A stretch of DNA of 64,000 nt from an uncultured virus (IMG/VR IMGVR_UViG_3300025853_000056). Lineage: Duplodnaviria > Heunggongvirae > Uroviricota > Caudoviricetes. This document shows positions 1 to 64,000 of this stretch, piece after piece. The stretch lies in the IMG/VR virus record IMGVR_UViG_3300025853_000056; one strand, 5' to 3'. Numbering within the stretch: the first letter of the stretch is position 1; each line of letters starts with the position of its first letter. The translations under genes were made by a program, and so were the position numbers. Under the pieces are notes generated by a model. That model saw only the letters and a program-made list of their open reading frames with translations, ran no database searches and was not told the origin of the DNA.

Positions 1-28
1 AGGCCACCGCAATCCCTATTTCAAAGTG

Positions 29-105
29 GTGTGGCTTTTATGCAGTTACCACACGGGCGATGAAAATAACCAGTCCAATTCATTGTAAAGACCGCTGCAT
101 TGCCC
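29..105 (-). ncRNA. Candidate structured (pseudoknotted) RNA, family unknown
   Basis: Non-coding gap with pairings GGGC/GCCC, CGGUC/GACUG and GUGUGG/CCACAC; loop UAACUGCA is complementary to upstream UGCA and GUUA. Confidence 0.35.
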
Positions 106-112
106 AAGATAA

Positions 113-838
113 TCAGGCTTGATGTTGAGCCAAGTCCTGTTTTAATTCTTCGAGACTACTATAACACGCTTCGTCATCATAGTCAACATAAAAGTAGTCT
201 TCCACATATTTATGCATTCCAGCTTCATGTCCACGGCCACCAGATTTAATGCACTTCAAGACTTGGTAATTTTCAAGACCTTCGACTTCTACGTCTTCAT
301 ACTCTGCAATATCCCACTCTTCAAGGATTTCCTTTTTACCATTCGTTATAGTATAAACTTCACCATAACCTTGTTCCTCTTCCCATTCTACAGTGATGAC
401 ATGCTTGGGAAATTTGAGACTAAGATGATGAATCCAGTTATAAGGCTCTTCCCACGGAGTTTGAAATCCAACTTCTTCAGAATTACAGTAATCTGTTTGA
501 GCATTCCACTTACATCCCCAATTCTTTACGCACCAATCATACCAATCACTTGCACCATACAATTCAAGAAATCGCTCCTTGTCTTTTTCAGTCATTGGAA
601 TTAGATGCTGCCGATTACCATATTCCAATTTGCCTTTTATAATCTCTTTTGCTTGTTCTTCCAGTGATACTGTGGAACCTGTCCAGTAGTCTTTAAGGTC
701 AGGTGGGATAGGCATAATAAGCTCGAAATCTACATCCCTCGTCCCGAAATCACCATCTATTTTACCGAATGTGTCATTAGTAATAGCGTTAATGACATCA
801 GTATGTGCAGATAATTTAACATTAACCCAATTTGGCAT
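113..838 (-). CDS. DUF1281/YubB ferredoxin-like domain phage protein (start revised to ATG 838, MPNW...)
   Basis: MPNW N-terminus, DFELIMPIP, WYDWCVKNWGCKWNA and FQTPW motifs. Confidence 0.75.
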   Translation of the reverse strand: MPNWVNVKLSAHTDVINAITNDTFGKIDGDFGTRDVDFELIMPIPPDLKDYWTGSTVSLEEQAKEIIKGKLEYGNRQHLIPMTEKDKERFLELYGASDWYDWCVKNWGCKWNAQTDYCNSEEVGFQTPWEEPYNWIHHLSLKFPKHVITVEWEEEQGYGEVYTITNGKKEILEEWDIAEYEDVEVEGLENYQVLKCIKSGGRGHEAGMHKYVEDYFYVDYDDEACYSSLEELKQDLAQHQA

Positions 839-854
839 ATATTTTAGTAAGTAG

Positions 855-875
855 GTGGGGGGCAATGCCCCCCAC
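855..875. other. Perfect 9-bp GC hairpin (terminator or RNA stability element)
   Basis: GTGGGGGGC-AAT-GCCCCCCAC between two ORFs; no clear U-tract. Confidence 0.5.
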
Positions 876-880
876 GATTG

Positions 881-1342
881 TTATTTAGACACTATTTCAC
901 GACCCATATGGAGAACTGCTTCCAGCTCTTTTAGGTCACCGATGGAGATACTATCCCTTCTTTTCGTCACCATGTCAAACAATTCTTGAGTCAAACTGCT
1001 GACCACATCCTTCAAGAACACATTTGAGTGCTCTTTGGGAATAGACCCCTTATCGAGTCTTTCCTTGAACGATGATTCGATCAGGTTCTCAACTAGAGCG
1101 GTGATACTCACATCCTCTATTGAGGACATGACTTTCGCAGCTTCCAGATGCTGACCTTTTAATCTGAAACAAGACCCTTGCTTTGTAGAAGTCGCTTTTA
1201 AGGGCAACTGCTTTTGCGAGGATTGTTTATCTGTGAAAACAATCCTACTCTTGGTCTCAGGGCGTAAAGTCGCCACAGGAGCATAGTAGTGATTGCCGTA
1301 TTTGCTTAGGACCTTAACTGTCTTAACTGTTCTTTTTGGCAT
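881..1342 (-). CDS. Putative ribbon-helix-helix DNA-binding protein
   Basis: CFRLKGQHLEAAKVMSSIEDVSITALVENLIE fits the RHH strand-helix-helix pattern. Confidence 0.5.
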   Translation of the reverse strand: MPKRTVKTVKVLSKYGNHYYAPVATLRPETKSRIVFTDKQSSQKQLPLKATSTKQGSCFRLKGQHLEAAKVMSSIEDVSITALVENLIESSFKERLDKGSIPKEHSNVFLKDVVSSLTQELFDMVTKRRDSISIGDLKELEAVLHMGREIVSK

Positions 1343-1349
1343 ATGTATT

Positions 1350-1571
1350 TTAGCTTATTGTTCTCACTCTCCTCAGTGAATCGTAGGCTTGGCCGATACG
1401 ACTCACATTAGATTCATACATGTATAACGCAGTTGATTCTGAAATGCAAGCTTTTTTCATCCTGCTTTTTTCTTGGTCAACCAACTTGTGGGCGTTATTC
1501 AGTGCTGATAGAATCACAGATTCTAAAAGCGTGTGGGTTCTCAGATCGAGCTGATTATCGGAATGACTCAT
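1350..1571 (-). CDS. Hypothetical protein (likely start ATG 1571, MSHSDN)
   Basis: ORF packed in the minus-strand operon. Confidence 0.55.
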   Translation of the reverse strand: MSHSDNQLDLRTHTLLESVILSALNNAHKLVDQEKSRMKKACISESTALYMYESNVSRIGQAYDSLRRVRTIS

Positions 1572-1806
1572 ATTGACGAATGATTGAATCTTCATTCAGT
1601 ATCTGAGGTTCCACGGTATATTGCAAGCCATTTTTTTCCATAGCTCTTGAAAACACACCCCAGTCGCAATCTTCTTCCAAAAAGGCATAACCAGCAGCCT
1701 TATATGAGTAATGCGAGATTTTGTCAACTATATTTAGTCGTTGTAGCAATTTGATTGGCACACGCAGCCAACCGTGACCCGGATCTATTGTAGCAATAAG
1801 TTTCAT
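1555..1806 (-). CDS. Conserved small phage protein
   Basis: DPGHGWL...SYK...FLEEDCD motif recalled from phage hypothetical proteins. Confidence 0.65.
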   Translation of the reverse strand: MKLIATIDPGHGWLRVPIKLLQRLNIVDKISHYSYKAAGYAFLEEDCDWGVFSRAMEKNGLQYTVEPQILNEDSIIRQYESFR

Positions 1807-1807
1807 A

Positions 1808-2131
1808 TTAGAATTGTGATTTGTTGTAATTGTATTTCAATAATGCGAGCCTGTCAACTTTTTGTCCTTTAGTGTTTGTCTTTTTTTTGCAGAATTTTTT
1901 AAATGCTGCTGCCCACTCTTCTCTAGTTCCCATGTAGCTTTCTTCATCGTATGGAGTGTGTTGAAAGCCATACTTACTTGTCGCGTAGTCATGAACCTTC
2001 TCTGGTCTCCAGTATTTAGAAGTCAAGCTAATTTTAGCTTTTTTTATTCTTGCAAGTTCCGCAGGAACTAAGCTAGTCCAAGGAACTTTGTCTTCGTGTT
2101 TTTTGCCTTTGCTTTTGAAGTTAATCTTCAT
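1808..2131 (-). CDS. Basic hypothetical protein
   Basis: Lys-rich ORF directly behind a leaderless promoter. Confidence 0.7.
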   Translation of the reverse strand: MKINFKSKGKKHEDKVPWTSLVPAELARIKKAKISLTSKYWRPEKVHDYATSKYGFQHTPYDEESYMGTREEWAAAFKKFCKKKTNTKGQKVDRLALLKYNYNKSQF

Positions 2132-2137
2132 AACTCA

Positions 2138-2165
2138 ACTATACGCTGTGAGAATAAGGTGTCAA
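2138..2165 (-). promoter_or_regulatory. Sigma70-type leaderless promoter
   Basis: TTGACA-16-TATAGT-6 nt-ATG(2131). Confidence 0.75.
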
Positions 2166-2195
2166 ACTAATATTCTAATATTCTAATAGAATATA

Positions 2196-2281
2196 CAACT
2201 CCTTGCGAAGCAAGGAGTTACGTTGGGGCCCCCGGCGGCGTAACCCCCTGATAATCAAGGGGTTACGTGATATAGTTTATA
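2196..2281 (+). repeat. Element E1 (25-20-25 bp plus TATA box), core forward
   Basis: caactccttgcgaagcaaggagtta|cgttggggcccccggcggcg|taaccccctgataatcaaggggtta|cgtga|tatagtttata. Confidence 0.9.
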
Positions 2282-2519
2282 TTAATTCTTCTATTTTAAG
2301 TTTTTCCATAAAGTCATCTTTATACATGTCTGCCATATCATGGTCGATGCGGCGATTTAATTTATCATTCAAGTAGTCGAACAGACCAATAAGCTCATGA
2401 ATAGAAAGATCCTCTACCCAATCCATGTAGACAATTTTAGGATCTAGCATTAATGCTCGCCACGCAATCTCTTCCACATAACCTTGCTCCAATAAAACAG
2501 ATAGTTTTTCTTTTTTCAT
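2277..2519 (-). CDS. Hypothetical protein (likely start ATG 2519, MKKEKL)
   Basis: ORF abutting the upstream gene; its stop codon lies inside the E1 TATA box. Confidence 0.6.
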   Translation of the reverse strand: MKKEKLSVLLEQGYVEEIAWRALMLDPKIVYMDWVEDLSIHELIGLFDYLNDKLNRRIDHDMADMYKDDFMEKLKIEELI

Positions 2520-2520
2520 A

Positions 2521-2850
2521 TTAATCTTTTGAAGCTGAATCGTAGAATAATCCATAAGATGGACTGAAGTGTAACACTTGCTCAATGATCATGTAAGCTA
2601 AATTTTCCATCAGCTTATTGAGTCCCTCAGAGGTAGGATATTGTTTCAATTCTAAGTCACGATCATGCAGGTGTGCGTAAACCGATTCGTAAAAATCGGG
2701 ATCTTCAAATCGAATCATTTCAACCAATTTCCAACATGCCCGATTATCTATTGTGAATAAGCTCGCATAAGCGTGAGGGCTTCCAAAACCTTGATTGATA
2801 GCCTTGGCCAAGTTGCTCATGGTCTGATTGAATTCTTCGAAGGTTTTCAT
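2521..2850 (-). CDS. Hypothetical protein
   Basis: ORF, 1-nt spacing to neighbours. Confidence 0.7.
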   Translation of the reverse strand: MKTFEEFNQTMSNLAKAINQGFGSPHAYASLFTIDNRACWKLVEMIRFEDPDFYESVYAHLHDRDLELKQYPTSEGLNKLMENLAYMIIEQVLHFSPSYGLFYDSASKD

Positions 2851-2851
2851 A

Positions 2852-3046
2852 TTAATCTTTTTCTATTTGATCAGTGATATCATCAAGTATGTGAAGTATG
2901 CCACCAAGACTCTGAATCTTTTTTGGCAGAGAGATTGGGTAGTCATCATAATGTGATTCAAGAAATCCAATAACATCTAATAAATCGCATTTTTGCTCGA
3001 ATAGCAGTTTTGCATCAATGTTTTCAATGGTGGCGGTGTGTCTCAT
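2852..3046 (-). CDS. Hypothetical protein
   Basis: ORF, 1-nt spacing to neighbours. Confidence 0.7.
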   Translation of the reverse strand: MRHTATIENIDAKLLFEQKCDLLDVIGFLESHYDDYPISLPKKIQSLGGILHILDDITDQIEKD

Positions 3047-3047
3047 A

Positions 3048-3242
3048 TTATTGTGGGCAAAGTTCTCGAAAGATCTTTTTCATTTCTTCTGGGGATATTT
3101 CGTCTGTCTGTTTTTTAGTCTTGGTGGCGACCACCTTCTTCATTTTTAATTGTTGAACAGGTAGATCAGTCGATGTGATTTCTGACACGATGCCTTTTTT
3201 AATGCACCGCTTAACAAGGGCTGCGTATTTTTCTTTTGTCAT
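3048..3242 (-). CDS. Hypothetical protein
   Basis: ORF in tight operon. Confidence 0.65.
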   Translation of the reverse strand: MTKEKYAALVKRCIKKGIVSEITSTDLPVQQLKMKKVVATKTKKQTDEISPEEMKKIFRELCPQ

Positions 3243-3247
3243 AATTT

Positions 3248-3625
3248 TTATTCAGCTAACCATTTGGCCTTGATTTTATTTTTGTCATACATTTTGACAA
3301 ACTTGTTGATCTCATTAGCAAGATCATCATGGTAGACATCTTTATATGCTCTGGCCAAAAGGTCAAGAGCTTTTTCAAATCTTAGTTCGGTGGGTTTTTT
3401 GAATTTATAGCGAAACATTACAATTTCATCAATAGCACGATGATCCCAATCACCATTGAAGTACTGAGCTTGATAACGAATCAACTTTGCGACTTGTTCA
3501 ACCGTGCATTCGATTGGTTGAAACTCTTTTCGTCCGTAACCCTCAAAATCATCTATGGATAAATGATTTAGATCGGCGTCTGATTTAGCGATGCGAATCG
3601 CTTGGTTCATATCGGCAATGTTCAT
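3248..3625 (-). CDS. Hypothetical protein (likely start ATG 3625)
   Basis: ORF; TTGACT -35-like hexamer at 3656-3661 upstream. Confidence 0.7.
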   Translation of the reverse strand: MNIADMNQAIRIAKSDADLNHLSIDDFEGYGRKEFQPIECTVEQVAKLIRYQAQYFNGDWDHRAIDEIVMFRYKFKKPTELRFEKALDLLARAYKDVYHDDLANEINKFVKMYDKNKIKAKWLAE

Positions 3626-3735
3626 AAGCAATATTTAATAACAAAATGAGTTGAGAGTCAATAAAAAATAATCAATGTCAAACGATAAATAAGTAAATAA
3701 TAAATAATAAAAAAATACAATATAATTAATATCCA

Positions 3736-3821
3736 TAAGTCCTTGAGAATCAAGGACTTACGTTGGGGCCCCCGCCGCTGTAACCTCTTGATAATCAAGA
3801 GGTTATGAATTATAATTTATA
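3736..3821 (+). repeat. Element E2, core forward
   Basis: taagtccttgagaatcaaggactta|cgttggggcccccgccgctg|taacctcttgataatcaagaggtta|tgaat|tataatttata. Confidence 0.92.
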
Positions 3822-3829
3822 AAAGGGGC

Positions 3830-3985
3830 TCAGTCGCCCGTGTCGAAGCGACTCTCGAAGTAAGAGTCAACGTCATCCTCGCGTAGCTCGTTACGCGCCA
3901 GCCAGTGGCCGTAACAATCGTGGTCGAAGTCGTCGGGGTAGACCTCCTCGCAGGAGGGTTGCCAGTGGTTCAATTCATCGTTCAT
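3830..3985 (-). CDS. Small acidic protein, 51 aa (absent from the ORF track)
   Basis: MNDELNHWQPSCEEVYPDDFDHDCYGHWLARNELREDDVDSYFESRFDTGD; preceded by TTGACA-17-TAGATT-6-ATG. Confidence 0.75.
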   Translation of the reverse strand: MNDELNHWQPSCEEVYPDDFDHDCYGHWLARNELREDDVDSYFESRFDTGD

Positions 3986-4028
3986 AAGAATAATCTACTA
4001 TAAAAAAAGACCTTTGTCAACAAAAAGT

Positions 4029-4220
4029 TTAGTGGGTCGCGCCACATGACAGACAGGTGCGTGGTGCTCGCCAGACCAGCTCTTCTGTGCCGTCGGCGTT
4101 GTGGCACATCACGCTAGTGCCGATCAGAGCGGCACGGCGAATGGCTGCGTTCAGCCCCCTGCGCGATGCGCTGTAGCGCATGGTGAAACCGGGGATGTAG
4201 TAGAATTTCATATTTTCCAT
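4029..4220 (-). CDS. Small protein with C-terminal CxxC (start revised to ATG 4220, MENMKF)
   Basis: TATGCT-6-ATG geometry as for other early genes. Confidence 0.65.
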   Translation of the reverse strand: MENMKFYYIPGFTMRYSASRRGLNAAIRRAALIGTSVMCHNADGTEELVWRAPRTCLSCGATH

Positions 4221-4226
4221 GCGTCT

Positions 4227-4278
4227 AGCATAGCATAAGGGGTAGGACAAAAGCTGTCCAACCCCAAAAAAAGTGAAA
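4227..4278 (-). promoter_or_regulatory. Class-II early promoter with palindromic operator, copy 1
   Basis: TATGCT -10 six nt before ATG; 36-bp block 4243-4278 identical to 5402-5437 and containing GGACA-AAAGC-TGTCC. Confidence 0.65.
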
Positions 4279-4326
4279 CTTTTTTTTTGGGGTAAGGTTG
4301 GCACGGTTCTTGTATTTCACTTTTTG

Positions 4327-4412
4327 TAAACCGTTGATAATCAACAGGTTATGTCGCGGGGGGCCCCAACGTAAGTCGTTGACTACGAGGGGTTTACGAA
4401 TTATAATTTATA
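4327..4412 (+). repeat. Element E3, core inverted
   Basis: taaaccgttgataatcaacaggtta|tgtcgcggggggccccaacg|taagtcgttgactacgaggggttta|cgaat|tataatttata. Confidence 0.9.
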
Positions 4413-4418
4413 TAATGT

Positions 4419-4443
4419 TTTGGGCTGGCGTTGCCAGCCCAAA
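4419..4443. other. 11-bp hairpin after the 4449-4649 stop codon
   Basis: TTTGGGCTGGC-GTT-GCCAGCCCAAA. Confidence 0.5.
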
Positions 4444-4448
4444 GGGGG

Positions 4449-4649
4449 TCAGTCAACCCGTTGGATTTTACCAATGATGCTGCCCTTGGTGAAGGAGCGG
4501 ATGCCATATTGCTGATGCTCCCCGCTGTATTTGTAGGCGGTGAAGAAGTGGGGCTTGTCAACGATAGGGCCAGAGGTCACATAAGTGTTGACAGTTCCGT
4601 CTTGGCGTTTGTAAACGAACGTGTATTTTTCAGTAGGGAATGATTGCAT
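4449..4649 (-). CDS. Hypothetical protein
   Basis: ORF co-oriented with neighbours and followed by a hairpin. Confidence 0.65.
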   Translation of the reverse strand: MQSFPTEKYTFVYKRQDGTVNTYVTSGPIVDKPHFFTAYKYSGEHQQYGIRSFTKGSIIGKIQRVD

Positions 4650-4679
4650 ATTATTTTTCGCTTTCTGTTTATTGTTAAA

Positions 4680-4907
4680 TTAGTATTTGACGGTCCAAGC
4701 ATGTTTGCTGACTAATTTTGCACGAACTTCGGTCAAGGAGTCAACAACTTTCTTTAGTTCTTCTGCGAAGTATTTTGGGCCAAGGTCTTGATATTTGACC
4801 ATGCCGTTAGCATGAGCCTCAAGGGTTCCAGTGATGGAGGCGAGGTAAGCGGTGATAGCGAACTCACTGTCTTGTTCGTCGGTGTAATCTTTAATGTTTT
4901 CGTTCAT
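4680..4907 (-). CDS. Hypothetical protein
   Basis: Preceded by TTGACA-17-TAAATT-6-ATG. Confidence 0.75.
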   Translation of the reverse strand: MNENIKDYTDEQDSEFAITAYLASITGTLEAHANGMVKYQDLGPKYFAEELKKVVDSLTEVRAKLVSKHAWTVKY

Positions 4908-4945
4908 ACAAGTAATTTAGTGCAATTTTTATTGTTTGTCAAATT

Positions 4946-5152
4946 TTATTTGACCCAATCTTCAGCGCATTTCACCCAAGCATTTCCGTCAATGATTGTT
5001 CTTTCAAACTGTTCTATGACCTGCTCGCGTTTCTTGATCATTTTTTCAGCATACATTTCCATCGCCTGAATCATGAACAACTGATGCAATGGACCTTCAC
5101 TCGCGTATTCGGTGATGATGTCCATATTTGTCATATTGTCGATATTTGTCAT
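4946..5152 (-). CDS. Hypothetical protein (start revised to ATG 5152)
   Basis: TTGCAA-17-CATAAT-6-ATG. Confidence 0.7.
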   Translation of the reverse strand: MTNIDNMTNMDIITEYASEGPLHQLFMIQAMEMYAEKMIKKREQVIEQFERTIIDGNAWVKCAEDWVK

Positions 5153-5190
5153 ATTCAAATTATGGTAAAAAATGGAAAGCATTGCAAGAA

Positions 5191-5379
5191 TTATTTTTGA
5201 ATTATTTTCGCAACCCGCAGGTCGATTGTTCCCCACTTGCCCTGACTTGGGCCTTCGAGATATTCGCCAGTCACGGAATCACCGCGCTGGGTGCTAGGAA
5301 AGATGCGGACCTTCACGCCATTGAAGGTCATGATATTTTTGTTGTTAGTCAACTCTGGATTTATCATTAATGTTTTCAT
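5191..5379 (-). CDS. Hypothetical protein
   Basis: ORF behind class-II promoter copy 2. Confidence 0.7.
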   Translation of the reverse strand: MKTLMINPELTNNKNIMTFNGVKVRIFPSTQRGDSVTGEYLEGPSQGKWGTIDLRVAKIIQK

Positions 5380-5385
5380 GCTATA

Positions 5386-5437
5386 AGCATAGCATACACC
5401 CTAGGACAAAAGCTGTCCAACCCCAAAAAAAGTGAAA
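5386..5437 (-). promoter_or_regulatory. Class-II early promoter with palindromic operator, copy 2
   Basis: Same agcatagcata and 36-bp taggacaaaagctgtccaaccccaaaaaaagtgaaa block as 4227-4278. Confidence 0.65.
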
Positions 5438-5470
5438 AAAAGTTTTTTGAAAAAAAGTCTTGACATTGCA

Positions 5471-5556
5471 TAAGCCGTTGATAATCAACAGGTTACATTG
5501 GGGCCCCCCATCGCGTAACTCATTGATATAGAACAACTTATAGAATATAATTTATA
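5471..5556 (+). repeat. Element E4, core forward
   Basis: taagccgttgataatcaacaggtta|cattggggccccccatcgcg|taactcattgatatagaacaactta|tagaa|tataatttata. Confidence 0.9.
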
Positions 5557-5560
5557 TTAT

Positions 5561-5595
5561 AAAACAAAAAGGGAGGGAGCCGAAGCTCCCTCCTT
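5561..5595 (-). terminator. Rho-independent terminator
   Basis: GGAGGGAGC-TTCG-GCTCCCTCC followed by CTTTTTGTTTT on the minus strand. Confidence 0.85.
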
Positions 5596-5646
5596 GCGCA
5601 CTTAGATAAGTATGAACAAGACCAAACGAGTTAGGTAGAAAGTCAA

Positions 5647-6090
5647 CTATAATTTATAAAAAATGTGGCGTCCGATCTTGGCGACAGGCTTTTCGCCTTT
5701 GGCCCAATATGGAGCCTTGATGTAATCGGCATAGTAATGGTTGGCGTTGCCGATCTTCGAGCGATCAATGCGGTGCATATTTTTGGCAAGGTAGATTGCC
5801 ATTTCTGCTTGCGGGACATCTAGCAGATGATCAAGGTCTGAGATCTTCTTGCCATTCCAACAAGAGAACTGCCATTTAGCTAAACAGACTTTTTCCCATG
5901 TTTGCTTGCGGTCGATTGCACGTTGAGCGATGACGGCTGCAACGGCTCCCATTCCTCTATCGCCTTCGCTCCTAGCTTCAGCAAGGATGGTGATTGCAAC
6001 CACTTGTTGTTCTTTAGTAAGTCCAGACTGTGCGCCCAGTGCCGCGATTGATTGTGATATAAGAAGGACATATAGTGCGATTGTTTTCAT
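5647..6090 (-). CDS. Cell wall hydrolase, SleB/CwlJ (Hydrolase_2) family, with signal-like N-terminus
   Basis: ILAEARSEG...AVAAVI, QFSCWN, ANHYY, PYWA, IGRHIFY. Confidence 0.9.
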   Translation of the reverse strand: MKTIALYVLLISQSIAALGAQSGLTKEQQVVAITILAEARSEGDRGMGAVAAVIAQRAIDRKQTWEKVCLAKWQFSCWNGKKISDLDHLLDVPQAEMAIYLAKNMHRIDRSKIGNANHYYADYIKAPYWAKGEKPVAKIGRHIFYKL

Positions 6091-6096
6091 ACGTAT

Positions 6097-6124
6097 AAGA
6101 TAACAGATTTTGAGTTAGTGTCAA
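6097..6124 (-). promoter_or_regulatory. Leaderless promoter (extended -10), repeated at 6486-6513 and 7039-7066
   Basis: TTGACA-16-(TGT)TATCTT-ATACGT-ATG; TCTGTTATCTTATACGTATGAAA is shared by three genes. Confidence 0.8.
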
Positions 6125-6131
6125 CTATTTT

Positions 6132-6479
6132 TTATTCATCAAAAGCTTGCTCTGCAACCTTTAAGGCTTCGAGTATGTTATTTAGTTTTTGTAAAGTCGG
6201 TAGGTGTGAGGTTTTATAATTTAACGTGTTAATCTTCCAGAGGATTTCATTTATTGACTCAAGTAACACGCCTTTTTTCAATGGGTTTTTAGAGTCTTCA
6301 AGGTTAAGCTCTTTAATCTTTTGTGAAATTAATTTTTTGACCGCATTTGACAAGTTGTCATTATCGGCTTCTGCAATTAAATTAAGAGCTTCCGAATGAG
6401 ATTTATTTAAACGTAAAGAGGTTGGATTAAGCCTGTCTCCAGTTTGGAATCTTGGTCTTCTAGTTTTTTTTGTTTTCAT
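6132..6479 (-). CDS. Putative RHH/CopG-like DNA-binding protein (start revised to ATG 6479)
   Basis: TSLRLNKSHSEALNLIAEADNDNLSNAVKKLI; leaderless promoter geometry. Confidence 0.55.
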   Translation of the reverse strand: MKTKKTRRPRFQTGDRLNPTSLRLNKSHSEALNLIAEADNDNLSNAVKKLISQKIKELNLEDSKNPLKKGVLLESINEILWKINTLNYKTSHLPTLQKLNNILEALKVAEQAFDE

Positions 6480-6498
6480 ACGTATAAGATAACAGAAT

Positions 6499-7032
6499 TT
6501 AGGCAAGTGTCAAATGTTTTTTTATTCTATTCAATTTTTTATCGATCAACAAAAGTTTCGCTCGCTGTGTGTATAACTTCCTATTCTTAAGGACAGCGTT
6601 GAAAAAATCATTTGGGTTCATGCCTGAGTCTAGTATTAAATTGGCGATAGATTTAGCTGACAATTCGTATCCGCGTCGCAAGTAGAAAAAATACCCTACA
6701 TTTTTTAACAGCAATTCAGCTAATTCTTTTTTAGTGAAATCAGGAATTTTCCACCCCCAGAGTTTTTTAATCAGGTCTCTAGAATTAGGAAAGTTCAACT
6801 CGAATAAAGCCTCTTTTATCTTTTGCCTCCCTTCGTATTGCGCTTTTATTTCTTCTGCGTTTATTCCATCTATTTGATTAATCAGTTTCTCCATGTTTGC
6901 TCCGCAGCCACGAAGTCTTCTACAATGACCGCTAAGCAACATTATATCCCTTAATTGTTTCACGCTGTGGATTCGGTGTCTATCCAACAAGTTTTTGACT
7001 TTAGTTGGCAACTGTTGTTCGTTAAGTTTCAT
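6499..7032 (-). CDS. Protein with N-terminal RNA polymerase alpha-CTD-like (HhH) domain
   Basis: LPTKVKNLLDRHRIHSVKQL...RRLRGCGANMEKLI resembles the alphaCTD LxxRxxNxLxxxxIxxxxxL...LG pattern. Confidence 0.5.
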   Translation of the reverse strand: MKLNEQQLPTKVKNLLDRHRIHSVKQLRDIMLLSGHCRRLRGCGANMEKLINQIDGINAEEIKAQYEGRQKIKEALFELNFPNSRDLIKKLWGWKIPDFTKKELAELLLKNVGYFFYLRRGYELSAKSIANLILDSGMNPNDFFNAVLKNRKLYTQRAKLLLIDKKLNRIKKHLTLA

Positions 7033-7075
7033 ACGTATAAGATAACAGAATTTTTTATGAGTGCAAGAAAAAGTT

Positions 7076-7195
7076 TTAATTATTTTTAGCTAGTGCCATC
7101 CAACCACGGGCAACGCGCACCATTGTTCTGTGTCTGCGGATAGCGCGAGCGGGGATTTTGATCTGTTTCGTTTCGTTGTTTTCTTTATCTTTCAT
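7076..7195 (-). CDS. Small basic protein, 39 aa (absent from the ORF track)
   Basis: MKDKENNETKQIKIPARAIRRHRTMVRVARGWMALAKNN; TTGCTT-17-TTTAAT-6-ATG. Confidence 0.6.
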   Translation of the reverse strand: MKDKENNETKQIKIPARAIRRHRTMVRVARGWMALAKNN

Positions 7196-7256
7196 ACTGA
7201 AATTAAACCACAAATCAGAATAAAAAGCAAGAAAAAAAATAAAAAAGTTTCAGTTG

Positions 7257-7342
7257 TAAGTCGTTGATAATCAACGGGTTACAGCGCGGGGGGCCCCAAC
7301 GCAAGTCGTTGAGTGTGAAGGGTTTAGAAATTATAATTTATA
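7257..7342 (+). repeat. Element E5, core inverted
   Basis: taagtcgttgataatcaacgggtta|cagcgcggggggccccaacg|caagtcgttgagtgtgaagggttta|gaaat|tataatttata. Confidence 0.9.
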
Positions 7343-7507
7343 TTAGTAAGCTCTTTCCCCGCCTTTGACCCATAGGTCGTCGTTGTGAATGTCAACTTCA
7401 AGTTGTTGTGCTTTGCGTTTTATCCACTGTTTCATTTCGGGAGATACAGTCCAGACCTTTTGGACTGGGACCTCGAACTTGGTTGGTTTGGTAAACTCAA
7501 TTTTCAT
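7343..7507 (-). CDS. Small protein, 54 aa (absent from the ORF track)
   Basis: MKIEFTKPTKFEVPVQKVWTVSPEMKQWIKRKAQQLEVDIHNDDLWVKGGERAY; stop codon abuts E5. Confidence 0.65.
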   Translation of the reverse strand: MKIEFTKPTKFEVPVQKVWTVSPEMKQWIKRKAQQLEVDIHNDDLWVKGGERAY

Positions 7508-7519
7508 AACTCAATTCAA

Positions 7520-7717
7520 TTACATTTCAGGGAAAGCGTCAACAAGAAAATTTGCGATTCCTCCATCATACATTTTATTGACAAGCTTAATCTTTCGGTG
7601 AAAGCTATATTCTGCGATCACATCCCATTCCTCCTCTGTGGTGGCACATTCGCACAGCCAATCTTCGAGTCTGTGATTGAGTTCGTCCATTGTGATTTTG
7701 GTGATTGCTGCGCTCAT
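7520..7717 (-). CDS. Small acidic protein (start revised to ATG 7717)
   Basis: MSAAITKITMDEL..., 1 nt after the upstream stop. Confidence 0.65.
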   Translation of the reverse strand: MSAAITKITMDELNHRLEDWLCECATTEEEWDVIAEYSFHRKIKLVNKMYDGGIANFLVDAFPEM

Positions 7718-7718
7718 G

Positions 7719-7892
7719 TTATGCGTCCCAGCTAAAAGGTTTTGCGTCTGCGCTACGTGTGTAAGGTTTGGCAAGGTGAGCTTTGCGAGCTGCTTCCTTC
7801 TCGTTGATTTCTTGTTGGATCAGCGCATCCAGTTCGGCGTTCAGTTCTGCGAACTCTTTCGCAATTTCGTTTCGTGTTCCGTTAACTTTCAT
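7719..7892 (-). CDS. Small helical protein, 57 aa (absent from the ORF track)
   Basis: MKVNGTRNEIAKEFAELNAELDALIQQEINEKEAARKAHLAKPYTRSADAKPFSWDA; TTGCAA-17-TACCTT-6-ATG. Confidence 0.7.
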   Translation of the reverse strand: MKVNGTRNEIAKEFAELNAELDALIQQEINEKEAARKAHLAKPYTRSADAKPFSWDA

Positions 7893-8230
7893 ACTTATAA
7901 GGTAGTCGAATCCGTCAACGATTGCAAGAAAAAGTTTTAATTATTTTTAACCTGCTACCCCTCCCCCCATTGTCTACAGCATCTGGTGTGCCAACCCTCC
8001 CCCCTTTTTCTAAAATATTTTTGAGATTGACTTTTGCTAAATAGGTGGGGGGACATTTTCTTCAATATGTAATTCATTTTCAGACAAACTAAACCCAACC
8101 AAAATAATAAAAACCCATACCCCTCCCCCATTTAATAAAAATCAATAAAATAAATAAGAAATCAGTATAAATAAGAATAAAAAAAAATAAGCGAGGCTTT
8201 TGAAATAGGGAAAATAATATAAATATTAAT

Positions 8231-8259
8231 TTGACAGCCGCCGACCTATTTGGTATTAT
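8231..8259 (+). promoter_or_regulatory. Sigma70-type promoter of the glycosylation operon
   Basis: TTGACA-17-TATTAT-7-ATG(8267). Confidence 0.75.
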
Positions 8260-8266
8260 ATAAGAT

Positions 8267-8581
8267 ATGGATTATTTAATGGTATACCTAGACGAGAACC
8301 GGGAAAAACGAGCTGCGATTCCTGATGATGAAGGAGTGTACTACGATTCGGTTGACTTTGAGGAATATACTGAAGATATGTCTGCAATGGAAGTAGTAGT
8401 ATTACAATCAGAAGATTTTTATAATAAAGTTAGAGATCCTGATTCTGAAGGCAAGTTTTTCACATGTGAGTTTGCGGGTAGATATGTATCTAATATGAAA
8501 GTGTGTGATACTATAGAAAGTGTTGGATTTACTACATTTTTTACTACTGTTATTAATGAGCATATAAGAAATGACGAATAA
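8267..8581 (+). CDS. Acidic hypothetical protein
   Basis: ORF behind the promoter, 2 nt before the next gene. Confidence 0.7.
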   Translation: MDYLMVYLDENREKRAAIPDDEGVYYDSVDFEEYTEDMSAMEVVVLQSEDFYNKVRDPDSEGKFFTCEFAGRYVSNMKVCDTIESVGFTTFFTTVINEHIRNDE

Positions 8582-8583
8582 AC

Positions 8584-11500
8584 ATGAATTACTTTATAAC
8601 ACATTGTGATAAGAATTATATAAAATATGCCGAAAGACTATTTGAAACACTAAAAAGATATTCTAAATATAAAATTATATTCTTATCTATTGATTTTGAT
8701 TATAAAAATCGTTTTGATAACGTAATAAATATAAAATGTGATGTTTCTGGCTTAGTAGGTAAAAAAGGAAACGATTTATTAAACTCTTTGAACGGTGATG
8801 CCAAATCTTACCATGTGTTTTTGAAGCCATTATTAATAAAAAAGCTAATAGAAGATGAATTTATAGAGGTAAAGCCCGAAGACAATTTTTGTTACTTAGA
8901 TTCAGATTGTTTCGTAATGAAAAATTGTGATGATATTTTTAATAAAATTTCAAATATAACATATTACCCATTATTTACTGTGGGTTGTCAAGAGTATATG
9001 ATGTTTGGGAATAGGGGTAATCCTTTCGCAAATGAAGGTTTTGATTTAAAATTAACTTTAGAAGCCCCTTTGATGGAATTTCTGAAAATAGATATTAATT
9101 TAAGAACTTCGACGTATTTACAAACTGGAGCATTTATTTTTAACAGTAAATGTTATGATTTTATAAAAGAATGGTTTAGTACTTGTTTCTTTAAAATACC
9201 TTTCAAAGATGTGGCTTTTTTAGCTCCTTTCCACGAAGAAACAGTTGCTAACTGTCTACTGTGGAAAAACAAAGTAAATAAAAATTTAGGAAGATCTTTA
9301 ATTAATGTTATTGAAGGAAAACATCAAGATTTATTAAAGATGGTGGACTCAATAAATAATCCTCAATCAAATTTAATTAGATTGACAAATTATTGTGCTA
9401 TACCGGGTGAATCTGAAATAGAGGATTTATACTTTTACCATCGAAGAGTTGAAAATGATGTTTATGAATTTTTAATCAGTAAAGATGCTGAAATAAAATG
9501 TAAGAATAAAAAAATTATATTTTTAGCCCCTCACTTGTCTACTGGTGGATCTCCTTCGTATTTAAAATGGTTAATCGAGAAAAAATTATCAGAAAATTAT
9601 TCTGTTAAAGTTATTGAGTACTGTTTTTACGGCGCTGATTATGTAGTACAGAGAAACCAAATAATAAATCTTGTCGGAGAAGAAAATTTCTTAAGTTTTG
9701 GATATATCCATGATTCTTATGAAAAATATGAACAGAAAACACCGTTACTTATAGATTATATCAATAAAGAAAACGCATCGGAGATACATCTGAATGAAAT
9801 CGTTGAAGATTTTTCAGCGAAACCAATAACTGATGGATTAAAGGAATTTTTATACTCAAAGAACAGGAAATTTAAAATTTTTGAAACGTGCCATAATTCT
9901 ACGTTTAATTTCCAAAACAAAGTTTTATTACCTGACGAATTCCATTTTTGCTCTCCTTTCCACTTGAAAGTCTCAGAAAATTTAAATGTTCCTAAAAAAA
10001 TAGTAGAAATGGAAATACCTAAAAAGATGCGTCCAGAAAGATCAGGCGCTTTAGAAAAATTAGGATTATCTCCAGATTGCTTTCATGTGCTTAATGTTGG
10101 TTTATTCATGGTAAATAAAAATCAAAAATATATATTTGACCTTGCTGAAAAACTACAACATAAAAATATACAATTTCATTTTGTTGGCAACACTTGTTTT
10201 TTAAATGATTGTGGTTTAACAGAAACTCAAAAGAATTTACCGAATTGTATCGTGCATGGCGAAAAGGATAATGTTGCTGATTATATGGCGGCAATGGATT
10301 TGTTTTTATTTCCTTCTTTGCTTGAATTAAATCCCATAGCACTTAAAGAAGCTATAAGTTGGAACATGAATATATTTTTAAATAATTTAGATGTATATGC
10401 AGGTTCTTTCGATAATAATCAGTTAGTTACTTATATAGAAGGTGATAACTTGTTCAATTATCTAAATTCTGATAAAATAGCCAAAATAGATATGGACATA
10501 ACCGACAACAACAATATTGACATCTCTTTTAATCAAGAAGCTAAGGTTGAAATTTTAGGATCTCAAAGTTTTAATTATGATATAAAATTTTTAAATTATA
10601 ATAATGAGATAGCTTATTCAACACGACTGTCTACAAATATGTGGGCTGCATGTAGTAGTATAGATCGTAGCGGTAAAGTTTTAGTTACTAATTTATCGAA
10701 TAATAAAACTTTAGAATTTGGATTTCAAAATACAAATTTAATTAATGAGTCAGGATCTTTAGGGGATAGTTTAGCTTGGCTTCCTGTTGTTAATCAATAC
10801 GCCGTAAAAAATAATTTAAAAATTAATTATTACACTCCTAATAAAGTTCTATTTGATAAATCTAAATATCCTTTAATTTCTTTTCATGATTACGCCGATC
10901 AAAAAAATATAACTGATAAAAGTTCTATTACTAAAATTGGATGTTTTGAAAAAGAAAAATTAGCAATTCCTTTGCAGCAATTAGTTGGAGATATATTGGG
11001 GGTTCAAGTAGATGGCTCTGAAGATTTTAAGCCAGCTATAGATCCTTCATTCATAAAAGAAAGACCGTTTGACAAAAAGTATGTTTGCATAGCTACTCAT
11101 TCTACTGCTCAGCTTAAATTTTGGAATAATAAATCTGGTTGGAAAAAAACGATTAGCTATTTAAAGTTTTTAGGATATGAAGTCGTTTGCATTGATAGGT
11201 ATAATAGTTATGGTAGAGATCAGTTTATGAATCCAATACCTAAAGAAGCAATACATTATCCGGGGGAGTCATTAGGAGATATTGTGAATTGTTTATATCA
11301 TTGCGAATTCATGATAGGGTTGAGTTCTGGATTATCATGGTTAGCTTGGGCTTGTAATAAACCAGTGGTAATGATTTGTGGTTTCTTAGAAAAAGAATAT
11401 CATTTTGATACGCCTTATTATATTCAAAATAAACAAGTATGTAATTGTTGTTGGAATGATCCTAGTCAACATTTCGATGCGAATAATTGGACATGGTGTG

Positions 11501-11595
11501 GAAAAAGTAAAGATTTTGAATGTTCAAAAAAGATATCTTTTGATATGATGAAAAACACAATTAATAAATTAAGAAAGGATTTTAGTTTAATATGA
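8584..11595 (+). CDS. Multidomain glycosyltransferase: GT-A-like N-terminus, GT4 middle, C-terminal Aah/TibC-like heptosyltransferase
   Basis: YLDSD (DxD); PHLSTGG, AMDLFLFPSLLELNPIALKEA; SLGDSLAW, STAQLKFWN, GLSSGLSWLAWA, CNCCW...WC...FECSKKI. Confidence 0.85.
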   Translation: MNYFITHCDKNYIKYAERLFETLKRYSKYKIIFLSIDFDYKNRFDNVINIKCDVSGLVGKKGNDLLNSLNGDAKSYHVFLKPLLIKKLIEDEFIEVKPEDNFCYLDSDCFVMKNCDDIFNKISNITYYPLFTVGCQEYMMFGNRGNPFANEGFDLKLTLEAPLMEFLKIDINLRTSTYLQTGAFIFNSKCYDFIKEWFSTCFFKIPFKDVAFLAPFHEETVANCLLWKNKVNKNLGRSLINVIEGKHQDLLKMVDSINNPQSNLIRLTNYCAIPGESEIEDLYFYHRRVENDVYEFLISKDAEIKCKNKKIIFLAPHLSTGGSPSYLKWLIEKKLSENYSVKVIEYCFYGADYVVQRNQIINLVGEENFLSFGYIHDSYEKYEQKTPLLIDYINKENASEIHLNEIVEDFSAKPITDGLKEFLYSKNRKFKIFETCHNSTFNFQNKVLLPDEFHFCSPFHLKVSENLNVPKKIVEMEIPKKMRPERSGALEKLGLSPDCFHVLNVGLFMVNKNQKYIFDLAEKLQHKNIQFHFVGNTCFLNDCGLTETQKNLPNCIVHGEKDNVADYMAAMDLFLFPSLLELNPIALKEAISWNMNIFLNNLDVYAGSFDNNQLVTYIEGDNLFNYLNSDKIAKIDMDITDNNNIDISFNQEAKVEILGSQSFNYDIKFLNYNNEIAYSTRLSTNMWAACSSIDRSGKVLVTNLSNNKTLEFGFQNTNLINESGSLGDSLAWLPVVNQYAVKNNLKINYYTPNKVLFDKSKYPLISFHDYADQKNITDKSSITKIGCFEKEKLAIPLQQLVGDILGVQVDGSEDFKPAIDPSFIKERPFDKKYVCIATHSTAQLKFWNNKSGWKKTISYLKFLGYEVVCIDRYNSYGRDQFMNPIPKEAIHYPGESLGDIVNCLYHCEFMIGLSSGLSWLAWACNKPVVMICGFLEKEYHFDTPYYIQNKQVCNCCWNDPSQHFDANNWTWCGKSKDFECSKKISFDMMKNTINKLRKDFSLI

Positions 11596-11960
11596 ATATA
11601 GAAGTTTCAAATGGTGAAATCTTAGATAAGATAACAATTTTAAGATTAAAACTAGAGCATATACACGATCAGCAGAAAAGAGCCAATATAATTAAAGAAT
11701 ATGATTTTTTAAAAGATATCTCAGATGAGATTGATTATCCAGAAGATTTATATGAACAATTATATTTAGTTAATAAAGCTTTATGGAGAATTGAAGATGA
11801 TATTCGCAATAAAGAGAGAAATCAAGAATTTGATGAGGAATTTATTAAGCTGGCTCGATCTGTTTATTTCACTAATGATAAAAGATCGGAAATTAAAAAA
11901 CAAATAAATTTAAAAACTGAGTCTCAATTTATAGAGGAGAAGTCTTATGAAAAATATTGA
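11592..11960 (+). CDS. DUF6165-like protein
   Basis: VSNGEILDKITILRLK...LWRIEDDIR...FIKLARSVYFTNDKRSEIK...EEKSY. Confidence 0.8.
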   Translation: MNIEVSNGEILDKITILRLKLEHIHDQQKRANIIKEYDFLKDISDEIDYPEDLYEQLYLVNKALWRIEDDIRNKERNQEFDEEFIKLARSVYFTNDKRSEIKKQINLKTESQFIEEKSYEKY

Positions 11961-12585
11961 TGACATTACTTATAATGAAATTTTTAATCACAATTGCTAT
12001 CAGAAATTCGTTGATGTAGAGGACGGTGATTTTGTTTTAGATTTGGGATGTTCACAAGGTCCATTCTTTTTCAGGAATCGTGATAAAAAAATTACTTACG
12101 TAGGTGTCGATGCAAGTATCAATTGTATTAAGGATTTTTATAGTAATTTAGATGAGGGGGATTCTCCTATTATTATAAATTCTTTCTTGAGTAATGAGCT
12201 AAGTGTTTTACCATTTGAGTGGTACATATACGACACTCCCCCCAGAGAAGTAAATTCTATAACTTTTCCTTCTTTGCTAAAAATGATAAATAGAAAAATA
12301 GATTTTTTGAAATTTGATATAGAAGCTTATGAAAAACTAATACTTGTAAAACATTATGATTTATTTAAAAGCAGAGTGAAAAAGTTTGCTGGAGAAATTC
12401 ATTTTGGCGCACAATCGATTTTCTCAAGAGAAGATGTTTATCAAATGTTAGAAAAATTAAAAAATGATATTGATATATTCTTTAGATTATATGCATTGGA
12501 CGGAGTAGATATCAGTGATTCCTTTTGGCAAAATAAAAATTTCTTTACAGAAGTTATTATAAATGGATATATAGGAAGAAACTAA
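11947..12585 (+). CDS. FkbM-like SAM-dependent methyltransferase
   Basis: VLDLGCSQG and IDFLKFDIEAYE motifs. Confidence 0.75.
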   Translation: MKNIDDITYNEIFNHNCYQKFVDVEDGDFVLDLGCSQGPFFFRNRDKKITYVGVDASINCIKDFYSNLDEGDSPIIINSFLSNELSVLPFEWYIYDTPPREVNSITFPSLLKMINRKIDFLKFDIEAYEKLILVKHYDLFKSRVKKFAGEIHFGAQSIFSREDVYQMLEKLKNDIDIFFRLYALDGVDISDSFWQNKNFFTEVIINGYIGRN

Positions 12586-13628
12586 TTAATTAATGATTTA
12601 AAAATCATTTCATATTGGTTGCATTGTATTTCTACGGTGAAATTATGCATAGCGTTTCTTAGACAATTTTCTGGATTGATTTCTTTATAACCTTTTCTTA
12701 TTGCAAAATTAAATTGATTGTAAGTGGAGCATCTAAATCCAGTGTACCCCTGCTTAACCGTCTCAGTAAAACCCCCAAAGTCTGTGGTTATGGTGGGTGT
12801 GCCTGAAAATTGAGCTTCTATTACAGCCCAATTACAAGGTTCAACAAAAAAACTAGGAGCTAATAAAAATTTGGCTTCAGACAGTAATTTTTTTCTTTCT
12901 TCTGGTTCTACAAATCCAATCATTTTACAGTATTTAGTGTCTTTTAGTCCTAATATATTAGGTCCGGCAAAATATATTTCTTGTCCGACAGTGTTGCACA
13001 TGTCGTATGCGGCTTTAACTCCTTTTAATTCTATCATTCTACCAAGAAAAAGTGCTACATTTGATTTTTCTTTTTTATATAAAAAATCTTTTTGATAGAA
13101 ACCCGGATAAGCTACAAATTCTTCATGAAATTGAACGTTAGATTTTGCTACTCCGTGCATTTTATGCATTTGAGCATATGTTTCAAATATTTTAATTTGT
13201 GCAAACATTGAATCATAACCGATGCTTGGTTCAACAATTATAGCTTTATCATTAAAATGTTTAGCGCATGGTCCATGTGCGTAACCAAACCAGCATAATA
13301 TAAATTCGTTTTCTGATTTTATTCTTTTATTTAATTCTTGTATACAATTATTATTAAAGATTTTTACAGCTTTAGCTTCAACGCTTTGATTAAATCCTTC
13401 AGTTTTCCATTTATTTAAATCTTCATAGCTTTCTTTTAGTATATCATCATTTGTAACGGTTATATGTTCTGTGCAGTTCACTTTGGAGTTTTCGTGTCCA
13501 TAATGATATACGGTATGACCACGTTTCGTCATTTCTTCGCAGAATTTATAAACTTTCTGAGTGAAAGCGCATAAAGAAATTTCTTTTCTTGTCGGAGTAT
13601 ATGGAACACTTAAACAATGGAAAATCAT
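12582..13628 (-). CDS. Glycosyltransferase family 4
   Basis: LFLGRMIELKG, LLAPSFFVEP, IEAQFSGTPTITTDFGGFTETV. Confidence 0.9.
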   Translation of the reverse strand: MIFHCLSVPYTPTRKEISLCAFTQKVYKFCEEMTKRGHTVYHYGHENSKVNCTEHITVTNDDILKESYEDLNKWKTEGFNQSVEAKAVKIFNNNCIQELNKRIKSENEFILCWFGYAHGPCAKHFNDKAIIVEPSIGYDSMFAQIKIFETYAQMHKMHGVAKSNVQFHEEFVAYPGFYQKDFLYKKEKSNVALFLGRMIELKGVKAAYDMCNTVGQEIYFAGPNILGLKDTKYCKMIGFVEPEERKKLLSEAKFLLAPSFFVEPCNWAVIEAQFSGTPTITTDFGGFTETVKQGYTGFRCSTYNQFNFAIRKGYKEINPENCLRNAMHNFTVEIQCNQYEMIFKSLIN

Positions 13629-13656
13629 CTATATATAGTGTAATAATAATTACTAT

Positions 13657-14388
13657 ATGTCAACTAAAAAACGTAGGCAACCAAAGGAAACAATAAAGGA
13701 AGTCTTAGAAGATAACGTGTTTAGGCAGGTTAAATTACAAATCAAAAAATTTAATTTGACTGACAAACAAAAAAGTTTAGTGGAGTTGGCTTTCCAGCAT
13801 GATACGAAGATAATTTTTATTAATGGGGTAGCAGGTTCATCAAAAACGTTTTTATCAGTTTATTCTGCGTTACATTTATTAAACGCAAATCCAAGGTATG
13901 AAATTAAATATATTAGAACTATCGCTGAAGCTGGAGAAAGAGGTTTAGGCTCTTTACCCGGAACGGTTGATGAAAAATTCAATCCATTCATGATGCCTTT
14001 ATATGATAAGCTTGATGAGTTACTTCCTTTAACTCAATCTAAGTATTTAGAGGATCAAGGATACATTGAAGCTTTTCCTGTAAACTTCCTCAGAGGCGCT
14101 ACGTGGAACGATAAAATCATTATAGCTGATGAAGCTCAGAATTATTCTACAAAAGAGCTGGTGACGCTTTTAACACGCATAGGAGAGGGAACGAAGATGT
14201 TTATCTGTGGCGATTCGATGCAGTCAGATATTGGGACGAAATCTGGATTTACAAAAATATATGATTTGTTTAAAAGTGAAGAAAGTGAATCTAAAGGAAT
14301 TCATTGTTTTGAATTTGAAGAAGAAGATATTGTTAGAAGCGAAATATTAAAATATATTGTTAATGTATTCAAGAAATTAGATAAATGA
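13657..14388 (+). CDS. phoH: PhoH-family ATPase
   Basis: GVAGSSKT Walker A, LGSLPG, FLRGAT, IIADEAQN, LTRIGE, GDSMQSD. Confidence 0.92.
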   Translation: MSTKKRRQPKETIKEVLEDNVFRQVKLQIKKFNLTDKQKSLVELAFQHDTKIIFINGVAGSSKTFLSVYSALHLLNANPRYEIKYIRTIAEAGERGLGSLPGTVDEKFNPFMMPLYDKLDELLPLTQSKYLEDQGYIEAFPVNFLRGATWNDKIIIADEAQNYSTKELVTLLTRIGEGTKMFICGDSMQSDIGTKSGFTKIYDLFKSEESESKGIHCFEFEEEDIVRSEILKYIVNVFKKLDK

Positions 14389-14412
14389 TATATTGATATA
14401 TATAATATATCA

Positions 14413-14775
14413 ATGAGTAATATTTTTTGTTCGCAATGCGGCTCGAAACATTCAGTAGGATCAAGATTCTGTTCTGCGTGTGGGGCCGCGTTATCTAGTT
14501 TTTCTGCGCCAAGACAGCAGCTCAGTCAACCTCAAGTAGAAATTGAAGATGATTCTTCTTCATTTGTTAGACCAAGAAGATTGTCATACGAAATAGAACA
14601 AGGAGGTAATAACACATTTAAAGGTGAAGAACTATTTAAGTCTGCTCCTGTGAGCGATAGCGATAGATTGGAAAGACCTGTTGCCCAGACTAGAAAATTA
14701 AGTCAGGAAGAGTATTTAGCGCAATCATTAAAAGAATGCGCTCCTAGGGGTATGCAGGATATTGATGAAAGCTAA
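14413..14775 (+). CDS. Zinc-ribbon protein
   Basis: FCSQCG...FCSACG. Confidence 0.75.
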   Translation: MSNIFCSQCGSKHSVGSRFCSACGAALSSFSAPRQQLSQPQVEIEDDSSSFVRPRRLSYEIEQGGNNTFKGEELFKSAPVSDSDRLERPVAQTRKLSQEEYLAQSLKECAPRGMQDIDES

Positions 14776-15478
14776 AAAGAAAAAATTTGAAGAGATGTAT
14801 GAAAAGATTGATGAGGTAATCAAAAAAAGAAAATCTAAGTGGAGACTTAAAGCTATTACTTGGTTTGATTTTGAAGATATTGAGCAGATAATAAAATTAC
14901 ACATCTATAAAAAATGGCATCTATGGGATCAATCTCGACCAATAGAACCATGGGTTAATAGAATAGCTACGAATCAAATAAGAAATATAATTCGCAATAA
15001 CTATACTTCTATTGCGAAACCGTGTTTATCATGTCCATTTAACACCAGCAAAGGCATTGAAGTTGTTTATGAAGATTCATGTGGGTTTACGCCAAGCAAA
15101 GTACAGTGTAATGAATGTCCTCTTTATGCTAAATGGGAAAAATTAAAGAAACCAGCGTATGATATAAAGATGACTGTTAGTTTAGAGAATCATAAGAACT
15201 ACTATATGACTTTTGAGTCTAGTACTAATTATGATTATGTTGAAGCGGAAAAAAGAATGCATCTTTTAATGAAGGATCATTTAAACGATAAACAGTTTTT
15301 AGCTTATAAATTATTTTTTATTGATAATTTGAGTGATGATCAAGTGGCTAAGATTTTAAGATTTAAGACGAATGAAACGGGTAGAAAAGCTGGATACAAA
15401 CAAATAAAGAATTTAAAAAAGATGCTGTATTTAAAAGCGCAAAAAATATTAAAGGATAATGATTTATTTTCAGATTAA
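14762..15478 (+). CDS. Phage sigma70/ECF-like RNA polymerase sigma factor with Cys-rich insert
   Basis: FEDIEQ...WDQSRPIEPWVNRIATNQIRNIIR (region 2); LNDKQ...LSDDQVAKIL (region 4 HTH). Confidence 0.7.
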   Translation: MMKAKKKKFEEMYEKIDEVIKKRKSKWRLKAITWFDFEDIEQIIKLHIYKKWHLWDQSRPIEPWVNRIATNQIRNIIRNNYTSIAKPCLSCPFNTSKGIEVVYEDSCGFTPSKVQCNECPLYAKWEKLKKPAYDIKMTVSLENHKNYYMTFESSTNYDYVEAEKRMHLLMKDHLNDKQFLAYKLFFIDNLSDDQVAKILRFKTNETGRKAGYKQIKNLKKMLYLKAQKILKDNDLFSD

Positions 15479-15480
15479 TT

Positions 15481-16551
15481 ATGTTATCAGATCAAGATAA
15501 AATATTTATTAATAAAAAAATTGAAGAAGGTTTGGACGATTATGTCGTTATGGCGAATCTACTTCATAAGAAGGAGAATTTAACGGGTAGATCAAAAGAA
15601 GCTAAAGCTGTTAGAGATTATTTGATCGAAACTGGATTTATAAAGAAAAAGAAGAAAGAAAGATTTGCTAGAGCAAAAGAAATTTTAACAGAGTCTCAAC
15701 AAAATTTCATAGATCAAAATATTGAATCAGGGATGGGGCCAAAGCAAATTACGGAGCTTGTTTTTAATCAGAAGTTTCAAGGTGTAGAAAATTTAAATAT
15801 TCATGTCACAGCTGAATATAGGGCTGTTCATAAATACATAAAGGAAAAGTATCCTCAATTTTTAGTAGATTCTGAATCAGGGGTTAATCAAAAATATGCA
15901 GTTCCAAGATCTTTAAAAACAGTTTTAAATAAAGTTAACAAATGGTGCGGCCAAAATTTAAATGAGGATAAATTATCTTTGCAGCATAGAAAATTTTTAG
16001 AGAGATTGTTGGTTTATTTAGCTAGTCCCAGATTTGTTGGAAACTATGATTCTTACATGAGTTCTCAAGATAAGGATTTATTTGAAGCAGAATTTGTTCG
16101 TTCTGTTTGGGATAAGCCTGACCTAACCATAGATGAAATTAATTTGTATATAAATGTTTGCATGGATTATATTAATCTTAGGCAGATTGATATTAAAAAG
16201 AATAAAGTTAATGATATGTTTAATGAAACTCAAGAACAAAATGATTTAACTATTCGTTTGACAGAGATTTTAAAAACAATAAGTGAAGAGTATAACCAAT
16301 GCGCCAAAAGAATTGATCAGAGCATTCAAAAGCTTAATGGTGAGAGGGCTAAGCGTATAGATAAGCATCATCAAAAAAATGCTTCCATTTTAAATCTTGT
16401 GGAACTTTTTCAAGATGAAAAAGAGCGAAGCATGATGATTCAGATAGCTGAAATGCAGAAGCAAGCTGTTCAGGATGAAGCCGAAAAATTTGAAAATATG
16501 TCTTCTTGGAAAGCTAGAATTTTAGGCGTATCCAAGGAAGATGCAATATGA
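15481..16551 (+). CDS. Hypothetical protein with C-terminal coiled coil (possible small terminase)
   Basis: Long ORF upstream of terminase; function inferred from position only. Confidence 0.5.
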   Translation: MLSDQDKIFINKKIEEGLDDYVVMANLLHKKENLTGRSKEAKAVRDYLIETGFIKKKKKERFARAKEILTESQQNFIDQNIESGMGPKQITELVFNQKFQGVENLNIHVTAEYRAVHKYIKEKYPQFLVDSESGVNQKYAVPRSLKTVLNKVNKWCGQNLNEDKLSLQHRKFLERLLVYLASPRFVGNYDSYMSSQDKDLFEAEFVRSVWDKPDLTIDEINLYINVCMDYINLRQIDIKKNKVNDMFNETQEQNDLTIRLTEILKTISEEYNQCAKRIDQSIQKLNGERAKRIDKHHQKNASILNLVELFQDEKERSMMIQIAEMQKQAVQDEAEKFENMSSWKARILGVSKEDAI

Positions 16552-17468
16552 ATAAATGTGAGATATGTGAACAGAAGTTCAAAACAGATAAATCATTTCA
16601 TGCTCATTTAAAAAAACATGGAATGTATCAAGCTGAATATTATTGCAAATATCATCCTCGATATTCTCTTTATTATAAAAAGCAAATTCCTTTTATAACT
16701 AAGAAGGATTATTTTGAAAAAGAATTTATTGACTTGAATGAGTTATTACTGTGGGAGAAAAATGCTGACAGTCAATTAGTTAAAGCTAAATGTTTGGAGC
16801 TTTTAGCAAAGCGTATAGAAGAGAAGGGTTACGATTACGCTCCATTCCATAATGAATTAAAAACTTTAGATCTGCCTCCTATAGATGTATTTAAAAAACA
16901 TTTTAAATCTTATAGTAAGGCTTGTCGAGCTATAGATAAAGAGCCTATTTTTAATAAGCCGATGCCTTTTGAATTTTATGAAAAAGAAGTTCCAGAAATT
17001 GAAATTCTAGTTGATACAAGAGAACAAGATCCTCTTCCATTTAAAAAGACAAAAAAAGAAAAATTATATATTGGAGATTATTTAAATAGTCAAGGTCAAT
17101 ATACTTATACTTATGTAGATAGAAAAAGTGAAACTGATTTTTTAGGGACGCTAGCTTCTGGTGTTGAAAGGTTTGAGAGAGAAATAGAAAAGGCTATAGC
17201 TCTAGAAGGATATCTTTTCGTAGTTATAGAAACAACAATTAATAAGATTAAATATAATCATAAAAAGTTTCGCCGCAAAACTAGTTTGGAATATGTATTT
17301 CACAATATGAGATATTTAACTCATAAATATCCACGCGGCGTTCAATTTATTTTTACTGGTGATAGAGAAAGGTCACTAGATTTAATTCCAAGGCTTCTTC
17401 ATTTGGGGGATCGTTTGTGGAATGTCGATATACAATATTATTTAGATCATGAGCTGGGAGACAGGTAA
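16548..17468 (+). CDS. C2H2 zinc finger plus ERCC4/XPF-like nuclease
   Basis: CEIC...HLKKH; LVDTREQ, IGDY, VDRKS, RFERE. Confidence 0.75.
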   Translation: MNKCEICEQKFKTDKSFHAHLKKHGMYQAEYYCKYHPRYSLYYKKQIPFITKKDYFEKEFIDLNELLLWEKNADSQLVKAKCLELLAKRIEEKGYDYAPFHNELKTLDLPPIDVFKKHFKSYSKACRAIDKEPIFNKPMPFEFYEKEVPEIEILVDTREQDPLPFKKTKKEKLYIGDYLNSQGQYTYTYVDRKSETDFLGTLASGVERFEREIEKAIALEGYLFVVIETTINKIKYNHKKFRRKTSLEYVFHNMRYLTHKYPRGVQFIFTGDRERSLDLIPRLLHLGDRLWNVDIQYYLDHELGDR

Positions 17469-19314
17469 TCAAGCGCAGAGAAAAAAAGAATTCATCAGCA
17501 ATGAGGAATTACTTCAAAAAAAAGGTTTCTTAGAAGAAAAAGAAGCTAAACTTTTATTTTATGAATTTCTACGAAACAATGTGACGTTCGCTACAGATTT
17601 AATTACGGGGGTTCAATTATTTCCATTTCAACACATGGCTATCAAAAGCATGTTGGAAACAGATTATTTTTTAGGTGTCTGGTCCCGTGGAATGAGTAAA
17701 AGTTATACTACAGGTATTTATGCTGTGTTAGATGCTATTTTAAATCAAGGGGTTGAGACGGGTATTCTTTCTAGATCTTTTCGTCAGTCTAAAATGATAT
17801 TTAAAAAGATCGAAGATATCGCTGCAAAGCCTGAAGCTTATTTATTAAAGCAATGTATTACTCATGTATCAAAAAGTAATGATGAGTGGGTAATGGAAAT
17901 AGGTAAAAGCAGGATTCGCGCCCTTCCTTTAGGTGATGGTGAGAAGCTTCGTGGATTTCGTTTTCATAGAATTATTATTGACGAGTTCTTATTGATGCCA
18001 GAACGTATTTATAATGAAGTTATAGTACCGTTCTTATCTGTAGTTCAAAATCCTACCCAAAGAGAAGATCTTTATAAAGTTGAAAGTAAATTAATTGAGC
18101 AAGGGAAAATGAATGAAGAGGATAGATATCAATGGCCCAATAATAAATTAATAGCTCTTTCGTCTGCATCTTTTAAATTTGAATACTTATATAAATTGTA
18201 TGAACAATATGAGAACTTAATATTTAATCCGAAGAATAAAGAAAGAACTCGTCGTTGTGTGATGCAGTTTAGTTATGATTGCGCTCCTTTACAGTTATAT
18301 GATCAGAACTTAATTAATCAAGCAAAAGCTACGATGAGTGAATCTCAGTTTATGCGGGAATTTGGAGCTCAATTTACGGATGATAGTTCTGGATACTTTA
18401 AGATATCTAAAATGGCTTTATGTACTGTTCCTGATGGAGAGATGCCATCTGTGGAAGTGGTCGGTAAAGCTGAAGATCAATATATAGTTGCTGTTGACCC
18501 TTCGTGGTCTGAAACAGAATCTTCAGATGATTTTGCTATTCAAGTTTTAAAGTTAAACAGTGAGAAGCAGATTTCAACATTAGTTCATTCATATGCTTTA
18601 TCAGGAAGTTCTTTAAAAGATCATATTAAATACTTTTTATATGTGTTGAAGAATTTTAATGTTGTTGCAGTGTGTATGGATTATAACGGAGGTGTTCAAT
18701 TCATGAATTCTTGTAATGAAAGTGAATTGTTTAAAACTGAAGGGATAAATTTAAAACAAATAGTTACAGAATTTGAAAAGCCTGAAGATTACCCTCAGAA
18801 TCTGATAACAGCTAAAAATGAATACAACAAATCAGATTATAAATATGTATTTTTAAGAAAGCCTACTTCTAGTTGGATTAGAACTGCTAATGAATTACTT
18901 CAGGCAAACTTTGATCATAGAAGAATATTTTTTGGTAGCAGAGCTATAGATGATAATTTCAGAGCTCAGACAAGAAAGAAAATAGGAATATTAGATATGA
19001 AGTTTTCTAATATGGCTGATTCGGACAAACAAAATGAAGAAGCTAAAATGATTGATTTTGTTGAGCATCTCACAGATATGATACTTTTAACAAAAACTGA
19101 ATGCGCACTTATTCAAATAACTACAACAGCCCAAGGCACACAAAGTTTCGATTTGCCTCCAAATTTAAAAAGAAAGACTGGTCCTGATAAACCTAGAAAA
19201 GATAGTTATTCAGCATTGGTTTTAGGTAATTGGTTGGCAAAAATCTATCACGACATGAATAATACTGAGATAGAAGAGGTCGCCGCCACATTTACTCCGA
19301 TGTTCATCGCATAA
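17449..19314 (+). CDS. terL: Terminase large subunit
   Basis: LFPFQ, SRGMSKS Walker A, LRGFR..IIIDE Walker B, VAVDPS..DD and KDSYSA RNase H-like nuclease. Confidence 0.9.
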   Translation: MSWETGNQAQRKKEFISNEELLQKKGFLEEKEAKLLFYEFLRNNVTFATDLITGVQLFPFQHMAIKSMLETDYFLGVWSRGMSKSYTTGIYAVLDAILNQGVETGILSRSFRQSKMIFKKIEDIAAKPEAYLLKQCITHVSKSNDEWVMEIGKSRIRALPLGDGEKLRGFRFHRIIIDEFLLMPERIYNEVIVPFLSVVQNPTQREDLYKVESKLIEQGKMNEEDRYQWPNNKLIALSSASFKFEYLYKLYEQYENLIFNPKNKERTRRCVMQFSYDCAPLQLYDQNLINQAKATMSESQFMREFGAQFTDDSSGYFKISKMALCTVPDGEMPSVEVVGKAEDQYIVAVDPSWSETESSDDFAIQVLKLNSEKQISTLVHSYALSGSSLKDHIKYFLYVLKNFNVVAVCMDYNGGVQFMNSCNESELFKTEGINLKQIVTEFEKPEDYPQNLITAKNEYNKSDYKYVFLRKPTSSWIRTANELLQANFDHRRIFFGSRAIDDNFRAQTRKKIGILDMKFSNMADSDKQNEEAKMIDFVEHLTDMILLTKTECALIQITTTAQGTQSFDLPPNLKRKTGPDKPRKDSYSALVLGNWLAKIYHDMNNTEIEEVAATFTPMFIA

Positions 19315-19369
19315 AAATAAAAGTTAAAAAGTCACTTTGAAAGTAACTTTGTGTAAGTATAATATAGAT

Positions 19370-21415
19370 ATGCCTCGTAAATATACAAAAAAATCAGATT
19401 ATTGGAATCAGTTTTCTTCTGGCAATGAAAATAGTTCAGAATCTTTGGAGAACTTAGTTCAGAAAAACGCTTCAGAGCCTCAATTAGTTGGAGATCCTTT
19501 TTACACTTTTAACAGTAATGCTGCTTACAGCAGAACTGGTGGCGACTCATCAACTAATCTCAGAAGAAATAGAGTAGCAACGGGGCCAAAAATTAATAAA
19601 TACGCAAATATTAGAGAAGGATTATTGCCATTTGAAATGTCTATCAATGGCTATAACGTTAGAGATGCGATTGAGTTGTGCCAAAAAGCTTATGCGAATG
19701 TTGCCATATTTAGAAATGCTGTTGACATCATGTCAGAGTTCTCTAATGCAGAAATTAATTTAGAGGGTGGCAGTGCAAAAGCTAAAGACTTCTTCTATAA
19801 ATGGATGAAGTATGTAAAAATCTGGAAAGTAAAAGATCAATATTTTAGAGAATACTATCGAAGCGGAAATATCTTTTTTTATAAACTGAATGCTAAATTC
19901 ACTTTAGATGATTTCCAGTCTATTATTAAATCGTATGCTAATGCTGATGGTTTATCGTATGATAGTATAGAAAAGATTTATAATTATCCTACCCCTTTTG
20001 ATGTTAAAAATTCTATTCCTATTCAATACACATTATTAAATCCTTTTTATGTTGTTGCGAATAGAACTTCTTCTTGGAGGCAAGTTATTTATGAGAAGAT
20101 GCTCTCTGAATATGAATTGGAAAGATTACAAAACCCTAAGAACGAACAAGATAAACTTATCTTCGAGAGTCTAGATCCGACAACAAAAGATAAAATTAAA
20201 AATGGTCAGTGGGCTCAAGATGGATTAAAAATTCAATTGAATCCTACTGATATTATTTATTCTTTTTATAAGAAACAAGATTACGAGCCATTTGCTGTTC
20301 CATTTGGCTTTGCGGTATTAGACGATATAAATTTCAAGTTAGAAATGAAGAAGATAGATCAAGCGATCTGTCGTACAATTGAAAATGTTATTCTTTTAAT
20401 CACTTTAGGAACTGAACCTTCTAAGGGCGGCATCAATCATAAAAATATTTCTGCGATGCAGTCTTTATTAAGTAATCAATCTGTTGGGCGCGTGTTAGTT
20501 GCAGATTATACGACTAAAGCTGAATTTATTATCCCTGATATGAATAAAGTTTTGGGATATGAAAAATATAAAGTTGTTAATGAAGATATTAAAGAAGGTT
20601 TACAAAATATTTTAATTGGTTCTGAAAAGTTTGCAAATACTACAGTTAAAGCACAAGTATTTTTCGAAAGATTAAGAGAAGCTAGAAATGCTTTCTTGAA
20701 TGATTTCTTGCAGCCAGAAATGGAATTAATATTTAAGAATTTAGGGTTTAAAGGAAAATGTCCTGTCGCTAAGTTTGAAGAAGTATCCATTAAAGACGAA
20801 ACTCAATTTAATAGAGTTGTTACCAGAATGATGGAACTTGGAATCTTGCCTCCTGAAGAAGGAATCAAGGTTATTGAAACTGGTATTTATCCTTCTGGAG
20901 AAGAGCTTGCTGCTGCTCAAGAAAAATTTGTCGAGCAAAGAAAGAAGGGGTTTTATAATCCTATTGTGGGTGGTGTGCCAAGCATTACTCCTCCTATGCC
21001 GGGTGATGATGAAGAAGAACAAGCTGATGTAGCTCCTCAACCTATTAAGAATAATGTTCCTAATGAAGTTGGTCGCCCAATTGGAACAACCAAAGCAAAT
21101 GTTTATTCAAGAGAAGCTATTTCAGAAGTTTTTGATTTAACTAAGAATTTATACAGCGATGTGCAATCTTTATTAAAGAAAAAATATAATAAAAAACGTT
21201 TGAGCACAGATCAGAAGAAGTTGGCTGAAAGCATTAGTGAAGCAATTATAATTGGATCAAATAGTTCTGATTGGAGTGCTACTGCTGAGAAGGTTTTAAG
21301 TGATCCTTCTACTCTTGATAGTTTAGGTATTATGAAAGCTGTGCAAGAGCTTGCGGCAGAACACGATTTGAATACTTACGCTGCAGCTTTATTATATCAC
21401 AGTAATAATAAATAA
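19370..21415 (+). CDS. Portal protein (start revised to ATG 19370, MPRKYT)
   Basis: Follows terL; AYANVAIFRNAVDIMSEF, EYYRSGN; GTGTAA 13 nt before the ATG. Confidence 0.75.
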   Translation: MPRKYTKKSDYWNQFSSGNENSSESLENLVQKNASEPQLVGDPFYTFNSNAAYSRTGGDSSTNLRRNRVATGPKINKYANIREGLLPFEMSINGYNVRDAIELCQKAYANVAIFRNAVDIMSEFSNAEINLEGGSAKAKDFFYKWMKYVKIWKVKDQYFREYYRSGNIFFYKLNAKFTLDDFQSIIKSYANADGLSYDSIEKIYNYPTPFDVKNSIPIQYTLLNPFYVVANRTSSWRQVIYEKMLSEYELERLQNPKNEQDKLIFESLDPTTKDKIKNGQWAQDGLKIQLNPTDIIYSFYKKQDYEPFAVPFGFAVLDDINFKLEMKKIDQAICRTIENVILLITLGTEPSKGGINHKNISAMQSLLSNQSVGRVLVADYTTKAEFIIPDMNKVLGYEKYKVVNEDIKEGLQNILIGSEKFANTTVKAQVFFERLREARNAFLNDFLQPEMELIFKNLGFKGKCPVAKFEEVSIKDETQFNRVVTRMMELGILPPEEGIKVIETGIYPSGEELAAAQEKFVEQRKKGFYNPIVGGVPSITPPMPGDDEEEQADVAPQPIKNNVPNEVGRPIGTTKANVYSREAISEVFDLTKNLYSDVQSLLKKKYNKKRLSTDQKKLAESISEAIIIGSNSSDWSATAEKVLSDPSTLDSLGIMKAVQELAAEHDLNTYAAALLYHSNNK

Positions 21416-21429
21416 GTGTAATAAATATT

Positions 21430-23019
21430 ATGTATAAGTACACAACGCGGTTCAGTAATGTTGTCACTGCTTCAGTAAATTTCGATAATAATTTGCTGTT
21501 GTCTCAGGCATCGTTGGAGCCTATTAAGGGTTTAATACCTAAGTCAGTTAACTTAGAGAAGAATGTAGATTTGATTGGAGCAGCATTTAATGGTGCTGTA
21601 GTTAATGCTTTTAACAAAAATGGTGATGGAATTGATACTGATACCGCGATTGAATTTAAAAACTATTTTATACATAAGCCGACTAATATAGAGCATAAAA
21701 AGCAAAAAGTTGTGGGTCACATCGTTAATTCGGCTTTCTCCTCTTTTGGAGAGAATAAAATTTTAACTGATGATGATGTCAAAGGGTCGTTAGATCCTTT
21801 TAATATTGCTTTAGCTGCTGTTGTTTACAAAACTGTAGATAAAGATTTTGCTGAAGCACTTTTAGAATCTAATGATCCTGATTCAAACTTGTACCAAAAA
21901 ATAAGCGCAAGCTGGGAGATAGGATTCAATGATTATTATATCGCTTTGGGTAGTGATAAGCTTAATCAAGCTGAAATCATTACTAAAAAAGAACAAATAA
22001 ATGAATTTAAAAAATATCTACGAGGGTTCGATGGAAATGGGTTCACAGATGATGGGACCCCTGTTTATCGACTCGTAACTGGGAGAATTTATCCGTTAGG
22101 TATAGGTTTCACTACCAATCCTGCGGCAAATGTAAGTGGCGTAATTATTGACGATGGAACTCAAGACTTAATGGATAAAAACGATGCGAATAATCAAGAC
22201 GGTGATATTAATACACCTGAAGTATTAAAAATTCGCGAAAATTTTTCACAAAAAGAAAAACAACCTGTAAATATAACCAAAACTAATATTATGGATTTAG
22301 AACAGATATTATCAGATTTAAAGACCGTCCTTGCTGAGAAGCAGACGAAAGAATCATTCAGCGAAGAGGCAGTTGCAAGCATCTCTGCAAAAATCGCTGA
22401 AAGCATCAAGGAAAAGAGCGAAGAAATTCAATCTAAAATTGTTTCCGCTGAAGAAGCTAAGGCAGCTGCTATTGCAGAAGCCGAAGACTTGAAAAAGACT
22501 TTAGCTGAAAACGGCGAAAAATTAGATAGTGCTCTTTCTAAAATTAACGAGTTAGAATCTATTCTTTCTTCTCAAGCCGCTCAAGAATTATTCAATTCTA
22601 GAATGAGCGTTCTTGATACTGAATACGATTTTGATGACGCTGACCGTAAATTGTTAGCTACAGAATTAAACAATTTAGATAGCTCTGATGAGGCTTTCGC
22701 TTCTTATCAAGAAAAATTGACTGTGATTTATCGTCACAAGAGCAAGGCATTCAAAGACGAGCAAGAAAAGATTTTCCAAGAAAGATTAGAAGCTGAATTA
22801 GCTAAGCGTATTCAGAAGACTGAAGAAGTTCAAGTCGCTGAAGCTTCTGTCGAAACAACTGAAACTGCGGAGGTTGAAGTTGAAACTGCATTAGCAAACG
22901 CACAGGCTGAAGAAGCTTCTTTACCTGCTCAGAATATCGAGCCTACTGAAGAGAAGGTTTCTTGGAAAGATAGATTAAGTAAGGCTTTTTCAAAAGAAAA
23001 TATAACAATTAACTTTTAA
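21430..23019 (+). CDS. Prohead protease fused to scaffold
   Basis: NKNGD, NIEH, VGHI, ASWE, GFTTNPAA, then an acidic coiled-coil C-terminus. Confidence 0.75.
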   Translation: MYKYTTRFSNVVTASVNFDNNLLLSQASLEPIKGLIPKSVNLEKNVDLIGAAFNGAVVNAFNKNGDGIDTDTAIEFKNYFIHKPTNIEHKKQKVVGHIVNSAFSSFGENKILTDDDVKGSLDPFNIALAAVVYKTVDKDFAEALLESNDPDSNLYQKISASWEIGFNDYYIALGSDKLNQAEIITKKEQINEFKKYLRGFDGNGFTDDGTPVYRLVTGRIYPLGIGFTTNPAANVSGVIIDDGTQDLMDKNDANNQDGDINTPEVLKIRENFSQKEKQPVNITKTNIMDLEQILSDLKTVLAEKQTKESFSEEAVASISAKIAESIKEKSEEIQSKIVSAEEAKAAAIAEAEDLKKTLAENGEKLDSALSKINELESILSSQAAQELFNSRMSVLDTEYDFDDADRKLLATELNNLDSSDEAFASYQEKLTVIYRHKSKAFKDEQEKIFQERLEAELAKRIQKTEEVQVAEASVETTETAEVEVETALANAQAEEASLPAQNIEPTEEKVSWKDRLSKAFSKENITINF

Positions 23020-23024
23020 AGGTT

Positions 23025-23693
23025 ATGGCACTAAGATTATATCCATTCAGACAGTACAGCGAGCAAGATGTCATTAACTTGTTTGCAAGCGACACTGCTG
23101 ATACCAATCCATCTACAAATGGTAATGGTTCAGCTGGTGTATTCGTAAAAGTTTCAGCCGGTAATTTGGATCAAGATCCTATTACTTATGCTACAAACGG
23201 TTATTTAGGCAAAACTGATTATCCATTTATTGGAGCTGCTCAGTATCCTTCTGTTCCTTTAACTTTCACAGCGGCTACCGCAGGAACTCCTGTTCTTGGT
23301 ATTACGTTAAATCAGACAGTTTTAGAGGACGAGAACGGTGAGAAGCTTCTCTATAACCCTGTTAAAGCTGCAGAGTTACAGGCTTGTTTAAGTGGTCAGG
23401 CAGTTCCTGTCGCAAGTCGCGGTATGTTCACTTTAGCTGATACAGCAATTGACTGGGAAGACGCCAACATGGTTGTCAACTCTCACTTGTTGATTTCTGC
23501 TAATGCTGGTAAAGTATCAGGTTTAGCTCCTTCAGCTGCTGGTCCATTCACTGGTGATTACACCATTGTTGGAAGAGTTTTAGCTACTGGTCAGCGTGTT
23601 TCTCAGAATGGTGAAAGCGATTACTTCGCCGGAACTACAACTGGAAAATATGCTTTAGTTCAAATCGATTGTGTGAACCCAACCTCACTGTAA
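23025..23693 (+). CDS. Head decoration/cement protein
   Basis: Position between scaffold and capsid; beta-rich, small-residue composition. Confidence 0.55.
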   Translation: MALRLYPFRQYSEQDVINLFASDTADTNPSTNGNGSAGVFVKVSAGNLDQDPITYATNGYLGKTDYPFIGAAQYPSVPLTFTAATAGTPVLGITLNQTVLEDENGEKLLYNPVKAAELQACLSGQAVPVASRGMFTLADTAIDWEDANMVVNSHLLISANAGKVSGLAPSAAGPFTGDYTIVGRVLATGQRVSQNGESDYFAGTTTGKYALVQIDCVNPTSL

Positions 23694-23715
23694 TTAGAAA
23701 GGCTTTAATAATAAT

Positions 23716-24861
23716 ATGAAGATAGTTTTAAAAAGAACAGATGAACAGGTTGAGTTAATCAAAGCTTTGGCATCAAAAAATCGTGAAGTAGCCTATGACG
23801 CTCAAGTCGCTTTGGCTGAATTCATTGGTCCTGTTTTAGCCGAAGTTATTAATAACGCTCCAACTGTTTCTAACTTATTTACAAGTTTACAATTCAACGC
23901 AGAAGATAATCCTTCGATTCCTTTGGATTTATACTATGATGTTTTCGACGAAGATTACATCAAGGTTTATTCTCAGTCTGTCGCTGGTGGTCTTCCTCAG
24001 AATATCGTTCAGCCTACTGCTTCTGAACTCAAAATCGCAACCTATCGTTTAGATAGTGCTGTTGCTTTTGACAAGAAGTATGCTGCTAAGAGTCGTTTAG
24101 ATGTCGTCAGCAAGTCCTTCACTCGCGTAGCTCAAGAAGTTATGTTGAAGCAGGAAAGAACTTCTGCTAACTTGCTCATGACTGCATTAGCAAATGCTTC
24201 TACAGGTGGCGCTAATCACGTTATTCGTTCTGCTGCTGCTAATCGTTTCGTCCTCGAAGATTTAAACAAGTTATTCACCAAGATCAAGAGAATTAATTCT
24301 TCTTTCGTTGGTGGAACTCCTTCTGGAGCTCGCAGAGGTTTAACTGACCTCATCGTTTCTCCTGAAATCGTCGAGCAAATCCGTGGCATGGCCTACAATC
24401 CAATCGGTACTAAGGGTCCTGATTTAACATCTAATCCTGCTGCTGGTGATGGTTCTGGTCTCACAGCTCCTGATTCAGTTCGTAATCAAGTCTTCAGTCA
24501 AGCTGGATTGCCTGAGTTCTTTGGCGTTTCCATCATGGAAATCTTGGAACTTGGTGATGGCAAGAAGTTCAATACCATCTTTGATACCGTTGCTGGTTCT
24601 ACTAGCTATGACGGTCACTATGCAACAGGTGGTAGCGCTGGTGCTTTCAATGGTGCTTCTGAGCAGATTGTTGTTGGTCTTGACAGATCTCGCGATTCTC
24701 TTATTCGTGCAGTTGCTGTTGATTCTGACACAGGTTCTGAATTCACATTACAAGCTGACGATCAGTATACTCTTCGTCAGAACAAAATCGGATACTTTGG
24801 CGCTCTTGAAGAGGGACGTATGGTCCTCGACAATCGTGCGCTTGTTGGTCTTATCGTTTAA
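23716..24861 (+). CDS. Major capsid protein
   Basis: Position, 381 aa, strongly biased codons, terminator immediately downstream. Confidence 0.8.
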   Translation: MKIVLKRTDEQVELIKALASKNREVAYDAQVALAEFIGPVLAEVINNAPTVSNLFTSLQFNAEDNPSIPLDLYYDVFDEDYIKVYSQSVAGGLPQNIVQPTASELKIATYRLDSAVAFDKKYAAKSRLDVVSKSFTRVAQEVMLKQERTSANLLMTALANASTGGANHVIRSAAANRFVLEDLNKLFTKIKRINSSFVGGTPSGARRGLTDLIVSPEIVEQIRGMAYNPIGTKGPDLTSNPAAGDGSGLTAPDSVRNQVFSQAGLPEFFGVSIMEILELGDGKKFNTIFDTVAGSTSYDGHYATGGSAGAFNGASEQIVVGLDRSRDSLIRAVAVDSDTGSEFTLQADDQYTLRQNKIGYFGALEEGRMVLDNRALVGLIV

Positions 24862-24882
24862 TATCAACCAGATCCACTATGG

Positions 24883-24914
24883 GGGTGCTACTCGAAAGGG
24901 TAGCACCCTTTTTT
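24883..24914 (+). terminator. Rho-independent terminator after the capsid gene
   Basis: GGGTGCTACTC-GAAA-GGGTAGCACCC-TTTTTT. Confidence 0.85.
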
Positions 24915-24949
24915 ATTGAATTTTAATTTTAAAGTTTATAATAATATAT

Positions 24950-25339
24950 ATGGCTAAAAAATCTACGAATAAGAAAAAGTCTGAGCTTGATGATTTGAAT
25001 TTTGCTGATGGCAAGGTTCATGAAGATCCAGATATTGCAAGAGTTAGGCAGTTGGAAAAAGCTTTGGGTATTGAGAAATCAAATCCATTTGGAACAACTA
25101 GTCTAGAAATCTTCAAAGAGAAATTAAGTGAAATGACTAATATTGATTTGCAGCATATGTGCGAAAAAGTAGGAATATTCGCTAGTGGTTCGAGGCAAGA
25201 TATTAAGTCTAAATTATTAAGAGAATTTAAATCTACTAATAAGGGTTCTATCGGAATGACAGTCGAAAACCCTGCAGTACAGTTAGATCCAAATAATCCT
25301 GAACATCAGAAAGTTCTTAAAATATTAGGAGAAATTTAG
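24950..25339 (+). CDS. Hypothetical protein
   Basis: ORF with upstream TATAAT. Confidence 0.7.
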   Translation: MAKKSTNKKKSELDDLNFADGKVHEDPDIARVRQLEKALGIEKSNPFGTTSLEIFKEKLSEMTNIDLQHMCEKVGIFASGSRQDIKSKLLREFKSTNKGSIGMTVENPAVQLDPNNPEHQKVLKILGEI

Positions 25340-25379
25340 TATTTCTTCTTTTTTTATTATATTGAGTGTAAAGTAAGGT

Positions 25380-25724
25380 GTGGCAACGCAACTTACTGTA
25401 ATTCGCGGAGATACGCTTTGTACTCAAACGATTAATTTAGCATCTACTACAGACGATTTTACTGATTTAGTTTGTACTGGACAATTACGTCCTCATCCTG
25501 ATGGTGATTTAGTTTATCAGTTCGTTCCTACCATAGAATACGCAGGGCCTCTTAGTGGTTCTGTGTATTTTAGTATACCCGGAAGTGATACTAAGAATTT
25601 TCCTCCGATTAATTTGTATGGAGATGTCCATTTTAATTGTACTGGTAATTCAACAAGTGGAGTAGATAATCAAACTCTTTTTGAGTTCAGATTAGATGTA
25701 AAAGCTGACGTAACTCATTTATAA
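25380..25724 (+). CDS. Small beta-sandwich virion adaptor (BppU-N-like)
   Basis: LTVIRGDT...YGDV...FRLDVKADVT pattern; GTG start after GTGTAA. Confidence 0.5.
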   Translation: MATQLTVIRGDTLCTQTINLASTTDDFTDLVCTGQLRPHPDGDLVYQFVPTIEYAGPLSGSVYFSIPGSDTKNFPPINLYGDVHFNCTGNSTSGVDNQTLFEFRLDVKADVTHL

Positions 25725-25733
25725 GGATAAAGT

Positions 25734-28700
25734 ATGGGAGAAATTGATGTAAATGTTTCATCGTGTAAAAATCAAATTGATGTAAATTTAGTTGCTAATC
25801 CTGATATAGATATAACTGGTGTACAAAGAGGTCCTGCTGGTACAAGCGGAACTTCTGGAACAAGTGGTACATCAGGCACTAGTGGTACTTCTGGCACATC
25901 AGGTACTAGTGGCACTTCTGGTACTAGTGGTACATCAGGAACGAGTGGGACTAGTGGTACATCAGGAACTTCTGGCACATCAGGCACTTCAGGAACTAGT
26001 GGAACTAGCGGTACGTCAGGAACATCAGGGACATCAGGTACTTCAGGAACTAGTGGAACTAGTGGAACTAGCGGTACGTCAGGAACATCAGGTACATCTG
26101 GTTTAGATGGTAATTACGGTGGTTTATCATTTAAATATAATTTTTCTACAAGTACAGCAGATCAGAATCCCGGCGCGGGAGATTTTGCATTTAATTCTTC
26201 TACTCAATCTTTAACGACTAGAGTTAATATTAGCAGTGAGGATATATATGGTTCTGATATCGCTGCATTTTTAAGAACAATTGATGATTCTAATTCTGGA
26301 GTAAAAGGTCATTTAATAATTACAAAGTTATTTGATCCAGAAAAATTTATTCTTTTTACATTAAGTGCCTCAGTAGAATATTCTGGATACTTTAAAATAA
26401 CAGTTTCAAGAGTAGATAGCTCTGAAACAAATCCATTTTCAAATAGTGATGATTGTATAATTAGCTTTGCTAGAACTGGTGATGCTGGAACTAGTGGCAC
26501 ATCAGGAACATCAGGCACTTCTGGAACATCAGGGACTAGTGGTACATCTGGAACAAGTGGTACTTCAGGGACTTCTGGTACTAGTGGAACTTCTGGAACC
26601 TCTGGTACTAGTGGAACCAGTGGAACTAGTGGGACTTCAGGCACTTCAGGAACAAGTGGAACTTCTGGCACATCAGGAACTTCTGGAACCAGTGGAACTT
26701 CTGGCACATCAGGAACTTCTGGAACCAGTGGAACTTCTGGAACCAGTGGAACTTCTGGCACATCAGGAACATCAGGAACTTCTGGGACAAGTGGAACTTC
26801 TGGTACGTCAGGAACATCTGGTACAAGTGGTACATCAGGAACTTCAGGCACAAGTGGAACTTCTGGAAGTTCTGGATCTTCTGGTACTTCTGGGCAAGAT
26901 GGTAATTTTGGTGGCGCGACTTTTGATTACACTTTTGATACTGATACGACTAATAGTGATCCCGGCGCTGGTAAATTAAAATTTGATAATTCTAATATTT
27001 CTTTAGCGAACAATTTATATATTGATGATACTGATGATAGTGGAACAAATATTGATAGTTTCTTGAGAACTATTGATGATTCAACTTCTACAATAAAAGG
27101 TCACTTTAGAGTATCAGAAAAATTTGATACGAATAATTTTGCCTTATATACAATTTCATCTCTTACTGAATATAGTGGATATTACGATGTTGTTTGTGCA
27201 TATGTCTCAGGTAGTGTTACTTCTTTTTCAAGTAATCCTGATATTGTAATTACATTCGCTAGAACAGGCGATAAAGGTGACCCCGGAACCAGTGGAACTT
27301 CTGGAACTTCAGGAACAAGTGGAAGTTCAGGAACTTCTGGTACGTCAGGAACTTCAGGAACCAGTGGTACTTCAGGAACTTCTGGTACTAGCGGAACTAG
27401 CGGAACTAGCGGAACCTCTGGAACTTCTGGAACTTCTGGTACATCAGGAACAAGTGGTAGCAGTGGATCTTCTGGATCATCTGGCTCCAGCGGTAGTTCA
27501 GGAACTAGCGGAACTTCTGGTACTAGTGGTTCTAGTGGAACTTCAGGTACTTCAGGAACAAGTGGAACCTCTGGTACATCAGGTACTAGTGGCACTTCAG
27601 GAACTTCTGGAACGAGTGGAACTTCTGGCACATCAGGGACCTCTGGAACTTCTGGTACATCAGGGACCTCTGGAACTTCTGGTACATCGGGAACAAGTGG
27701 CACTTCTGGAAGTAGTGGAAGTTCTGGATCTTCTGGAACATCTGGGCAAGATGGTAATTTTGGTGGTGCGGCATTTAAATATAATTTTGATAATTCTACT
27801 ACTGATTCAGATCCGGGTTCTGGTAATTTTAGATTGAATCAATCTACGCAGAATACTGCGACAAGAATTTATATAGATGATGAGGATTTAGATGGTTCTG
27901 ACATTCAACCTTATTTAAGAACTATAGATGATAGTACTTCTACTATAAAAGGGCATGTAAAAATAAGTAAATTATTTGATACATCTTCTTTCTTGTTATT
28001 TACTATAAGCGCCGCAATAAGTGAACCGACTGGGTACTTTGTAATAACTGTTTCTCCTATTGATGAATCAACAGCAAGTCCATTTAGTAATGGTGATGAT
28101 TGTGTACTAACATTCGCAAGAACAGGTGATAAAGGTGACCCCGGAACCAGTGGAACTTCTGGAACAAGTGGAACCTCTGGCACTAGTGGTACTAGTGGTA
28201 CATCTGGAACTTCAGGCACATCTGGAACCAGTGGTACATCTGGTACGTCTGGAACTTCTGGGACAAGTGGCACATCAGGCACTTCTGGAACAAGTGGTAC
28301 ATCAGGAACTTCTGGCACAAGCGGTACATCAGGTACTAGTGGAACTAGCGGCACAAGTGGAACCTCTGGAACATCTGGTAGTTCAGGAACATCAGGAACT
28401 AGCGGTACAAGTGGAACTTCTGGAACGAGTGGGACTAGTGGTACATCAGGTACTAGTGGAACTAGCGGCACAAGTGGAACCTCTGGAACATCTGGTAGTT
28501 CAGGAACATCAGGAACTAGTGGCACAAGTGGAACTTCTGGAACGAGTGGGACTAGTGGTACATCAGGTAGTTCAGGAACATCTGGTAGTTCAGGAACATC
28601 AGGAACTAGCGGTACTAGTGGAACCTCTGGAACGAGTGGGACTAGTGGTACATCAGGTACTAGTGGAACTAGCGGCACAAGTGGAACCTCTGGAACATCT

Positions 28701-31634
28701 GGCAGTTCAGGAACATCAGGAACTAGCGGTACAAGTGGAACTTCTGGAACTTCTGGAACTTCTGGAACGAGTGGTACATCAGGAACTAGTGGCACAAGTG
28801 GTACATCAGGAACTAGTGGCACAAGTGGAACCTCTGGTCAAGATGGTAATTTTGGTGGCGCATCATTTAAGTATAATTTTGATTCTACAACAACAGAAGC
28901 TGATCCGGGCGCAGGTAATTTTAGATTAAATAATTCTACTCAGAATACTGCTACAGCAATATATATAGATGATGAAGATTTGGATGGAAGTGATATCCAG
29001 CCTTATTTGCGCACGATAGATGATTCTACATCAACAATTAAAGGACATGTAAAAGTAAGCAAGTTATATGATAGCTCTGCTTTTATAATGTTTGCAATTA
29101 GCAGCGCAGTATCAGAACAAACAGGATATTTTAAAGTAGTTGTAAGTCCGGTTGATGAATCAACGGCTAGTCCATTTTCCAACGGCGATGATTGTATACT
29201 AACTTTCGCACGTACAGGTGATAAAGGTGATCCGGGTACCAGCGGAACAAGTGGTACTAGTGGAACCTCTGGAACTTCAGGGACAAGTGGTACTTCTGGT
29301 ATTAGCGGAACATTCAGCGGCACAGATAGTTATTTTCTATATAAAACAGGATCTACAACTGCTACTGCTGATGGTATTTATTATGATTCTTCTAATAGTC
29401 TAGTAGGAATAAATCAATCAAGCCCAAGCTCATTTAATTCTGCTGCTGATGATCTTGTAATAGGAAACACTTCTTCTACGACTGATCATGGTATCACTAT
29501 AGTTGCTGGGTCTACTACAAGTGCTAGTAGAATTAATTTTGCAGATGGTACTTCTGGGGCAGCAGCTTATGCTGGAAGTATAAATTATTATCATGATACA
29601 AATAGACTTTCTTTCGCAACAAATGCGTCAATTGGAATGTCGCTTGATATTAATGGTAATTTAGGCGTAGGAACTATAAGTCCAGCTTCTTCGTTACATA
29701 TATCTGGTTCTGGTCATGAAGCATTAAAAATAACGGCTGGCACATCTAGTGACGCTCAAATTCATTTTGGCGATTCTGCTGATAATGATGCCGGTATGAT
29801 CAATTATGATAATGCGCAGGATGCGATGAAGTTCGTTGTTAATACTCTTGAGAGAATGCGTATTACATCTGTTGGGAATGTCGGCATAGGCACTACAACC
29901 CCTACTTCAAAGCTGGAAATAGTTAATTCAGCTAACTCTGCGTTTTTAGTTAATACTGGAGCTGGGACAGGTTATACATATTTAAAATCAACTAATACGG
30001 GCGGCGAATTTATTTTAGGTATTAACAGAAGCGATGGTGTTTTATTTAGCAGTGGTTTAGCTTACGCGACTTCTTTAGGCACTACAGGAAGTACAGCTTT
30101 ACAATTTTATACAAACAACAGCCCTAGAGTAACTGTTGATACAAGTGGAAATGTAGGTATAGGTACAACAAGTCCGGGTTTTAAATTAAATGTAGTTTCT
30201 AGTGATACTATTCCAGCGAGGATTACTGGATCAAGTTTAGCAGGGTTATCTTATAACATAATTGAAAATAATGCTGCGTCAAATGCTGCTAATAGAATTG
30301 GCTTAGAATTTAGAGCAAATACAAGTACTTCTAATAGACAAGTATTATTGTTTCAAACTCAACACATCGATGCAACGGATGCTACAAGGACTAGCAGAAC
30401 CATTTTTTATCAAAACGACAGCGGAACTCAGTATAATGTTTTAGCATTAGACGGAGCAAATGTTGGCGTAGGAATTTCAAATACACTATCTAAATTACAT
30501 ATTAACTCTGGAGCTATTCTACTTACTGATGTTATTACATATGCAGCGAATCAGGATAGCGCATATTTAATTCCAGCAACTAGTGGCTATACAGGAGCTA
30601 CCACAAATTGGAATACATTTGGTTTTCAGCATAGATTAAAAAGTGATAGTGGTGGAACTCCTCGCGTCACTATTGATACAAATAGTGGAGAAAGGTTCTA
30701 TGTAGATAATAATGGCAGAACCTATCTGGCTAATGATACTGGTATCGGTACAACTCCAAACAGCAGTATTAGATTACTTGTAAGTGGGAACATGCGTGTT
30801 ACTACTGGTGTGGAGTTAGCCACTACTTCTGGTTCTGTTGGCATAGGTATTACAAGCCCTAGCTGTAAACTACAAGTAGAATTAAGTAATACATCTGCTT
30901 ATTCATCTTCCTCATCTTCTGCTGACCATGTGCAAATTCGTACATTACAAAGCACAACAACGAGCGGAGCATATTCATCTATCAGAATGGTAGCTAGCTC
31001 TAACAGTGGGACTAATAATGCAGTTGGTATAATTAATTTAGTTTCCCCTACAAATGGGAACAATGATAGTGCATTTACTTTTCAATTAAGAGACTCTTCT
31101 TCTGTTTATGCAGAAAAATTAAGAATAAAAGCTGATGGTCAGGTACAGTTCAACACTTATGGATCAGGAAATAATACAGGAACAGTTGCGCAAAAGTTAG
31201 CTGTAGATTCTTCCGGTAATATTATTGAAACAGATGTAGAAAAATATTTAACGACTACCGGCGGAACTATTGATACAGGATTTACTGCTGATGATTTTAG
31301 AATGTTGGAAATTATAGGTCATGCTAATCCTAATAGTGCAGGTTCTGCTTCTTATAGAGATCCGATACATATTTATGTGTATAATGGTGTGGGGTGGAAT
31401 GGTTCAGCTGTAACTAATTATATATATACTGTTCAGATAGCTCCTCTTGCTAGGGAGGTATTTACGAGTGGTTCTAGTAGTTCAGCTAATGTTATTGAAG
31501 CTGTATTTTTAACTGGTTCAACTGAATCAGATGATTGTCCGAATAGTTCAGCAAGTAGTTATCAAGTAAGATTAAAAATTTCTAATTATGGAGGTAATTC
31601 ATATTTTCAAGTTAAGGTGATTAAAAGGTTCTAA
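25734..31634 (+). CDS. Giant virion fibre protein with five (Gly-Thr-Ser)n tracts, four copies of a ~130-aa domain and GNVGIGT modules
   Basis: Translation; repeated DGNFGG...LRTIDDS..KGH...FARTGD domain. Confidence 0.8.
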   Translation: MGEIDVNVSSCKNQIDVNLVANPDIDITGVQRGPAGTSGTSGTSGTSGTSGTSGTSGTSGTSGTSGTSGTSGTSGTSGTSGTSGTSGTSGTSGTSGTSGTSGTSGTSGTSGTSGTSGTSGTSGLDGNYGGLSFKYNFSTSTADQNPGAGDFAFNSSTQSLTTRVNISSEDIYGSDIAAFLRTIDDSNSGVKGHLIITKLFDPEKFILFTLSASVEYSGYFKITVSRVDSSETNPFSNSDDCIISFARTGDAGTSGTSGTSGTSGTSGTSGTSGTSGTSGTSGTSGTSGTSGTSGTSGTSGTSGTSGTSGTSGTSGTSGTSGTSGTSGTSGTSGTSGTSGTSGTSGTSGTSGTSGTSGTSGTSGTSGTSGTSGTSGTSGSSGSSGTSGQDGNFGGATFDYTFDTDTTNSDPGAGKLKFDNSNISLANNLYIDDTDDSGTNIDSFLRTIDDSTSTIKGHFRVSEKFDTNNFALYTISSLTEYSGYYDVVCAYVSGSVTSFSSNPDIVITFARTGDKGDPGTSGTSGTSGTSGSSGTSGTSGTSGTSGTSGTSGTSGTSGTSGTSGTSGTSGTSGTSGSSGSSGSSGSSGSSGTSGTSGTSGSSGTSGTSGTSGTSGTSGTSGTSGTSGTSGTSGTSGTSGTSGTSGTSGTSGTSGTSGTSGSSGSSGSSGTSGQDGNFGGAAFKYNFDNSTTDSDPGSGNFRLNQSTQNTATRIYIDDEDLDGSDIQPYLRTIDDSTSTIKGHVKISKLFDTSSFLLFTISAAISEPTGYFVITVSPIDESTASPFSNGDDCVLTFARTGDKGDPGTSGTSGTSGTSGTSGTSGTSGTSGTSGTSGTSGTSGTSGTSGTSGTSGTSGTSGTSGTSGTSGTSGTSGTSGTSGTSGSSGTSGTSGTSGTSGTSGTSGTSGTSGTSGTSGTSGTSGSSGTSGTSGTSGTSGTSGTSGTSGSSGTSGSSGTSGTSGTSGTSGTSGTSGTSGTSGTSGTSGTSGTSGSSGTSGTSGTSGTSGTSGTSGTSGTSGTSGTSGTSGTSGTSGTSGQDGNFGGASFKYNFDSTTTEADPGAGNFRLNNSTQNTATAIYIDDEDLDGSDIQPYLRTIDDSTSTIKGHVKVSKLYDSSAFIMFAISSAVSEQTGYFKVVVSPVDESTASPFSNGDDCILTFARTGDKGDPGTSGTSGTSGTSGTSGTSGTSGISGTFSGTDSYFLYKTGSTTATADGIYYDSSNSLVGINQSSPSSFNSAADDLVIGNTSSTTDHGITIVAGSTTSASRINFADGTSGAAAYAGSINYYHDTNRLSFATNASIGMSLDINGNLGVGTISPASSLHISGSGHEALKITAGTSSDAQIHFGDSADNDAGMINYDNAQDAMKFVVNTLERMRITSVGNVGIGTTTPTSKLEIVNSANSAFLVNTGAGTGYTYLKSTNTGGEFILGINRSDGVLFSSGLAYATSLGTTGSTALQFYTNNSPRVTVDTSGNVGIGTTSPGFKLNVVSSDTIPARITGSSLAGLSYNIIENNAASNAANRIGLEFRANTSTSNRQVLLFQTQHIDATDATRTSRTIFYQNDSGTQYNVLALDGANVGVGISNTLSKLHINSGAILLTDVITYAANQDSAYLIPATSGYTGATTNWNTFGFQHRLKSDSGGTPRVTIDTNSGERFYVDNNGRTYLANDTGIGTTPNSSIRLLVSGNMRVTTGVELATTSGSVGIGITSPSCKLQVELSNTSAYSSSSSSADHVQIRTLQSTTTSGAYSSIRMVASSNSGTNNAVGIINLVSPTNGNNDSAFTFQLRDSSSVYAEKLRIKADGQVQFNTYGSGNNTGTVAQKLAVDSSGNIIETDVEKYLTTTGGTIDTGFTADDFRMLEIIGHANPNSAGSASYRDPIHIYVYNGVGWNGSAVTNYIYTVQIAPLAREVFTSGSSSSANVIEAVFLTGSTESDDCPNSSASSYQVRLKISNYGGNSYFQVKVIKRF
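25839..29320 (+). repeat. 9-bp-period coding tandem repeats (GTS codons) in five tracts: ~25839-26102, 26487-26894, 27285-27745, 28143-28838, 29236-29320
   Basis: Directly visible ggN acN tcN/agY triplets. Confidence 0.95.
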
Positions 31635-31636
31635 GT

Positions 31637-34600
31637 ATGTCAAAAACTTATTATAATATTTATAAAGACTCAAGCGGTAGTGTGGGAATAGGAACTACTA
31701 GCCCCGGCTCAAAACTAGACGTTGCTAGTGGAGAGGTCAGGATTAGTTCTGGCAATGGACCAACTACACATCTTAATTATCTTAATAACGGCCTGAATTA
31801 TATATCGATGGCTGATAACCAAGGCACATATATAAGAAGCACCAGCGCTGCTAGAATGGTTATTCTTGGTGGTGGCAATGTCGGTGTAGGAACTTCAAGT
31901 CCCGATTCTAGATTTCATGTAGTTAATAATGATTTTGTTCTTTTCGAAAATACTACAGCTAGTGCAAATAGTTTATTAAAACTAAAAACTGCGTCACGCA
32001 CTTGGCAAATGTCAGTAAGAGAAGCTGATTTATCTGGAGCCTTGACATTCAGAAATGAAACAGCAGGAACTGACGATTTAGTTATTAATACATCTGGTAA
32101 TGTCGGGATAGGTACTACAAGTCCTAATGCAAAATTAGAAATTTCAGGAGATACTAGATCTGGTGGAAGAATACTATATGGTGGCACCGAAAGTAATTAT
32201 TTAACAGGGGTTTCTTATGCTTCTATATATGGTACAGCAGATACTTTTGAAAGTGTTAGTGGGTTATTTGGTTCTTTAGTATTACAATCTAGATCAAATA
32301 CAGATAGACCAATAATTTTTGTTACTGGAGCAACTCCTAGTGAAAAAATGCGGCTATCCTCCAGCGGATCGCTGGGAATAGGTACTGCAAGTCCATCTGG
32401 GAAGTTAGATTTAGTTGGTAATTTAATTATTAATGGAGCATCTAACAGCAACGTTGCGCAACAAGTATTTACTAGAACAGATGTTTCTTGGGGTATTTTT
32501 AATGAAACTAATTTAAGATTTTATAGCTCAAATAGCAATACGACTAGCCCATCTACCTTAAGGTTTCAAATTGATTCAAGCGGTAATGTTGGTATAGGTG
32601 CTCCAAGTCCGGGTTCTAAACTTACAATAAGTGATGGTGACATTAAACTTCAAGGAAGTCGTTCTGGAGATGCAGATATTCAGTCAATTATATGGCATAA
32701 CACTAATTCGTCAGGATTTGATGTTGCTAAAATTGTAGGCAAAACAGGAACTAATATTTATGAGGGTATCATAGGATTTGAAACCAAAGATTCTGGAGGC
32801 ACAATGGCTGAAAGAATGCGTATTACTTCTGCTGGTCAATTACAAGTTACAGGTAATGGTGTTATAAGTAATCATGAAAGTGGTGGTAATTTTAGTTACC
32901 TACAGCAGACCTCTTCTGATGCTAGATTATATGTGCAATATTCACAGCCTTTATTGTTTGGTACAGCAGCGACAGAAAGAATGCGTATTGACGCAAATGG
33001 CAATGTCGGTATAGGTACTACAAGTCCATCTAATAAATTATATGTTGTTGGGGAATCAACATTTGCAGGTAAAGTAAATATTCTAACCGCAAGCACAGAT
33101 GGTATTTTGCGATTAGGTGGAGGGGATGGGTCATCTGGAACCAATAATCGTGTTCAGATGTCTTTTGGTTACAATGGGACCCTCACTTACGAGCATTATA
33201 TAGTTACTAGGCATAATGCCGGAACTTCAGATTATAATGCTTTTGACTTTTATACAAATGACGGAACTTCATCAGGAACATATCCAACTAATGCTGTTCA
33301 TAACTTAACTTTAAATGGCGGTAAAGTTGGTATAGGTACTACAAGTCCCGGCACTTTACTTCATGTCTACCAAGACTCTGCTTCTTCTTTAGAAGTATTA
33401 TTTGAGAATGATGGAACTGGTCAAGTTGGCTTAACTTTAAGAACAGACAGAAATAGTGATGGCAATCTTGCTGGTTTTATTAACTTTGATGCTAATGATG
33501 ATGGCGGCAATAACACTCGTTACGCCACTATTGAGTCATTTATAGTTGATAACACTGATACAACTGAAGATGGTCGCTTAACATTCAGTACTTTTGTCGC
33601 AGGAACTGACACCGAAACCATGCACATTACTGGTGGCAATGTTGGTATAGGTACAACAAGTCCTAGTGCGCCGTTAGAGATCGCTGGAGCTGCGAGTGCT
33701 ACCGATACTGGTATCACCATTAAGAATGGGAGCGCAACTCGCCTTAGGTTATTCCACAATGATAACGCAGGTACTAGCTATTTAACATCATACGATGGTG
33801 TAGGTGCAGCTCAAGCTCTTAGTATTAGAAGCGGTAACAAACTCTACATGTCAGGAGGTGGAGGCTCCACACACGTTACAGTTGATACTTCTGGTAACGT
33901 TGGTATAGGAACTACAAGTCCATCAGGTAAACTTCACATATTTAACAATAGTTCGGGAGCTACCGCCATAAGTCAGCAGCAATTAATAGTTGAGAATAAC
34001 TCTGCTACAGGGATAGGCATTTTAACTCCTAGTACAACTTCTGGGTATCTTTTCTTTGGGGATAATAATGATGCTCAACGTGGTTATATTACTTATAATC
34101 ACTCTTCGGATGAGATGAAGTTTAAAGTCGCTGGATCTGAAAGAGTATTTATTAATTCCTCTGGTAATGTTGGTATAGGTACTGCAAGTCCTGTCTCTAA
34201 ACTTCATGTATCTGCAAGCGCAAGTGGAGATGCGGCAAACTTATTGTTAACCAACACTAACGACACAAACGGAGACACGGCTAGTATTCAGTTTTCGACG
34301 ACTGATAGTGCATTGTATAATAAAGCTGCTATATATTTTGAACGGACAGATTTACAGGGTGAAGGATCATTACATTTAGCCACCAGTAACACCGGTAATA
34401 GTACAAGCGTTACTAAATCTGACGCCCGATTAACAATAACCAAAGATGGTAATGTTGGTATAGGTACTACAAGTCCAAGTGAGAAGTTACATATAAAGAG
34501 GTCATCGGGAACTGGTTGTTTCGTGCGTTTTGAAGATACTGGTGGTTCGGGAGTTTATATTGGGGGAAGGTCTAATAGAATGGAGCTTTACGCAGGTGGG

Positions 34601-37378
34601 GTTGAACGTATACGTATTGCTTCTAACGGTCAGATCCGATTTAATACATATGGTTCTGGGACTTTTACTGGTACGACTGCCAAGGTTTTAGCTGTTGATA
34701 GTTCTGGTAATATAATTGAAACTAATTCTGGTTCTGGATCTGTTACTTCTAGCAGCTCGACAACAAATTATTTAACTAAATGGACTAATGGTGGATCAGA
34801 AATTCTAGGTAATTCTATTGCTTATGATGATGGAACTAATATAGGTATAGGTACAACAAGTCCGAATGAAAAATTAGATGTTAATGGGTTTATTAAGTCA
34901 AGTACGTATGGTTTTTATGCGGGTCGTACAGACTCGAATGGTACTTCATTTGGTTCAGGCGTTCCAACGATCCTTTTAAGGGGTAGTAGTTCTAACGCTT
35001 CATACTCCGCAAGGGCTGGCGCACTGTGGTTTAAGCGCTACGATGGAACTGACACAGCAGCACTATACTCGACTGATGGGACTGACGGTTATGGATTGGT
35101 AATGGCAGCGTATCAGGGAGATATCAAATTTGCTACTAGTACTCTTAATGGATATAAAATGACTATCCTTTCAGGAGGTAGTGTTGGTATAGGTACAACA
35201 AGTCCATCTTCCAAATTAGATGTCAATGGATCTGCTGCGTTTGGGTCCGCCGCAACCAGACTAACCACCTACAGTGATGTATCATATTCAGGCATCTACA
35301 ATGGTTCTAGCCTCTATACCGACGAGGCATTTTATTTTGGGACAGGCAAAATTTACTTCATTGCTGACGGATCAGAACGGATGCGTTTGACAACGACTGG
35401 ATTGGGCATAGGTACTACAAGTCCATCTGCTAAATTAGATATTAGAGGAACAGGAGCTGATGGTACAGAATTATTAAGAATAGAGTCTGACGGAGATGTT
35501 GCTGATGGAGGATATCATTGGATGACTTCTGAAATGGCATCAAGTCAGTCAACTAATGCTAATATTGTTCATTTAATAGGTGTAGCTGAGAGTACTAAAA
35601 ATTCTGCATATATTGGTTTCCATTACGCTGGTGCCGGAAGCAATTCCAATTATCTTACATTGGGAGGCTATGCTGCAAATAATCTGTTGATTATAAAAAT
35701 GGATGGGAACGTTGGTATAGGTACTACAAGTCCATCTGCGCCTTTGCATAGTACGGGAACTATACGGGTAGGCTCCAGCCCTTTTACTGATTATAAGGCT
35801 GCCCAGCAATATAGTAGCTCAAATTATGAAGTCGCTTTAGCTAGTGGTACTTTTAAAATATCAGACGGAAACAATGATGCTAAACTTGCAGTAGTTATAT
35901 CTACTGGTAACGTTGGTATAGGTACTACAAGTCCTGATTATAAATTAGATGTAAGAGATTCAAGTGCGGCCACAAGAATAGTTGTTCGAAATGAAAATAA
36001 TGCTGCTGGTGGCGCTGGTATATATTTGCGAACATTCAACGGAGGTACTCAAGTTAGTAATGCGACCATAAGAACCAACAATTCTGGTTCCCTTGGTATA
36101 TTTACTGGTACAAGTGGGGAAGCAGAGCGGTTAACTATTAATAGTAGCGGCAATGTTGGTATAGGTACTACAAGTCCTACTGACAAATTACATGTGGTTG
36201 GAAACCTTAAAATTGCTGGGAACATAAATCCTGCTGCTGATGCTACCTATAGTATTGGAACATCTTCTTTAAGGTGGCTTGCTACATACACAGCAAGGCT
36301 ATTAGCTGGAGATGGTAGCGCTAGTGCTCCGGGTATTACATTCATTAATGATACTAATACTGGATTGTTTAGATCTACCAATGATACTTTAAACATTAGT
36401 GTAGGAGGAACAGAAATAGCCTACTTTGTTAGTTCTGGTTTTTATATTGCTAATAATATAAATGGCCTACTTTATGAACCAGTTGAAGGTGGAGTTGCGG
36501 GTGGCAGGTATTACTTGATGTTTGATTACACCAACAATGCTTCTTACCCATTTTTAACTAACCGCACTCCTTCTGGTAAAGTTGTTATTAAAACAGGTAC
36601 TGCTGCTGGTGGCGGAGAAAATACACATTTCACGATTGAAGGTGGCGATGGGACAGTTGATGCATATTTTGAAAATGCAAACGTTGGTATAGGTACTACA
36701 AGTCCTGCTACTGCATTACATGTAAGTGGAAGTGCTCTTGCGAATACTTTATATGCTGGTAGTTCTACTTCTGCTGCAATAGTTATAGATAGCTCAACAA
36801 TATATAGACCCAATAGCTTCTTTCAAATTATAGGCGGTGGATCTCAGTCCACTAGAAATAATATTAAATTTACTAATGGAGCAGGACTTGTAATTGATGG
36901 TGGAAGCGGAGAAACTTCTGGCGTAGAAATAAAAGGTGGTGGTGGTGATGTAAAATTCACTCAGGGTAATGTTGGTATAGGCACTACAAGTCCCGGCTAT
37001 AAATTAGAAGTTAATGGAAGTTTCGCCGCAACTACTAAATCATTCGTAATAGATCATCCTACTAAAGAAGGTAAAAGGTTAGTATATGCCTCATTAGAAG
37101 GTCCTGAGAATGGTGTTTACGTTCGTGGTCGTGGGGATTCAGATGTTATTGAGTTGCCAGATTATTGGGTTGGGTTGGTTCATGAGGATTCAATTACAGT
37201 TCAAATAACTGCAAAAGGCAAGGATGAAAACAACAAAATCAGGAAGTATAGTGTAAATGATATAGTAGATAATAAAGTGTATATTTATACAGATAGCGGC
37301 GATAATATATATAGTTATTTTTATATAGTTCACGCTGAAAGAAAAGATGTGGATAAGTTACAAGTGGAAATAGATTAA
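31637..37378 (+). CDS. Modular fibre protein with GNVGIGTTSP repeats and C-terminal intramolecular-chaperone-like domain
   Basis: About 19 GxVGIGTxSP-type repeats; KSFVIDHP...LEGPENGVYVRG...IELPDYW tail. Confidence 0.8.
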   Translation: MSKTYYNIYKDSSGSVGIGTTSPGSKLDVASGEVRISSGNGPTTHLNYLNNGLNYISMADNQGTYIRSTSAARMVILGGGNVGVGTSSPDSRFHVVNNDFVLFENTTASANSLLKLKTASRTWQMSVREADLSGALTFRNETAGTDDLVINTSGNVGIGTTSPNAKLEISGDTRSGGRILYGGTESNYLTGVSYASIYGTADTFESVSGLFGSLVLQSRSNTDRPIIFVTGATPSEKMRLSSSGSLGIGTASPSGKLDLVGNLIINGASNSNVAQQVFTRTDVSWGIFNETNLRFYSSNSNTTSPSTLRFQIDSSGNVGIGAPSPGSKLTISDGDIKLQGSRSGDADIQSIIWHNTNSSGFDVAKIVGKTGTNIYEGIIGFETKDSGGTMAERMRITSAGQLQVTGNGVISNHESGGNFSYLQQTSSDARLYVQYSQPLLFGTAATERMRIDANGNVGIGTTSPSNKLYVVGESTFAGKVNILTASTDGILRLGGGDGSSGTNNRVQMSFGYNGTLTYEHYIVTRHNAGTSDYNAFDFYTNDGTSSGTYPTNAVHNLTLNGGKVGIGTTSPGTLLHVYQDSASSLEVLFENDGTGQVGLTLRTDRNSDGNLAGFINFDANDDGGNNTRYATIESFIVDNTDTTEDGRLTFSTFVAGTDTETMHITGGNVGIGTTSPSAPLEIAGAASATDTGITIKNGSATRLRLFHNDNAGTSYLTSYDGVGAAQALSIRSGNKLYMSGGGGSTHVTVDTSGNVGIGTTSPSGKLHIFNNSSGATAISQQQLIVENNSATGIGILTPSTTSGYLFFGDNNDAQRGYITYNHSSDEMKFKVAGSERVFINSSGNVGIGTASPVSKLHVSASASGDAANLLLTNTNDTNGDTASIQFSTTDSALYNKAAIYFERTDLQGEGSLHLATSNTGNSTSVTKSDARLTITKDGNVGIGTTSPSEKLHIKRSSGTGCFVRFEDTGGSGVYIGGRSNRMELYAGGVERIRIASNGQIRFNTYGSGTFTGTTAKVLAVDSSGNIIETNSGSGSVTSSSSTTNYLTKWTNGGSEILGNSIAYDDGTNIGIGTTSPNEKLDVNGFIKSSTYGFYAGRTDSNGTSFGSGVPTILLRGSSSNASYSARAGALWFKRYDGTDTAALYSTDGTDGYGLVMAAYQGDIKFATSTLNGYKMTILSGGSVGIGTTSPSSKLDVNGSAAFGSAATRLTTYSDVSYSGIYNGSSLYTDEAFYFGTGKIYFIADGSERMRLTTTGLGIGTTSPSAKLDIRGTGADGTELLRIESDGDVADGGYHWMTSEMASSQSTNANIVHLIGVAESTKNSAYIGFHYAGAGSNSNYLTLGGYAANNLLIIKMDGNVGIGTTSPSAPLHSTGTIRVGSSPFTDYKAAQQYSSSNYEVALASGTFKISDGNNDAKLAVVISTGNVGIGTTSPDYKLDVRDSSAATRIVVRNENNAAGGAGIYLRTFNGGTQVSNATIRTNNSGSLGIFTGTSGEAERLTINSSGNVGIGTTSPTDKLHVVGNLKIAGNINPAADATYSIGTSSLRWLATYTARLLAGDGSASAPGITFINDTNTGLFRSTNDTLNISVGGTEIAYFVSSGFYIANNINGLLYEPVEGGVAGGRYYLMFDYTNNASYPFLTNRTPSGKVVIKTGTAAGGGENTHFTIEGGDGTVDAYFENANVGIGTTSPATALHVSGSALANTLYAGSSTSAAIVIDSSTIYRPNSFFQIIGGGSQSTRNNIKFTNGAGLVIDGGSGETSGVEIKGGGGDVKFTQGNVGIGTTSPGYKLEVNGSFAATTKSFVIDHPTKEGKRLVYASLEGPENGVYVRGRGDSDVIELPDYWVGLVHEDSITVQITAKGKDENNKIRKYSVNDIVDNKVYIYTDSGDNIYSYFYIVHAERKDVDKLQVEID

Positions 37379-37385
37379 TAAAAAT

Positions 37386-40300
37386 ATGGCGAAAGATATT
37401 ATAATCACACCAGCATCTGGGAAAATAGATTTCTTAGATAATTCAGTGTCTAAAGCTTCTCTAACTTTAGATAGCAATAATGATTTACAAATCTCAAACG
37501 GTACGTCGCCAGCTACATTCAACACTACCACAGCTGGAGCTTCAGTTTTAAAAGTAACTGGAACAAATGGCACATTATTTGAAATAACTGATGACCTTAG
37601 TTCTTCATTAATGTCTGTTAATACTATAGCTGGATTGCCAGTCTTAGAAGTATTCTCAGATTATCATATCGTTGCTGGTAGATATAATCAAAATGATTTT
37701 TATCTTAATACAAATGGTAACTTAGGGTTAGGTACTGCAAGTCCATCTCAGCTTCTTCAAATAGTAGCAACTAATGCTGCTAACAATGGTATAACATTAC
37801 AGAATACTAATTCATCTGGAAATTCACAGGTAAGATTTTTAAATACATCAGGATCAGAAAGAGCAGCTATTACTTATATTAATAGTAGCGATGCAGTTTA
37901 TCATTATACATCAGCTGGAGGTAATCTTTTAAATTTGGTAGGAGCTAACGTTGGTATAGGTACTGCAAGTCCTACTGCTAAATTACATGTTAATGGAACG
38001 TTTGTATCAAACGCGATTTGGACGGATTCATCTTCGATAACTTATTGGGGAGGTTATGCTAGTGCATTTGGAGGGTTAACTTGGAATACTGGGATGGCTA
38101 GAGTGTTTGCTAATACAGGTAATAGATTAGAATTAGCAGCGAATCTTAATGTCGTCGGTGTAGCCATAGATACCAGTGGCAATGTTGGTATAGGAACAAG
38201 TAATCCTGTATATAACTTAGATATAGTAGGATCAGGTGGCGCTGATGATAGAGTGTTTCTTAGGGTTAAGAGTAACGCATCTTCAGGAGATGGCGACGCA
38301 ATTTTATATTTAGATTCTGCTCAAATTGGAGAGTCTGATATTGATTTCATGCATGATGGTTCTCTTAACTGGAGAATAAGAACAGGAGATGCGGCAGGTT
38401 CAACTAATACAAATTTAAATATTCAAAATGCTTCTTCTAATAACGTATTAACTCTCGAACAAGGTGGTTTCGTCGGTGTAGGGACTAATAATCCTGAAAG
38501 AAATCTTCATGTTTTCAAAGGTGAGTCAAGTGGGGCTGCAGCTAATTCAGATAGCACATTAGTTCTTGAAAATAGTTCTCATACTTATGTTCAGTTTTTA
38601 ACTCCTACTACATCAGAATCAGGTCTGTTATTCGGAGACAGCGATAATGATAGAGGAGCATTAACTTATAATCATAATACTGACTCTATGAATTTTAGAA
38701 TCGCTGCTAACACTAGGATGTTTATTAACAGCAGCGGTAATGTTGGTATAGGTCAAACTTCTCCAGTTACCAAATTGCATATTGCAGTTAATAATAGCTC
38801 CGTTCATGCGCCCACAGCTTATACTAATAATGGAGTAAAAGCATTAACATTAAGAACTCAAGAAGGCGATGGGTTGGAATGGCACTTAGCTCATTCTACT
38901 AATGGTTATACAGGTTGGGTTGCTGCAGCTAGGGTAAATAATACTGGCGGTAATTGGGGAAATGGATATTTAGAATTTACTACGGCTAGCTCAAGTTCGG
39001 GAGCTGGCAATGCAAATGTTTTAGTTTTAACAGGGACAGGTAATGTAGGTATAGGAACTGCAAGTACATCTCAAAAATTACATGTAAGTGGTAATTCATT
39101 AGTTACTGGTAATACATATATTGGAGATACTAATAGGTATTTCCAATCTAGTAGCAATGGGGTCCAATTTCAAACAGCGCATGGTTATATATTCTTGGGG
39201 CCAGATAATGCTAGTTGGGCTCACATTCAAACTGATAGGTCATCTTTCTATTTTAACAAGAGTCTTGCGATTAATGGCGGCATGGTTCAATCTTATGATG
39301 AAAATTTAGTGTTAAATGCAGCTGTTGACGCTGCCCGTGCTATTGAGTTTCGAAGTGGCGGCACTACATATATGTATATGACCGCAGGTAGCCTTGGTAT
39401 AGGTACTACAAGTCCCGGTTCAATACTATCAGTGGTAGGGACAACTGGTATTAATGTTAGCCCCGGCGCTTCTGGAACTTATGGATCATCATCGGCAATA
39501 AATAATTTAATATCTCTTACGATGCCATACGGAAGCTCTGCTGCTACAACTTCAAATGCAGGGGCTAGAGTTGGTATAGCGTTTCGAGGTGCAACATCAG
39601 ATCCTAATCCGTCATCCGACAATAATAAAACTGCTGCCATTTACGGAGTTTCAGAAGATACGGGGGCTGGTTATTCTAGGAAGATGGGTCTGGCTTTATA
39701 TACATCTTCATTTGACGCTACTGCTTCAGAAAGAGTCCGTATTGATGCTGACGGTAATGTTGGTATAGGTACTACAAGTCCTGCTAGAAAATTAGATCTT
39801 ACAGCAGCAGGTCAAATAACTTTTGGAGATGGCGTCACTGGGGATTATAATCAAGGTATTTATTGGAATTCTGGATCTGGCTATGGAATTTATAAAACAA
39901 GTGGAGCTTGGAGTTCGCCAAATTATCAGCAATTACAAATTAATTGGGATACTGGTATTGTATTAAATCCCGGCTCTGGAAATTATGGAAAATCTCATGT
40001 TGGAGTTCAAGGTGGTTTATCAGTAGGAGACTCCTATTACACCACTATGGAAGACAATGGTTTAATTGTCCAAGGTAGTGTTGGAATAGGGACAACTAGC
40101 CCAAGTTATAGATTGCAAGTGGTTGGAAATTCATATTTTGCTGCAGAACAAACTATTCAATATACCAACGCAATACAAACACTTCGAGGAAATACTGGAT
40201 ACAGCCTTATCCGTCTGTATGGCAATAGTAATGCAGTCGAGCTCCAAATGGACGCTCATAGGAGCAGTGGAGCCGGAAGCATCGGAACTTTTTCTAATAG

Positions 40301-43300
40301 TGATTTATATTTCAAGACAAACGATACAACTAGAGCAGCAATATTAAGTGGTGGTAGTGTTGGTATAGGTACAACAAGCCCTTCTACACAAACCCATATT
40401 TACGGAACTCTTACTGTTGATTCTTCTGGCAACTCTACAAACGCCTACACAGAAGGAATAAGACTTGGAGCTTCTAGCAATGGATATTCAATAGTAACGT
40501 TTGGGGCTAATGCTTCAGCATCAAGTGGTTCTCAAGCGAACCAATGGTGGATTGGAAGATATGGTGGCACTAATCATTTTAATTTTTATAACCCTACAGG
40601 TGGAAATGTCGTTAATATTAAGCTGGATGGTAACGTTGGGATTGGTACTACAAGTGCTTCAGTTAAACTTCATGTCGCAGTCAATACGACCAACAGTCAA
40701 TTTAGGTTAACACGCACAGGTACAGCTACGGGTGAGTTTGACATATATACTAATTCCGATACCCTTTACTTTAAAAATGTTGGAGGAGGAAATACAATTC
40801 CGCTTTCTGTTGATCAAAATGTATACGCTACTAATAAAGTAGCTATAAAAACAACAACTTTAGCAGGTTCTAATAATTTTCATGTATCTTCTGGTACAAC
40901 TGGCAGCGCTAGTAAGTCTAGTATTGCAGTAGTATCTGTAGCAGATAACTCTACTTTTAGTGGTGGTACAGCGGCTCTGCATGTTATTAATAGCGGTAAT
41001 AGAGGCACAACGGGTCATGGTAGTGGGTCGGATTTATTAAGATTAGAGTTTAGCGACGGCATACATACCTTATTTGATAAAGACGGTAATGTAGGTATAG
41101 GTACAACAACCGCCTCATCTACTTTACATGTCGTCGATGGAACTTCGGGTGCTTCGGTGCTAACCGTTGATGGCACAAACGGTACACTATTTTCTGTAGT
41201 AGATGATTTAAGTGATTCATTAATGTCAGTTAATGATGCCGCCGGTCTTCCTGTTTTAGAAGTGTTTGCTGATAGTCATATTGTTGCTGGTCGATACGGC
41301 CAAAATGATTTTTATCTTGATACAAATGGAAATTTGGGATTAGGTACTGCAAGTCCTACTTCTGCTAAACTAGAGGTTAGAGGTAGGCAGTATAACCTTC
41401 ATACGGTTGCTGACGAGACTGTTCTTCATCTATATAATAGTTCTACATCGGGTTATGGTACATATATTAGAGTTGATAATTCAGATGTTAGCAGATATGC
41501 CTTAAGAATAGATAACGGTGGATCTCAAAACCTCACTGTCCCTAATAGTGGCGGATTAATTCTAGCTAATTTAACAGATAATGTAGATCAGGTAAAAATT
41601 ACCAGAGCAGGATATTCAACTACTCACGCTGATGCCAAATTATATATTTATGATAATAGTAATGCAGATTGGGCGCAAAAAATCAGTTTAGACGGCTATA
41701 GTTATGGATTGAGAATTGATGGTTTTACCACTCACGGTTTAGAGCTTATTCACACTAGTTTAGGTACAGTTTTTGTTACGACATCAAGTGAGCTAGTAGT
41801 TAATCAGGCGGGAGCAAATTACGATTTCAGAGTACAAGGCGATACAGATACTAGTTTATTAGTTTGTGATGCTAGTGCAGATCGGGTGGGAATAGGAACT
41901 TCAAGTCCTTCTCAAAAATTACATGTTGTTGGTGGTAATATTCATGTTGGTTCTAGTGGATCTAGTTTCTTAGTTTCTAATGGGTACGGTTATTTTCAGG
42001 ATTATTCTAGCTACGGCGCAAGGCTAGGAAGAATTAGTTTCATTAACATGAATAGCGGCGGATCTAACTGGGATAATTATGCTTATCATGGTATAGGAAG
42101 TACTGACGCTAGTGCAAATTTTGGAGACTCTATTTCTATTAATAGTTATAATGATATAACTTTAAGATTAGATAGTAATAACAATAATTCAGCCAGTTAT
42201 TTCCGTATTATGAATAATACGACTGGCAATAATATTATTTCTTATATAGGTTTTGATGGTACTTATTCTACTGCGCAATTGCCATCTTTTGTTGGGGTTA
42301 ATTCTGGGCCTACGACTAGTTATAATTTAAATGTAAACGGCAGTGTTAATGCAACTACTTATTATGGTAATGGTTCTAATTTAACTTCTGTTAATGCTGA
42401 CACCGTAGATGGTTATCAGGCCGCTAATTTACAGAAAATATATACTGGTACTGTTACTTTTCAAAATTCATATGTTAATGCGTTTAAAGTAACTGGTGGA
42501 TCAAGTTTAAGCTCTGCTATTAGAGTTAGAGTTTCTGGTACTAGTGGCAATGTAGTAGTAACCTCGATTTTAGATATTGTTGTATGTCATTCAGCTGATA
42601 TTTCCATAACATCTCAAAGCGGTAATTACACTGAGTTAACAGTTAAAGTTACTTCTGATAATAATCAAAATTATGATGTAGCTTTTAAACATAATGGTAG
42701 CACTTCTACTTCTGTGGGGTTACAAGTATTAACTTATAATAATGAATCAATAACATTTACTTCATCAACCACCTACAGTAGCACATCGCTTGAGCATGTA
42801 GCTAAGGTTGGTAGTTTAAGTACGTCATCCACTGGAGGAACTGGTTTAACTGTCCAAGATAATGTTGGTATAGGTACTACAAATCCTTCTCAAAAATTAC
42901 ATGTTATTGGCAATACCTATATTGCAGGAAATCTAGGTATAGGAACCTCAAGCCCTACTGGAAATTTACACATTCAGAAAAGTACTGCTGGCGCACTTTT
43001 TGAAAGTTCAGGATCTACCAACTATACTGGAATAACTTATTTGGGAGATACAAGCAATAATTTTTGGAGTTCTTCTCTTATTTTAAATAATGCTAATGGA
43101 ATATTTGAGATACGTAATAATTCAAGCAGTGCGGCTATTGCTATAAATACATCTGGAAATGTTGGTATAAACACTACAAGTCCTACTCAAAAATTACATG
43201 TTAATGGTAATGTTACAGCTACGGCATATTATGGTGATGGTTCTAATTTAACTGGTATTAGTACAAGTTCGAGTTCTAATACTCAATCTCAAAAATCTGG

Positions 43301-43613
43301 AACCACAACACTGACATTAAATGTTGGTTCTTATGCTTTGCATGTGGTGCCTTTAGCTAATGGAACAACAATAAGTAGTATAACTTATTCTAGCGCTCCA
43401 AGCAGTGGAACAGTTTCTTCTATAATAGTAATTTTAAAATATAGTGGTACAGCTACGGTTACGTGGACTAATGTTATATGGTCTGGGGGAGTTACTCCTA
43501 CTTTAACAGGTTCTAGTGGAAAAGGAGATGTTTTCAGTTTAACATCTTATAACGGAGGCAGTAATTGGATAGGAGCTGTGGTAGCTCAAAACTTAGACAG
43601 TACTAATTTATAA
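37386..43613 (+). CDS. Modular fibre protein with GNVGIGT repeats
   Basis: Many GNVGIGT repeats; duplicated DDLSxSLMSVN..AGLPVLEVF module; C-terminal WSGGVTPTLT...DVF domain. Confidence 0.8.
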   Translation: MAKDIIITPASGKIDFLDNSVSKASLTLDSNNDLQISNGTSPATFNTTTAGASVLKVTGTNGTLFEITDDLSSSLMSVNTIAGLPVLEVFSDYHIVAGRYNQNDFYLNTNGNLGLGTASPSQLLQIVATNAANNGITLQNTNSSGNSQVRFLNTSGSERAAITYINSSDAVYHYTSAGGNLLNLVGANVGIGTASPTAKLHVNGTFVSNAIWTDSSSITYWGGYASAFGGLTWNTGMARVFANTGNRLELAANLNVVGVAIDTSGNVGIGTSNPVYNLDIVGSGGADDRVFLRVKSNASSGDGDAILYLDSAQIGESDIDFMHDGSLNWRIRTGDAAGSTNTNLNIQNASSNNVLTLEQGGFVGVGTNNPERNLHVFKGESSGAAANSDSTLVLENSSHTYVQFLTPTTSESGLLFGDSDNDRGALTYNHNTDSMNFRIAANTRMFINSSGNVGIGQTSPVTKLHIAVNNSSVHAPTAYTNNGVKALTLRTQEGDGLEWHLAHSTNGYTGWVAAARVNNTGGNWGNGYLEFTTASSSSGAGNANVLVLTGTGNVGIGTASTSQKLHVSGNSLVTGNTYIGDTNRYFQSSSNGVQFQTAHGYIFLGPDNASWAHIQTDRSSFYFNKSLAINGGMVQSYDENLVLNAAVDAARAIEFRSGGTTYMYMTAGSLGIGTTSPGSILSVVGTTGINVSPGASGTYGSSSAINNLISLTMPYGSSAATTSNAGARVGIAFRGATSDPNPSSDNNKTAAIYGVSEDTGAGYSRKMGLALYTSSFDATASERVRIDADGNVGIGTTSPARKLDLTAAGQITFGDGVTGDYNQGIYWNSGSGYGIYKTSGAWSSPNYQQLQINWDTGIVLNPGSGNYGKSHVGVQGGLSVGDSYYTTMEDNGLIVQGSVGIGTTSPSYRLQVVGNSYFAAEQTIQYTNAIQTLRGNTGYSLIRLYGNSNAVELQMDAHRSSGAGSIGTFSNSDLYFKTNDTTRAAILSGGSVGIGTTSPSTQTHIYGTLTVDSSGNSTNAYTEGIRLGASSNGYSIVTFGANASASSGSQANQWWIGRYGGTNHFNFYNPTGGNVVNIKLDGNVGIGTTSASVKLHVAVNTTNSQFRLTRTGTATGEFDIYTNSDTLYFKNVGGGNTIPLSVDQNVYATNKVAIKTTTLAGSNNFHVSSGTTGSASKSSIAVVSVADNSTFSGGTAALHVINSGNRGTTGHGSGSDLLRLEFSDGIHTLFDKDGNVGIGTTTASSTLHVVDGTSGASVLTVDGTNGTLFSVVDDLSDSLMSVNDAAGLPVLEVFADSHIVAGRYGQNDFYLDTNGNLGLGTASPTSAKLEVRGRQYNLHTVADETVLHLYNSSTSGYGTYIRVDNSDVSRYALRIDNGGSQNLTVPNSGGLILANLTDNVDQVKITRAGYSTTHADAKLYIYDNSNADWAQKISLDGYSYGLRIDGFTTHGLELIHTSLGTVFVTTSSELVVNQAGANYDFRVQGDTDTSLLVCDASADRVGIGTSSPSQKLHVVGGNIHVGSSGSSFLVSNGYGYFQDYSSYGARLGRISFINMNSGGSNWDNYAYHGIGSTDASANFGDSISINSYNDITLRLDSNNNNSASYFRIMNNTTGNNIISYIGFDGTYSTAQLPSFVGVNSGPTTSYNLNVNGSVNATTYYGNGSNLTSVNADTVDGYQAANLQKIYTGTVTFQNSYVNAFKVTGGSSLSSAIRVRVSGTSGNVVVTSILDIVVCHSADISITSQSGNYTELTVKVTSDNNQNYDVAFKHNGSTSTSVGLQVLTYNNESITFTSSTTYSSTSLEHVAKVGSLSTSSTGGTGLTVQDNVGIGTTNPSQKLHVIGNTYIAGNLGIGTSSPTGNLHIQKSTAGALFESSGSTNYTGITYLGDTSNNFWSSSLILNNANGIFEIRNNSSSAAIAINTSGNVGINTTSPTQKLHVNGNVTATAYYGDGSNLTGISTSSSSNTQSQKSGTTTLTLNVGSYALHVVPLANGTTISSITYSSAPSSGTVSSIIVILKYSGTATVTWTNVIWSGGVTPTLTGSSGKGDVFSLTSYNGGSNWIGAVVAQNLDSTNL

Positions 43614-43614
43614 A

Positions 43615-44334
43615 ATGTTAACATTAAAAGGACAAAATAATTTACTGCCTTATAATACTGGTGTAGGAGAGCGTAAATATTTAGCTGTTAGGTGGGAGGG
43701 AATGAATACCACAAGTGGTACTCCCGGTTATAGCAACTCTATTTATGAAATATATTTTTTTGCTGATGGTTGGTGCGAATTAAGAATCGGTAATTGGTCG
43801 GGTTCAAATCAAGTGGCATCGGGAGTTTACACTTCTCAAGGTTACGGTTGGAGTTTTGCAAATGCTGTATCTGCAGATACTTGTTACGTATTTTTCCTTA
43901 GTTCGTATACAACCTTTTCTTATTTAGCTAGTTCAGTCAATTATTACTATTATAATCACGCTTATGAGAATGGTCTTATTGTGTCAAAAACGACTTCATC
44001 TGCGAGAGCTCCATTATTAGGTAGCAGTGCAATAGCTTCAGCTAATTGGCCCCCAACGGGTTGGACTAGTATGCAGTCTCAATCAGCAGATGATCAAGCT
44101 TTAAGTTTATCAGTAGTTACAAATTGGCAACAGAGTTATGATGTGTTATATTCTTGGTATACCTATAAATCATTATCTGATATATATATAGTAAGTAATG
44201 GATATATAACTTTTGGTGGAAGTAGCACAGCGTATTCTGGTTTAAGTTATACAAACCCTGCGATAGATAAACTTATGATAGGAGCTAATGATAGAAGTCA
44301 TCAACAAGTAGCTTGGAAAATAGGATATAAATAA
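43615..44334 (+). CDS. Putative virion/fibre-associated protein
   Basis: Ser/Tyr/Trp-rich ORF, 1 nt after the fibre gene. Confidence 0.55.
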   Translation: MLTLKGQNNLLPYNTGVGERKYLAVRWEGMNTTSGTPGYSNSIYEIYFFADGWCELRIGNWSGSNQVASGVYTSQGYGWSFANAVSADTCYVFFLSSYTTFSYLASSVNYYYYNHAYENGLIVSKTTSSARAPLLGSSAIASANWPPTGWTSMQSQSADDQALSLSVVTNWQQSYDVLYSWYTYKSLSDIYIVSNGYITFGGSSTAYSGLSYTNPAIDKLMIGANDRSHQQVAWKIGYK

Positions 44335-44335
44335 T

Positions 44336-45079
44336 ATGGCAGTTTTACCAAATGATCCGCTTATATGGTTTGATTTTTCTCAAGGAAATTGTAATCCAGT
44401 TTCTTTGACTACCCCTAATTTAGGGACAATGGGGGGCGTTTTAAATTGTACTAGTGGGGTAACATTTAACGGTAACATTAATAGTGGTGTTATGGTGTTA
44501 AATAATACAAATAGTTCATCAGGAATAAGTGCTTATATGGATGTTTATCAACAGTCTCTGACAGCGCCATTACATCGAGATTCTACATGGGTTATAACAA
44601 TTTGTTATGCTGATACGGTTCCTACTACAAGTTTTTTCCCTCTATTTTCTATGGGTCCTTCATGGGGTTTCGCATATATAGCTACACAGGGTTCATCGCA
44701 AATACGTTTTGGTGGTGTTCAAACTTTTGCTACTACTTATCCTACTGCAAAAAGATTTTATACTTTTATAAGAACTTCTAGTTCAAATGATTTTTTTAAT
44801 GCGTGTAAAATATATGATCATTATAGTGGAAGTTATTCTTTAAATTACAGTTTAAGCGCTCCTTTAGGCTTTATAGATCAAAATTTTTTAGGAACTCCAA
44901 GCAGTAGTACAAATGGAATAATTCGCTTAGGGGCATATTATACTGCTGCAAGTGGTTACAATGCAAATCTTATGATAGGAGATTTTGCTTATTGGCCTTA
45001 CGGGATGAGTTCTGCTCAGGTAGATGATGTGATAAGTTATCATAAGCATAGATATTCTCAAAATCCAGTTTTACCTTAA
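44336..45079 (+). CDS. Putative LamG/concanavalin-like lectin domain protein
   Basis: LIWFDFS N-terminus and IRLG...IGDFAYWPYGMSSAQV C-terminal pattern. Confidence 0.5.
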   Translation: MAVLPNDPLIWFDFSQGNCNPVSLTTPNLGTMGGVLNCTSGVTFNGNINSGVMVLNNTNSSSGISAYMDVYQQSLTAPLHRDSTWVITICYADTVPTTSFFPLFSMGPSWGFAYIATQGSSQIRFGGVQTFATTYPTAKRFYTFIRTSSSNDFFNACKIYDHYSGSYSLNYSLSAPLGFIDQNFLGTPSSSTNGIIRLGAYYTAASGYNANLMIGDFAYWPYGMSSAQVDDVISYHKHRYSQNPVLP

Positions 45080-45081
45080 AA

Positions 45082-45651
45082 ATGAATAGTACAAATTTTT
45101 ACCAGATATCAATTTCAGGAAGTGTTTACGACATTTTAAATGGTCCTTCAGCACTTCCTGTTACATTTTATAATACATCTAATTTTGATAACTTGGAATT
45201 TAGTGATCCTAGTTTATTGACAGGTTTAAATTGGATGGGGCATCCAGAAGTTGGTTTTTGGAGCGGAATAGATACAAATTCTATTCCAGAACATGATTTC
45301 ACTCAAAATGTAAATTCATCTACTGAGCTAGTTCCAGAAAGTGGTTTAGTAAAAGTTACATATTTTTTAACTGAAAGATCAGATTTAGAGATATCGGGAT
45401 CTGTTAATTCGTGGCAAAATCAAATAAGACAAACTAGAGACCAATATTTACAGATGACAGATTTTACTCAGTTGTCTGATGTGCCTATTTCTACTGGGTT
45501 TAAAGAAGAGTATAAGGTCTTTAGGCAAGAGTTAAGGGAGATGTTTGATGATGTTGGCCCTACTGGAACTGGATTAGTTTGGCCTGACATGCCAACTGGA
45601 GTTCCTAATATTGATTTGCCACCATTACCTCCATTTCCACCATTGGTATAA
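45082..45651 (+). CDS. Tail fibre assembly chaperone-like protein
   Basis: IRQTRDQYLQMTDFTQLSDVP...FRQELREM...VWP. Confidence 0.75.
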   Translation: MNSTNFYQISISGSVYDILNGPSALPVTFYNTSNFDNLEFSDPSLLTGLNWMGHPEVGFWSGIDTNSIPEHDFTQNVNSSTELVPESGLVKVTYFLTERSDLEISGSVNSWQNQIRQTRDQYLQMTDFTQLSDVPISTGFKEEYKVFRQELREMFDDVGPTGTGLVWPDMPTGVPNIDLPPLPPFPPLV

Positions 45652-45673
45652 ATTAGTGTAAACATATAAAGAT

Positions 45674-46156
45674 ATGGTTTCTTACAGTGTACATAATTTA
45701 GCTGACGAAATATTCGCTAATGAATTTGATTATGATAGTGGATATGCGCAATTTTATTTTATTAGTGGATGGTTGGCTAATAACATTGGCCAATTAAACA
45801 CAAAAATTTATACAGAATTTGAAGTCGTAAGTGGCAATTTCACTCCAACAGGAGAATTCAAACAAGAAGAAAGAGCTATTTATAAACAAATGTATTTGTA
45901 TGAATTTTATACTAAAAAGACGCGCCAAGTTTTGCGCGGCGTCGATTCTTCTGTTGATTTCGTTTCTTTGAGAGAGGGTGACACAATGATCACTCGCACA
46001 AATAAAAATGAATTAGCTAAAACTTATAGAGGCTTAGCTAACGACGCAAAAACTGAAATGGATCAATTAATAGATTCTTATAAAATATTTCAAGCAGCTC
46101 CCATTCAGGTCGCTGGCTTTGATGGATCTCCTCTAGCAAGTGGATCAGCTTATTAA
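45674..46156 (+). CDS. Putative head-tail connector/adaptor
   Basis: Size, helical pattern and position near neck genes; inference. Confidence 0.4.
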   Translation: MVSYSVHNLADEIFANEFDYDSGYAQFYFISGWLANNIGQLNTKIYTEFEVVSGNFTPTGEFKQEERAIYKQMYLYEFYTKKTRQVLRGVDSSVDFVSLREGDTMITRTNKNELAKTYRGLANDAKTEMDQLIDSYKIFQAAPIQVAGFDGSPLASGSAY

Positions 46157-46182
46157 CATAAATCAAATACACGAATAAATAA

Positions 46183-46212
46183 AAAAACCCCGTCCGACTG
46201 GACGGGGTTTTT
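46183..46212. terminator. Bidirectional terminator between convergent genes
   Basis: AAAAACCCCGTCC-GACT-GGACGGGGTTTTT. Confidence 0.9.
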
Positions 46213-46225
46213 GCTTTGAGAGTTA

Positions 46226-47611
46226 TTAACCTAATTTTCCAGTTCCTAGCTTGAAGAAATCGGTTATAATTGAATCTGGTTGAGGATAGCTTCCAGACAT
46301 AAATACGCCAGCTGTTGTATCATTAGCACCACCTAGCTGAACTGTGTAAGTAATATCTACAGATTGATTATCACCAATAGCTTCTGAATATGTTTCAGAT
46401 ACCAATTGAGCATTTTTAATTTCGTAACGTATTTTAGGATTGGGGCTTGATGAATCAGTGTCGTTAAGAATAACTGCAAAATTATATTTACTGGTATCAG
46501 CCATTGTGTCAAACAAGTTCAGCGCTTTTAGTTCAGAAACAACAGCGCTAATACTTAATTCCATATTAATAGGAACATCAACAACCCTTGTGTAACCAAA
46601 GACGCTACCTAATCTTTGTAAGATAGTTCTTGTTAAAGGAATTGAGAAGCTAAAAGATTGGATGTGTGCTGAATTAGCTCCGCTGATAGCTACGCCACCA
46701 TTGCCTTCTGGGAATTGAATAGTAATATCGCCGGGACGAAGAGCGCTTACGGTAGAGTTTCCTGTTGTGAATCCTGTGAAGTTCAGAGATGAATAATCTG
46801 AACCAGTAAAATCTCTAGAGTAATCTAATTTATAAGCTTTACCGCTTGCAATATCGTCAAATTTTACAGCGGGAGTCGTGAATAAATTAACTGCTGGGCT
46901 ATGTCCTGAGATAAAGGTCGCATTAGATCCTACTTCACTAGAGGCAGGTGCTGAGCTTGTGCTCACTGAAACTGGTGCTATGTTAGCATCAGTTTTAATA
47001 TTAAAGGCTTCTACAGTTACAGTAGCTGTTGGGAGACCACCAACAGCAGCTTCGAAAGAGTAATCTGTGATAAATCCATTTCCAATTGACACAACGGTAG
47101 AAGTAGGAGATAGTACGTCATTTTGTCCAACGACATCTTCACCGTCTTCAACTGTAAGAATATAAAAATTATTTCCTTGTAAATCTTGAAGAAGTCCTGA
47201 TATAGATTGAGCGCCTAAAAGTCCAGTGGACATATTATCGTCTGTTACTCCGGCTCCTAACCCAGTTAAATTGAATCCCATTAATCTTTCATTATAACCA
47301 TCAGTTACATAATAACTGAAATCAAGACCAACTGTGGGTGGTTCTGTAACGAGGGTATCGATACGAGCTAGTTTACCGAATTCATTAACATCTTGACGAT
47401 TTAATGTGAAGTTGAAATTGCAGCTTTGAATGCGGTCCATTTTTTTCAACAAAGAAATACCTGAACCTAATTCTCCTGTGCTTATTGGCCCATATGGAGC
47501 TGATGACTTAGGCTCTGTTCCAGCAGATCCAACTCCGCTGACTTGAGCTCCAGTAGCGCTAGGAGCGATGAATAAAGCTTGACTTTGATAAATTACACGA
47601 TTTCTTGCCAT
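46226..47611 (-). CDS. Major tail (tube) protein
   Basis: MARNRVIYQS, RIQSCNFNF..RQDVNEFG, HIQSFSFSIPLTR; last gene of the neck operon before a strong terminator. Confidence 0.65.
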   Translation of the reverse strand: MARNRVIYQSQALFIAPSATGAQVSGVGSAGTEPKSSAPYGPISTGELGSGISLLKKMDRIQSCNFNFTLNRQDVNEFGKLARIDTLVTEPPTVGLDFSYYVTDGYNERLMGFNLTGLGAGVTDDNMSTGLLGAQSISGLLQDLQGNNFYILTVEDGEDVVGQNDVLSPTSTVVSIGNGFITDYSFEAAVGGLPTATVTVEAFNIKTDANIAPVSVSTSSAPASSEVGSNATFISGHSPAVNLFTTPAVKFDDIASGKAYKLDYSRDFTGSDYSSLNFTGFTTGNSTVSALRPGDITIQFPEGNGGVAISGANSAHIQSFSFSIPLTRTILQRLGSVFGYTRVVDVPINMELSISAVVSELKALNLFDTMADTSKYNFAVILNDTDSSSPNPKIRYEIKNAQLVSETYSEAIGDNQSVDITYTVQLGGANDTTAGVFMSGSYPQPDSIITDFFKLGTGKLG

Positions 47612-47670
47612 AATATTTTTAAGTTAAATTGTTATTTTTATTTACAGTTTATACTAGATGTTGTGAAATT

Positions 47671-48531
47671 TTATAATCGCGGATATCTGCTAGTTTTTAT
47701 TTCGAAGTCAATAAATCCTATATTCATATCAGGATTTAATTGTTTTAGATCGTTGTCTCTGATTTTAGAAGTTTCGACATCATCTATATAAAATTTTTGA
47801 GCTGAATTAGCTGAATTAACGGCTTTATAATCATATCCAGTTGGATAAACGCCGCTTTTTACTGCGCCAAACTCTCCTATGGGATGCCCAGTCATTGGGA
47901 TCTTATTAAATGTTTCATTGAAAGAATCAGCAAAAGTGCTTAAAATCCCATCTAATTGATAAAGATTTTCACAGAAGGCTACAGCTTTAACGTAACAGGT
48001 TGTTAGGTCTTCTCCTCCAAAAGCAAAAGGTTGATTGTCCATTTGTTCCATAGAAACAAATACGCACGGAGTAGCTGGAGTATAAGGAGGAATATAATTT
48101 TCAGTAACAGTAAATCTGCTATTTGTGATATATTTATTTTGAATTATTAATTTTTCTTCAGTTTGATCTGTTATATAGCTATTTATTTCTTTAACAGAAT
48201 AAGTTCCTGATATATCTAATCCAGTTGAAACGCCGCTATTAAAAATAATTCGACCATTATCGAAATCAAATCTCATGCCGCTCGTTCCTGTCGGAACGAA
48301 TGCACTGTCAATTGTCACTCCGCTAGGGATAGTCGCTCCAGTAATACTATTGTCATAAACCCATTGTTTATATGGAGATCCATAAACGACTTTGCTATCA
48401 CCTAATCTATCATCAGAATAATTATAAAATTTTGTTGTGTATGTTTTATATGCTTCTACTTTCTTTAGTAAGAAATTATCGAACCAAAGAAAAAAACTAC
48501 TCACTACATCGTGCGAAAATGTTGGTTTCAT
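47671..48531 (-). CDS. Putative tail terminator/completion protein
   Basis: Position before the tube gene; PCVFVS and GFIDFEI strands. Confidence 0.45.
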   Translation of the reverse strand: MKPTFSHDVVSSFFLWFDNFLLKKVEAYKTYTTKFYNYSDDRLGDSKVVYGSPYKQWVYDNSITGATIPSGVTIDSAFVPTGTSGMRFDFDNGRIIFNSGVSTGLDISGTYSVKEINSYITDQTEEKLIIQNKYITNSRFTVTENYIPPYTPATPCVFVSMEQMDNQPFAFGGEDLTTCYVKAVAFCENLYQLDGILSTFADSFNETFNKIPMTGHPIGEFGAVKSGVYPTGYDYKAVNSANSAQKFYIDDVETSKIRDNDLKQLNPDMNIGFIDFEIKTSRYPRL

Positions 48532-49115
48532 AAAGTAATGTTATTTAATTCTTTAAATTTTTTTTCGTATTTATTTATAAGAGCAGATATGTACTGAACA
48601 TTTCTAAATCTTAATCCGCGATTTACTTGTTTTTTGGATTGGATGCCAAGTCCTGATCTACTTCCTCTTGATTTTTTTAAATAATATCCCAATCCAGATA
48701 TACCTCTTTCAATTCCTCTCGCCCAACTTCTTCCAGCTGCCCAAGGCATGGGTGTGACGGCAAATATCATTTTAGCTGTGGGAATGTCAAACGTAGCTTT
48801 TGCAATGCCAGAATCTCCAGCAGCTAATCTAAATAAAGATTTATTCAATAATTCTCTGATAGGTTGAATAGGGTTATAGCCAGCATCAAACCCTATAAAA
48901 GAAAATAAATTTGTTCTGCCATTCAATGTCCCTGATATATTTGAAGCATCAATTCCAGCTTCTATTTCTCTTGTAACTGGGTGAGTCTCAAACTCTTCGA
49001 TCATTTCTCTTTTTATTTCTTCAAATTTATTTTTTAATAAATTTTTTCTAGCTTTTACAAAAGTAGAATCTTTTTCTAAATCTTTTATTAATTTTTTATA
49101 TGCTGGGTCCATCAA
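48528..49115 (-). CDS. Putative neck/tail completion protein
   Basis: Basic C-terminus; position in the neck operon. Confidence 0.45.
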   Translation of the reverse strand: MMDPAYKKLIKDLEKDSTFVKARKNLLKNKFEEIKREMIEEFETHPVTREIEAGIDASNISGTLNGRTNLFSFIGFDAGYNPIQPIRELLNKSLFRLAAGDSGIAKATFDIPTAKMIFAVTPMPWAAGRSWARGIERGISGLGYYLKKSRGSRSGLGIQSKKQVNRGLRFRNVQYISALINKYEKKFKELNNITL

Positions 49116-49570
49116 TCTTCAGGTTTTAAATATAAAGTATAATATTGATTATCAAATAAACCGTGCGGCCTAAAAGATGAATCAACAACATATCTTTTAC
49201 CATCTAAATCAATTCTTTTTGCATCTTTTATATAGCTGTAATCAGTAGCAGAAATCTTTAATCTGACGCTTCCTACTATGGCATCTATTTTAAATTGAGC
49301 ATCGACGCCGGGGCTAGACCAATATTTTTTAGTTATATCGTCTTGATATTGGATTCTCGCCTTAAAAGTCTTATAAACTGGTGTATTTATGTATGAAGTA
49401 GTACTTCCATCTCCAGTGTCATATAAAGGATTAAAATTAGGATCAGTTATAATAACAACTTTTGAAGCTTCTTTATAAACGGTAATGTTACGAGCAAATG
49501 TTTCGTGAACATCATCAATTATCGAATTCAATGCTGCTTTCTCAGATGCTGATATTAAGCTTGTCGCCAT
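49112..49570 (-). CDS. Putative head closure (stopper) protein
   Basis: 152-aa beta-rich, RIDLDGKRYVV; first gene of the neck operon. Confidence 0.45.
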   Translation of the reverse strand: MATSLISASEKAALNSIIDDVHETFARNITVYKEASKVVIITDPNFNPLYDTGDGSTTSYINTPVYKTFKARIQYQDDITKKYWSSPGVDAQFKIDAIVGSVRLKISATDYSYIKDAKRIDLDGKRYVVDSSFRPHGLFDNQYYTLYLKPED

Positions 49571-49634
49571 ATTTATATTTACACTGGTTGAAAAACTTTA
49601 GAATTATTAATATTATATACATATAGCAAAAACT

Positions 49635-50468
49635 ATGGCCAAAGTTTTACACACATTTAAAATTAAAAGACTTGCTGAAATCGAGGAAGAAAGGGAAGAG
49701 AAAGTGAAGAATGAGTCTGGGGAAGAAACGACTCGCACTTATAAAGAAAAAGTTTCCAAAGAAATTCCTGTTGAAATTAAAATCAATCAGCCTTCGCGCC
49801 GACAAATGCAGGAAGCTGATATGGAGTTTAGTGTCGAAATGAGCAGATGCATTCGCAGCGGTATCTTAACTAAAGCGATGCTTTTAAATAAATATTCAGA
49901 TACTGGGGGGTTGATTAGCGAGTCAGATGCTAAAACAATGGTAAATGCGGCAGATGAATTAAGAGATCTGCAAGCAGAATTAACTATTTTAAATTTAAAA
50001 CCAGAATCAGAAAGAACTGATAAAGAGAAGGCTAAGATGCATGATCTTACTTCTACTATTTTAGCTAAGCGTAAAACTTTGATGGAAAAAGAAACGAGTT
50101 ATATCACTCTTTTTAATCATACCGCCGATATTAAAGCTCAAAATAGAGCTATTTTATGGTACATTTTAAGTTTGACTTATTATAAGGATGAAACTATTGG
50201 AAGCGAATTTCAACCTTTATTCCCCGGAAAAAACTTCGAACAGCGTGAAGCTGTGATGTTTGATTATGAAGATTCAGAGAATGAAATTTACAATAAATGC
50301 TATAGCAAGCTAGCTAGTATTGTGAGTCATTGGTTTTTTACTAGTAATGTAGATAGTGAAGAATTCGATAGAATTATTCAAGAAATAGATGGACCAGAAG
50401 AACCAGAACCAGAGCCAGAAGAAGTATCAGGAGAATCAGGAGAATCCGATAACTCAAGAGAAGAGTGA
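49635..50468 (+). CDS. Putative tail assembly chaperone
   Basis: Position between tube and tape measure. Confidence 0.5.
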   Translation: MAKVLHTFKIKRLAEIEEEREEKVKNESGEETTRTYKEKVSKEIPVEIKINQPSRRQMQEADMEFSVEMSRCIRSGILTKAMLLNKYSDTGGLISESDAKTMVNAADELRDLQAELTILNLKPESERTDKEKAKMHDLTSTILAKRKTLMEKETSYITLFNHTADIKAQNRAILWYILSLTYYKDETIGSEFQPLFPGKNFEQREAVMFDYEDSENEIYNKCYSKLASIVSHWFFTSNVDSEEFDRIIQEIDGPEEPEPEPEEVSGESGESDNSREE

Positions 50469-51444
50469 TTCTTTAAGAAGGGCTTTCAGGGATATTAAAA
50501 GAGGATTCTCTAAGATACACATCTTAGGGAATTCTTTTTATTTAAAGCATATATCTTTTGATGATCAAATAGATATTGATGATGTGTATGATAAATATTT
50601 CAAAGAAGCTCAAGATAGAGGAGTTCCTACACATGAAGAAACTCTTGAAAGACTCAAAGAAGAAGGAGAATGGAGCGACAAGCAAGAAGGAAGAATAAAA
50701 CAGCAAGAAGATTTTGTTCAACAGCTAAGAAATAATAAAAAAGTTCAGTATCTAAAAAAAGAAATTCAAAGATTAAATAAAGATATTGCTGATGGAATTA
50801 AAAAGCTGAACGAAATGAAAAATGAAAGGGCGGCGCTATTTTCGAGAACGGCTGAATCTTACGCTGAAGAAAGAGTAAATGATTTTTATATTTTAAAATG
50901 TTTATATAAAGATTCTAAATTAACAGATTTGGCTTATTCTGAAGAAGAGTTCGATGATATCGACTCTGAGGATCTGTTTGAAATTATAAAAGAATATAAT
51001 AAAGTATATTCTAACATTAACGATGAATCTATTCAGTTTATTGTTTTACAGGATTTTTACAATTTGTTCATGCCTTTTGCTGAACACGCTCATGAATTTT
51101 ATGGTAAACCTGTCTGTGATTTAAGCTACAATCAATTAAAACTCCTTATTTATTCAAGATATTTTAAAAATATTTTCAGTAATAATGATAAGATGCCTGA
51201 TCACATCAAAAAAGACCCTGAAAAAATCATTGATTATGTCAATGCAAATGAAAATGCTAGGAAGCTAGTAGATAAAAAAGGAGAGAAGGAAAATGCCGCT
51301 CAAACTCTTGTGGGAGCGACAGAAGAAGATATGGAATACATTGGCTTCAAAGCTAAAGGAGAAAAAACCACTTCTCTAGCAGAAGAAGCTAAAAAGAAGG
51401 GCGGCTCACTTTCTATGGAAGATATGATGAAATTGTTTGGATAA
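50389..51444 (+). CDS. Putative second tail assembly chaperone
   Basis: Position immediately before the tape measure; overlaps the previous gene by 80 nt. Confidence 0.45.
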   Translation: MDQKNQNQSQKKYQENQENPITQEKSDSLRRAFRDIKRGFSKIHILGNSFYLKHISFDDQIDIDDVYDKYFKEAQDRGVPTHEETLERLKEEGEWSDKQEGRIKQQEDFVQQLRNNKKVQYLKKEIQRLNKDIADGIKKLNEMKNERAALFSRTAESYAEERVNDFYILKCLYKDSKLTDLAYSEEEFDDIDSEDLFEIIKEYNKVYSNINDESIQFIVLQDFYNLFMPFAEHAHEFYGKPVCDLSYNQLKLLIYSRYFKNIFSNNDKMPDHIKKDPEKIIDYVNANENARKLVDKKGEKENAAQTLVGATEEDMEYIGFKAKGEKTTSLAEEAKKKGGSLSMEDMMKLFG

Positions 51445-51482
51445 CATGAATTTATATTATTTTTTAGTGTAAATAGTGTAGT

Positions 51483-54400
51483 ATGCCAGTTCAAGTCAAT
51501 GTAGCAGCCGATCAACAGAATTTAATTAATTCTATTGAGAGAGGGGTACGAGCTTATAATCAAAGATTTTCGAAGAGTAATACGATTAATCTTAATATTA
51601 ATGAGCGAGGTTTTACTCAGCCATTGGGTCGAATTACTGGTGCCGTTAATGATTTCGAATCAGCGATGGCAGCTTCTAATGCGCGTGTTATTGCTTTCGG
51701 TGCGTCTACTGCTGTGCTGGGTACTGCTATTGCTGGTTTTAGATCTTTAGCTAAAGCTAGTATTGAAGTTGAAAAGAATTTGGCAGATGTTAATCGTATT
51801 TTACAATTAAGCACTAGTGACCTTCAGACTTTCGGAAAAGAACTATTTAATATTAGTAAAAGAACTGCTACTTCTTTTAATGATGCTTCTAAGGCTTTGC
51901 TTGAATTCTCTCGTCAAGGTTTGAGCGCAGAAGAAACTCTAAGAAGAACTAATGATGCTTTGACGTTAACTCGTCTAGCTGGTTTGGGGGCTGAAGCATC
52001 TGTTGCTGCTTTAACTGCTACAGTTAACGGTTTCGCTAAAAGTGGTATTACGACAACTCAAGTTTTAAATAAATTAGTTGCAGTTGAACAGGCTTTTGCT
52101 GTTAGTGCGAGGGACTTATCTGAAGGTCTATCCCGTACTGGTCAAGCCGCTCAAGAAGCAGGAGTTAATATAGATCAATTAAATGCTTTAATTTCTGCAG
52201 CCCAACAGAGAACTGCTAGAGGTGGTGCTGTTATCGGTAACGCATTGAAAACAATTTTCACTCGTTTACAGCGTAGTGATACTCTCGATAGATTAGAAGA
52301 ATTTAATATTGCTGTTAGAGATGTTCAAGGTAATACTTTGCCAGCTACAACAGTTCTACAAAATTTCGCTGCAGCTTATAATAGATTAGCTGATGCTCAA
52401 AGAGCTCAATTATCAGAACAAGTCGCTGGTGTTTATCAAGTCAATATTTTAAAAGCTATTGTAAGCGATTTAAATTCAGAGCAAAGTATTTATAACGCAG
52501 CTTTGATAAAAGGGGCCAGCGCAACAAATGAAGCTTCAAGAGCTAACGCTCAATTAAATCAAACTTTGTCTGCATTACTTGTTCAGGTCGGAAATAATAC
52601 TCAGCAACTAGCTTCAACAATTGGTAGTGTTACATTTGAACCTTTAGCTAAAAGCGCGGCCAAAGCAGCTAATTCTATAGTTGAAGCTATTACAGATGTA
52701 ATTACCGGAGAAGGACTAGGGAGTGATTTGGCTAATGGTTTATTGAAAGGTATCAGAAATGTTTTAGCTGGTCCCGGCGCTATCGCTGCTTTTTATACTC
52801 TATTTAAATTAGTTCAAAGTTCTTTCACTTATGTAGCTCAAGCATTACCTCAGATAGCTGGCATAACAACCGAAACACAAAAAAGACAAAATTTAGAACA
52901 AGCCATTCTTGGCATATTGCAATCAGAAAATAATATATCTAAATCTATTTTAGGTAATACTGGAAATCAAAAAAGACAAGCAGAGATATTATTAGGTGTA
53001 GCGAGACAGCAGACAGCTCAGTATAGAGAACAGTTAGCTTTAGCAAATAGCTTGGCTGGAACTTTAAGAAATCAAGGAGTTTCTGTCGGAGCGAGAGGCT
53101 TACAAGCTGGAAGAACAAGAAGTGGGGGTTATATTCCTGCTTCAACAAGAATGGCTGAAAGAGCTGGCGCTTTTGCTGGTGGATATGCTCCGGGTAAAGT
53201 TGTTAATTCTCCTGTCGGGGGAGTGATGAATACTGCTGAAGATATTAAGTATATGCCCGGATTTGCTCAGCCATTTATTAATCCTCCTAAAAATTCTAGA
53301 GCAGGAAGATTGCATAGAGCAAATGCGGTGAGGCAAGTCGGTGTAGATCCTTATCAATATCGAGGGTTTGTTCCTAATTTTAGCTCTTTATCTTTAGGTA
53401 GCTTATCAAAATACAAAAGATCAAAAACAGAAATAGAACAATACGCTGATGTAGAAGGATCTAATATTAATACTAGAGATACTTTAGATTCTGGTTATGA
53501 CAAAATTATTAATTTTGATGCGACAAAAGTAAAAGGTTATGGAAAATTATTAACATCATCCGCGACTGGAAAAGCAAGTAAATCTTTTGGAGATAAATTT
53601 GAAAAAGCTATTTTAAAAGCTATAAAAACTAATAACGCAGCAGCTTTTGAAGGTGGGATTAGTCAGAGTTTAAGAAAACTTCAAGCCGCTCATAATTTAA
53701 AAGGAGGGTTTAGTTCTGCTATTGATTTTATGAGTGCAGACGCTTCTATTTTAGCAGAAGCAAAAGGAGGTTTTTATGATGATGCAGCTGGAGATAAGCC
53801 CCCTAGGGCTATAGCGGAGAATTTGAGAAGAGCTGAATTCGCTAGATTGTTTACGAGTCAAGGCCCAGAATACATAGATACAGAAAATATTTTAATACAA
53901 AATAAAAATTTTGGTTACGGTAAAAAGCAACAAGCTCGCTTAGAAAAAAATTATGGAAATATTAACGTAGATAAGACTTATCTTGTTAAAAGAAACAAAA
54001 ATTCTGGACATATTCCTAATTTTGCAGCTGGCTATAGAAATCCATTTACTGGCGCATTAAATAATGCTGCTATAGCAAGAGGTATTAGAACTGGAGCTTT
54101 AACTGAAAAACAAGCTCAAGAAATGGGATATGCTACTTCAAGCTCGAAGATAGGAGCAAGAAAAGCTAAAAGAGCTGCTGCTGTTGGAGCGTTAAATTAT
54201 CAAATGGTATATGTTCCTTGGGATATCGAAGGTTTTAGAGGAGGAAGAAGTGGGGGTAGGTTAAATATCGCTCAAGGAACAGCTTATGAAAGTTTTATTT
54301 TAAATTTACTCAGAAGTGGTCAATTAAAAGGAACCACTTCATTAGGTCAATCTTTTTCTCTTCCGGCTAGGCCAGATGTTGTTTCGTCTGCAGCTTTAAA

Positions 54401-57400
54401 AGGGGGGTCAAATGCTCGTATAGATGGTTATTCTTTATCTGCTGGTGAAATGTATGAAATGAAAGCTGGCGGCACTGGTAATACTGCTTCCGGTCTTCAG
54501 GATAAATTTATCAAAGCTATAGAAAATAATCCTGAAATTCTTAATCCAAAAAGAAAATGGAAAAACTATATTTTTAGGACCACCGCTGCTAAAGGAAGAG
54601 GCGCTAGTGGTGGATTCATTCCTAATCTTGCTTATAAAGGTGAAGTCATGGATCTCGAAGAATTTATTAGCGGTCAAAAAGCTATTTATTCTGAAACTCC
54701 ATTTCCTCATGTTAGAAATGCGAGCCAACCAACATTCGCATCTGCTATCGCAGATCATGGTGGTTTAGGTAATGCTTTAAAAGATTCTTATAGAAATCAA
54801 AGTGCTGCTGGAATGGTTTATGGAGGCTACGTTCCTAATTTCGCTCCTAAGGGTACTATAACAGCTAAAGCGGCAGGTATAGACAATTTATCGGCAGCTG
54901 GAAGTGAATTGCAAAAAACTTTTTATAAATTGCAAGGAGCAATGAGGAAATTAACACAAAGCACAGATTTAAGTACTAAACAGCGAGATATTTTGCGTCA
55001 AGACTTGAGGACTTATGCTAGAACTATTGACTCTGCAACAGGATCTACTAAAGCTTTAGATTCAGTTAATAAAGCTTTAGCGAATTCTAAAAAGAAAAAT
55101 AAAGCTGCAGTAGATACAAATACATCTGCGACAAAGAAAAATACAAGTAGTGGTAGAGGTGGAGGAGGAGGTTTATTGGGATCAGGAGGAAGAACGGCTT
55201 TAGCGTTTGGTGGACCTATGATTGCTGGTTTAATAGAACAAGCAGCTTTTGGGAATAGGCAAAGAATTGATTTATCAGAAAATGAAAGAGCTGTTCAAAG
55301 TACATTGAGTACAGGTTTAACTTCTATATCAACGGGTTTTGCGATAGCGGGACCAATAGGGGCTTTAGCTGGGGCTGCTGTTGGAGCAGCTTCTGCTATA
55401 AATGCAATGTCATTAACAGCAGAAGAGTATACTCAGCTTGCTGATAAATTTAATTCTACTACACAAGAAAACGCCGCAGCAGCTAAACAGTACATCGAGG
55501 CTCAAAAATCAATGGCATCTTCTTTGTCTGGAGAAGATTTTCAGTTAGCTTCTGATTCAGCCGCACAAGCTTTAAAAAAGATAAAAGATGTGAATTTGCA
55601 AAAATCTTTTGAAGCCGCTGGAAATGATGTTAAAAAATTAACAGAATCTTTAAAAACTTACGAACAAACTAGACTTTCAGGCTTAAATAGAGCTAATCAA
55701 TTAGCTTTATCAAAACAAACTGGAGAAGCCAATGAGACAGGTTTTATAGCGTCTATTCTTCAGTTAGAAGAATTTTTTCCTACAACTAAAAGAAGATCTG
55801 GGGCTTTGCAAAATTTAGGTTATAGGACTGACGTTTCTGAAACAGGATCGATAACTTTAAATGAGGGTTCTAGGTCTAAGGTTTTAAGGGATTACTTTCA
55901 GCTTTTTGATGATTTAAGTGAAGTAACAGAAGGAGAATTAGATGATTTTGTTAAATTAATTGAAGAGCAGAAATCTAATAAATTTTTTGACACAGATGCT
56001 GTTGCTAGATTTTTTCAAGATGTGGCTGGTTTAGATTTTGTAGACGCTCAATCTAATGCAGATTTACTTGATATTTTAGAGGACGGAAGCAATGTTGTTG
56101 GGCAATTTATTTTTAAAAATTTTAAAAGTTTAGTTGATGATATTAAAGCCAAAGATTTTGAAGTCAATTTAGGAAAAATTCTCTCTGAAAGCAGGGGTGC
56201 TGCGGCTGACAATTTTAATAATATATTTAGGTCTATAAATGATTCATTTGACAGGATATCAAACGAAACATTAAACGTTTTAGAGCAAGCTAGATCTGAT
56301 CAACAAATAAATAAAACTATACTAGATTTTACTACTTCTTTTACTGATAGTATTTCTTCTTTTGTTTCTAGCAATTTGCCAGATTTAGAAAGATATCAAT
56401 TCGCTCAGTCTGCAGCTAGGCAAAAAGCAAATAATCAGTTAGCTCAATTAGCACAAGATTCAGATAATTTTGAGCAAAATCAAATAAATCAAAGAAGGCA
56501 AGCGCTAGAAAAGAATGCAGACGAGATATCCGCTTCTTTTGAAAAGAATTTATTTCAATCTCAAGCTGTTGGTGAGATTTTTAGAGATAGAATATTGCCG
56601 CAGTTAAAACAAGGCAATTATAATATAAATATAGATGAAATACAAAAACAGTCTCAAAAAGATGCTGTATTGGAATTTAATAAGAAATATTTTTCAGAAT
56701 ATCCTCAAGTTGGGATTTTTGGGGAAGTTAATGATGTCGGTCAATTAACGGATAATGCTTATGGTAATTTATCACAAGAAGAAGCATCGAAGAGAATCAA
56801 GAAAGAAACAGCTAGAATAGAAAAACAGTTAGAGTATTTGAATAGGGTTAAAGGTGGTGCTGAACCTTCTTATGAAGGTTCAGTTGAGACCGCTCAAAAG
56901 CAATATGATAAATTAATTCAAAAAGCTAAAGATTTACAGGAACTTGAGAAAGCTGTAGGCTTAACACAAGAAGAAAAGTCTAAAGCTGAATTAGAATCTT
57001 TATTAAAAAGAAAACAAGACGAGCAAAAATTATTTGAAGCGTCAGCAGCGAATGCTAAAAAAGAATTTGAACTTAATAAAGCTTTATCTGAGCAAAGGAT
57101 AAAAGCCGAAGAAACTTTAGCTGTTCAGAAAGCAAGAATAGATGAGAAAAATTTAGCTAGAACCAGAGCCGCCGAAATAACTTCTTCGAGATTAGGATTT
57201 GCTTCAAACATAGATCAAGCGAGAAGGAGAGAGCAAATAGCTCTTTCAGAAGATGCTATGAATGATCCGAGGGCTAATTATGGTTTAGGATTGAAAGAAA
57301 TTACAGAAAGAAGAATTAAGGCTGAAGAAGATATAATTCAACAGAGAAGGGCAGCAGAAGATGCTCAATTAGATATTGAAATGAAGCAATCTTATTTGAG

Positions 57401-59483
57401 ATTAAATGCTGAAATTCAAAATACAAATGCTTTAAACGATTTAAATCAAACTGTTCTTCGGTTAATTGGAGTTCAGCTTAGTGGGGATGCAGAAGTTAAA
57501 CAAATTAAAGATTTTGTTAGCTTGCCAAATAATGTTAATGTTGATGACGAAACAATAAAAAGAACATTTGGTGATCAAGCTGCTAATAAATTCTTTGCGT
57601 TCCGTGAGGTAGAAAGTTCTCTTTCTCTTCAAACTGGTACACGTTCTTCAGCTTTAGAGGAGGCTTTGGAGAAACAAAAAGAATCCGGGGAAATAGATAA
57701 AGAAGCTTTAAGGATAGCTGCGGAAAAAGATGGTTGGAGTAAAATGGAGTTAAAAATGCTAGAAGAAGAATTGGAGAATAGAAAAGATGTCTTAGAAATA
57801 GAAAGAAGAATTGATGATACAATAAGAGGAAGAGCTAATGCTAGAGCTAGAGAGGGAGTAGATTTAGGGGGTAATTTTAGAGCTGGTATCGGGGCTATGA
57901 AATCAGAATCTGATGCTATATTAAATAATTTAGCTAGAGAAGCTCCTTCTAGATTTGCAGATGGAATGGCTAACGCTTTAAGTGAGGTCGCTCAAGGAAC
58001 TAAAAGTTTAGGTGACGCTTTCACTGACATGGCGATTGATTTTGGTAGAATGTTGCAGCAGGAAGTTTTCAGGGCTTTAGCTCAAAGAGCTGTTGGTAGC
58101 GCACTGACGGGTTTATTTGGTACGGCAGGTAGTGCTGCTGCGGCTGCAGCCGGTAATATGCGCGGAGGCATCATTAAGGCTCAAAATGGAATGTATATTT
58201 CTGGAGGAAGAACCGGAGATAGAAATTTAGCATTATTGGAAGATGGGGAATATGTCTTAAATAGAAATGCTGTTAGAATGATGGGGGGTCCGAAAGGTTT
58301 AGATAATTTAAACTTTAACATGGCTCCTAGATTTGCTTCTGGAGGAGCATATTCACTTAGACCTGAACAGCAAAGATTAAAATCTGGAGAATTAGATTTC
58401 ACTGGAAATTATATATCTAGTAATTCTGCTGGACGTATCAATGATGATATGTTCACTTCTTATGCTTTAGCTGAAGACAAATATTTTCAAGATAAGAAGC
58501 AAAAAGCAAGAGAAGCTTTAGAGAGAAGAATCCAAAAAAATTATGAGCGAAAAATGAAAAGAGCTCAATTAATTAGTTCTATTGTGGCTGCGGCTGGCAG
58601 TATAATGATGGCGTATGGAGCGTCTGGTATGGCAGCTAGTAGTGCAGCTGGGGCGCAAGGTAAAGCGGCTTTACAGGCTGGACAGATGACTGGGGCGGAT
58701 GCAGCAACACAGGCAGGTTTACAACAGGCTGCTTCAAAAAGTAATTATGCTTTTGGGCAATTTATGCAGAAAAACGCAAATAATATATTGGTAAATAATA
58801 TACCATTAAATACATTAGCTTCCAGCGTAAGTGGAACATTGTCAGAAACTGTATCAGGTTTAAGAAAAATAGGAGCTAATGATGCTTATATAAATAATTT
58901 CTTGTCTCAAGCTTCAGCGGGTCCTGTTGGAAAAGGAGTTAGCGGCATGACTTCAATATCATCTGGTTTATCAAGTCAAGGAATTGTGGCGGCGCAAAAA
59001 GCTTCTAAAGCGGGTTTATTTTCAAGGCTATTTTCTAGTGGAGCTGGTATAGCTTCTGGAATAGGTAAAAGGCAAGTGGGTGGTATAATAGGTTATAATT
59101 CAGGTGGATTTGTTCCTCATGGTTCTAGGTTAAGTGATACAATTCCTGCAATGCTTACTGGTGGTGAATATATCATGAATAATAAAGCTGTTAAGAAGTA
59201 CGGACTGGGAACAATGAACGCTATGAATTCGGGGGCCTACCAGTCTGGGGGTATGGCTAGCAGCACAACTAATAATAATAGTACTAGCAATAATAATACT
59301 AATATATCTGTAAAAATAGATAGGGCTGGCAATTCTGTGTTTGGCGCAGATTCTAATAGCTATGAGCAAAATGATGTTATTATGTCTAAGAAGATGGCTA
59401 AGCAGATTAATTCTATTGTTTTAAGAACTATCAGTAATGAAAAAAGATACGGCGGCGAACTTTCTAAGAATGATCTAGGATGA
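51483..59483 (+). CDS. Tape measure protein (TP901-like core) with inserted domains
   Basis: EFSRQG, LSEGLSRTG, TARGGAVIGNALKTIFTRL core; Ala/Gly helical repeats; DTIPAMLTGGEYIMN C-terminal motif. Confidence 0.92.
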   Translation: MPVQVNVAADQQNLINSIERGVRAYNQRFSKSNTINLNINERGFTQPLGRITGAVNDFESAMAASNARVIAFGASTAVLGTAIAGFRSLAKASIEVEKNLADVNRILQLSTSDLQTFGKELFNISKRTATSFNDASKALLEFSRQGLSAEETLRRTNDALTLTRLAGLGAEASVAALTATVNGFAKSGITTTQVLNKLVAVEQAFAVSARDLSEGLSRTGQAAQEAGVNIDQLNALISAAQQRTARGGAVIGNALKTIFTRLQRSDTLDRLEEFNIAVRDVQGNTLPATTVLQNFAAAYNRLADAQRAQLSEQVAGVYQVNILKAIVSDLNSEQSIYNAALIKGASATNEASRANAQLNQTLSALLVQVGNNTQQLASTIGSVTFEPLAKSAAKAANSIVEAITDVITGEGLGSDLANGLLKGIRNVLAGPGAIAAFYTLFKLVQSSFTYVAQALPQIAGITTETQKRQNLEQAILGILQSENNISKSILGNTGNQKRQAEILLGVARQQTAQYREQLALANSLAGTLRNQGVSVGARGLQAGRTRSGGYIPASTRMAERAGAFAGGYAPGKVVNSPVGGVMNTAEDIKYMPGFAQPFINPPKNSRAGRLHRANAVRQVGVDPYQYRGFVPNFSSLSLGSLSKYKRSKTEIEQYADVEGSNINTRDTLDSGYDKIINFDATKVKGYGKLLTSSATGKASKSFGDKFEKAILKAIKTNNAAAFEGGISQSLRKLQAAHNLKGGFSSAIDFMSADASILAEAKGGFYDDAAGDKPPRAIAENLRRAEFARLFTSQGPEYIDTENILIQNKNFGYGKKQQARLEKNYGNINVDKTYLVKRNKNSGHIPNFAAGYRNPFTGALNNAAIARGIRTGALTEKQAQEMGYATSSSKIGARKAKRAAAVGALNYQMVYVPWDIEGFRGGRSGGRLNIAQGTAYESFILNLLRSGQLKGTTSLGQSFSLPARPDVVSSAALKGGSNARIDGYSLSAGEMYEMKAGGTGNTASGLQDKFIKAIENNPEILNPKRKWKNYIFRTTAAKGRGASGGFIPNLAYKGEVMDLEEFISGQKAIYSETPFPHVRNASQPTFASAIADHGGLGNALKDSYRNQSAAGMVYGGYVPNFAPKGTITAKAAGIDNLSAAGSELQKTFYKLQGAMRKLTQSTDLSTKQRDILRQDLRTYARTIDSATGSTKALDSVNKALANSKKKNKAAVDTNTSATKKNTSSGRGGGGGLLGSGGRTALAFGGPMIAGLIEQAAFGNRQRIDLSENERAVQSTLSTGLTSISTGFAIAGPIGALAGAAVGAASAINAMSLTAEEYTQLADKFNSTTQENAAAAKQYIEAQKSMASSLSGEDFQLASDSAAQALKKIKDVNLQKSFEAAGNDVKKLTESLKTYEQTRLSGLNRANQLALSKQTGEANETGFIASILQLEEFFPTTKRRSGALQNLGYRTDVSETGSITLNEGSRSKVLRDYFQLFDDLSEVTEGELDDFVKLIEEQKSNKFFDTDAVARFFQDVAGLDFVDAQSNADLLDILEDGSNVVGQFIFKNFKSLVDDIKAKDFEVNLGKILSESRGAAADNFNNIFRSINDSFDRISNETLNVLEQARSDQQINKTILDFTTSFTDSISSFVSSNLPDLERYQFAQSAARQKANNQLAQLAQDSDNFEQNQINQRRQALEKNADEISASFEKNLFQSQAVGEIFRDRILPQLKQGNYNINIDEIQKQSQKDAVLEFNKKYFSEYPQVGIFGEVNDVGQLTDNAYGNLSQEEASKRIKKETARIEKQLEYLNRVKGGAEPSYEGSVETAQKQYDKLIQKAKDLQELEKAVGLTQEEKSKAELESLLKRKQDEQKLFEASAANAKKEFELNKALSEQRIKAEETLAVQKARIDEKNLARTRAAEITSSRLGFASNIDQARRREQIALSEDAMNDPRANYGLGLKEITERRIKAEEDIIQQRRAAEDAQLDIEMKQSYLRLNAEIQNTNALNDLNQTVLRLIGVQLSGDAEVKQIKDFVSLPNNVNVDDETIKRTFGDQAANKFFAFREVESSLSLQTGTRSSALEEALEKQKESGEIDKEALRIAAEKDGWSKMELKMLEEELENRKDVLEIERRIDDTIRGRANARAREGVDLGGNFRAGIGAMKSESDAILNNLAREAPSRFADGMANALSEVAQGTKSLGDAFTDMAIDFGRMLQQEVFRALAQRAVGSALTGLFGTAGSAAAAAAGNMRGGIIKAQNGMYISGGRTGDRNLALLEDGEYVLNRNAVRMMGGPKGLDNLNFNMAPRFASGGAYSLRPEQQRLKSGELDFTGNYISSNSAGRINDDMFTSYALAEDKYFQDKKQKAREALERRIQKNYERKMKRAQLISSIVAAAGSIMMAYGASGMAASSAAGAQGKAALQAGQMTGADAATQAGLQQAASKSNYAFGQFMQKNANNILVNNIPLNTLASSVSGTLSETVSGLRKIGANDAYINNFLSQASAGPVGKGVSGMTSISSGLSSQGIVAAQKASKAGLFSRLFSSGAGIASGIGKRQVGGIIGYNSGGFVPHGSRLSDTIPAMLTGGEYIMNNKAVKKYGLGTMNAMNSGAYQSGGMASSTTNNNSTSNNNTNISVKIDRAGNSVFGADSNSYEQNDVIMSKKMAKQINSIVLRTISNEKRYGGELSKNDLG

Positions 59484-60382
59484 AAAACGCAAAAACAAAT
59501 TACGAAAATATATTTTACTTTGACCAAAGGGCTTTATCTGGAGTTCTATCTGTAGATGGTTCTTATAATTTAGCTTATGAGCCAATAAATGTTGTTGGGA
59601 AAGGGTTTTTAAAACAAGTCATGGGTTCTGTGCCTACGGCGAGCATGTCAGTGAGTAGATATATGACTTATTCAGATCCTATATTAAATGCTACTGGCGA
59701 AAGATCAAGATTAGCTATTCCATTTAGCGCCGGTTTGTATTATAAAAATAAATATTTTGCTTTTAATAATGGTTATTTAAATTCTTATGGTGTTAGTTGT
59801 TCTGTTGGTGAAGTTCCATCGATAGAATCTCAATTTGAAATATATGGTGATATAGGGCCTAACTTTAATCCTTCTGGAAATAAAAATGTTGGATCAGTTT
59901 TCGTGCCTCAAGTAAAAAATATAATATTAACAACAAAGGGGTCAACAACAAATAGAATAACTCAATTTAATATTGATTATAATATACCTAAAGTTCCTAT
60001 ATATGGTGTGTCAAGCGCTGATTCTCAATTTCCTATTGAGGTCCATAATATGTATCCAATAGAGGTTACATCTAGCTTTACGATAGAGATAGATGATTAT
60101 GAAACAAAAAGTATTTTTGATGATTTGTCTTCTAGCGCATATTCTTCTTTTTCTATCGATGTGAAAGCATCTATATTAAATAATGTTGGATTATCTGACG
60201 CTGATGGCAATAATCTTATAGATGCTATTGATGAAGAAAATTTTAATTCTTTTGATAAAGGAGATGATCCATCTATATTCACTTTTAACGCTTCGGATGC
60301 AGTTATTGTTTCAGAACAAGTTAGTTCGTCATCAGACGATGTAATGAGTGTAAACTTATCATATAAAACATATTTAAATTAA
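59480..60382 (+). CDS. Putative tail tip/hub protein
   Basis: Directly after the tape measure; beta-rich. Confidence 0.5.
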   Translation: MKNAKTNYENIFYFDQRALSGVLSVDGSYNLAYEPINVVGKGFLKQVMGSVPTASMSVSRYMTYSDPILNATGERSRLAIPFSAGLYYKNKYFAFNNGYLNSYGVSCSVGEVPSIESQFEIYGDIGPNFNPSGNKNVGSVFVPQVKNIILTTKGSTTNRITQFNIDYNIPKVPIYGVSSADSQFPIEVHNMYPIEVTSSFTIEIDDYETKSIFDDLSSSAYSSFSIDVKASILNNVGLSDADGNNLIDAIDEENFNSFDKGDDPSIFTFNASDAVIVSEQVSSSSDDVMSVNLSYKTYLN

Positions 60383-60383
60383 A

Positions 60384-62159
60384 ATGGCTAAATTTACAGA
60401 TTTAACTCCAATATCTGGCCCTAACATGACTAATAGTTATGTTTTTGCGGTTTCCACAAGCTCAGATACAAGATCTTTGAGCTTGGATGAACTAGAGCAA
60501 TCTTTTACAGGTTTGAAAGCCAAAAGTACTGATGGGATCAGTATGTTAGGGAGAACTGTGCCTAGTGGTATAACTGTTGGTGATAACGGGTTTGTTGGAA
60601 TAGATAATGACGATCCAACTTTTTCTTTGCACGTTGGCGATTATAATGGAGTAACAAATCCAGAAATTAGAATAACTGGAGCTAGTTCTTCTAGATCTGT
60701 TGCTGTAACAATGTCTGATTCAGATATTTATTGGAAAAATATTAAAAAAGCTTCTGACTCAGATTATTATATTCAAGTTTCAGATGACGACACTAATTAT
60801 ACTGGAGTTTTTAATATAACTACAGGTGGTAATGTTGGTATTTTTGATGGGTCTTCTGATGTAACAAATAAATTGTATGTAAATGGTGGAGATATTAAAT
60901 TCCAAAGCGGCATTTCTGGTATTATATTTGATCCGGGTAAAGCAGAGATTAAAACATCTGTAGCTTCAGATATTTTTTATATTAATCAGAGTAATACAGA
61001 TGATATCTGTTTAGGTAATGATATATTTTACGTTTCTAATAATGTTTCTTCTCCTGCTGTGGGTATTGGTACGACTTCACCAAGTAGTCCAATAGAAGTT
61101 CACGGTGAAGATACGATTATTAATGTTGCTAATGCGACTTCTTCAAGAAGCAGAATAAGAATAAGCAATAATGTTGCTGTTTCGTTTTTAACTATGCAAT
61201 TGAATAAGTTAAGCATAGGGCCGATAAGTTCTTTAAGCACAAATAATATTGTTTATGATTTATCTAATAGAAGATTAGGGTTAGGATCGACTGCTCCTGA
61301 TAATAAATTGCATATTTATAGTAATACGGATAATAGATTATTGAAGATAGAAGGTAAAGCTTCTTCTGTTTCGGAAGTTTTTCAAACTAATAATTTTAAT
61401 AATGATGAAGTTTCTTATACTGGTCCTAGGCATTCAGTGTATACATTTGCTAGATCTGTCGGGACTGGTCCGACATTTACGAATAATGTCAGCAAATGGG
61501 GTATAGGTCTGTATGACGATGGTGTGGCGGATTCTTATGAAGATGTTTTTGTTTTTAGAGTTGATTCGGATACTTCTTCAGCCTCTTCTATAAAAGCTTT
61601 TATAAATAGAGATGGCGATTTAGATATAAAAGGATCTTTAACTACTGATTCTGATTACACTAAAGGTAAATTTATTCAAAACTATCACACAAGGTGTGTA
61701 TCTAGTGATATTTATATAAATCCATTTGAAGAAAGTTCTTCTACCAGCGCTAACGCTAGTAGCAGCACCGATAACGCTTTTGGGATAGCTCCTTATGCCG
61801 GGACAATTAAAAAAATAAAAATTGTAACAGCTGATACTTCTTTAACGCATTTTACTGCTGGTGCGAGATTTGAAATATCAGTTGTGAACGCTTCTTCTGG
61901 TGGAACCGATGAAGAGTTAGATTGTTTTTCAGATGTTGCTGCTACAGCTCCAACTTCTTTACCGACAAATGGAGTAGTAGCTCAATTCAATTTAAGTAGT
62001 GTGTCTAGCGCTGGGGATGTATTTACTTTTACGAGTTTTTCGGGTGATCCAAGTTTTGCAGAAGGTCAATTAGTTCAATTTAGAATTTGTCAAGCTGGAG
62101 GATCAGCTACAGATATTAATTGTACTATCATGTCAAGTATTTCTTATACAGTAGATTAA
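60384..62159 (+). CDS. Fibre-like tail protein
   Basis: GFVGI/GNVGI/VGIGTTSP repeats. Confidence 0.6.
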   Translation: MAKFTDLTPISGPNMTNSYVFAVSTSSDTRSLSLDELEQSFTGLKAKSTDGISMLGRTVPSGITVGDNGFVGIDNDDPTFSLHVGDYNGVTNPEIRITGASSSRSVAVTMSDSDIYWKNIKKASDSDYYIQVSDDDTNYTGVFNITTGGNVGIFDGSSDVTNKLYVNGGDIKFQSGISGIIFDPGKAEIKTSVASDIFYINQSNTDDICLGNDIFYVSNNVSSPAVGIGTTSPSSPIEVHGEDTIINVANATSSRSRIRISNNVAVSFLTMQLNKLSIGPISSLSTNNIVYDLSNRRLGLGSTAPDNKLHIYSNTDNRLLKIEGKASSVSEVFQTNNFNNDEVSYTGPRHSVYTFARSVGTGPTFTNNVSKWGIGLYDDGVADSYEDVFVFRVDSDTSSASSIKAFINRDGDLDIKGSLTTDSDYTKGKFIQNYHTRCVSSDIYINPFEESSSTSANASSSTDNAFGIAPYAGTIKKIKIVTADTSLTHFTAGARFEISVVNASSGGTDEELDCFSDVAATAPTSLPTNGVVAQFNLSSVSSAGDVFTFTSFSGDPSFAEGQLVQFRICQAGGSATDINCTIMSSISYTVD

Positions 62160-62160
62160 A

Positions 62161-62973
62161 ATGGCTAAATTCTTTAATTATAAAGACATTGATTTTAGAA
62201 TTAATGGAAGCATCTTTTATGCTGAGCAAGTTTCTTTATCTGCTCAAGCTTCCGTTGAGCCTGTTATATTAAGTGATGGAACATTTTTGAATTATGCTCC
62301 AAAGGGAGCTGTTGTTGGGAATTTATCTTGTGATTTTTATTTGAATGGATCATTCCCTTCTTTTTTAGATGTGACTAACACAGATGAAAGCGCCGTGACG
62401 GTTTCTTTTGCGGGAATAACAATAAACAATGTTTTTTTAAAAAATGTGTCTTTTTCTGTAGAGCCATTTCAGCCAGTTTTGATTTCAGCGGAGTTTGATT
62501 GGTATAGTAATATTTTATTTGAAAACATGAAAGAACAATCTAATTCAGCTAGGCAAAGTAAGCCTATACCATCTTATATTGCTCATTCTTATAAATCTTA
62601 TATTGATCAAAATAATTTCTATCCAGATGATCCGAATGATTCTTTAGGTAATGTTGTTTCTTTTTCTTATTCCACTTCTTGTGATAGACCAATATTCTTA
62701 AAAGTTGATCAAACAATTCCTTTTAGATGCGCCAAATTAAATAAAAATATAAGTGTAGATTTAAGCGCGAATAATTTAGGCAAAATAGTAACAACGAAAG
62801 GAAAGAATATTTCAACTATTATTTATTTGAAAGATTTCTATGGGCAAAGTTTATCTACTTTTTCGATCAACGGTGTTATGACTAGTCAGAGTTATAGTGT
62901 TTCTTCTGGAAATTATATGTTAAGTCAGGCTTCTATAGAGAAGATGATAACGGAGGAGAAAGTTTTGGTATGA
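62161..62973 (+). CDS. Putative tail tip protein
   Basis: Beta-rich ORF in the tail-tip operon. Confidence 0.5.
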   Translation: MAKFFNYKDIDFRINGSIFYAEQVSLSAQASVEPVILSDGTFLNYAPKGAVVGNLSCDFYLNGSFPSFLDVTNTDESAVTVSFAGITINNVFLKNVSFSVEPFQPVLISAEFDWYSNILFENMKEQSNSARQSKPIPSYIAHSYKSYIDQNNFYPDDPNDSLGNVVSFSYSTSCDRPIFLKVDQTIPFRCAKLNKNISVDLSANNLGKIVTTKGKNISTIIYLKDFYGQSLSTFSINGVMTSQSYSVSSGNYMLSQASIEKMITEEKVLV

Positions 62974-64000
62974 GTTATTTGATATCAGGATTAAATATTC
63001 AAAATATTAGTGATTATGATTCAACTCAATCGTATAATAAATATGATGTGGTTGATTTTCAGTTGTCTACTGCTGTAGCGTCTTACCCTCAAAAAGGGGT
63101 GGATGGGATTAGGTTTTGGTTTAATAATGAAGCATTATCGGATTTTTCTTTAAATCAAGATTACGATGTTACTTCTTGGACTAATAAGGTTGCAGCAGAT
63201 TCTTATCTAAAGCAGACTTCTGAGGACGACGAAGAAAAGCCTTATGTTGATTTTAATGCTGATTATCTAGAATTGTCTAATAAAGAAAATTTATTTGGCA
63301 ATACTTTTGAGGTTGGAGAAAATATTAACAGTAGAACTATTTTTATTTGTTTTGATCCTGCTCCTTATTCTTATACCACTTTCGATAATCAGACGCTGAT
63401 GCATTTTGATACAAGTAATTCATTTTCTTCTTCTTATGGGAAATTAGAGATAGGAGGTAATGACTCTTTTTCGGATGCGTCTTTTAATACGGATGGAAAA
63501 ATATATATAGATGGTGTCGGTTACGAAGCTTATTCAAAAATTTATAACACTCAGAATATAATTTGCATCACACTCAGCAAGAGTGGAGCAACAAAAAATT
63601 TAAAGTTGAGGCACAATGGAAAACAAATAGCTGATTTAAACACTTTTAATGATAATTGGTTCAATAGCTATTTAAAAATAGGGGGAAATAATGGAAATAT
63701 TGGTATAAAATATTACGACATAATTGGATTTGATGGAGTTTTAACAGAAGCTTTAATTCAATCTTACGAAAAGTATTTGTTTGAAACTTATTTTAATATA
63801 GAAGGATTATTTTTTGCAAAAAAGGATGTTCCGGCTGGGTTAGAAACTTCTCCTTTAGCTGGCGGAGGTGGTACTTTTTATTGGACAAGGAATATAAATG
63901 AGTTATTTAATTTAAGTTATGGTAGCAGTGTTGATTTTTCTTGTAAGTTGTCAACAACTGATTTTGATGATGGTTATAAAAATAGCGTTGCAAGAAATAT
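62970..64000 (+). CDS. Minor tail protein, truncated by the window end (absent from the ORF track)
   Basis: Open frame from ATG 62970 (MSYLISGLNIQ...) to the end; FDDGYKN recalls the lambda gpM-like FGDGY motif. Confidence 0.65.
   Translation, partial: MSYLISGLNIQNISDYDSTQSYNKYDVVDFQLSTAVASYPQKGVDGIRFWFNNEALSDFSLNQDYDVTSWTNKVAADSYLKQTSEDDEEKPYVDFNADYLELSNKENLFGNTFEVGENINSRTIFICFDPAPYSYTTFDNQTLMHFDTSNSFSSSYGKLEIGGNDSFSDASFNTDGKIYIDGVGYEAYSKIYNTQNIICITLSKSGATKNLKLRHNGKQIADLNTFNDNWFNSYLKIGGNNGNIGIKYYDIIGFDGVLTEALIQSYEKYLFETYFNIEGLFFAKKDVPAGLETSPLAGGGGTFYWTRNINELFNLSYGSSVDFSCKLSTTDFDDGYKNSVARN

Follow-up and report, generated by a model that had tools for sequence, protein, structure and literature searches.

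Results

The window (the whole stretch of DNA analysed, 64,000 nucleotides) opens with a block of small genes, those in positions 1-8131 lying on the minus strand, and between groups of these genes sit five 86-base elements, E1 to E5 (Table 1). Their layout is the same throughout: a 25-bp arm, a 20-bp core, a second 25-bp arm, 5 bp and a box reading TATAATTTATA (TATAGTTTATA in E1). The five elements, the 25-20-25-5-11 geometry and the reverse-complemented cores of E3 and E5 reported in the initial annotation all proved exact. The core motif TTGGGGCCCC, allowing one mismatch, occurs five times in 64 kb, always inside elements (on the plus strand in E1, E2 and E4, on the minus strand in E3 and E5), against 0.84 occurrences expected by chance and none of 100 shuffles reaching five; at the same stringency, TATAATTTATA has 26 matches (8.66 expected) and TTGATAATCAA has 21 (4.81 expected). 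A repeat search of the window recovers the element family as D1/D2 plus the inverted pairs I1-I4. The inner arm halves travel with the core, as had been claimed: once cores are set forward, E1, E2 and the reverse complements of E3 and E5 agree on ...GA(C/G)TT(A/G)-CGTTGGGGCCCC...-TAACC, with E4 mixed, and E5 matches exactly an E2-like ancestor in which the 45 bp between the arm centres had been inverted. The box, 11 bp long, is a palindrome centred on its T; the right arms, also described earlier as palindromes, are poor ones in E3-E5 (5-6 of 11 Watson-Crick pairs). Partial forms were found as well, including an arm-less box, a degenerate second box, a box-less sixth element (E0, approximately 110-190 bp left of window position 1 on contig L148, which is identical to the window start) and box-less variants at the E5 locus in L170, L168, L264, L248 and L177.

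Table 1 Elements, promoters and other sites in the small-gene block.
Feature	Position	Strand	Description
E1	2196..2281		L arm 2196-2220; core 2221-2240, forward; R arm 2241-2265; spacer; box 2271-2281 (TATAGTTTATA)
E2	3736..3821		L arm 3736-3760; core 3761-3780, forward; R arm 3781-3805; box 3811-3821
E3	4327..4412		L arm 4327-4351; core 4352-4371, reverse; R arm 4372-4396; box 4402-4412
E4	5471..5556		L arm 5471-5495; core 5496-5515, forward; R arm 5516-5540; box 5546-5556
E5	7257..7342		L arm 7257-7281; core 7282-7301, reverse; R arm 7302-7326; box 7332-7342
E1 sigma-70-like promoter	2248..2276	+	CTGATA-17-TATAGT, 9/12; faces gene 2277-2555
E2 sigma-70-like promoter	3788..3816	+	TTGATA-17-TATAAT, 11/12; faces gene 3830-3985
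E3 sigma-70-like promoter	4379..4407	+	TTGACT-17-TATAAT, 11/12; faces gene 4449-4649
E4 sigma-70-like promoter	5523..5551	+	TTGATA-17-TATAAT, 11/12; faces terminator and gene 5647-6090
E5 sigma-70-like promoter	7309..7337	+	TTGAGT-17-TATAAT, 10/12; faces gene 7343-7507
Predicted sense promoter, cassette downstream of E1	2138..2165	-	TTGACA-16-TATAGT, 6 nt before ATG 2131
Repeat D4 copy 1, predicted sense-promoter module downstream of E3	4214..4278	-	TGGACA-17-TATGCT at 4260-4232; also holds a GGACA-N5-TGTCC palindrome
Repeat D4 copy 2, predicted sense-promoter module downstream of E4	5373..5437	-	Promoter 5419-5391
Repeat D3	6081..6133, 6470-6522, 7023-7075	-	Predicted sense promoters TTGACA-16-TATCTT, 6 nt before ATG
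Canonical intrinsic terminator	5572..5593	-	9-bp stem, T-run; between gene 5647-6090 and E4
Hairpin	4418..4441	-	GGGCTGGC...GCCAGCCC
Arm-less exact box	5648..5658		TATAATTTATA; overlaps last codons and stop of gene 5647-6090
Degenerate second box	3721-3731		One mismatch; left of E2

The stop codons described earlier as abutting the boxes belong to minus-strand genes on the right, which converge on the box. Judged by their substitutions at codon positions 1/2/3 (0/2/7, 4/1/43, 29/21/121 and 10/3/36) and by reading frames that stay open in all 15 ungapped orthologues, the four box-adjacent open reading frames are real genes; gene 5647-6090 matches Hydrolase_2 (E 7.8e-15). The hairpin at 4418..4441, where a relative (G002) has tRNA-Lys(UUU), is probably an acceptor-stem remnant.

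The right arm and the supposed TATA box together form a near-consensus sigma-70 promoter, TTGAnn-17 bp-TATAAT, directed toward the 3' end of the preceding minus-strand gene and away from any 'next' cassette. The proposal that the elements make cassettes self-promoted is not supported on grounds of direction, the predicted sense promoters being separate, differing sequences to the left of each element. The element promoters are among the top scores of a promoter scan of positions 1-9000 (11, 11, 11, 10 and 9 of 12), and of 23 distinct box-bearing elements, which are related copies and not independent samples, 21 retain TTGAnn and 22 retain TATAAT. Mean information in the right arm is 1.55 bits at the -35 positions compared with 0.82 at their mirror positions; by the same measure, the left arm is symmetric (1.42 versus 1.61 bits). 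The E4 orthologue in G002 has a replaced 17-bp -35/-10 spacer but retains its length and both hexamers, and in a sister lineage (G003/G005) sigma-54-like boxes (TGGCACG-N4-TTGC) replace the sigma-70 box beside the convergent stop codon. Promoters scoring at least 8/12 and ending 4-9 nt before an ATG precede 12 of 57 gene starts but 139 of all 2,084 ATGs, an enrichment suggesting that the phage uses this promoter class. Consensus and conservation together suggest that the box promoter is active. Only at E3 is it followed by a co-directional open reading frame (ATG 7 nt past the -10, 20 codons).

Alternatively, the box might be a -35-less sense promoter (on the gene strand, TATAAATTATA), read by a phage sigma-like protein and with the arms as 5' leader, an arrangement presumably on the pattern of T4 late promoters. 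Consistent with this, the central base is constant relative to gene direction in all exact boxes, including those without a -35, and a protein conserved across all lineages, encoded at 14765-15475, weakly matches sigma-70 region 2 (Pfam E 9.3e-5; PHROG sigma factor E 4.6e-5). However, plus-strand virion genes are preceded by TATAAT, 4-7 nt and ATG rather than by TATAAATTATA, each cassette already has a sense promoter beside its start codon, and the conserved opposite-strand TTGAnn at 17 bp would stay unexplained, which makes this reading very unlikely.

Three observations concern the promoter reading itself. A strong promoter without a co-directional gene is unusual and counts against it, as does the lack of any box at certain orthologous junctions (E0 and the E5-locus variants above), and the exact boxes that have no -35 (window position 5648; 2814, 8332 and 10598 in L135) are not explained by it.

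The arms resemble protein sites more than RNA hairpins, particularly on the left. A mean of 8.1 of 11 positions form Watson-Crick pairs in the left arm compared with 5.7 in the right arm (23 box-bearing elements). Across 119 distinct arms (again related, non-independent copies), 79.2% of cells pair versus 77.3% once the 3' halves are shuffled; 50 arms lack a pair at columns 4-22 and 69 at columns 7-19, and A2, A3, T23 and T24 are invariant. The covariation score (0.203) exceeds that of all 500 shuffles (0.166) and leaves room for some pairing constraint. The IHF consensus, which is short and whose protein may be absent from the host, is matched by 11 of 20 arm halves; in the 64 kb, WATCAANNNNTTR has 21 matches, of which 11 fall in the ten arms and the remaining 10 are close to chance (9.4). 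No HU/IHF protein is encoded by the phage family. The left arm appears to behave as a duplex protein-binding palindrome, and fits well the initial annotation's fallback of a non-recombinational, paired protein-binding site.

An RNA-level role was also considered, in which arm hairpins in minus-strand transcripts act as terminators, as 3'-end stabilizers or as RNase III-type processing sites that would divide the early transcripts into cassettes, much as happens in the early region of T7. The elements directly follow stop codons, fold far more stably than shuffles (minus strand, z -3.0 to -6.3) and include left arms in E1 and E2 that are terminator-like on the minus strand, and core-arm-core units of the G003 type are predicted to form hairpins of approximately 25 bp. 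Yet the strand preference that such a role would leave is absent, both from folding energy, which is about equal on the two strands, and from arm mismatches (48 G.T versus 50 A.C), and pairing at variable columns is lost in 42-58% of arms. In addition, the right arms beside the box are poor hairpins, those of E3-E5 have no following U-run, an Rfam search matched no family, and E4, with a canonical terminator on one side and the next promoter on the other, is therefore outside the sense transcript. We consider an RNA element unlikely.

To these features of single elements, relatives (approximately 120 related contigs, with 117 loci in metagenomes) add a record of exchange. Conserved core genes (TerL, 87-92% identical) flank the hypervariable block, and 16 of 45 unique homology breakpoints within it fall inside elements, which make up approximately 6% of its length (a roughly 6-fold enrichment, read from loci fetched by element pattern plus 1.5-kb flanks, so that sequence near elements is over-represented). 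One complete cassette, lying between two directly oriented elements, is found in some genomes and not in others, the join falling within the core; E3 of the window is a hybrid, joined within GGGGCCCCAACG, of the two elements that in relatives lie on either side of an extra cassette; and a 99.9%-identical relative has an extra gene inserted against the box edge of E2. These cases bear out the earlier claim that elements are cassette borders, and show that gene content switches there. E1 is missing in three relatives sharing its flanks (L164, L219 and L197), and both E1 and E5 are missing in G002.

The initial annotation proposed dedicated, integron- or shufflon-like site-specific recombination, with the arms as recombinase sites and crossover at arm centres inverting cores and excising or exchanging cassettes. 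Besides the breakpoint enrichment and the cassette present or absent between directly oriented elements, the chimeric arms of E3 and E5 are as arm-centre exchange predicts, and half-arm types assort almost freely (119 arms). However, core orientation at orthologous loci, named beforehand as a check on flipping, was the same in all 35 flank-anchored rows holding a core, which weakens this reading. Nor is there a single crossover point: junctions occur at no fewer than five sub-motifs (element positions 0/1, 34, 55, 75-76 and 85-86), at the outer edge of the arm, in the core, at the right-arm centre (recurrent in E5, at 7311) and at either end of the box, and others lie outside elements at unrelated promoter repeats (among them D3), a terminator and the arm-less box (the last in two relatives). 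Five related records, one of them 114 kb long and an estimated 78% complete, gave no Phage_integrase, Resolvase or Y1_Tnp match, and the window open reading frames scanned gave no tyrosine or serine recombinase or Y1 transposase; a RecA-family open reading frame was found in G002 (41.2 bits; cut-off 27). With conservation of promoter type and cassettes carrying their own promoters, this is the least probable of the readings considered. Inversion through the arm centres is nonetheless the best explanation of the flipped cores as a past event (E5 relative to its E2-like ancestor), not as continuing flipping.

A selfish non-autonomous repeat of MITE or REP/BIME type, whose promoter is accidental and whose spread depends on a transposase gene located elsewhere, would account for a dispersed multi-copy palindromic unit that alternates in orientation, forms arm-core-arm-core-arm chains, varies in presence and is common in metagenomes. 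Against it, the five related records contain no Y1/RAYT-type transposase, no target-site duplication was seen by eye at element edges, presence/absence differences involve whole flanking cassettes rather than clean insertions, and the geometry to the box is fixed with a selectively conserved -35. We regard such an origin as highly improbable.

Discussion

With a probability of about 0.6, we interpret E1-E5 as a modular repeat of intergenic junctions, present in several copies within the hypervariable block of small genes of an uncultured family of long-tailed phages, and serving as composite regulatory junctions that resemble PeSLs and double as a short-homology recombination hotspot. From the comparison of relatives, the junctions are the places at which related phages have acquired, lost and exchanged genes, and are not an actively flipping recombinase switch.

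Each junction would be a back-to-back promoter node. At its right edge, the arm TTGAnn and the box TATAAT, exactly 17 bp apart, would fire on the plus strand into the 3' end of the convergent gene, and the next cassette would be started by a separate, more variable sigma-70 promoter 30-75 bp left of the element, often leaderless. Between the promoters, the well-kept left-arm palindrome and the GGGGCCCC core may be duplex-DNA protein sites, with two inverted half-sites, TAA-N4-TTGA, corresponding to the IHF consensus, that control how active one promoter or both are. From the box promoter, host RNA polymerase would yield antisense, convergent transcripts that could dampen or insulate the cassette upstream, much as lambda oop does. 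Independently, arm centres, core and box would offer short homology patches at which template switching or general recombination (the phage family has a RecA-family gene) could delete, insert or swap cassettes, with the same exchange converting sub-parts of elements. The reversed cores of E3 and E5 would then be the fossil of one arm-centre to arm-centre inversion, later copied, and not a switch.

The closest parallel is with the promoter-early stem-loops (PeSLs) of T4-type phages, which Arbiol et al. 2010 (PMC2839356) and Comeau et al. 2014 (PMC4122927) describe as composite intergenic motifs, approximately 100 bp long, within a hyperplastic region of small orphan genes, with the upstream stop codon in or at the motif, a strong sigma-70-like -35/-10 and a stem-loop-forming sequence (G-runs then C-runs) that overlaps the -35 in one subclass. 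These studies attribute indels and replacements between close relatives at these motifs to homologous recombination between copies (PMC2839356, PMC4122927). E1-E5 differ in that their conserved promoter faces against its neighbouring gene and the next cassette has a separate, variable sense promoter; in their rigid geometry; in a best-kept palindrome resembling a two-half-site protein site rather than a terminator; in mostly leaderless neighbouring genes and a motif without a Shine-Dalgarno sequence; and in belonging to a siphovirus-like, not T4-type, family.

REP/BIME repeats of enterobacteria, including the IHF-site-bearing RIP/RIB, are extragenic, dispersed imperfect palindromes of alternating orientation that form linker-joined chains after gene ends and are tied to the IHF consensus. 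E1-E5 share the dispersed imperfect palindromes, alternating orientation, chains, position and consensus, but the IHF site of RIP/RIB lies in the linker between palindromes, whereas here the consensus is within the arms and the linker is the GC core; E1-E5 are also phage-borne and welded to a promoter, with no RAYT-type transposase in the five related records. Integron attC and shufflon sfx sites likewise are imperfect palindromes at cassette borders, have cassettes present or absent between directly repeated sites and conserve structure over sequence at some positions; E1-E5 differ in the lack of a cognate recombinase in the records examined, in several junction positions rather than one, in fixed orientation and in cassettes with their own promoters. 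Finally, the lambda oop RNA has its promoter just beyond a phage gene's 3' end, aimed back into the gene. Cis-antisense RNAs of the virulent phage PAK_P3 lie mostly in late structural genes and are made early (PMC4933390). E1-E5 share a predicted promoter past the gene's 3' end that points back, with antisense transcription proposed as a shut-off. The predicted E1-E5 arrangement differs in being repeated at every cassette border within a conserved module.

Architecture of the junction repeats

The five 86-base repeats E1–E5 are, as a whole, best explained as junction repeats that carry a predicted antisense promoter and a putative protein site and act as hotspots of short-homology exchange (probability about 0.6). 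Their positions and geometry matched exactly those given in the initial annotation (25-bp arm, 20-bp core, 25-bp arm, 5 bp and box; see the table). The box reads TATAATTTATA in E2–E5 and TATAGTTTATA in E1, is itself palindromic over 11 bp, and was over-represented in the window (26 vs 8.66 expected), as was the arm-centre motif (21 vs 4.81 expected). The core contains GGGGCCCC, and TTGGGGCCCC occurred five times in 64 kb, always inside an element (0.84 expected), on the plus strand in E1, E2 and E4 and on the minus strand in E3 and E5, as had been claimed. The inner half-arms do move with the core, because their sequences agree in E1, E2 and the reverse complements of E3 and E5 once the core is set forward (the CGTT-side half ending in GACTTA or GAGTTA, the other half beginning TAACC), and a 45-bp inversion from one arm centre to the other turns an E2-like element exactly into E5.

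Beyond the five elements, the window holds a sixth exact box without arms and a one-mismatch box left of E2, and a sixth element, lacking a box, lies just beyond the window's left end (seen in the related locus L148). A metagenome scan recovered 117 further loci. Avoidance of GGCC-type sites, which would have set the cores apart, was not seen (GGCC, 46 observed vs 56 expected; GGGGCCCC, 5 vs 5). An Rfam search over positions 1–9000 at E values up to 1 returned two sub-threshold chance matches, none within the elements, and a literature search of a limited collection found no description of this repeat family.

Positions of the elements and of other features discussed in the text
Feature	Position	Strand	Details
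E1	start 2196		sigma-70 consensus scan, 9/12
E2	start 3736		sigma-70 consensus scan, 11/12
E3	start 4327		sigma-70 consensus scan, 11/12
E4	start 5471		sigma-70 consensus scan, 11/12
E5	start 7257		sigma-70 consensus scan, 10/12
Box left of E2	3721–3731		one mismatch
Sixth exact box	5648–5658		arm-less
Predicted sense promoters (examples)	2165–2138; 4260–4232; 5419–5391		found by scanner
D3 repeats	6081–6133; 6470–6522; 7023–7075		
D4 repeats	4214–4278; 5373–5437		
ORF after the E3 box	4415–4477	+	ATG 7 nt past the −10
Hairpin	4418–4441		stem matches tRNA acceptor stem
Cell-wall hydrolase gene	5647–6090		Hydrolase_2
Genes starting 4–9 nt after a sigma-70-like −10, without Shine–Dalgarno	1808–2131; 3830–3985; 5647–6090; 6132–6479; 8267–8581; 14413–14775; others		
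Putative sugar-modification module	8584–13628		beside PhoH
Sigma-like protein	14765–15475	+	237 aa; sigma-70 region 2, Pfam E 9.3e-5 (below cut-off); PHROG sigma factor, E 4.6e-5
ERCC4-type nuclease	16548–17465	+	PHROG E 1.3e-12; directly upstream of large terminase
tRNA-Lys(UUU) in record G002	L135 9301–9375		directly after E3-like box
Sigma-54-like boxes in L134 (G003 9000–25000)	for example, 9362–9523		
Large terminase pieces in record G003	G003:C1:35814–36077; 37380–38993		one 1,061-aa open frame

Recombination at the elements

The elements had been interpreted as paired recombinase sites with a flipping core and a crossover at the arm centres, forming an integron- or shufflon-like system. 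When the 160 bp flanking each element were used as anchors, core orientation was identical to that in the window in all 35 core-holding rows (forward in E2 and E4, reversed in E3 and E5; left- and right-anchored rows overlap, and the sequences are related), so that a flipping core was not borne out; in 11 other flank-anchored rows the core was not at its expected place, the element being absent or displaced by an indel. As the initial annotation had noted, no recombinase is visible in the window: tyrosine and serine recombinases and Y1_Tnp were absent from the window ORFs scanned. Phage_integrase (PF00589), Resolvase (PF00239) and Y1_Tnp (PF01797) were found in none of five related records (G001–G005), which are incomplete (the largest, of 114 kb, is estimated to be about 78% complete). 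RecT and ERF were also absent from these five records, and a RecA-family ORF is present in G002.

Gene content does switch at the elements, as proposed: 16 of the 45 unique homology breakpoints fell inside elements covering about 6% of the block (a share to be read with the loci having been picked by the element pattern, which inflates sampling near elements), and a hybrid E3 and a gene insertion at E2's box point the same way. Seven of the in-element breakpoints lay at the left arm's outer edge, three at the centre of the right arm and two each at the start of GGGGCCCC, the box start and the box end, with junctions at element positions 0/1, 34, 55, 75–76 and 85–86. Together with a further junction inside GGGGCCCCAACG, these five positions do not bear out a single crossover at the arm centres. 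Most of the remaining breakpoints lay at other repeated regulatory sequences, namely four at position 4424, next to a box, three at the terminator (5596), two at the arm-less box and nine at the promoter repeats of the D3 family. Both D3 and a second repeat family, D4, are predicted sense-promoter modules and also mosaic breakpoints; in the related locus L155, the gene 6132–6479 has been removed by a deletion between D3 copies. D4 also contains a GGACA-N5-TGTCC palindrome and a long A/T hairpin.

In the related locus L264, an 813-bp cassette, the same 222-aa gene cassette as in G002, lies between two elements of like orientation. The E3 of the window consists of the left part of one of these elements (45/45 bases) and the right part of the other (one mismatch), joined within GGGGCCCCAACG, which is common to both, and is thus a base-level example of cassette loss or gain at 12 nt of shared sequence. 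G004 and the window are 99.92% identical between 11281 and 3820, at the outer edge of the E2 box; past this edge G004 carries an additional small gene, with identity dropping to 96% and then to 79–89%.

Taken together, the fixed orientation, the enzymes not found, the scattered breakpoints and the hybrid E3 point to exchange at the elements wherever copies share a short identical stretch, rather than at one recombinase-defined point, and we hold with good confidence that E1–E5 are junction repeats and short-homology recombination hotspots. Cassette switching would also be expected of a dedicated recombinase system at E1–E5, which we consider highly improbable, and all three tested features of an integron or shufflon failed (cognate recombinase, single crossover position and orientation polymorphism), so that the likeness to such systems was not borne out. 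The observation in the initial annotation stands, and its interpretation is supported in part only.

A predicted promoter facing the preceding gene

The small genes of positions 1–8131 lie on the minus strand, and plus-strand genes begin at 8267. On the plus strand, the right arm and box together read TTGAnn, exactly 17 bp and TATAAT, the hexamers of a sigma-70 promoter. Across 23 distinct box-bearing elements drawn from the window and its relatives, TTGAnn was retained in 21 and TATAAT in 22; right-arm positions forming the −35 carried 1.55 bits vs 0.82 at their mirror positions, left-arm information was symmetric (1.42 and 1.61 bits), and Watson–Crick pairs averaged 8.1 of 11 in left arms and 5.7 in right arms. 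The E4 orthologue in G002 has other sequence between its −35 and −10, still 17 bp long, and both hexamers are retained. From the hexamer retention, the −35 asymmetry and this spacer swap, we infer that selection kept a promoter, not a second hairpin, at the right arm and box.

This predicted promoter faces a convergent gene, the preceding one, and would fire into its 3′ end. That the minus-strand ORFs adjoining the boxes are real genes is seen in their diverged orthologues, where most substitutions fell at third positions of the minus frame (0/2/7, 4/1/43, 29/21/121 and 10/3/36 by codon position, with too few changes to judge in the E1-adjacent gene), and the frames of four box-abutting genes were open in 15 of 15 ungapped orthologues. 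An automatic count had listed co-directional ORFs after the boxes, which on inspection were alternative-start ORFs antisense to real genes; only the E3 promoter is followed by a co-directional ATG, opening 20 codons that overlap a tRNA-remnant hairpin and are not conserved in G002. A T4-late-like sense reading of the box gained no support from late-gene upstream regions.

The next cassette has its own predicted sense promoter, of a different sequence and 30–75 bp to the left of the element (identified by eye at E2 and E5). Each junction would thus hold two predicted promoters back to back, on either side of the left arm and core. Lambda oop is a precedent for cis-antisense control in phages. 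So are the antisense RNAs of PAK_P3 (PMC4933390). The stretch 5594–5647, from the terminator to the arm-less box, is not conserved in G002, and there is therefore no conserved small RNA there. At 12 of 57 gene starts, a sigma-70-like promoter ends 4–9 nt before the ATG (6.7% for all ATGs), which implies that many messages of this phage may be leaderless; widespread leaderless starts would say something about its host.

Arms as putative protein-binding sites

In an alignment of 121 arms (119 distinct), 79.2% of cells were paired, compared with 77.3% after shuffling of the 3′ halves, and columns 4–22 and 7–19 lacked a pair in 50 and 69 of the distinct arms. Because pairing barely exceeds that of shuffled arms and these two column pairs are often unpaired, the halves behave as near-independent draws from a pool of TAA-N4-TTGA half-sites, with a residual covariation (0.203 vs 0.166) reached by 0 of 500 shuffles. 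No variation was seen at A2, A3, T23 and T24 and hardly any at T9 and A17, and column 25 holds A or G.

The arms do fold (z −2.3 to −6.3 vs shuffles). The right arm overlaps the −35, and the stem-loop beside the promoter is degenerate in E3–E5. Strand-specific RNA structure was not supported: mismatches were balanced (G·T 48 vs A·C 50) and fold energies were similar on both strands, neither folding better overall. The same observations favour a duplex-DNA site more than a hairpin selected in RNA or DNA; the protein bound would be a symmetric or a bending one. The positions conserved in the arms coincide with the IHF consensus WATCAANNNNTTR, of which the window has 21 exact matches, 11 in the 20 halves of the ten arms and 10 elsewhere (9.4 expected). 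No HU/IHF gene was found in the phage family, and an IHF-type site is a putative assignment that serves as a lead. The specific mechanism, combining an antisense promoter with a protein site, is put forward as tentative.

Elements in related phages

The nearest record, G001, has no cores. G002 has E2-, E3- and E4-like elements, lacks E1 and E5, and carries a different cassette between E2 and E3; it also has arm–core–arm–core–arm chains with boxes on one or both sides. Arm by arm, a fusion of two neighbouring elements is plausible for the three-arm chain of G002, though its cores are too poorly matched to establish one. In G003 and G005, core–arm–core units are flanked by TGGCACG-N4-TTGC (sigma-54-like) boxes. 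Within 16 kb of the G003 locus L134 there are 26 TGGCA(C/T)G-N4-TTGC matches, in inverted pairs around core–arm–core units and beside stop codons, and one abuts the stop codon of the convergent gene, at the position of the sigma-70 box in the window. These boxes may be genuine sigma-54 promoters, or else a different kind of palindromic protein site.

Comparison with known systems

REP/BIME repeats are palindromic repeats tied to a RAYT transposase. E1–E5 and related elements resemble them formally, as imperfect palindromes in alternating orientation joined by linkers, with arm–core–arm(–core–arm) chains in which adjacent cores are opposite; unlike them, they come with no RAYT (Y1/HUH) transposase in the five records. 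A closer counterpart is the promoter-early stem-loop (PeSL) of T4-type phages, described in two reports as a composite of ~100 bp that combines the stop codon of the upstream gene with a strong sigma-70-like promoter and a stem-loop, often of G-runs followed by C-runs and in one subclass overlapping the −35; it lies in hyperplastic regions and mediates modular shuffling via recombination between copies (PMC2839356; PMC4122927). E1–E5 share the sigma-70-like −35/−10 (9–11 of 12, predicted from consensus and conservation), stem-loop-forming arms with the right arm over the −35 and a core with GGGGCCCC, an intergenic place among the small orphan genes of a hyperplastic region, where the stop codon upstream falls in or at the motif, and indels and replacements between relatives at the motifs. 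Unlike PeSLs, which have a Shine–Dalgarno sequence and start codon at their 3′ end, E1–E5 have a predicted promoter that faces the convergent gene and not the downstream one. Because of this one defining point, we class E1–E5 as elements that would work like PeSLs at the level of genome evolution and differ in architecture. Exchange at short identical stretches common to the copies, as seen at E1–E5, has also been proposed for PeSLs.

E1–E5 might alternatively be the working parts of a phage-borne cassette platform, integron-like but without an integron integrase. Each accessory cassette would then have a promoter at its head and, at its tail, a conserved anti-promoter restraining it, and the IHF-type bending sites and the GGGGCCCC core would form a synapse for an unrecognised enzyme that cuts cassettes out as circles and puts them back. 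This enzyme could be an ERCC4-type nuclease encoded by the window, a structure-specific enzyme that could act on branched or cruciform DNA, working with the RecA-family protein; a recombinase encoded outside the sequenced part of the genome is the other candidate. We consider such a platform improbable.

If E1–E5 are instead promoter-bearing junction repeats exchanged by short homology, the PeSL principle, in which regulatory repeats double as seams for the shuffling of phage accessory genes, would reach beyond T4-type myoviruses to an unrelated, widespread and uncultured siphovirus-like family. Two features are not described for PeSLs in the available parts of those reports: a conserved promoter aimed back at the preceding gene at every cassette border, which would be a built-in antisense or insulation device, and a swap of promoter class at one position between sister lineages (sigma-70 vs sigma-54-like boxes). 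For annotation, the elements would be reliable markers of transcription-unit and cassette borders in phages of this family.

Other features of the phage family

The family represents a single phage lineage, in which core genes are conserved (TerL 87–92% and the sigma-like protein 75–82% identical) and a block of small genes is hypervariable. The phage is long-tailed and encodes a tape measure of 2,666 aa, three tail-fibre proteins of 1,900–2,075 aa and a large terminase; these PHROG assignments removed the idea that its four proteins of 1,900–2,700 aa were virion polymerases acting at hairpin promoters, as in crAss-like or N4-like phages. No cultured relative or host was assigned, because megablast of positions 1–12000 against cultured phages gave no match and TerL was only about 27% identical to cultured phages (tblastn). 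The sigma-like protein is 75–100% identical in four of the five related records (G001 has no match) and may be a phage sigma factor.

Two glycosyltransferases (1,003 aa, GT1 and GT9; 348 aa, GT1), an FkbM-type methyltransferase and DUF6165 form a sugar-modification module, unusual for a phage. Across the window, GGATCC is absent (11.3 expected) and GATC is in slight deficit (189 vs 222), which suggests restriction-site avoidance. A tRNA-Lys(UUU) follows an E3-like box in G002; the window has only a hairpin, apparently an internally deleted tRNA gene. In G003, the large terminase matches in two pieces, and the insertion of about 430 aa that splits the gene is possibly an intein.
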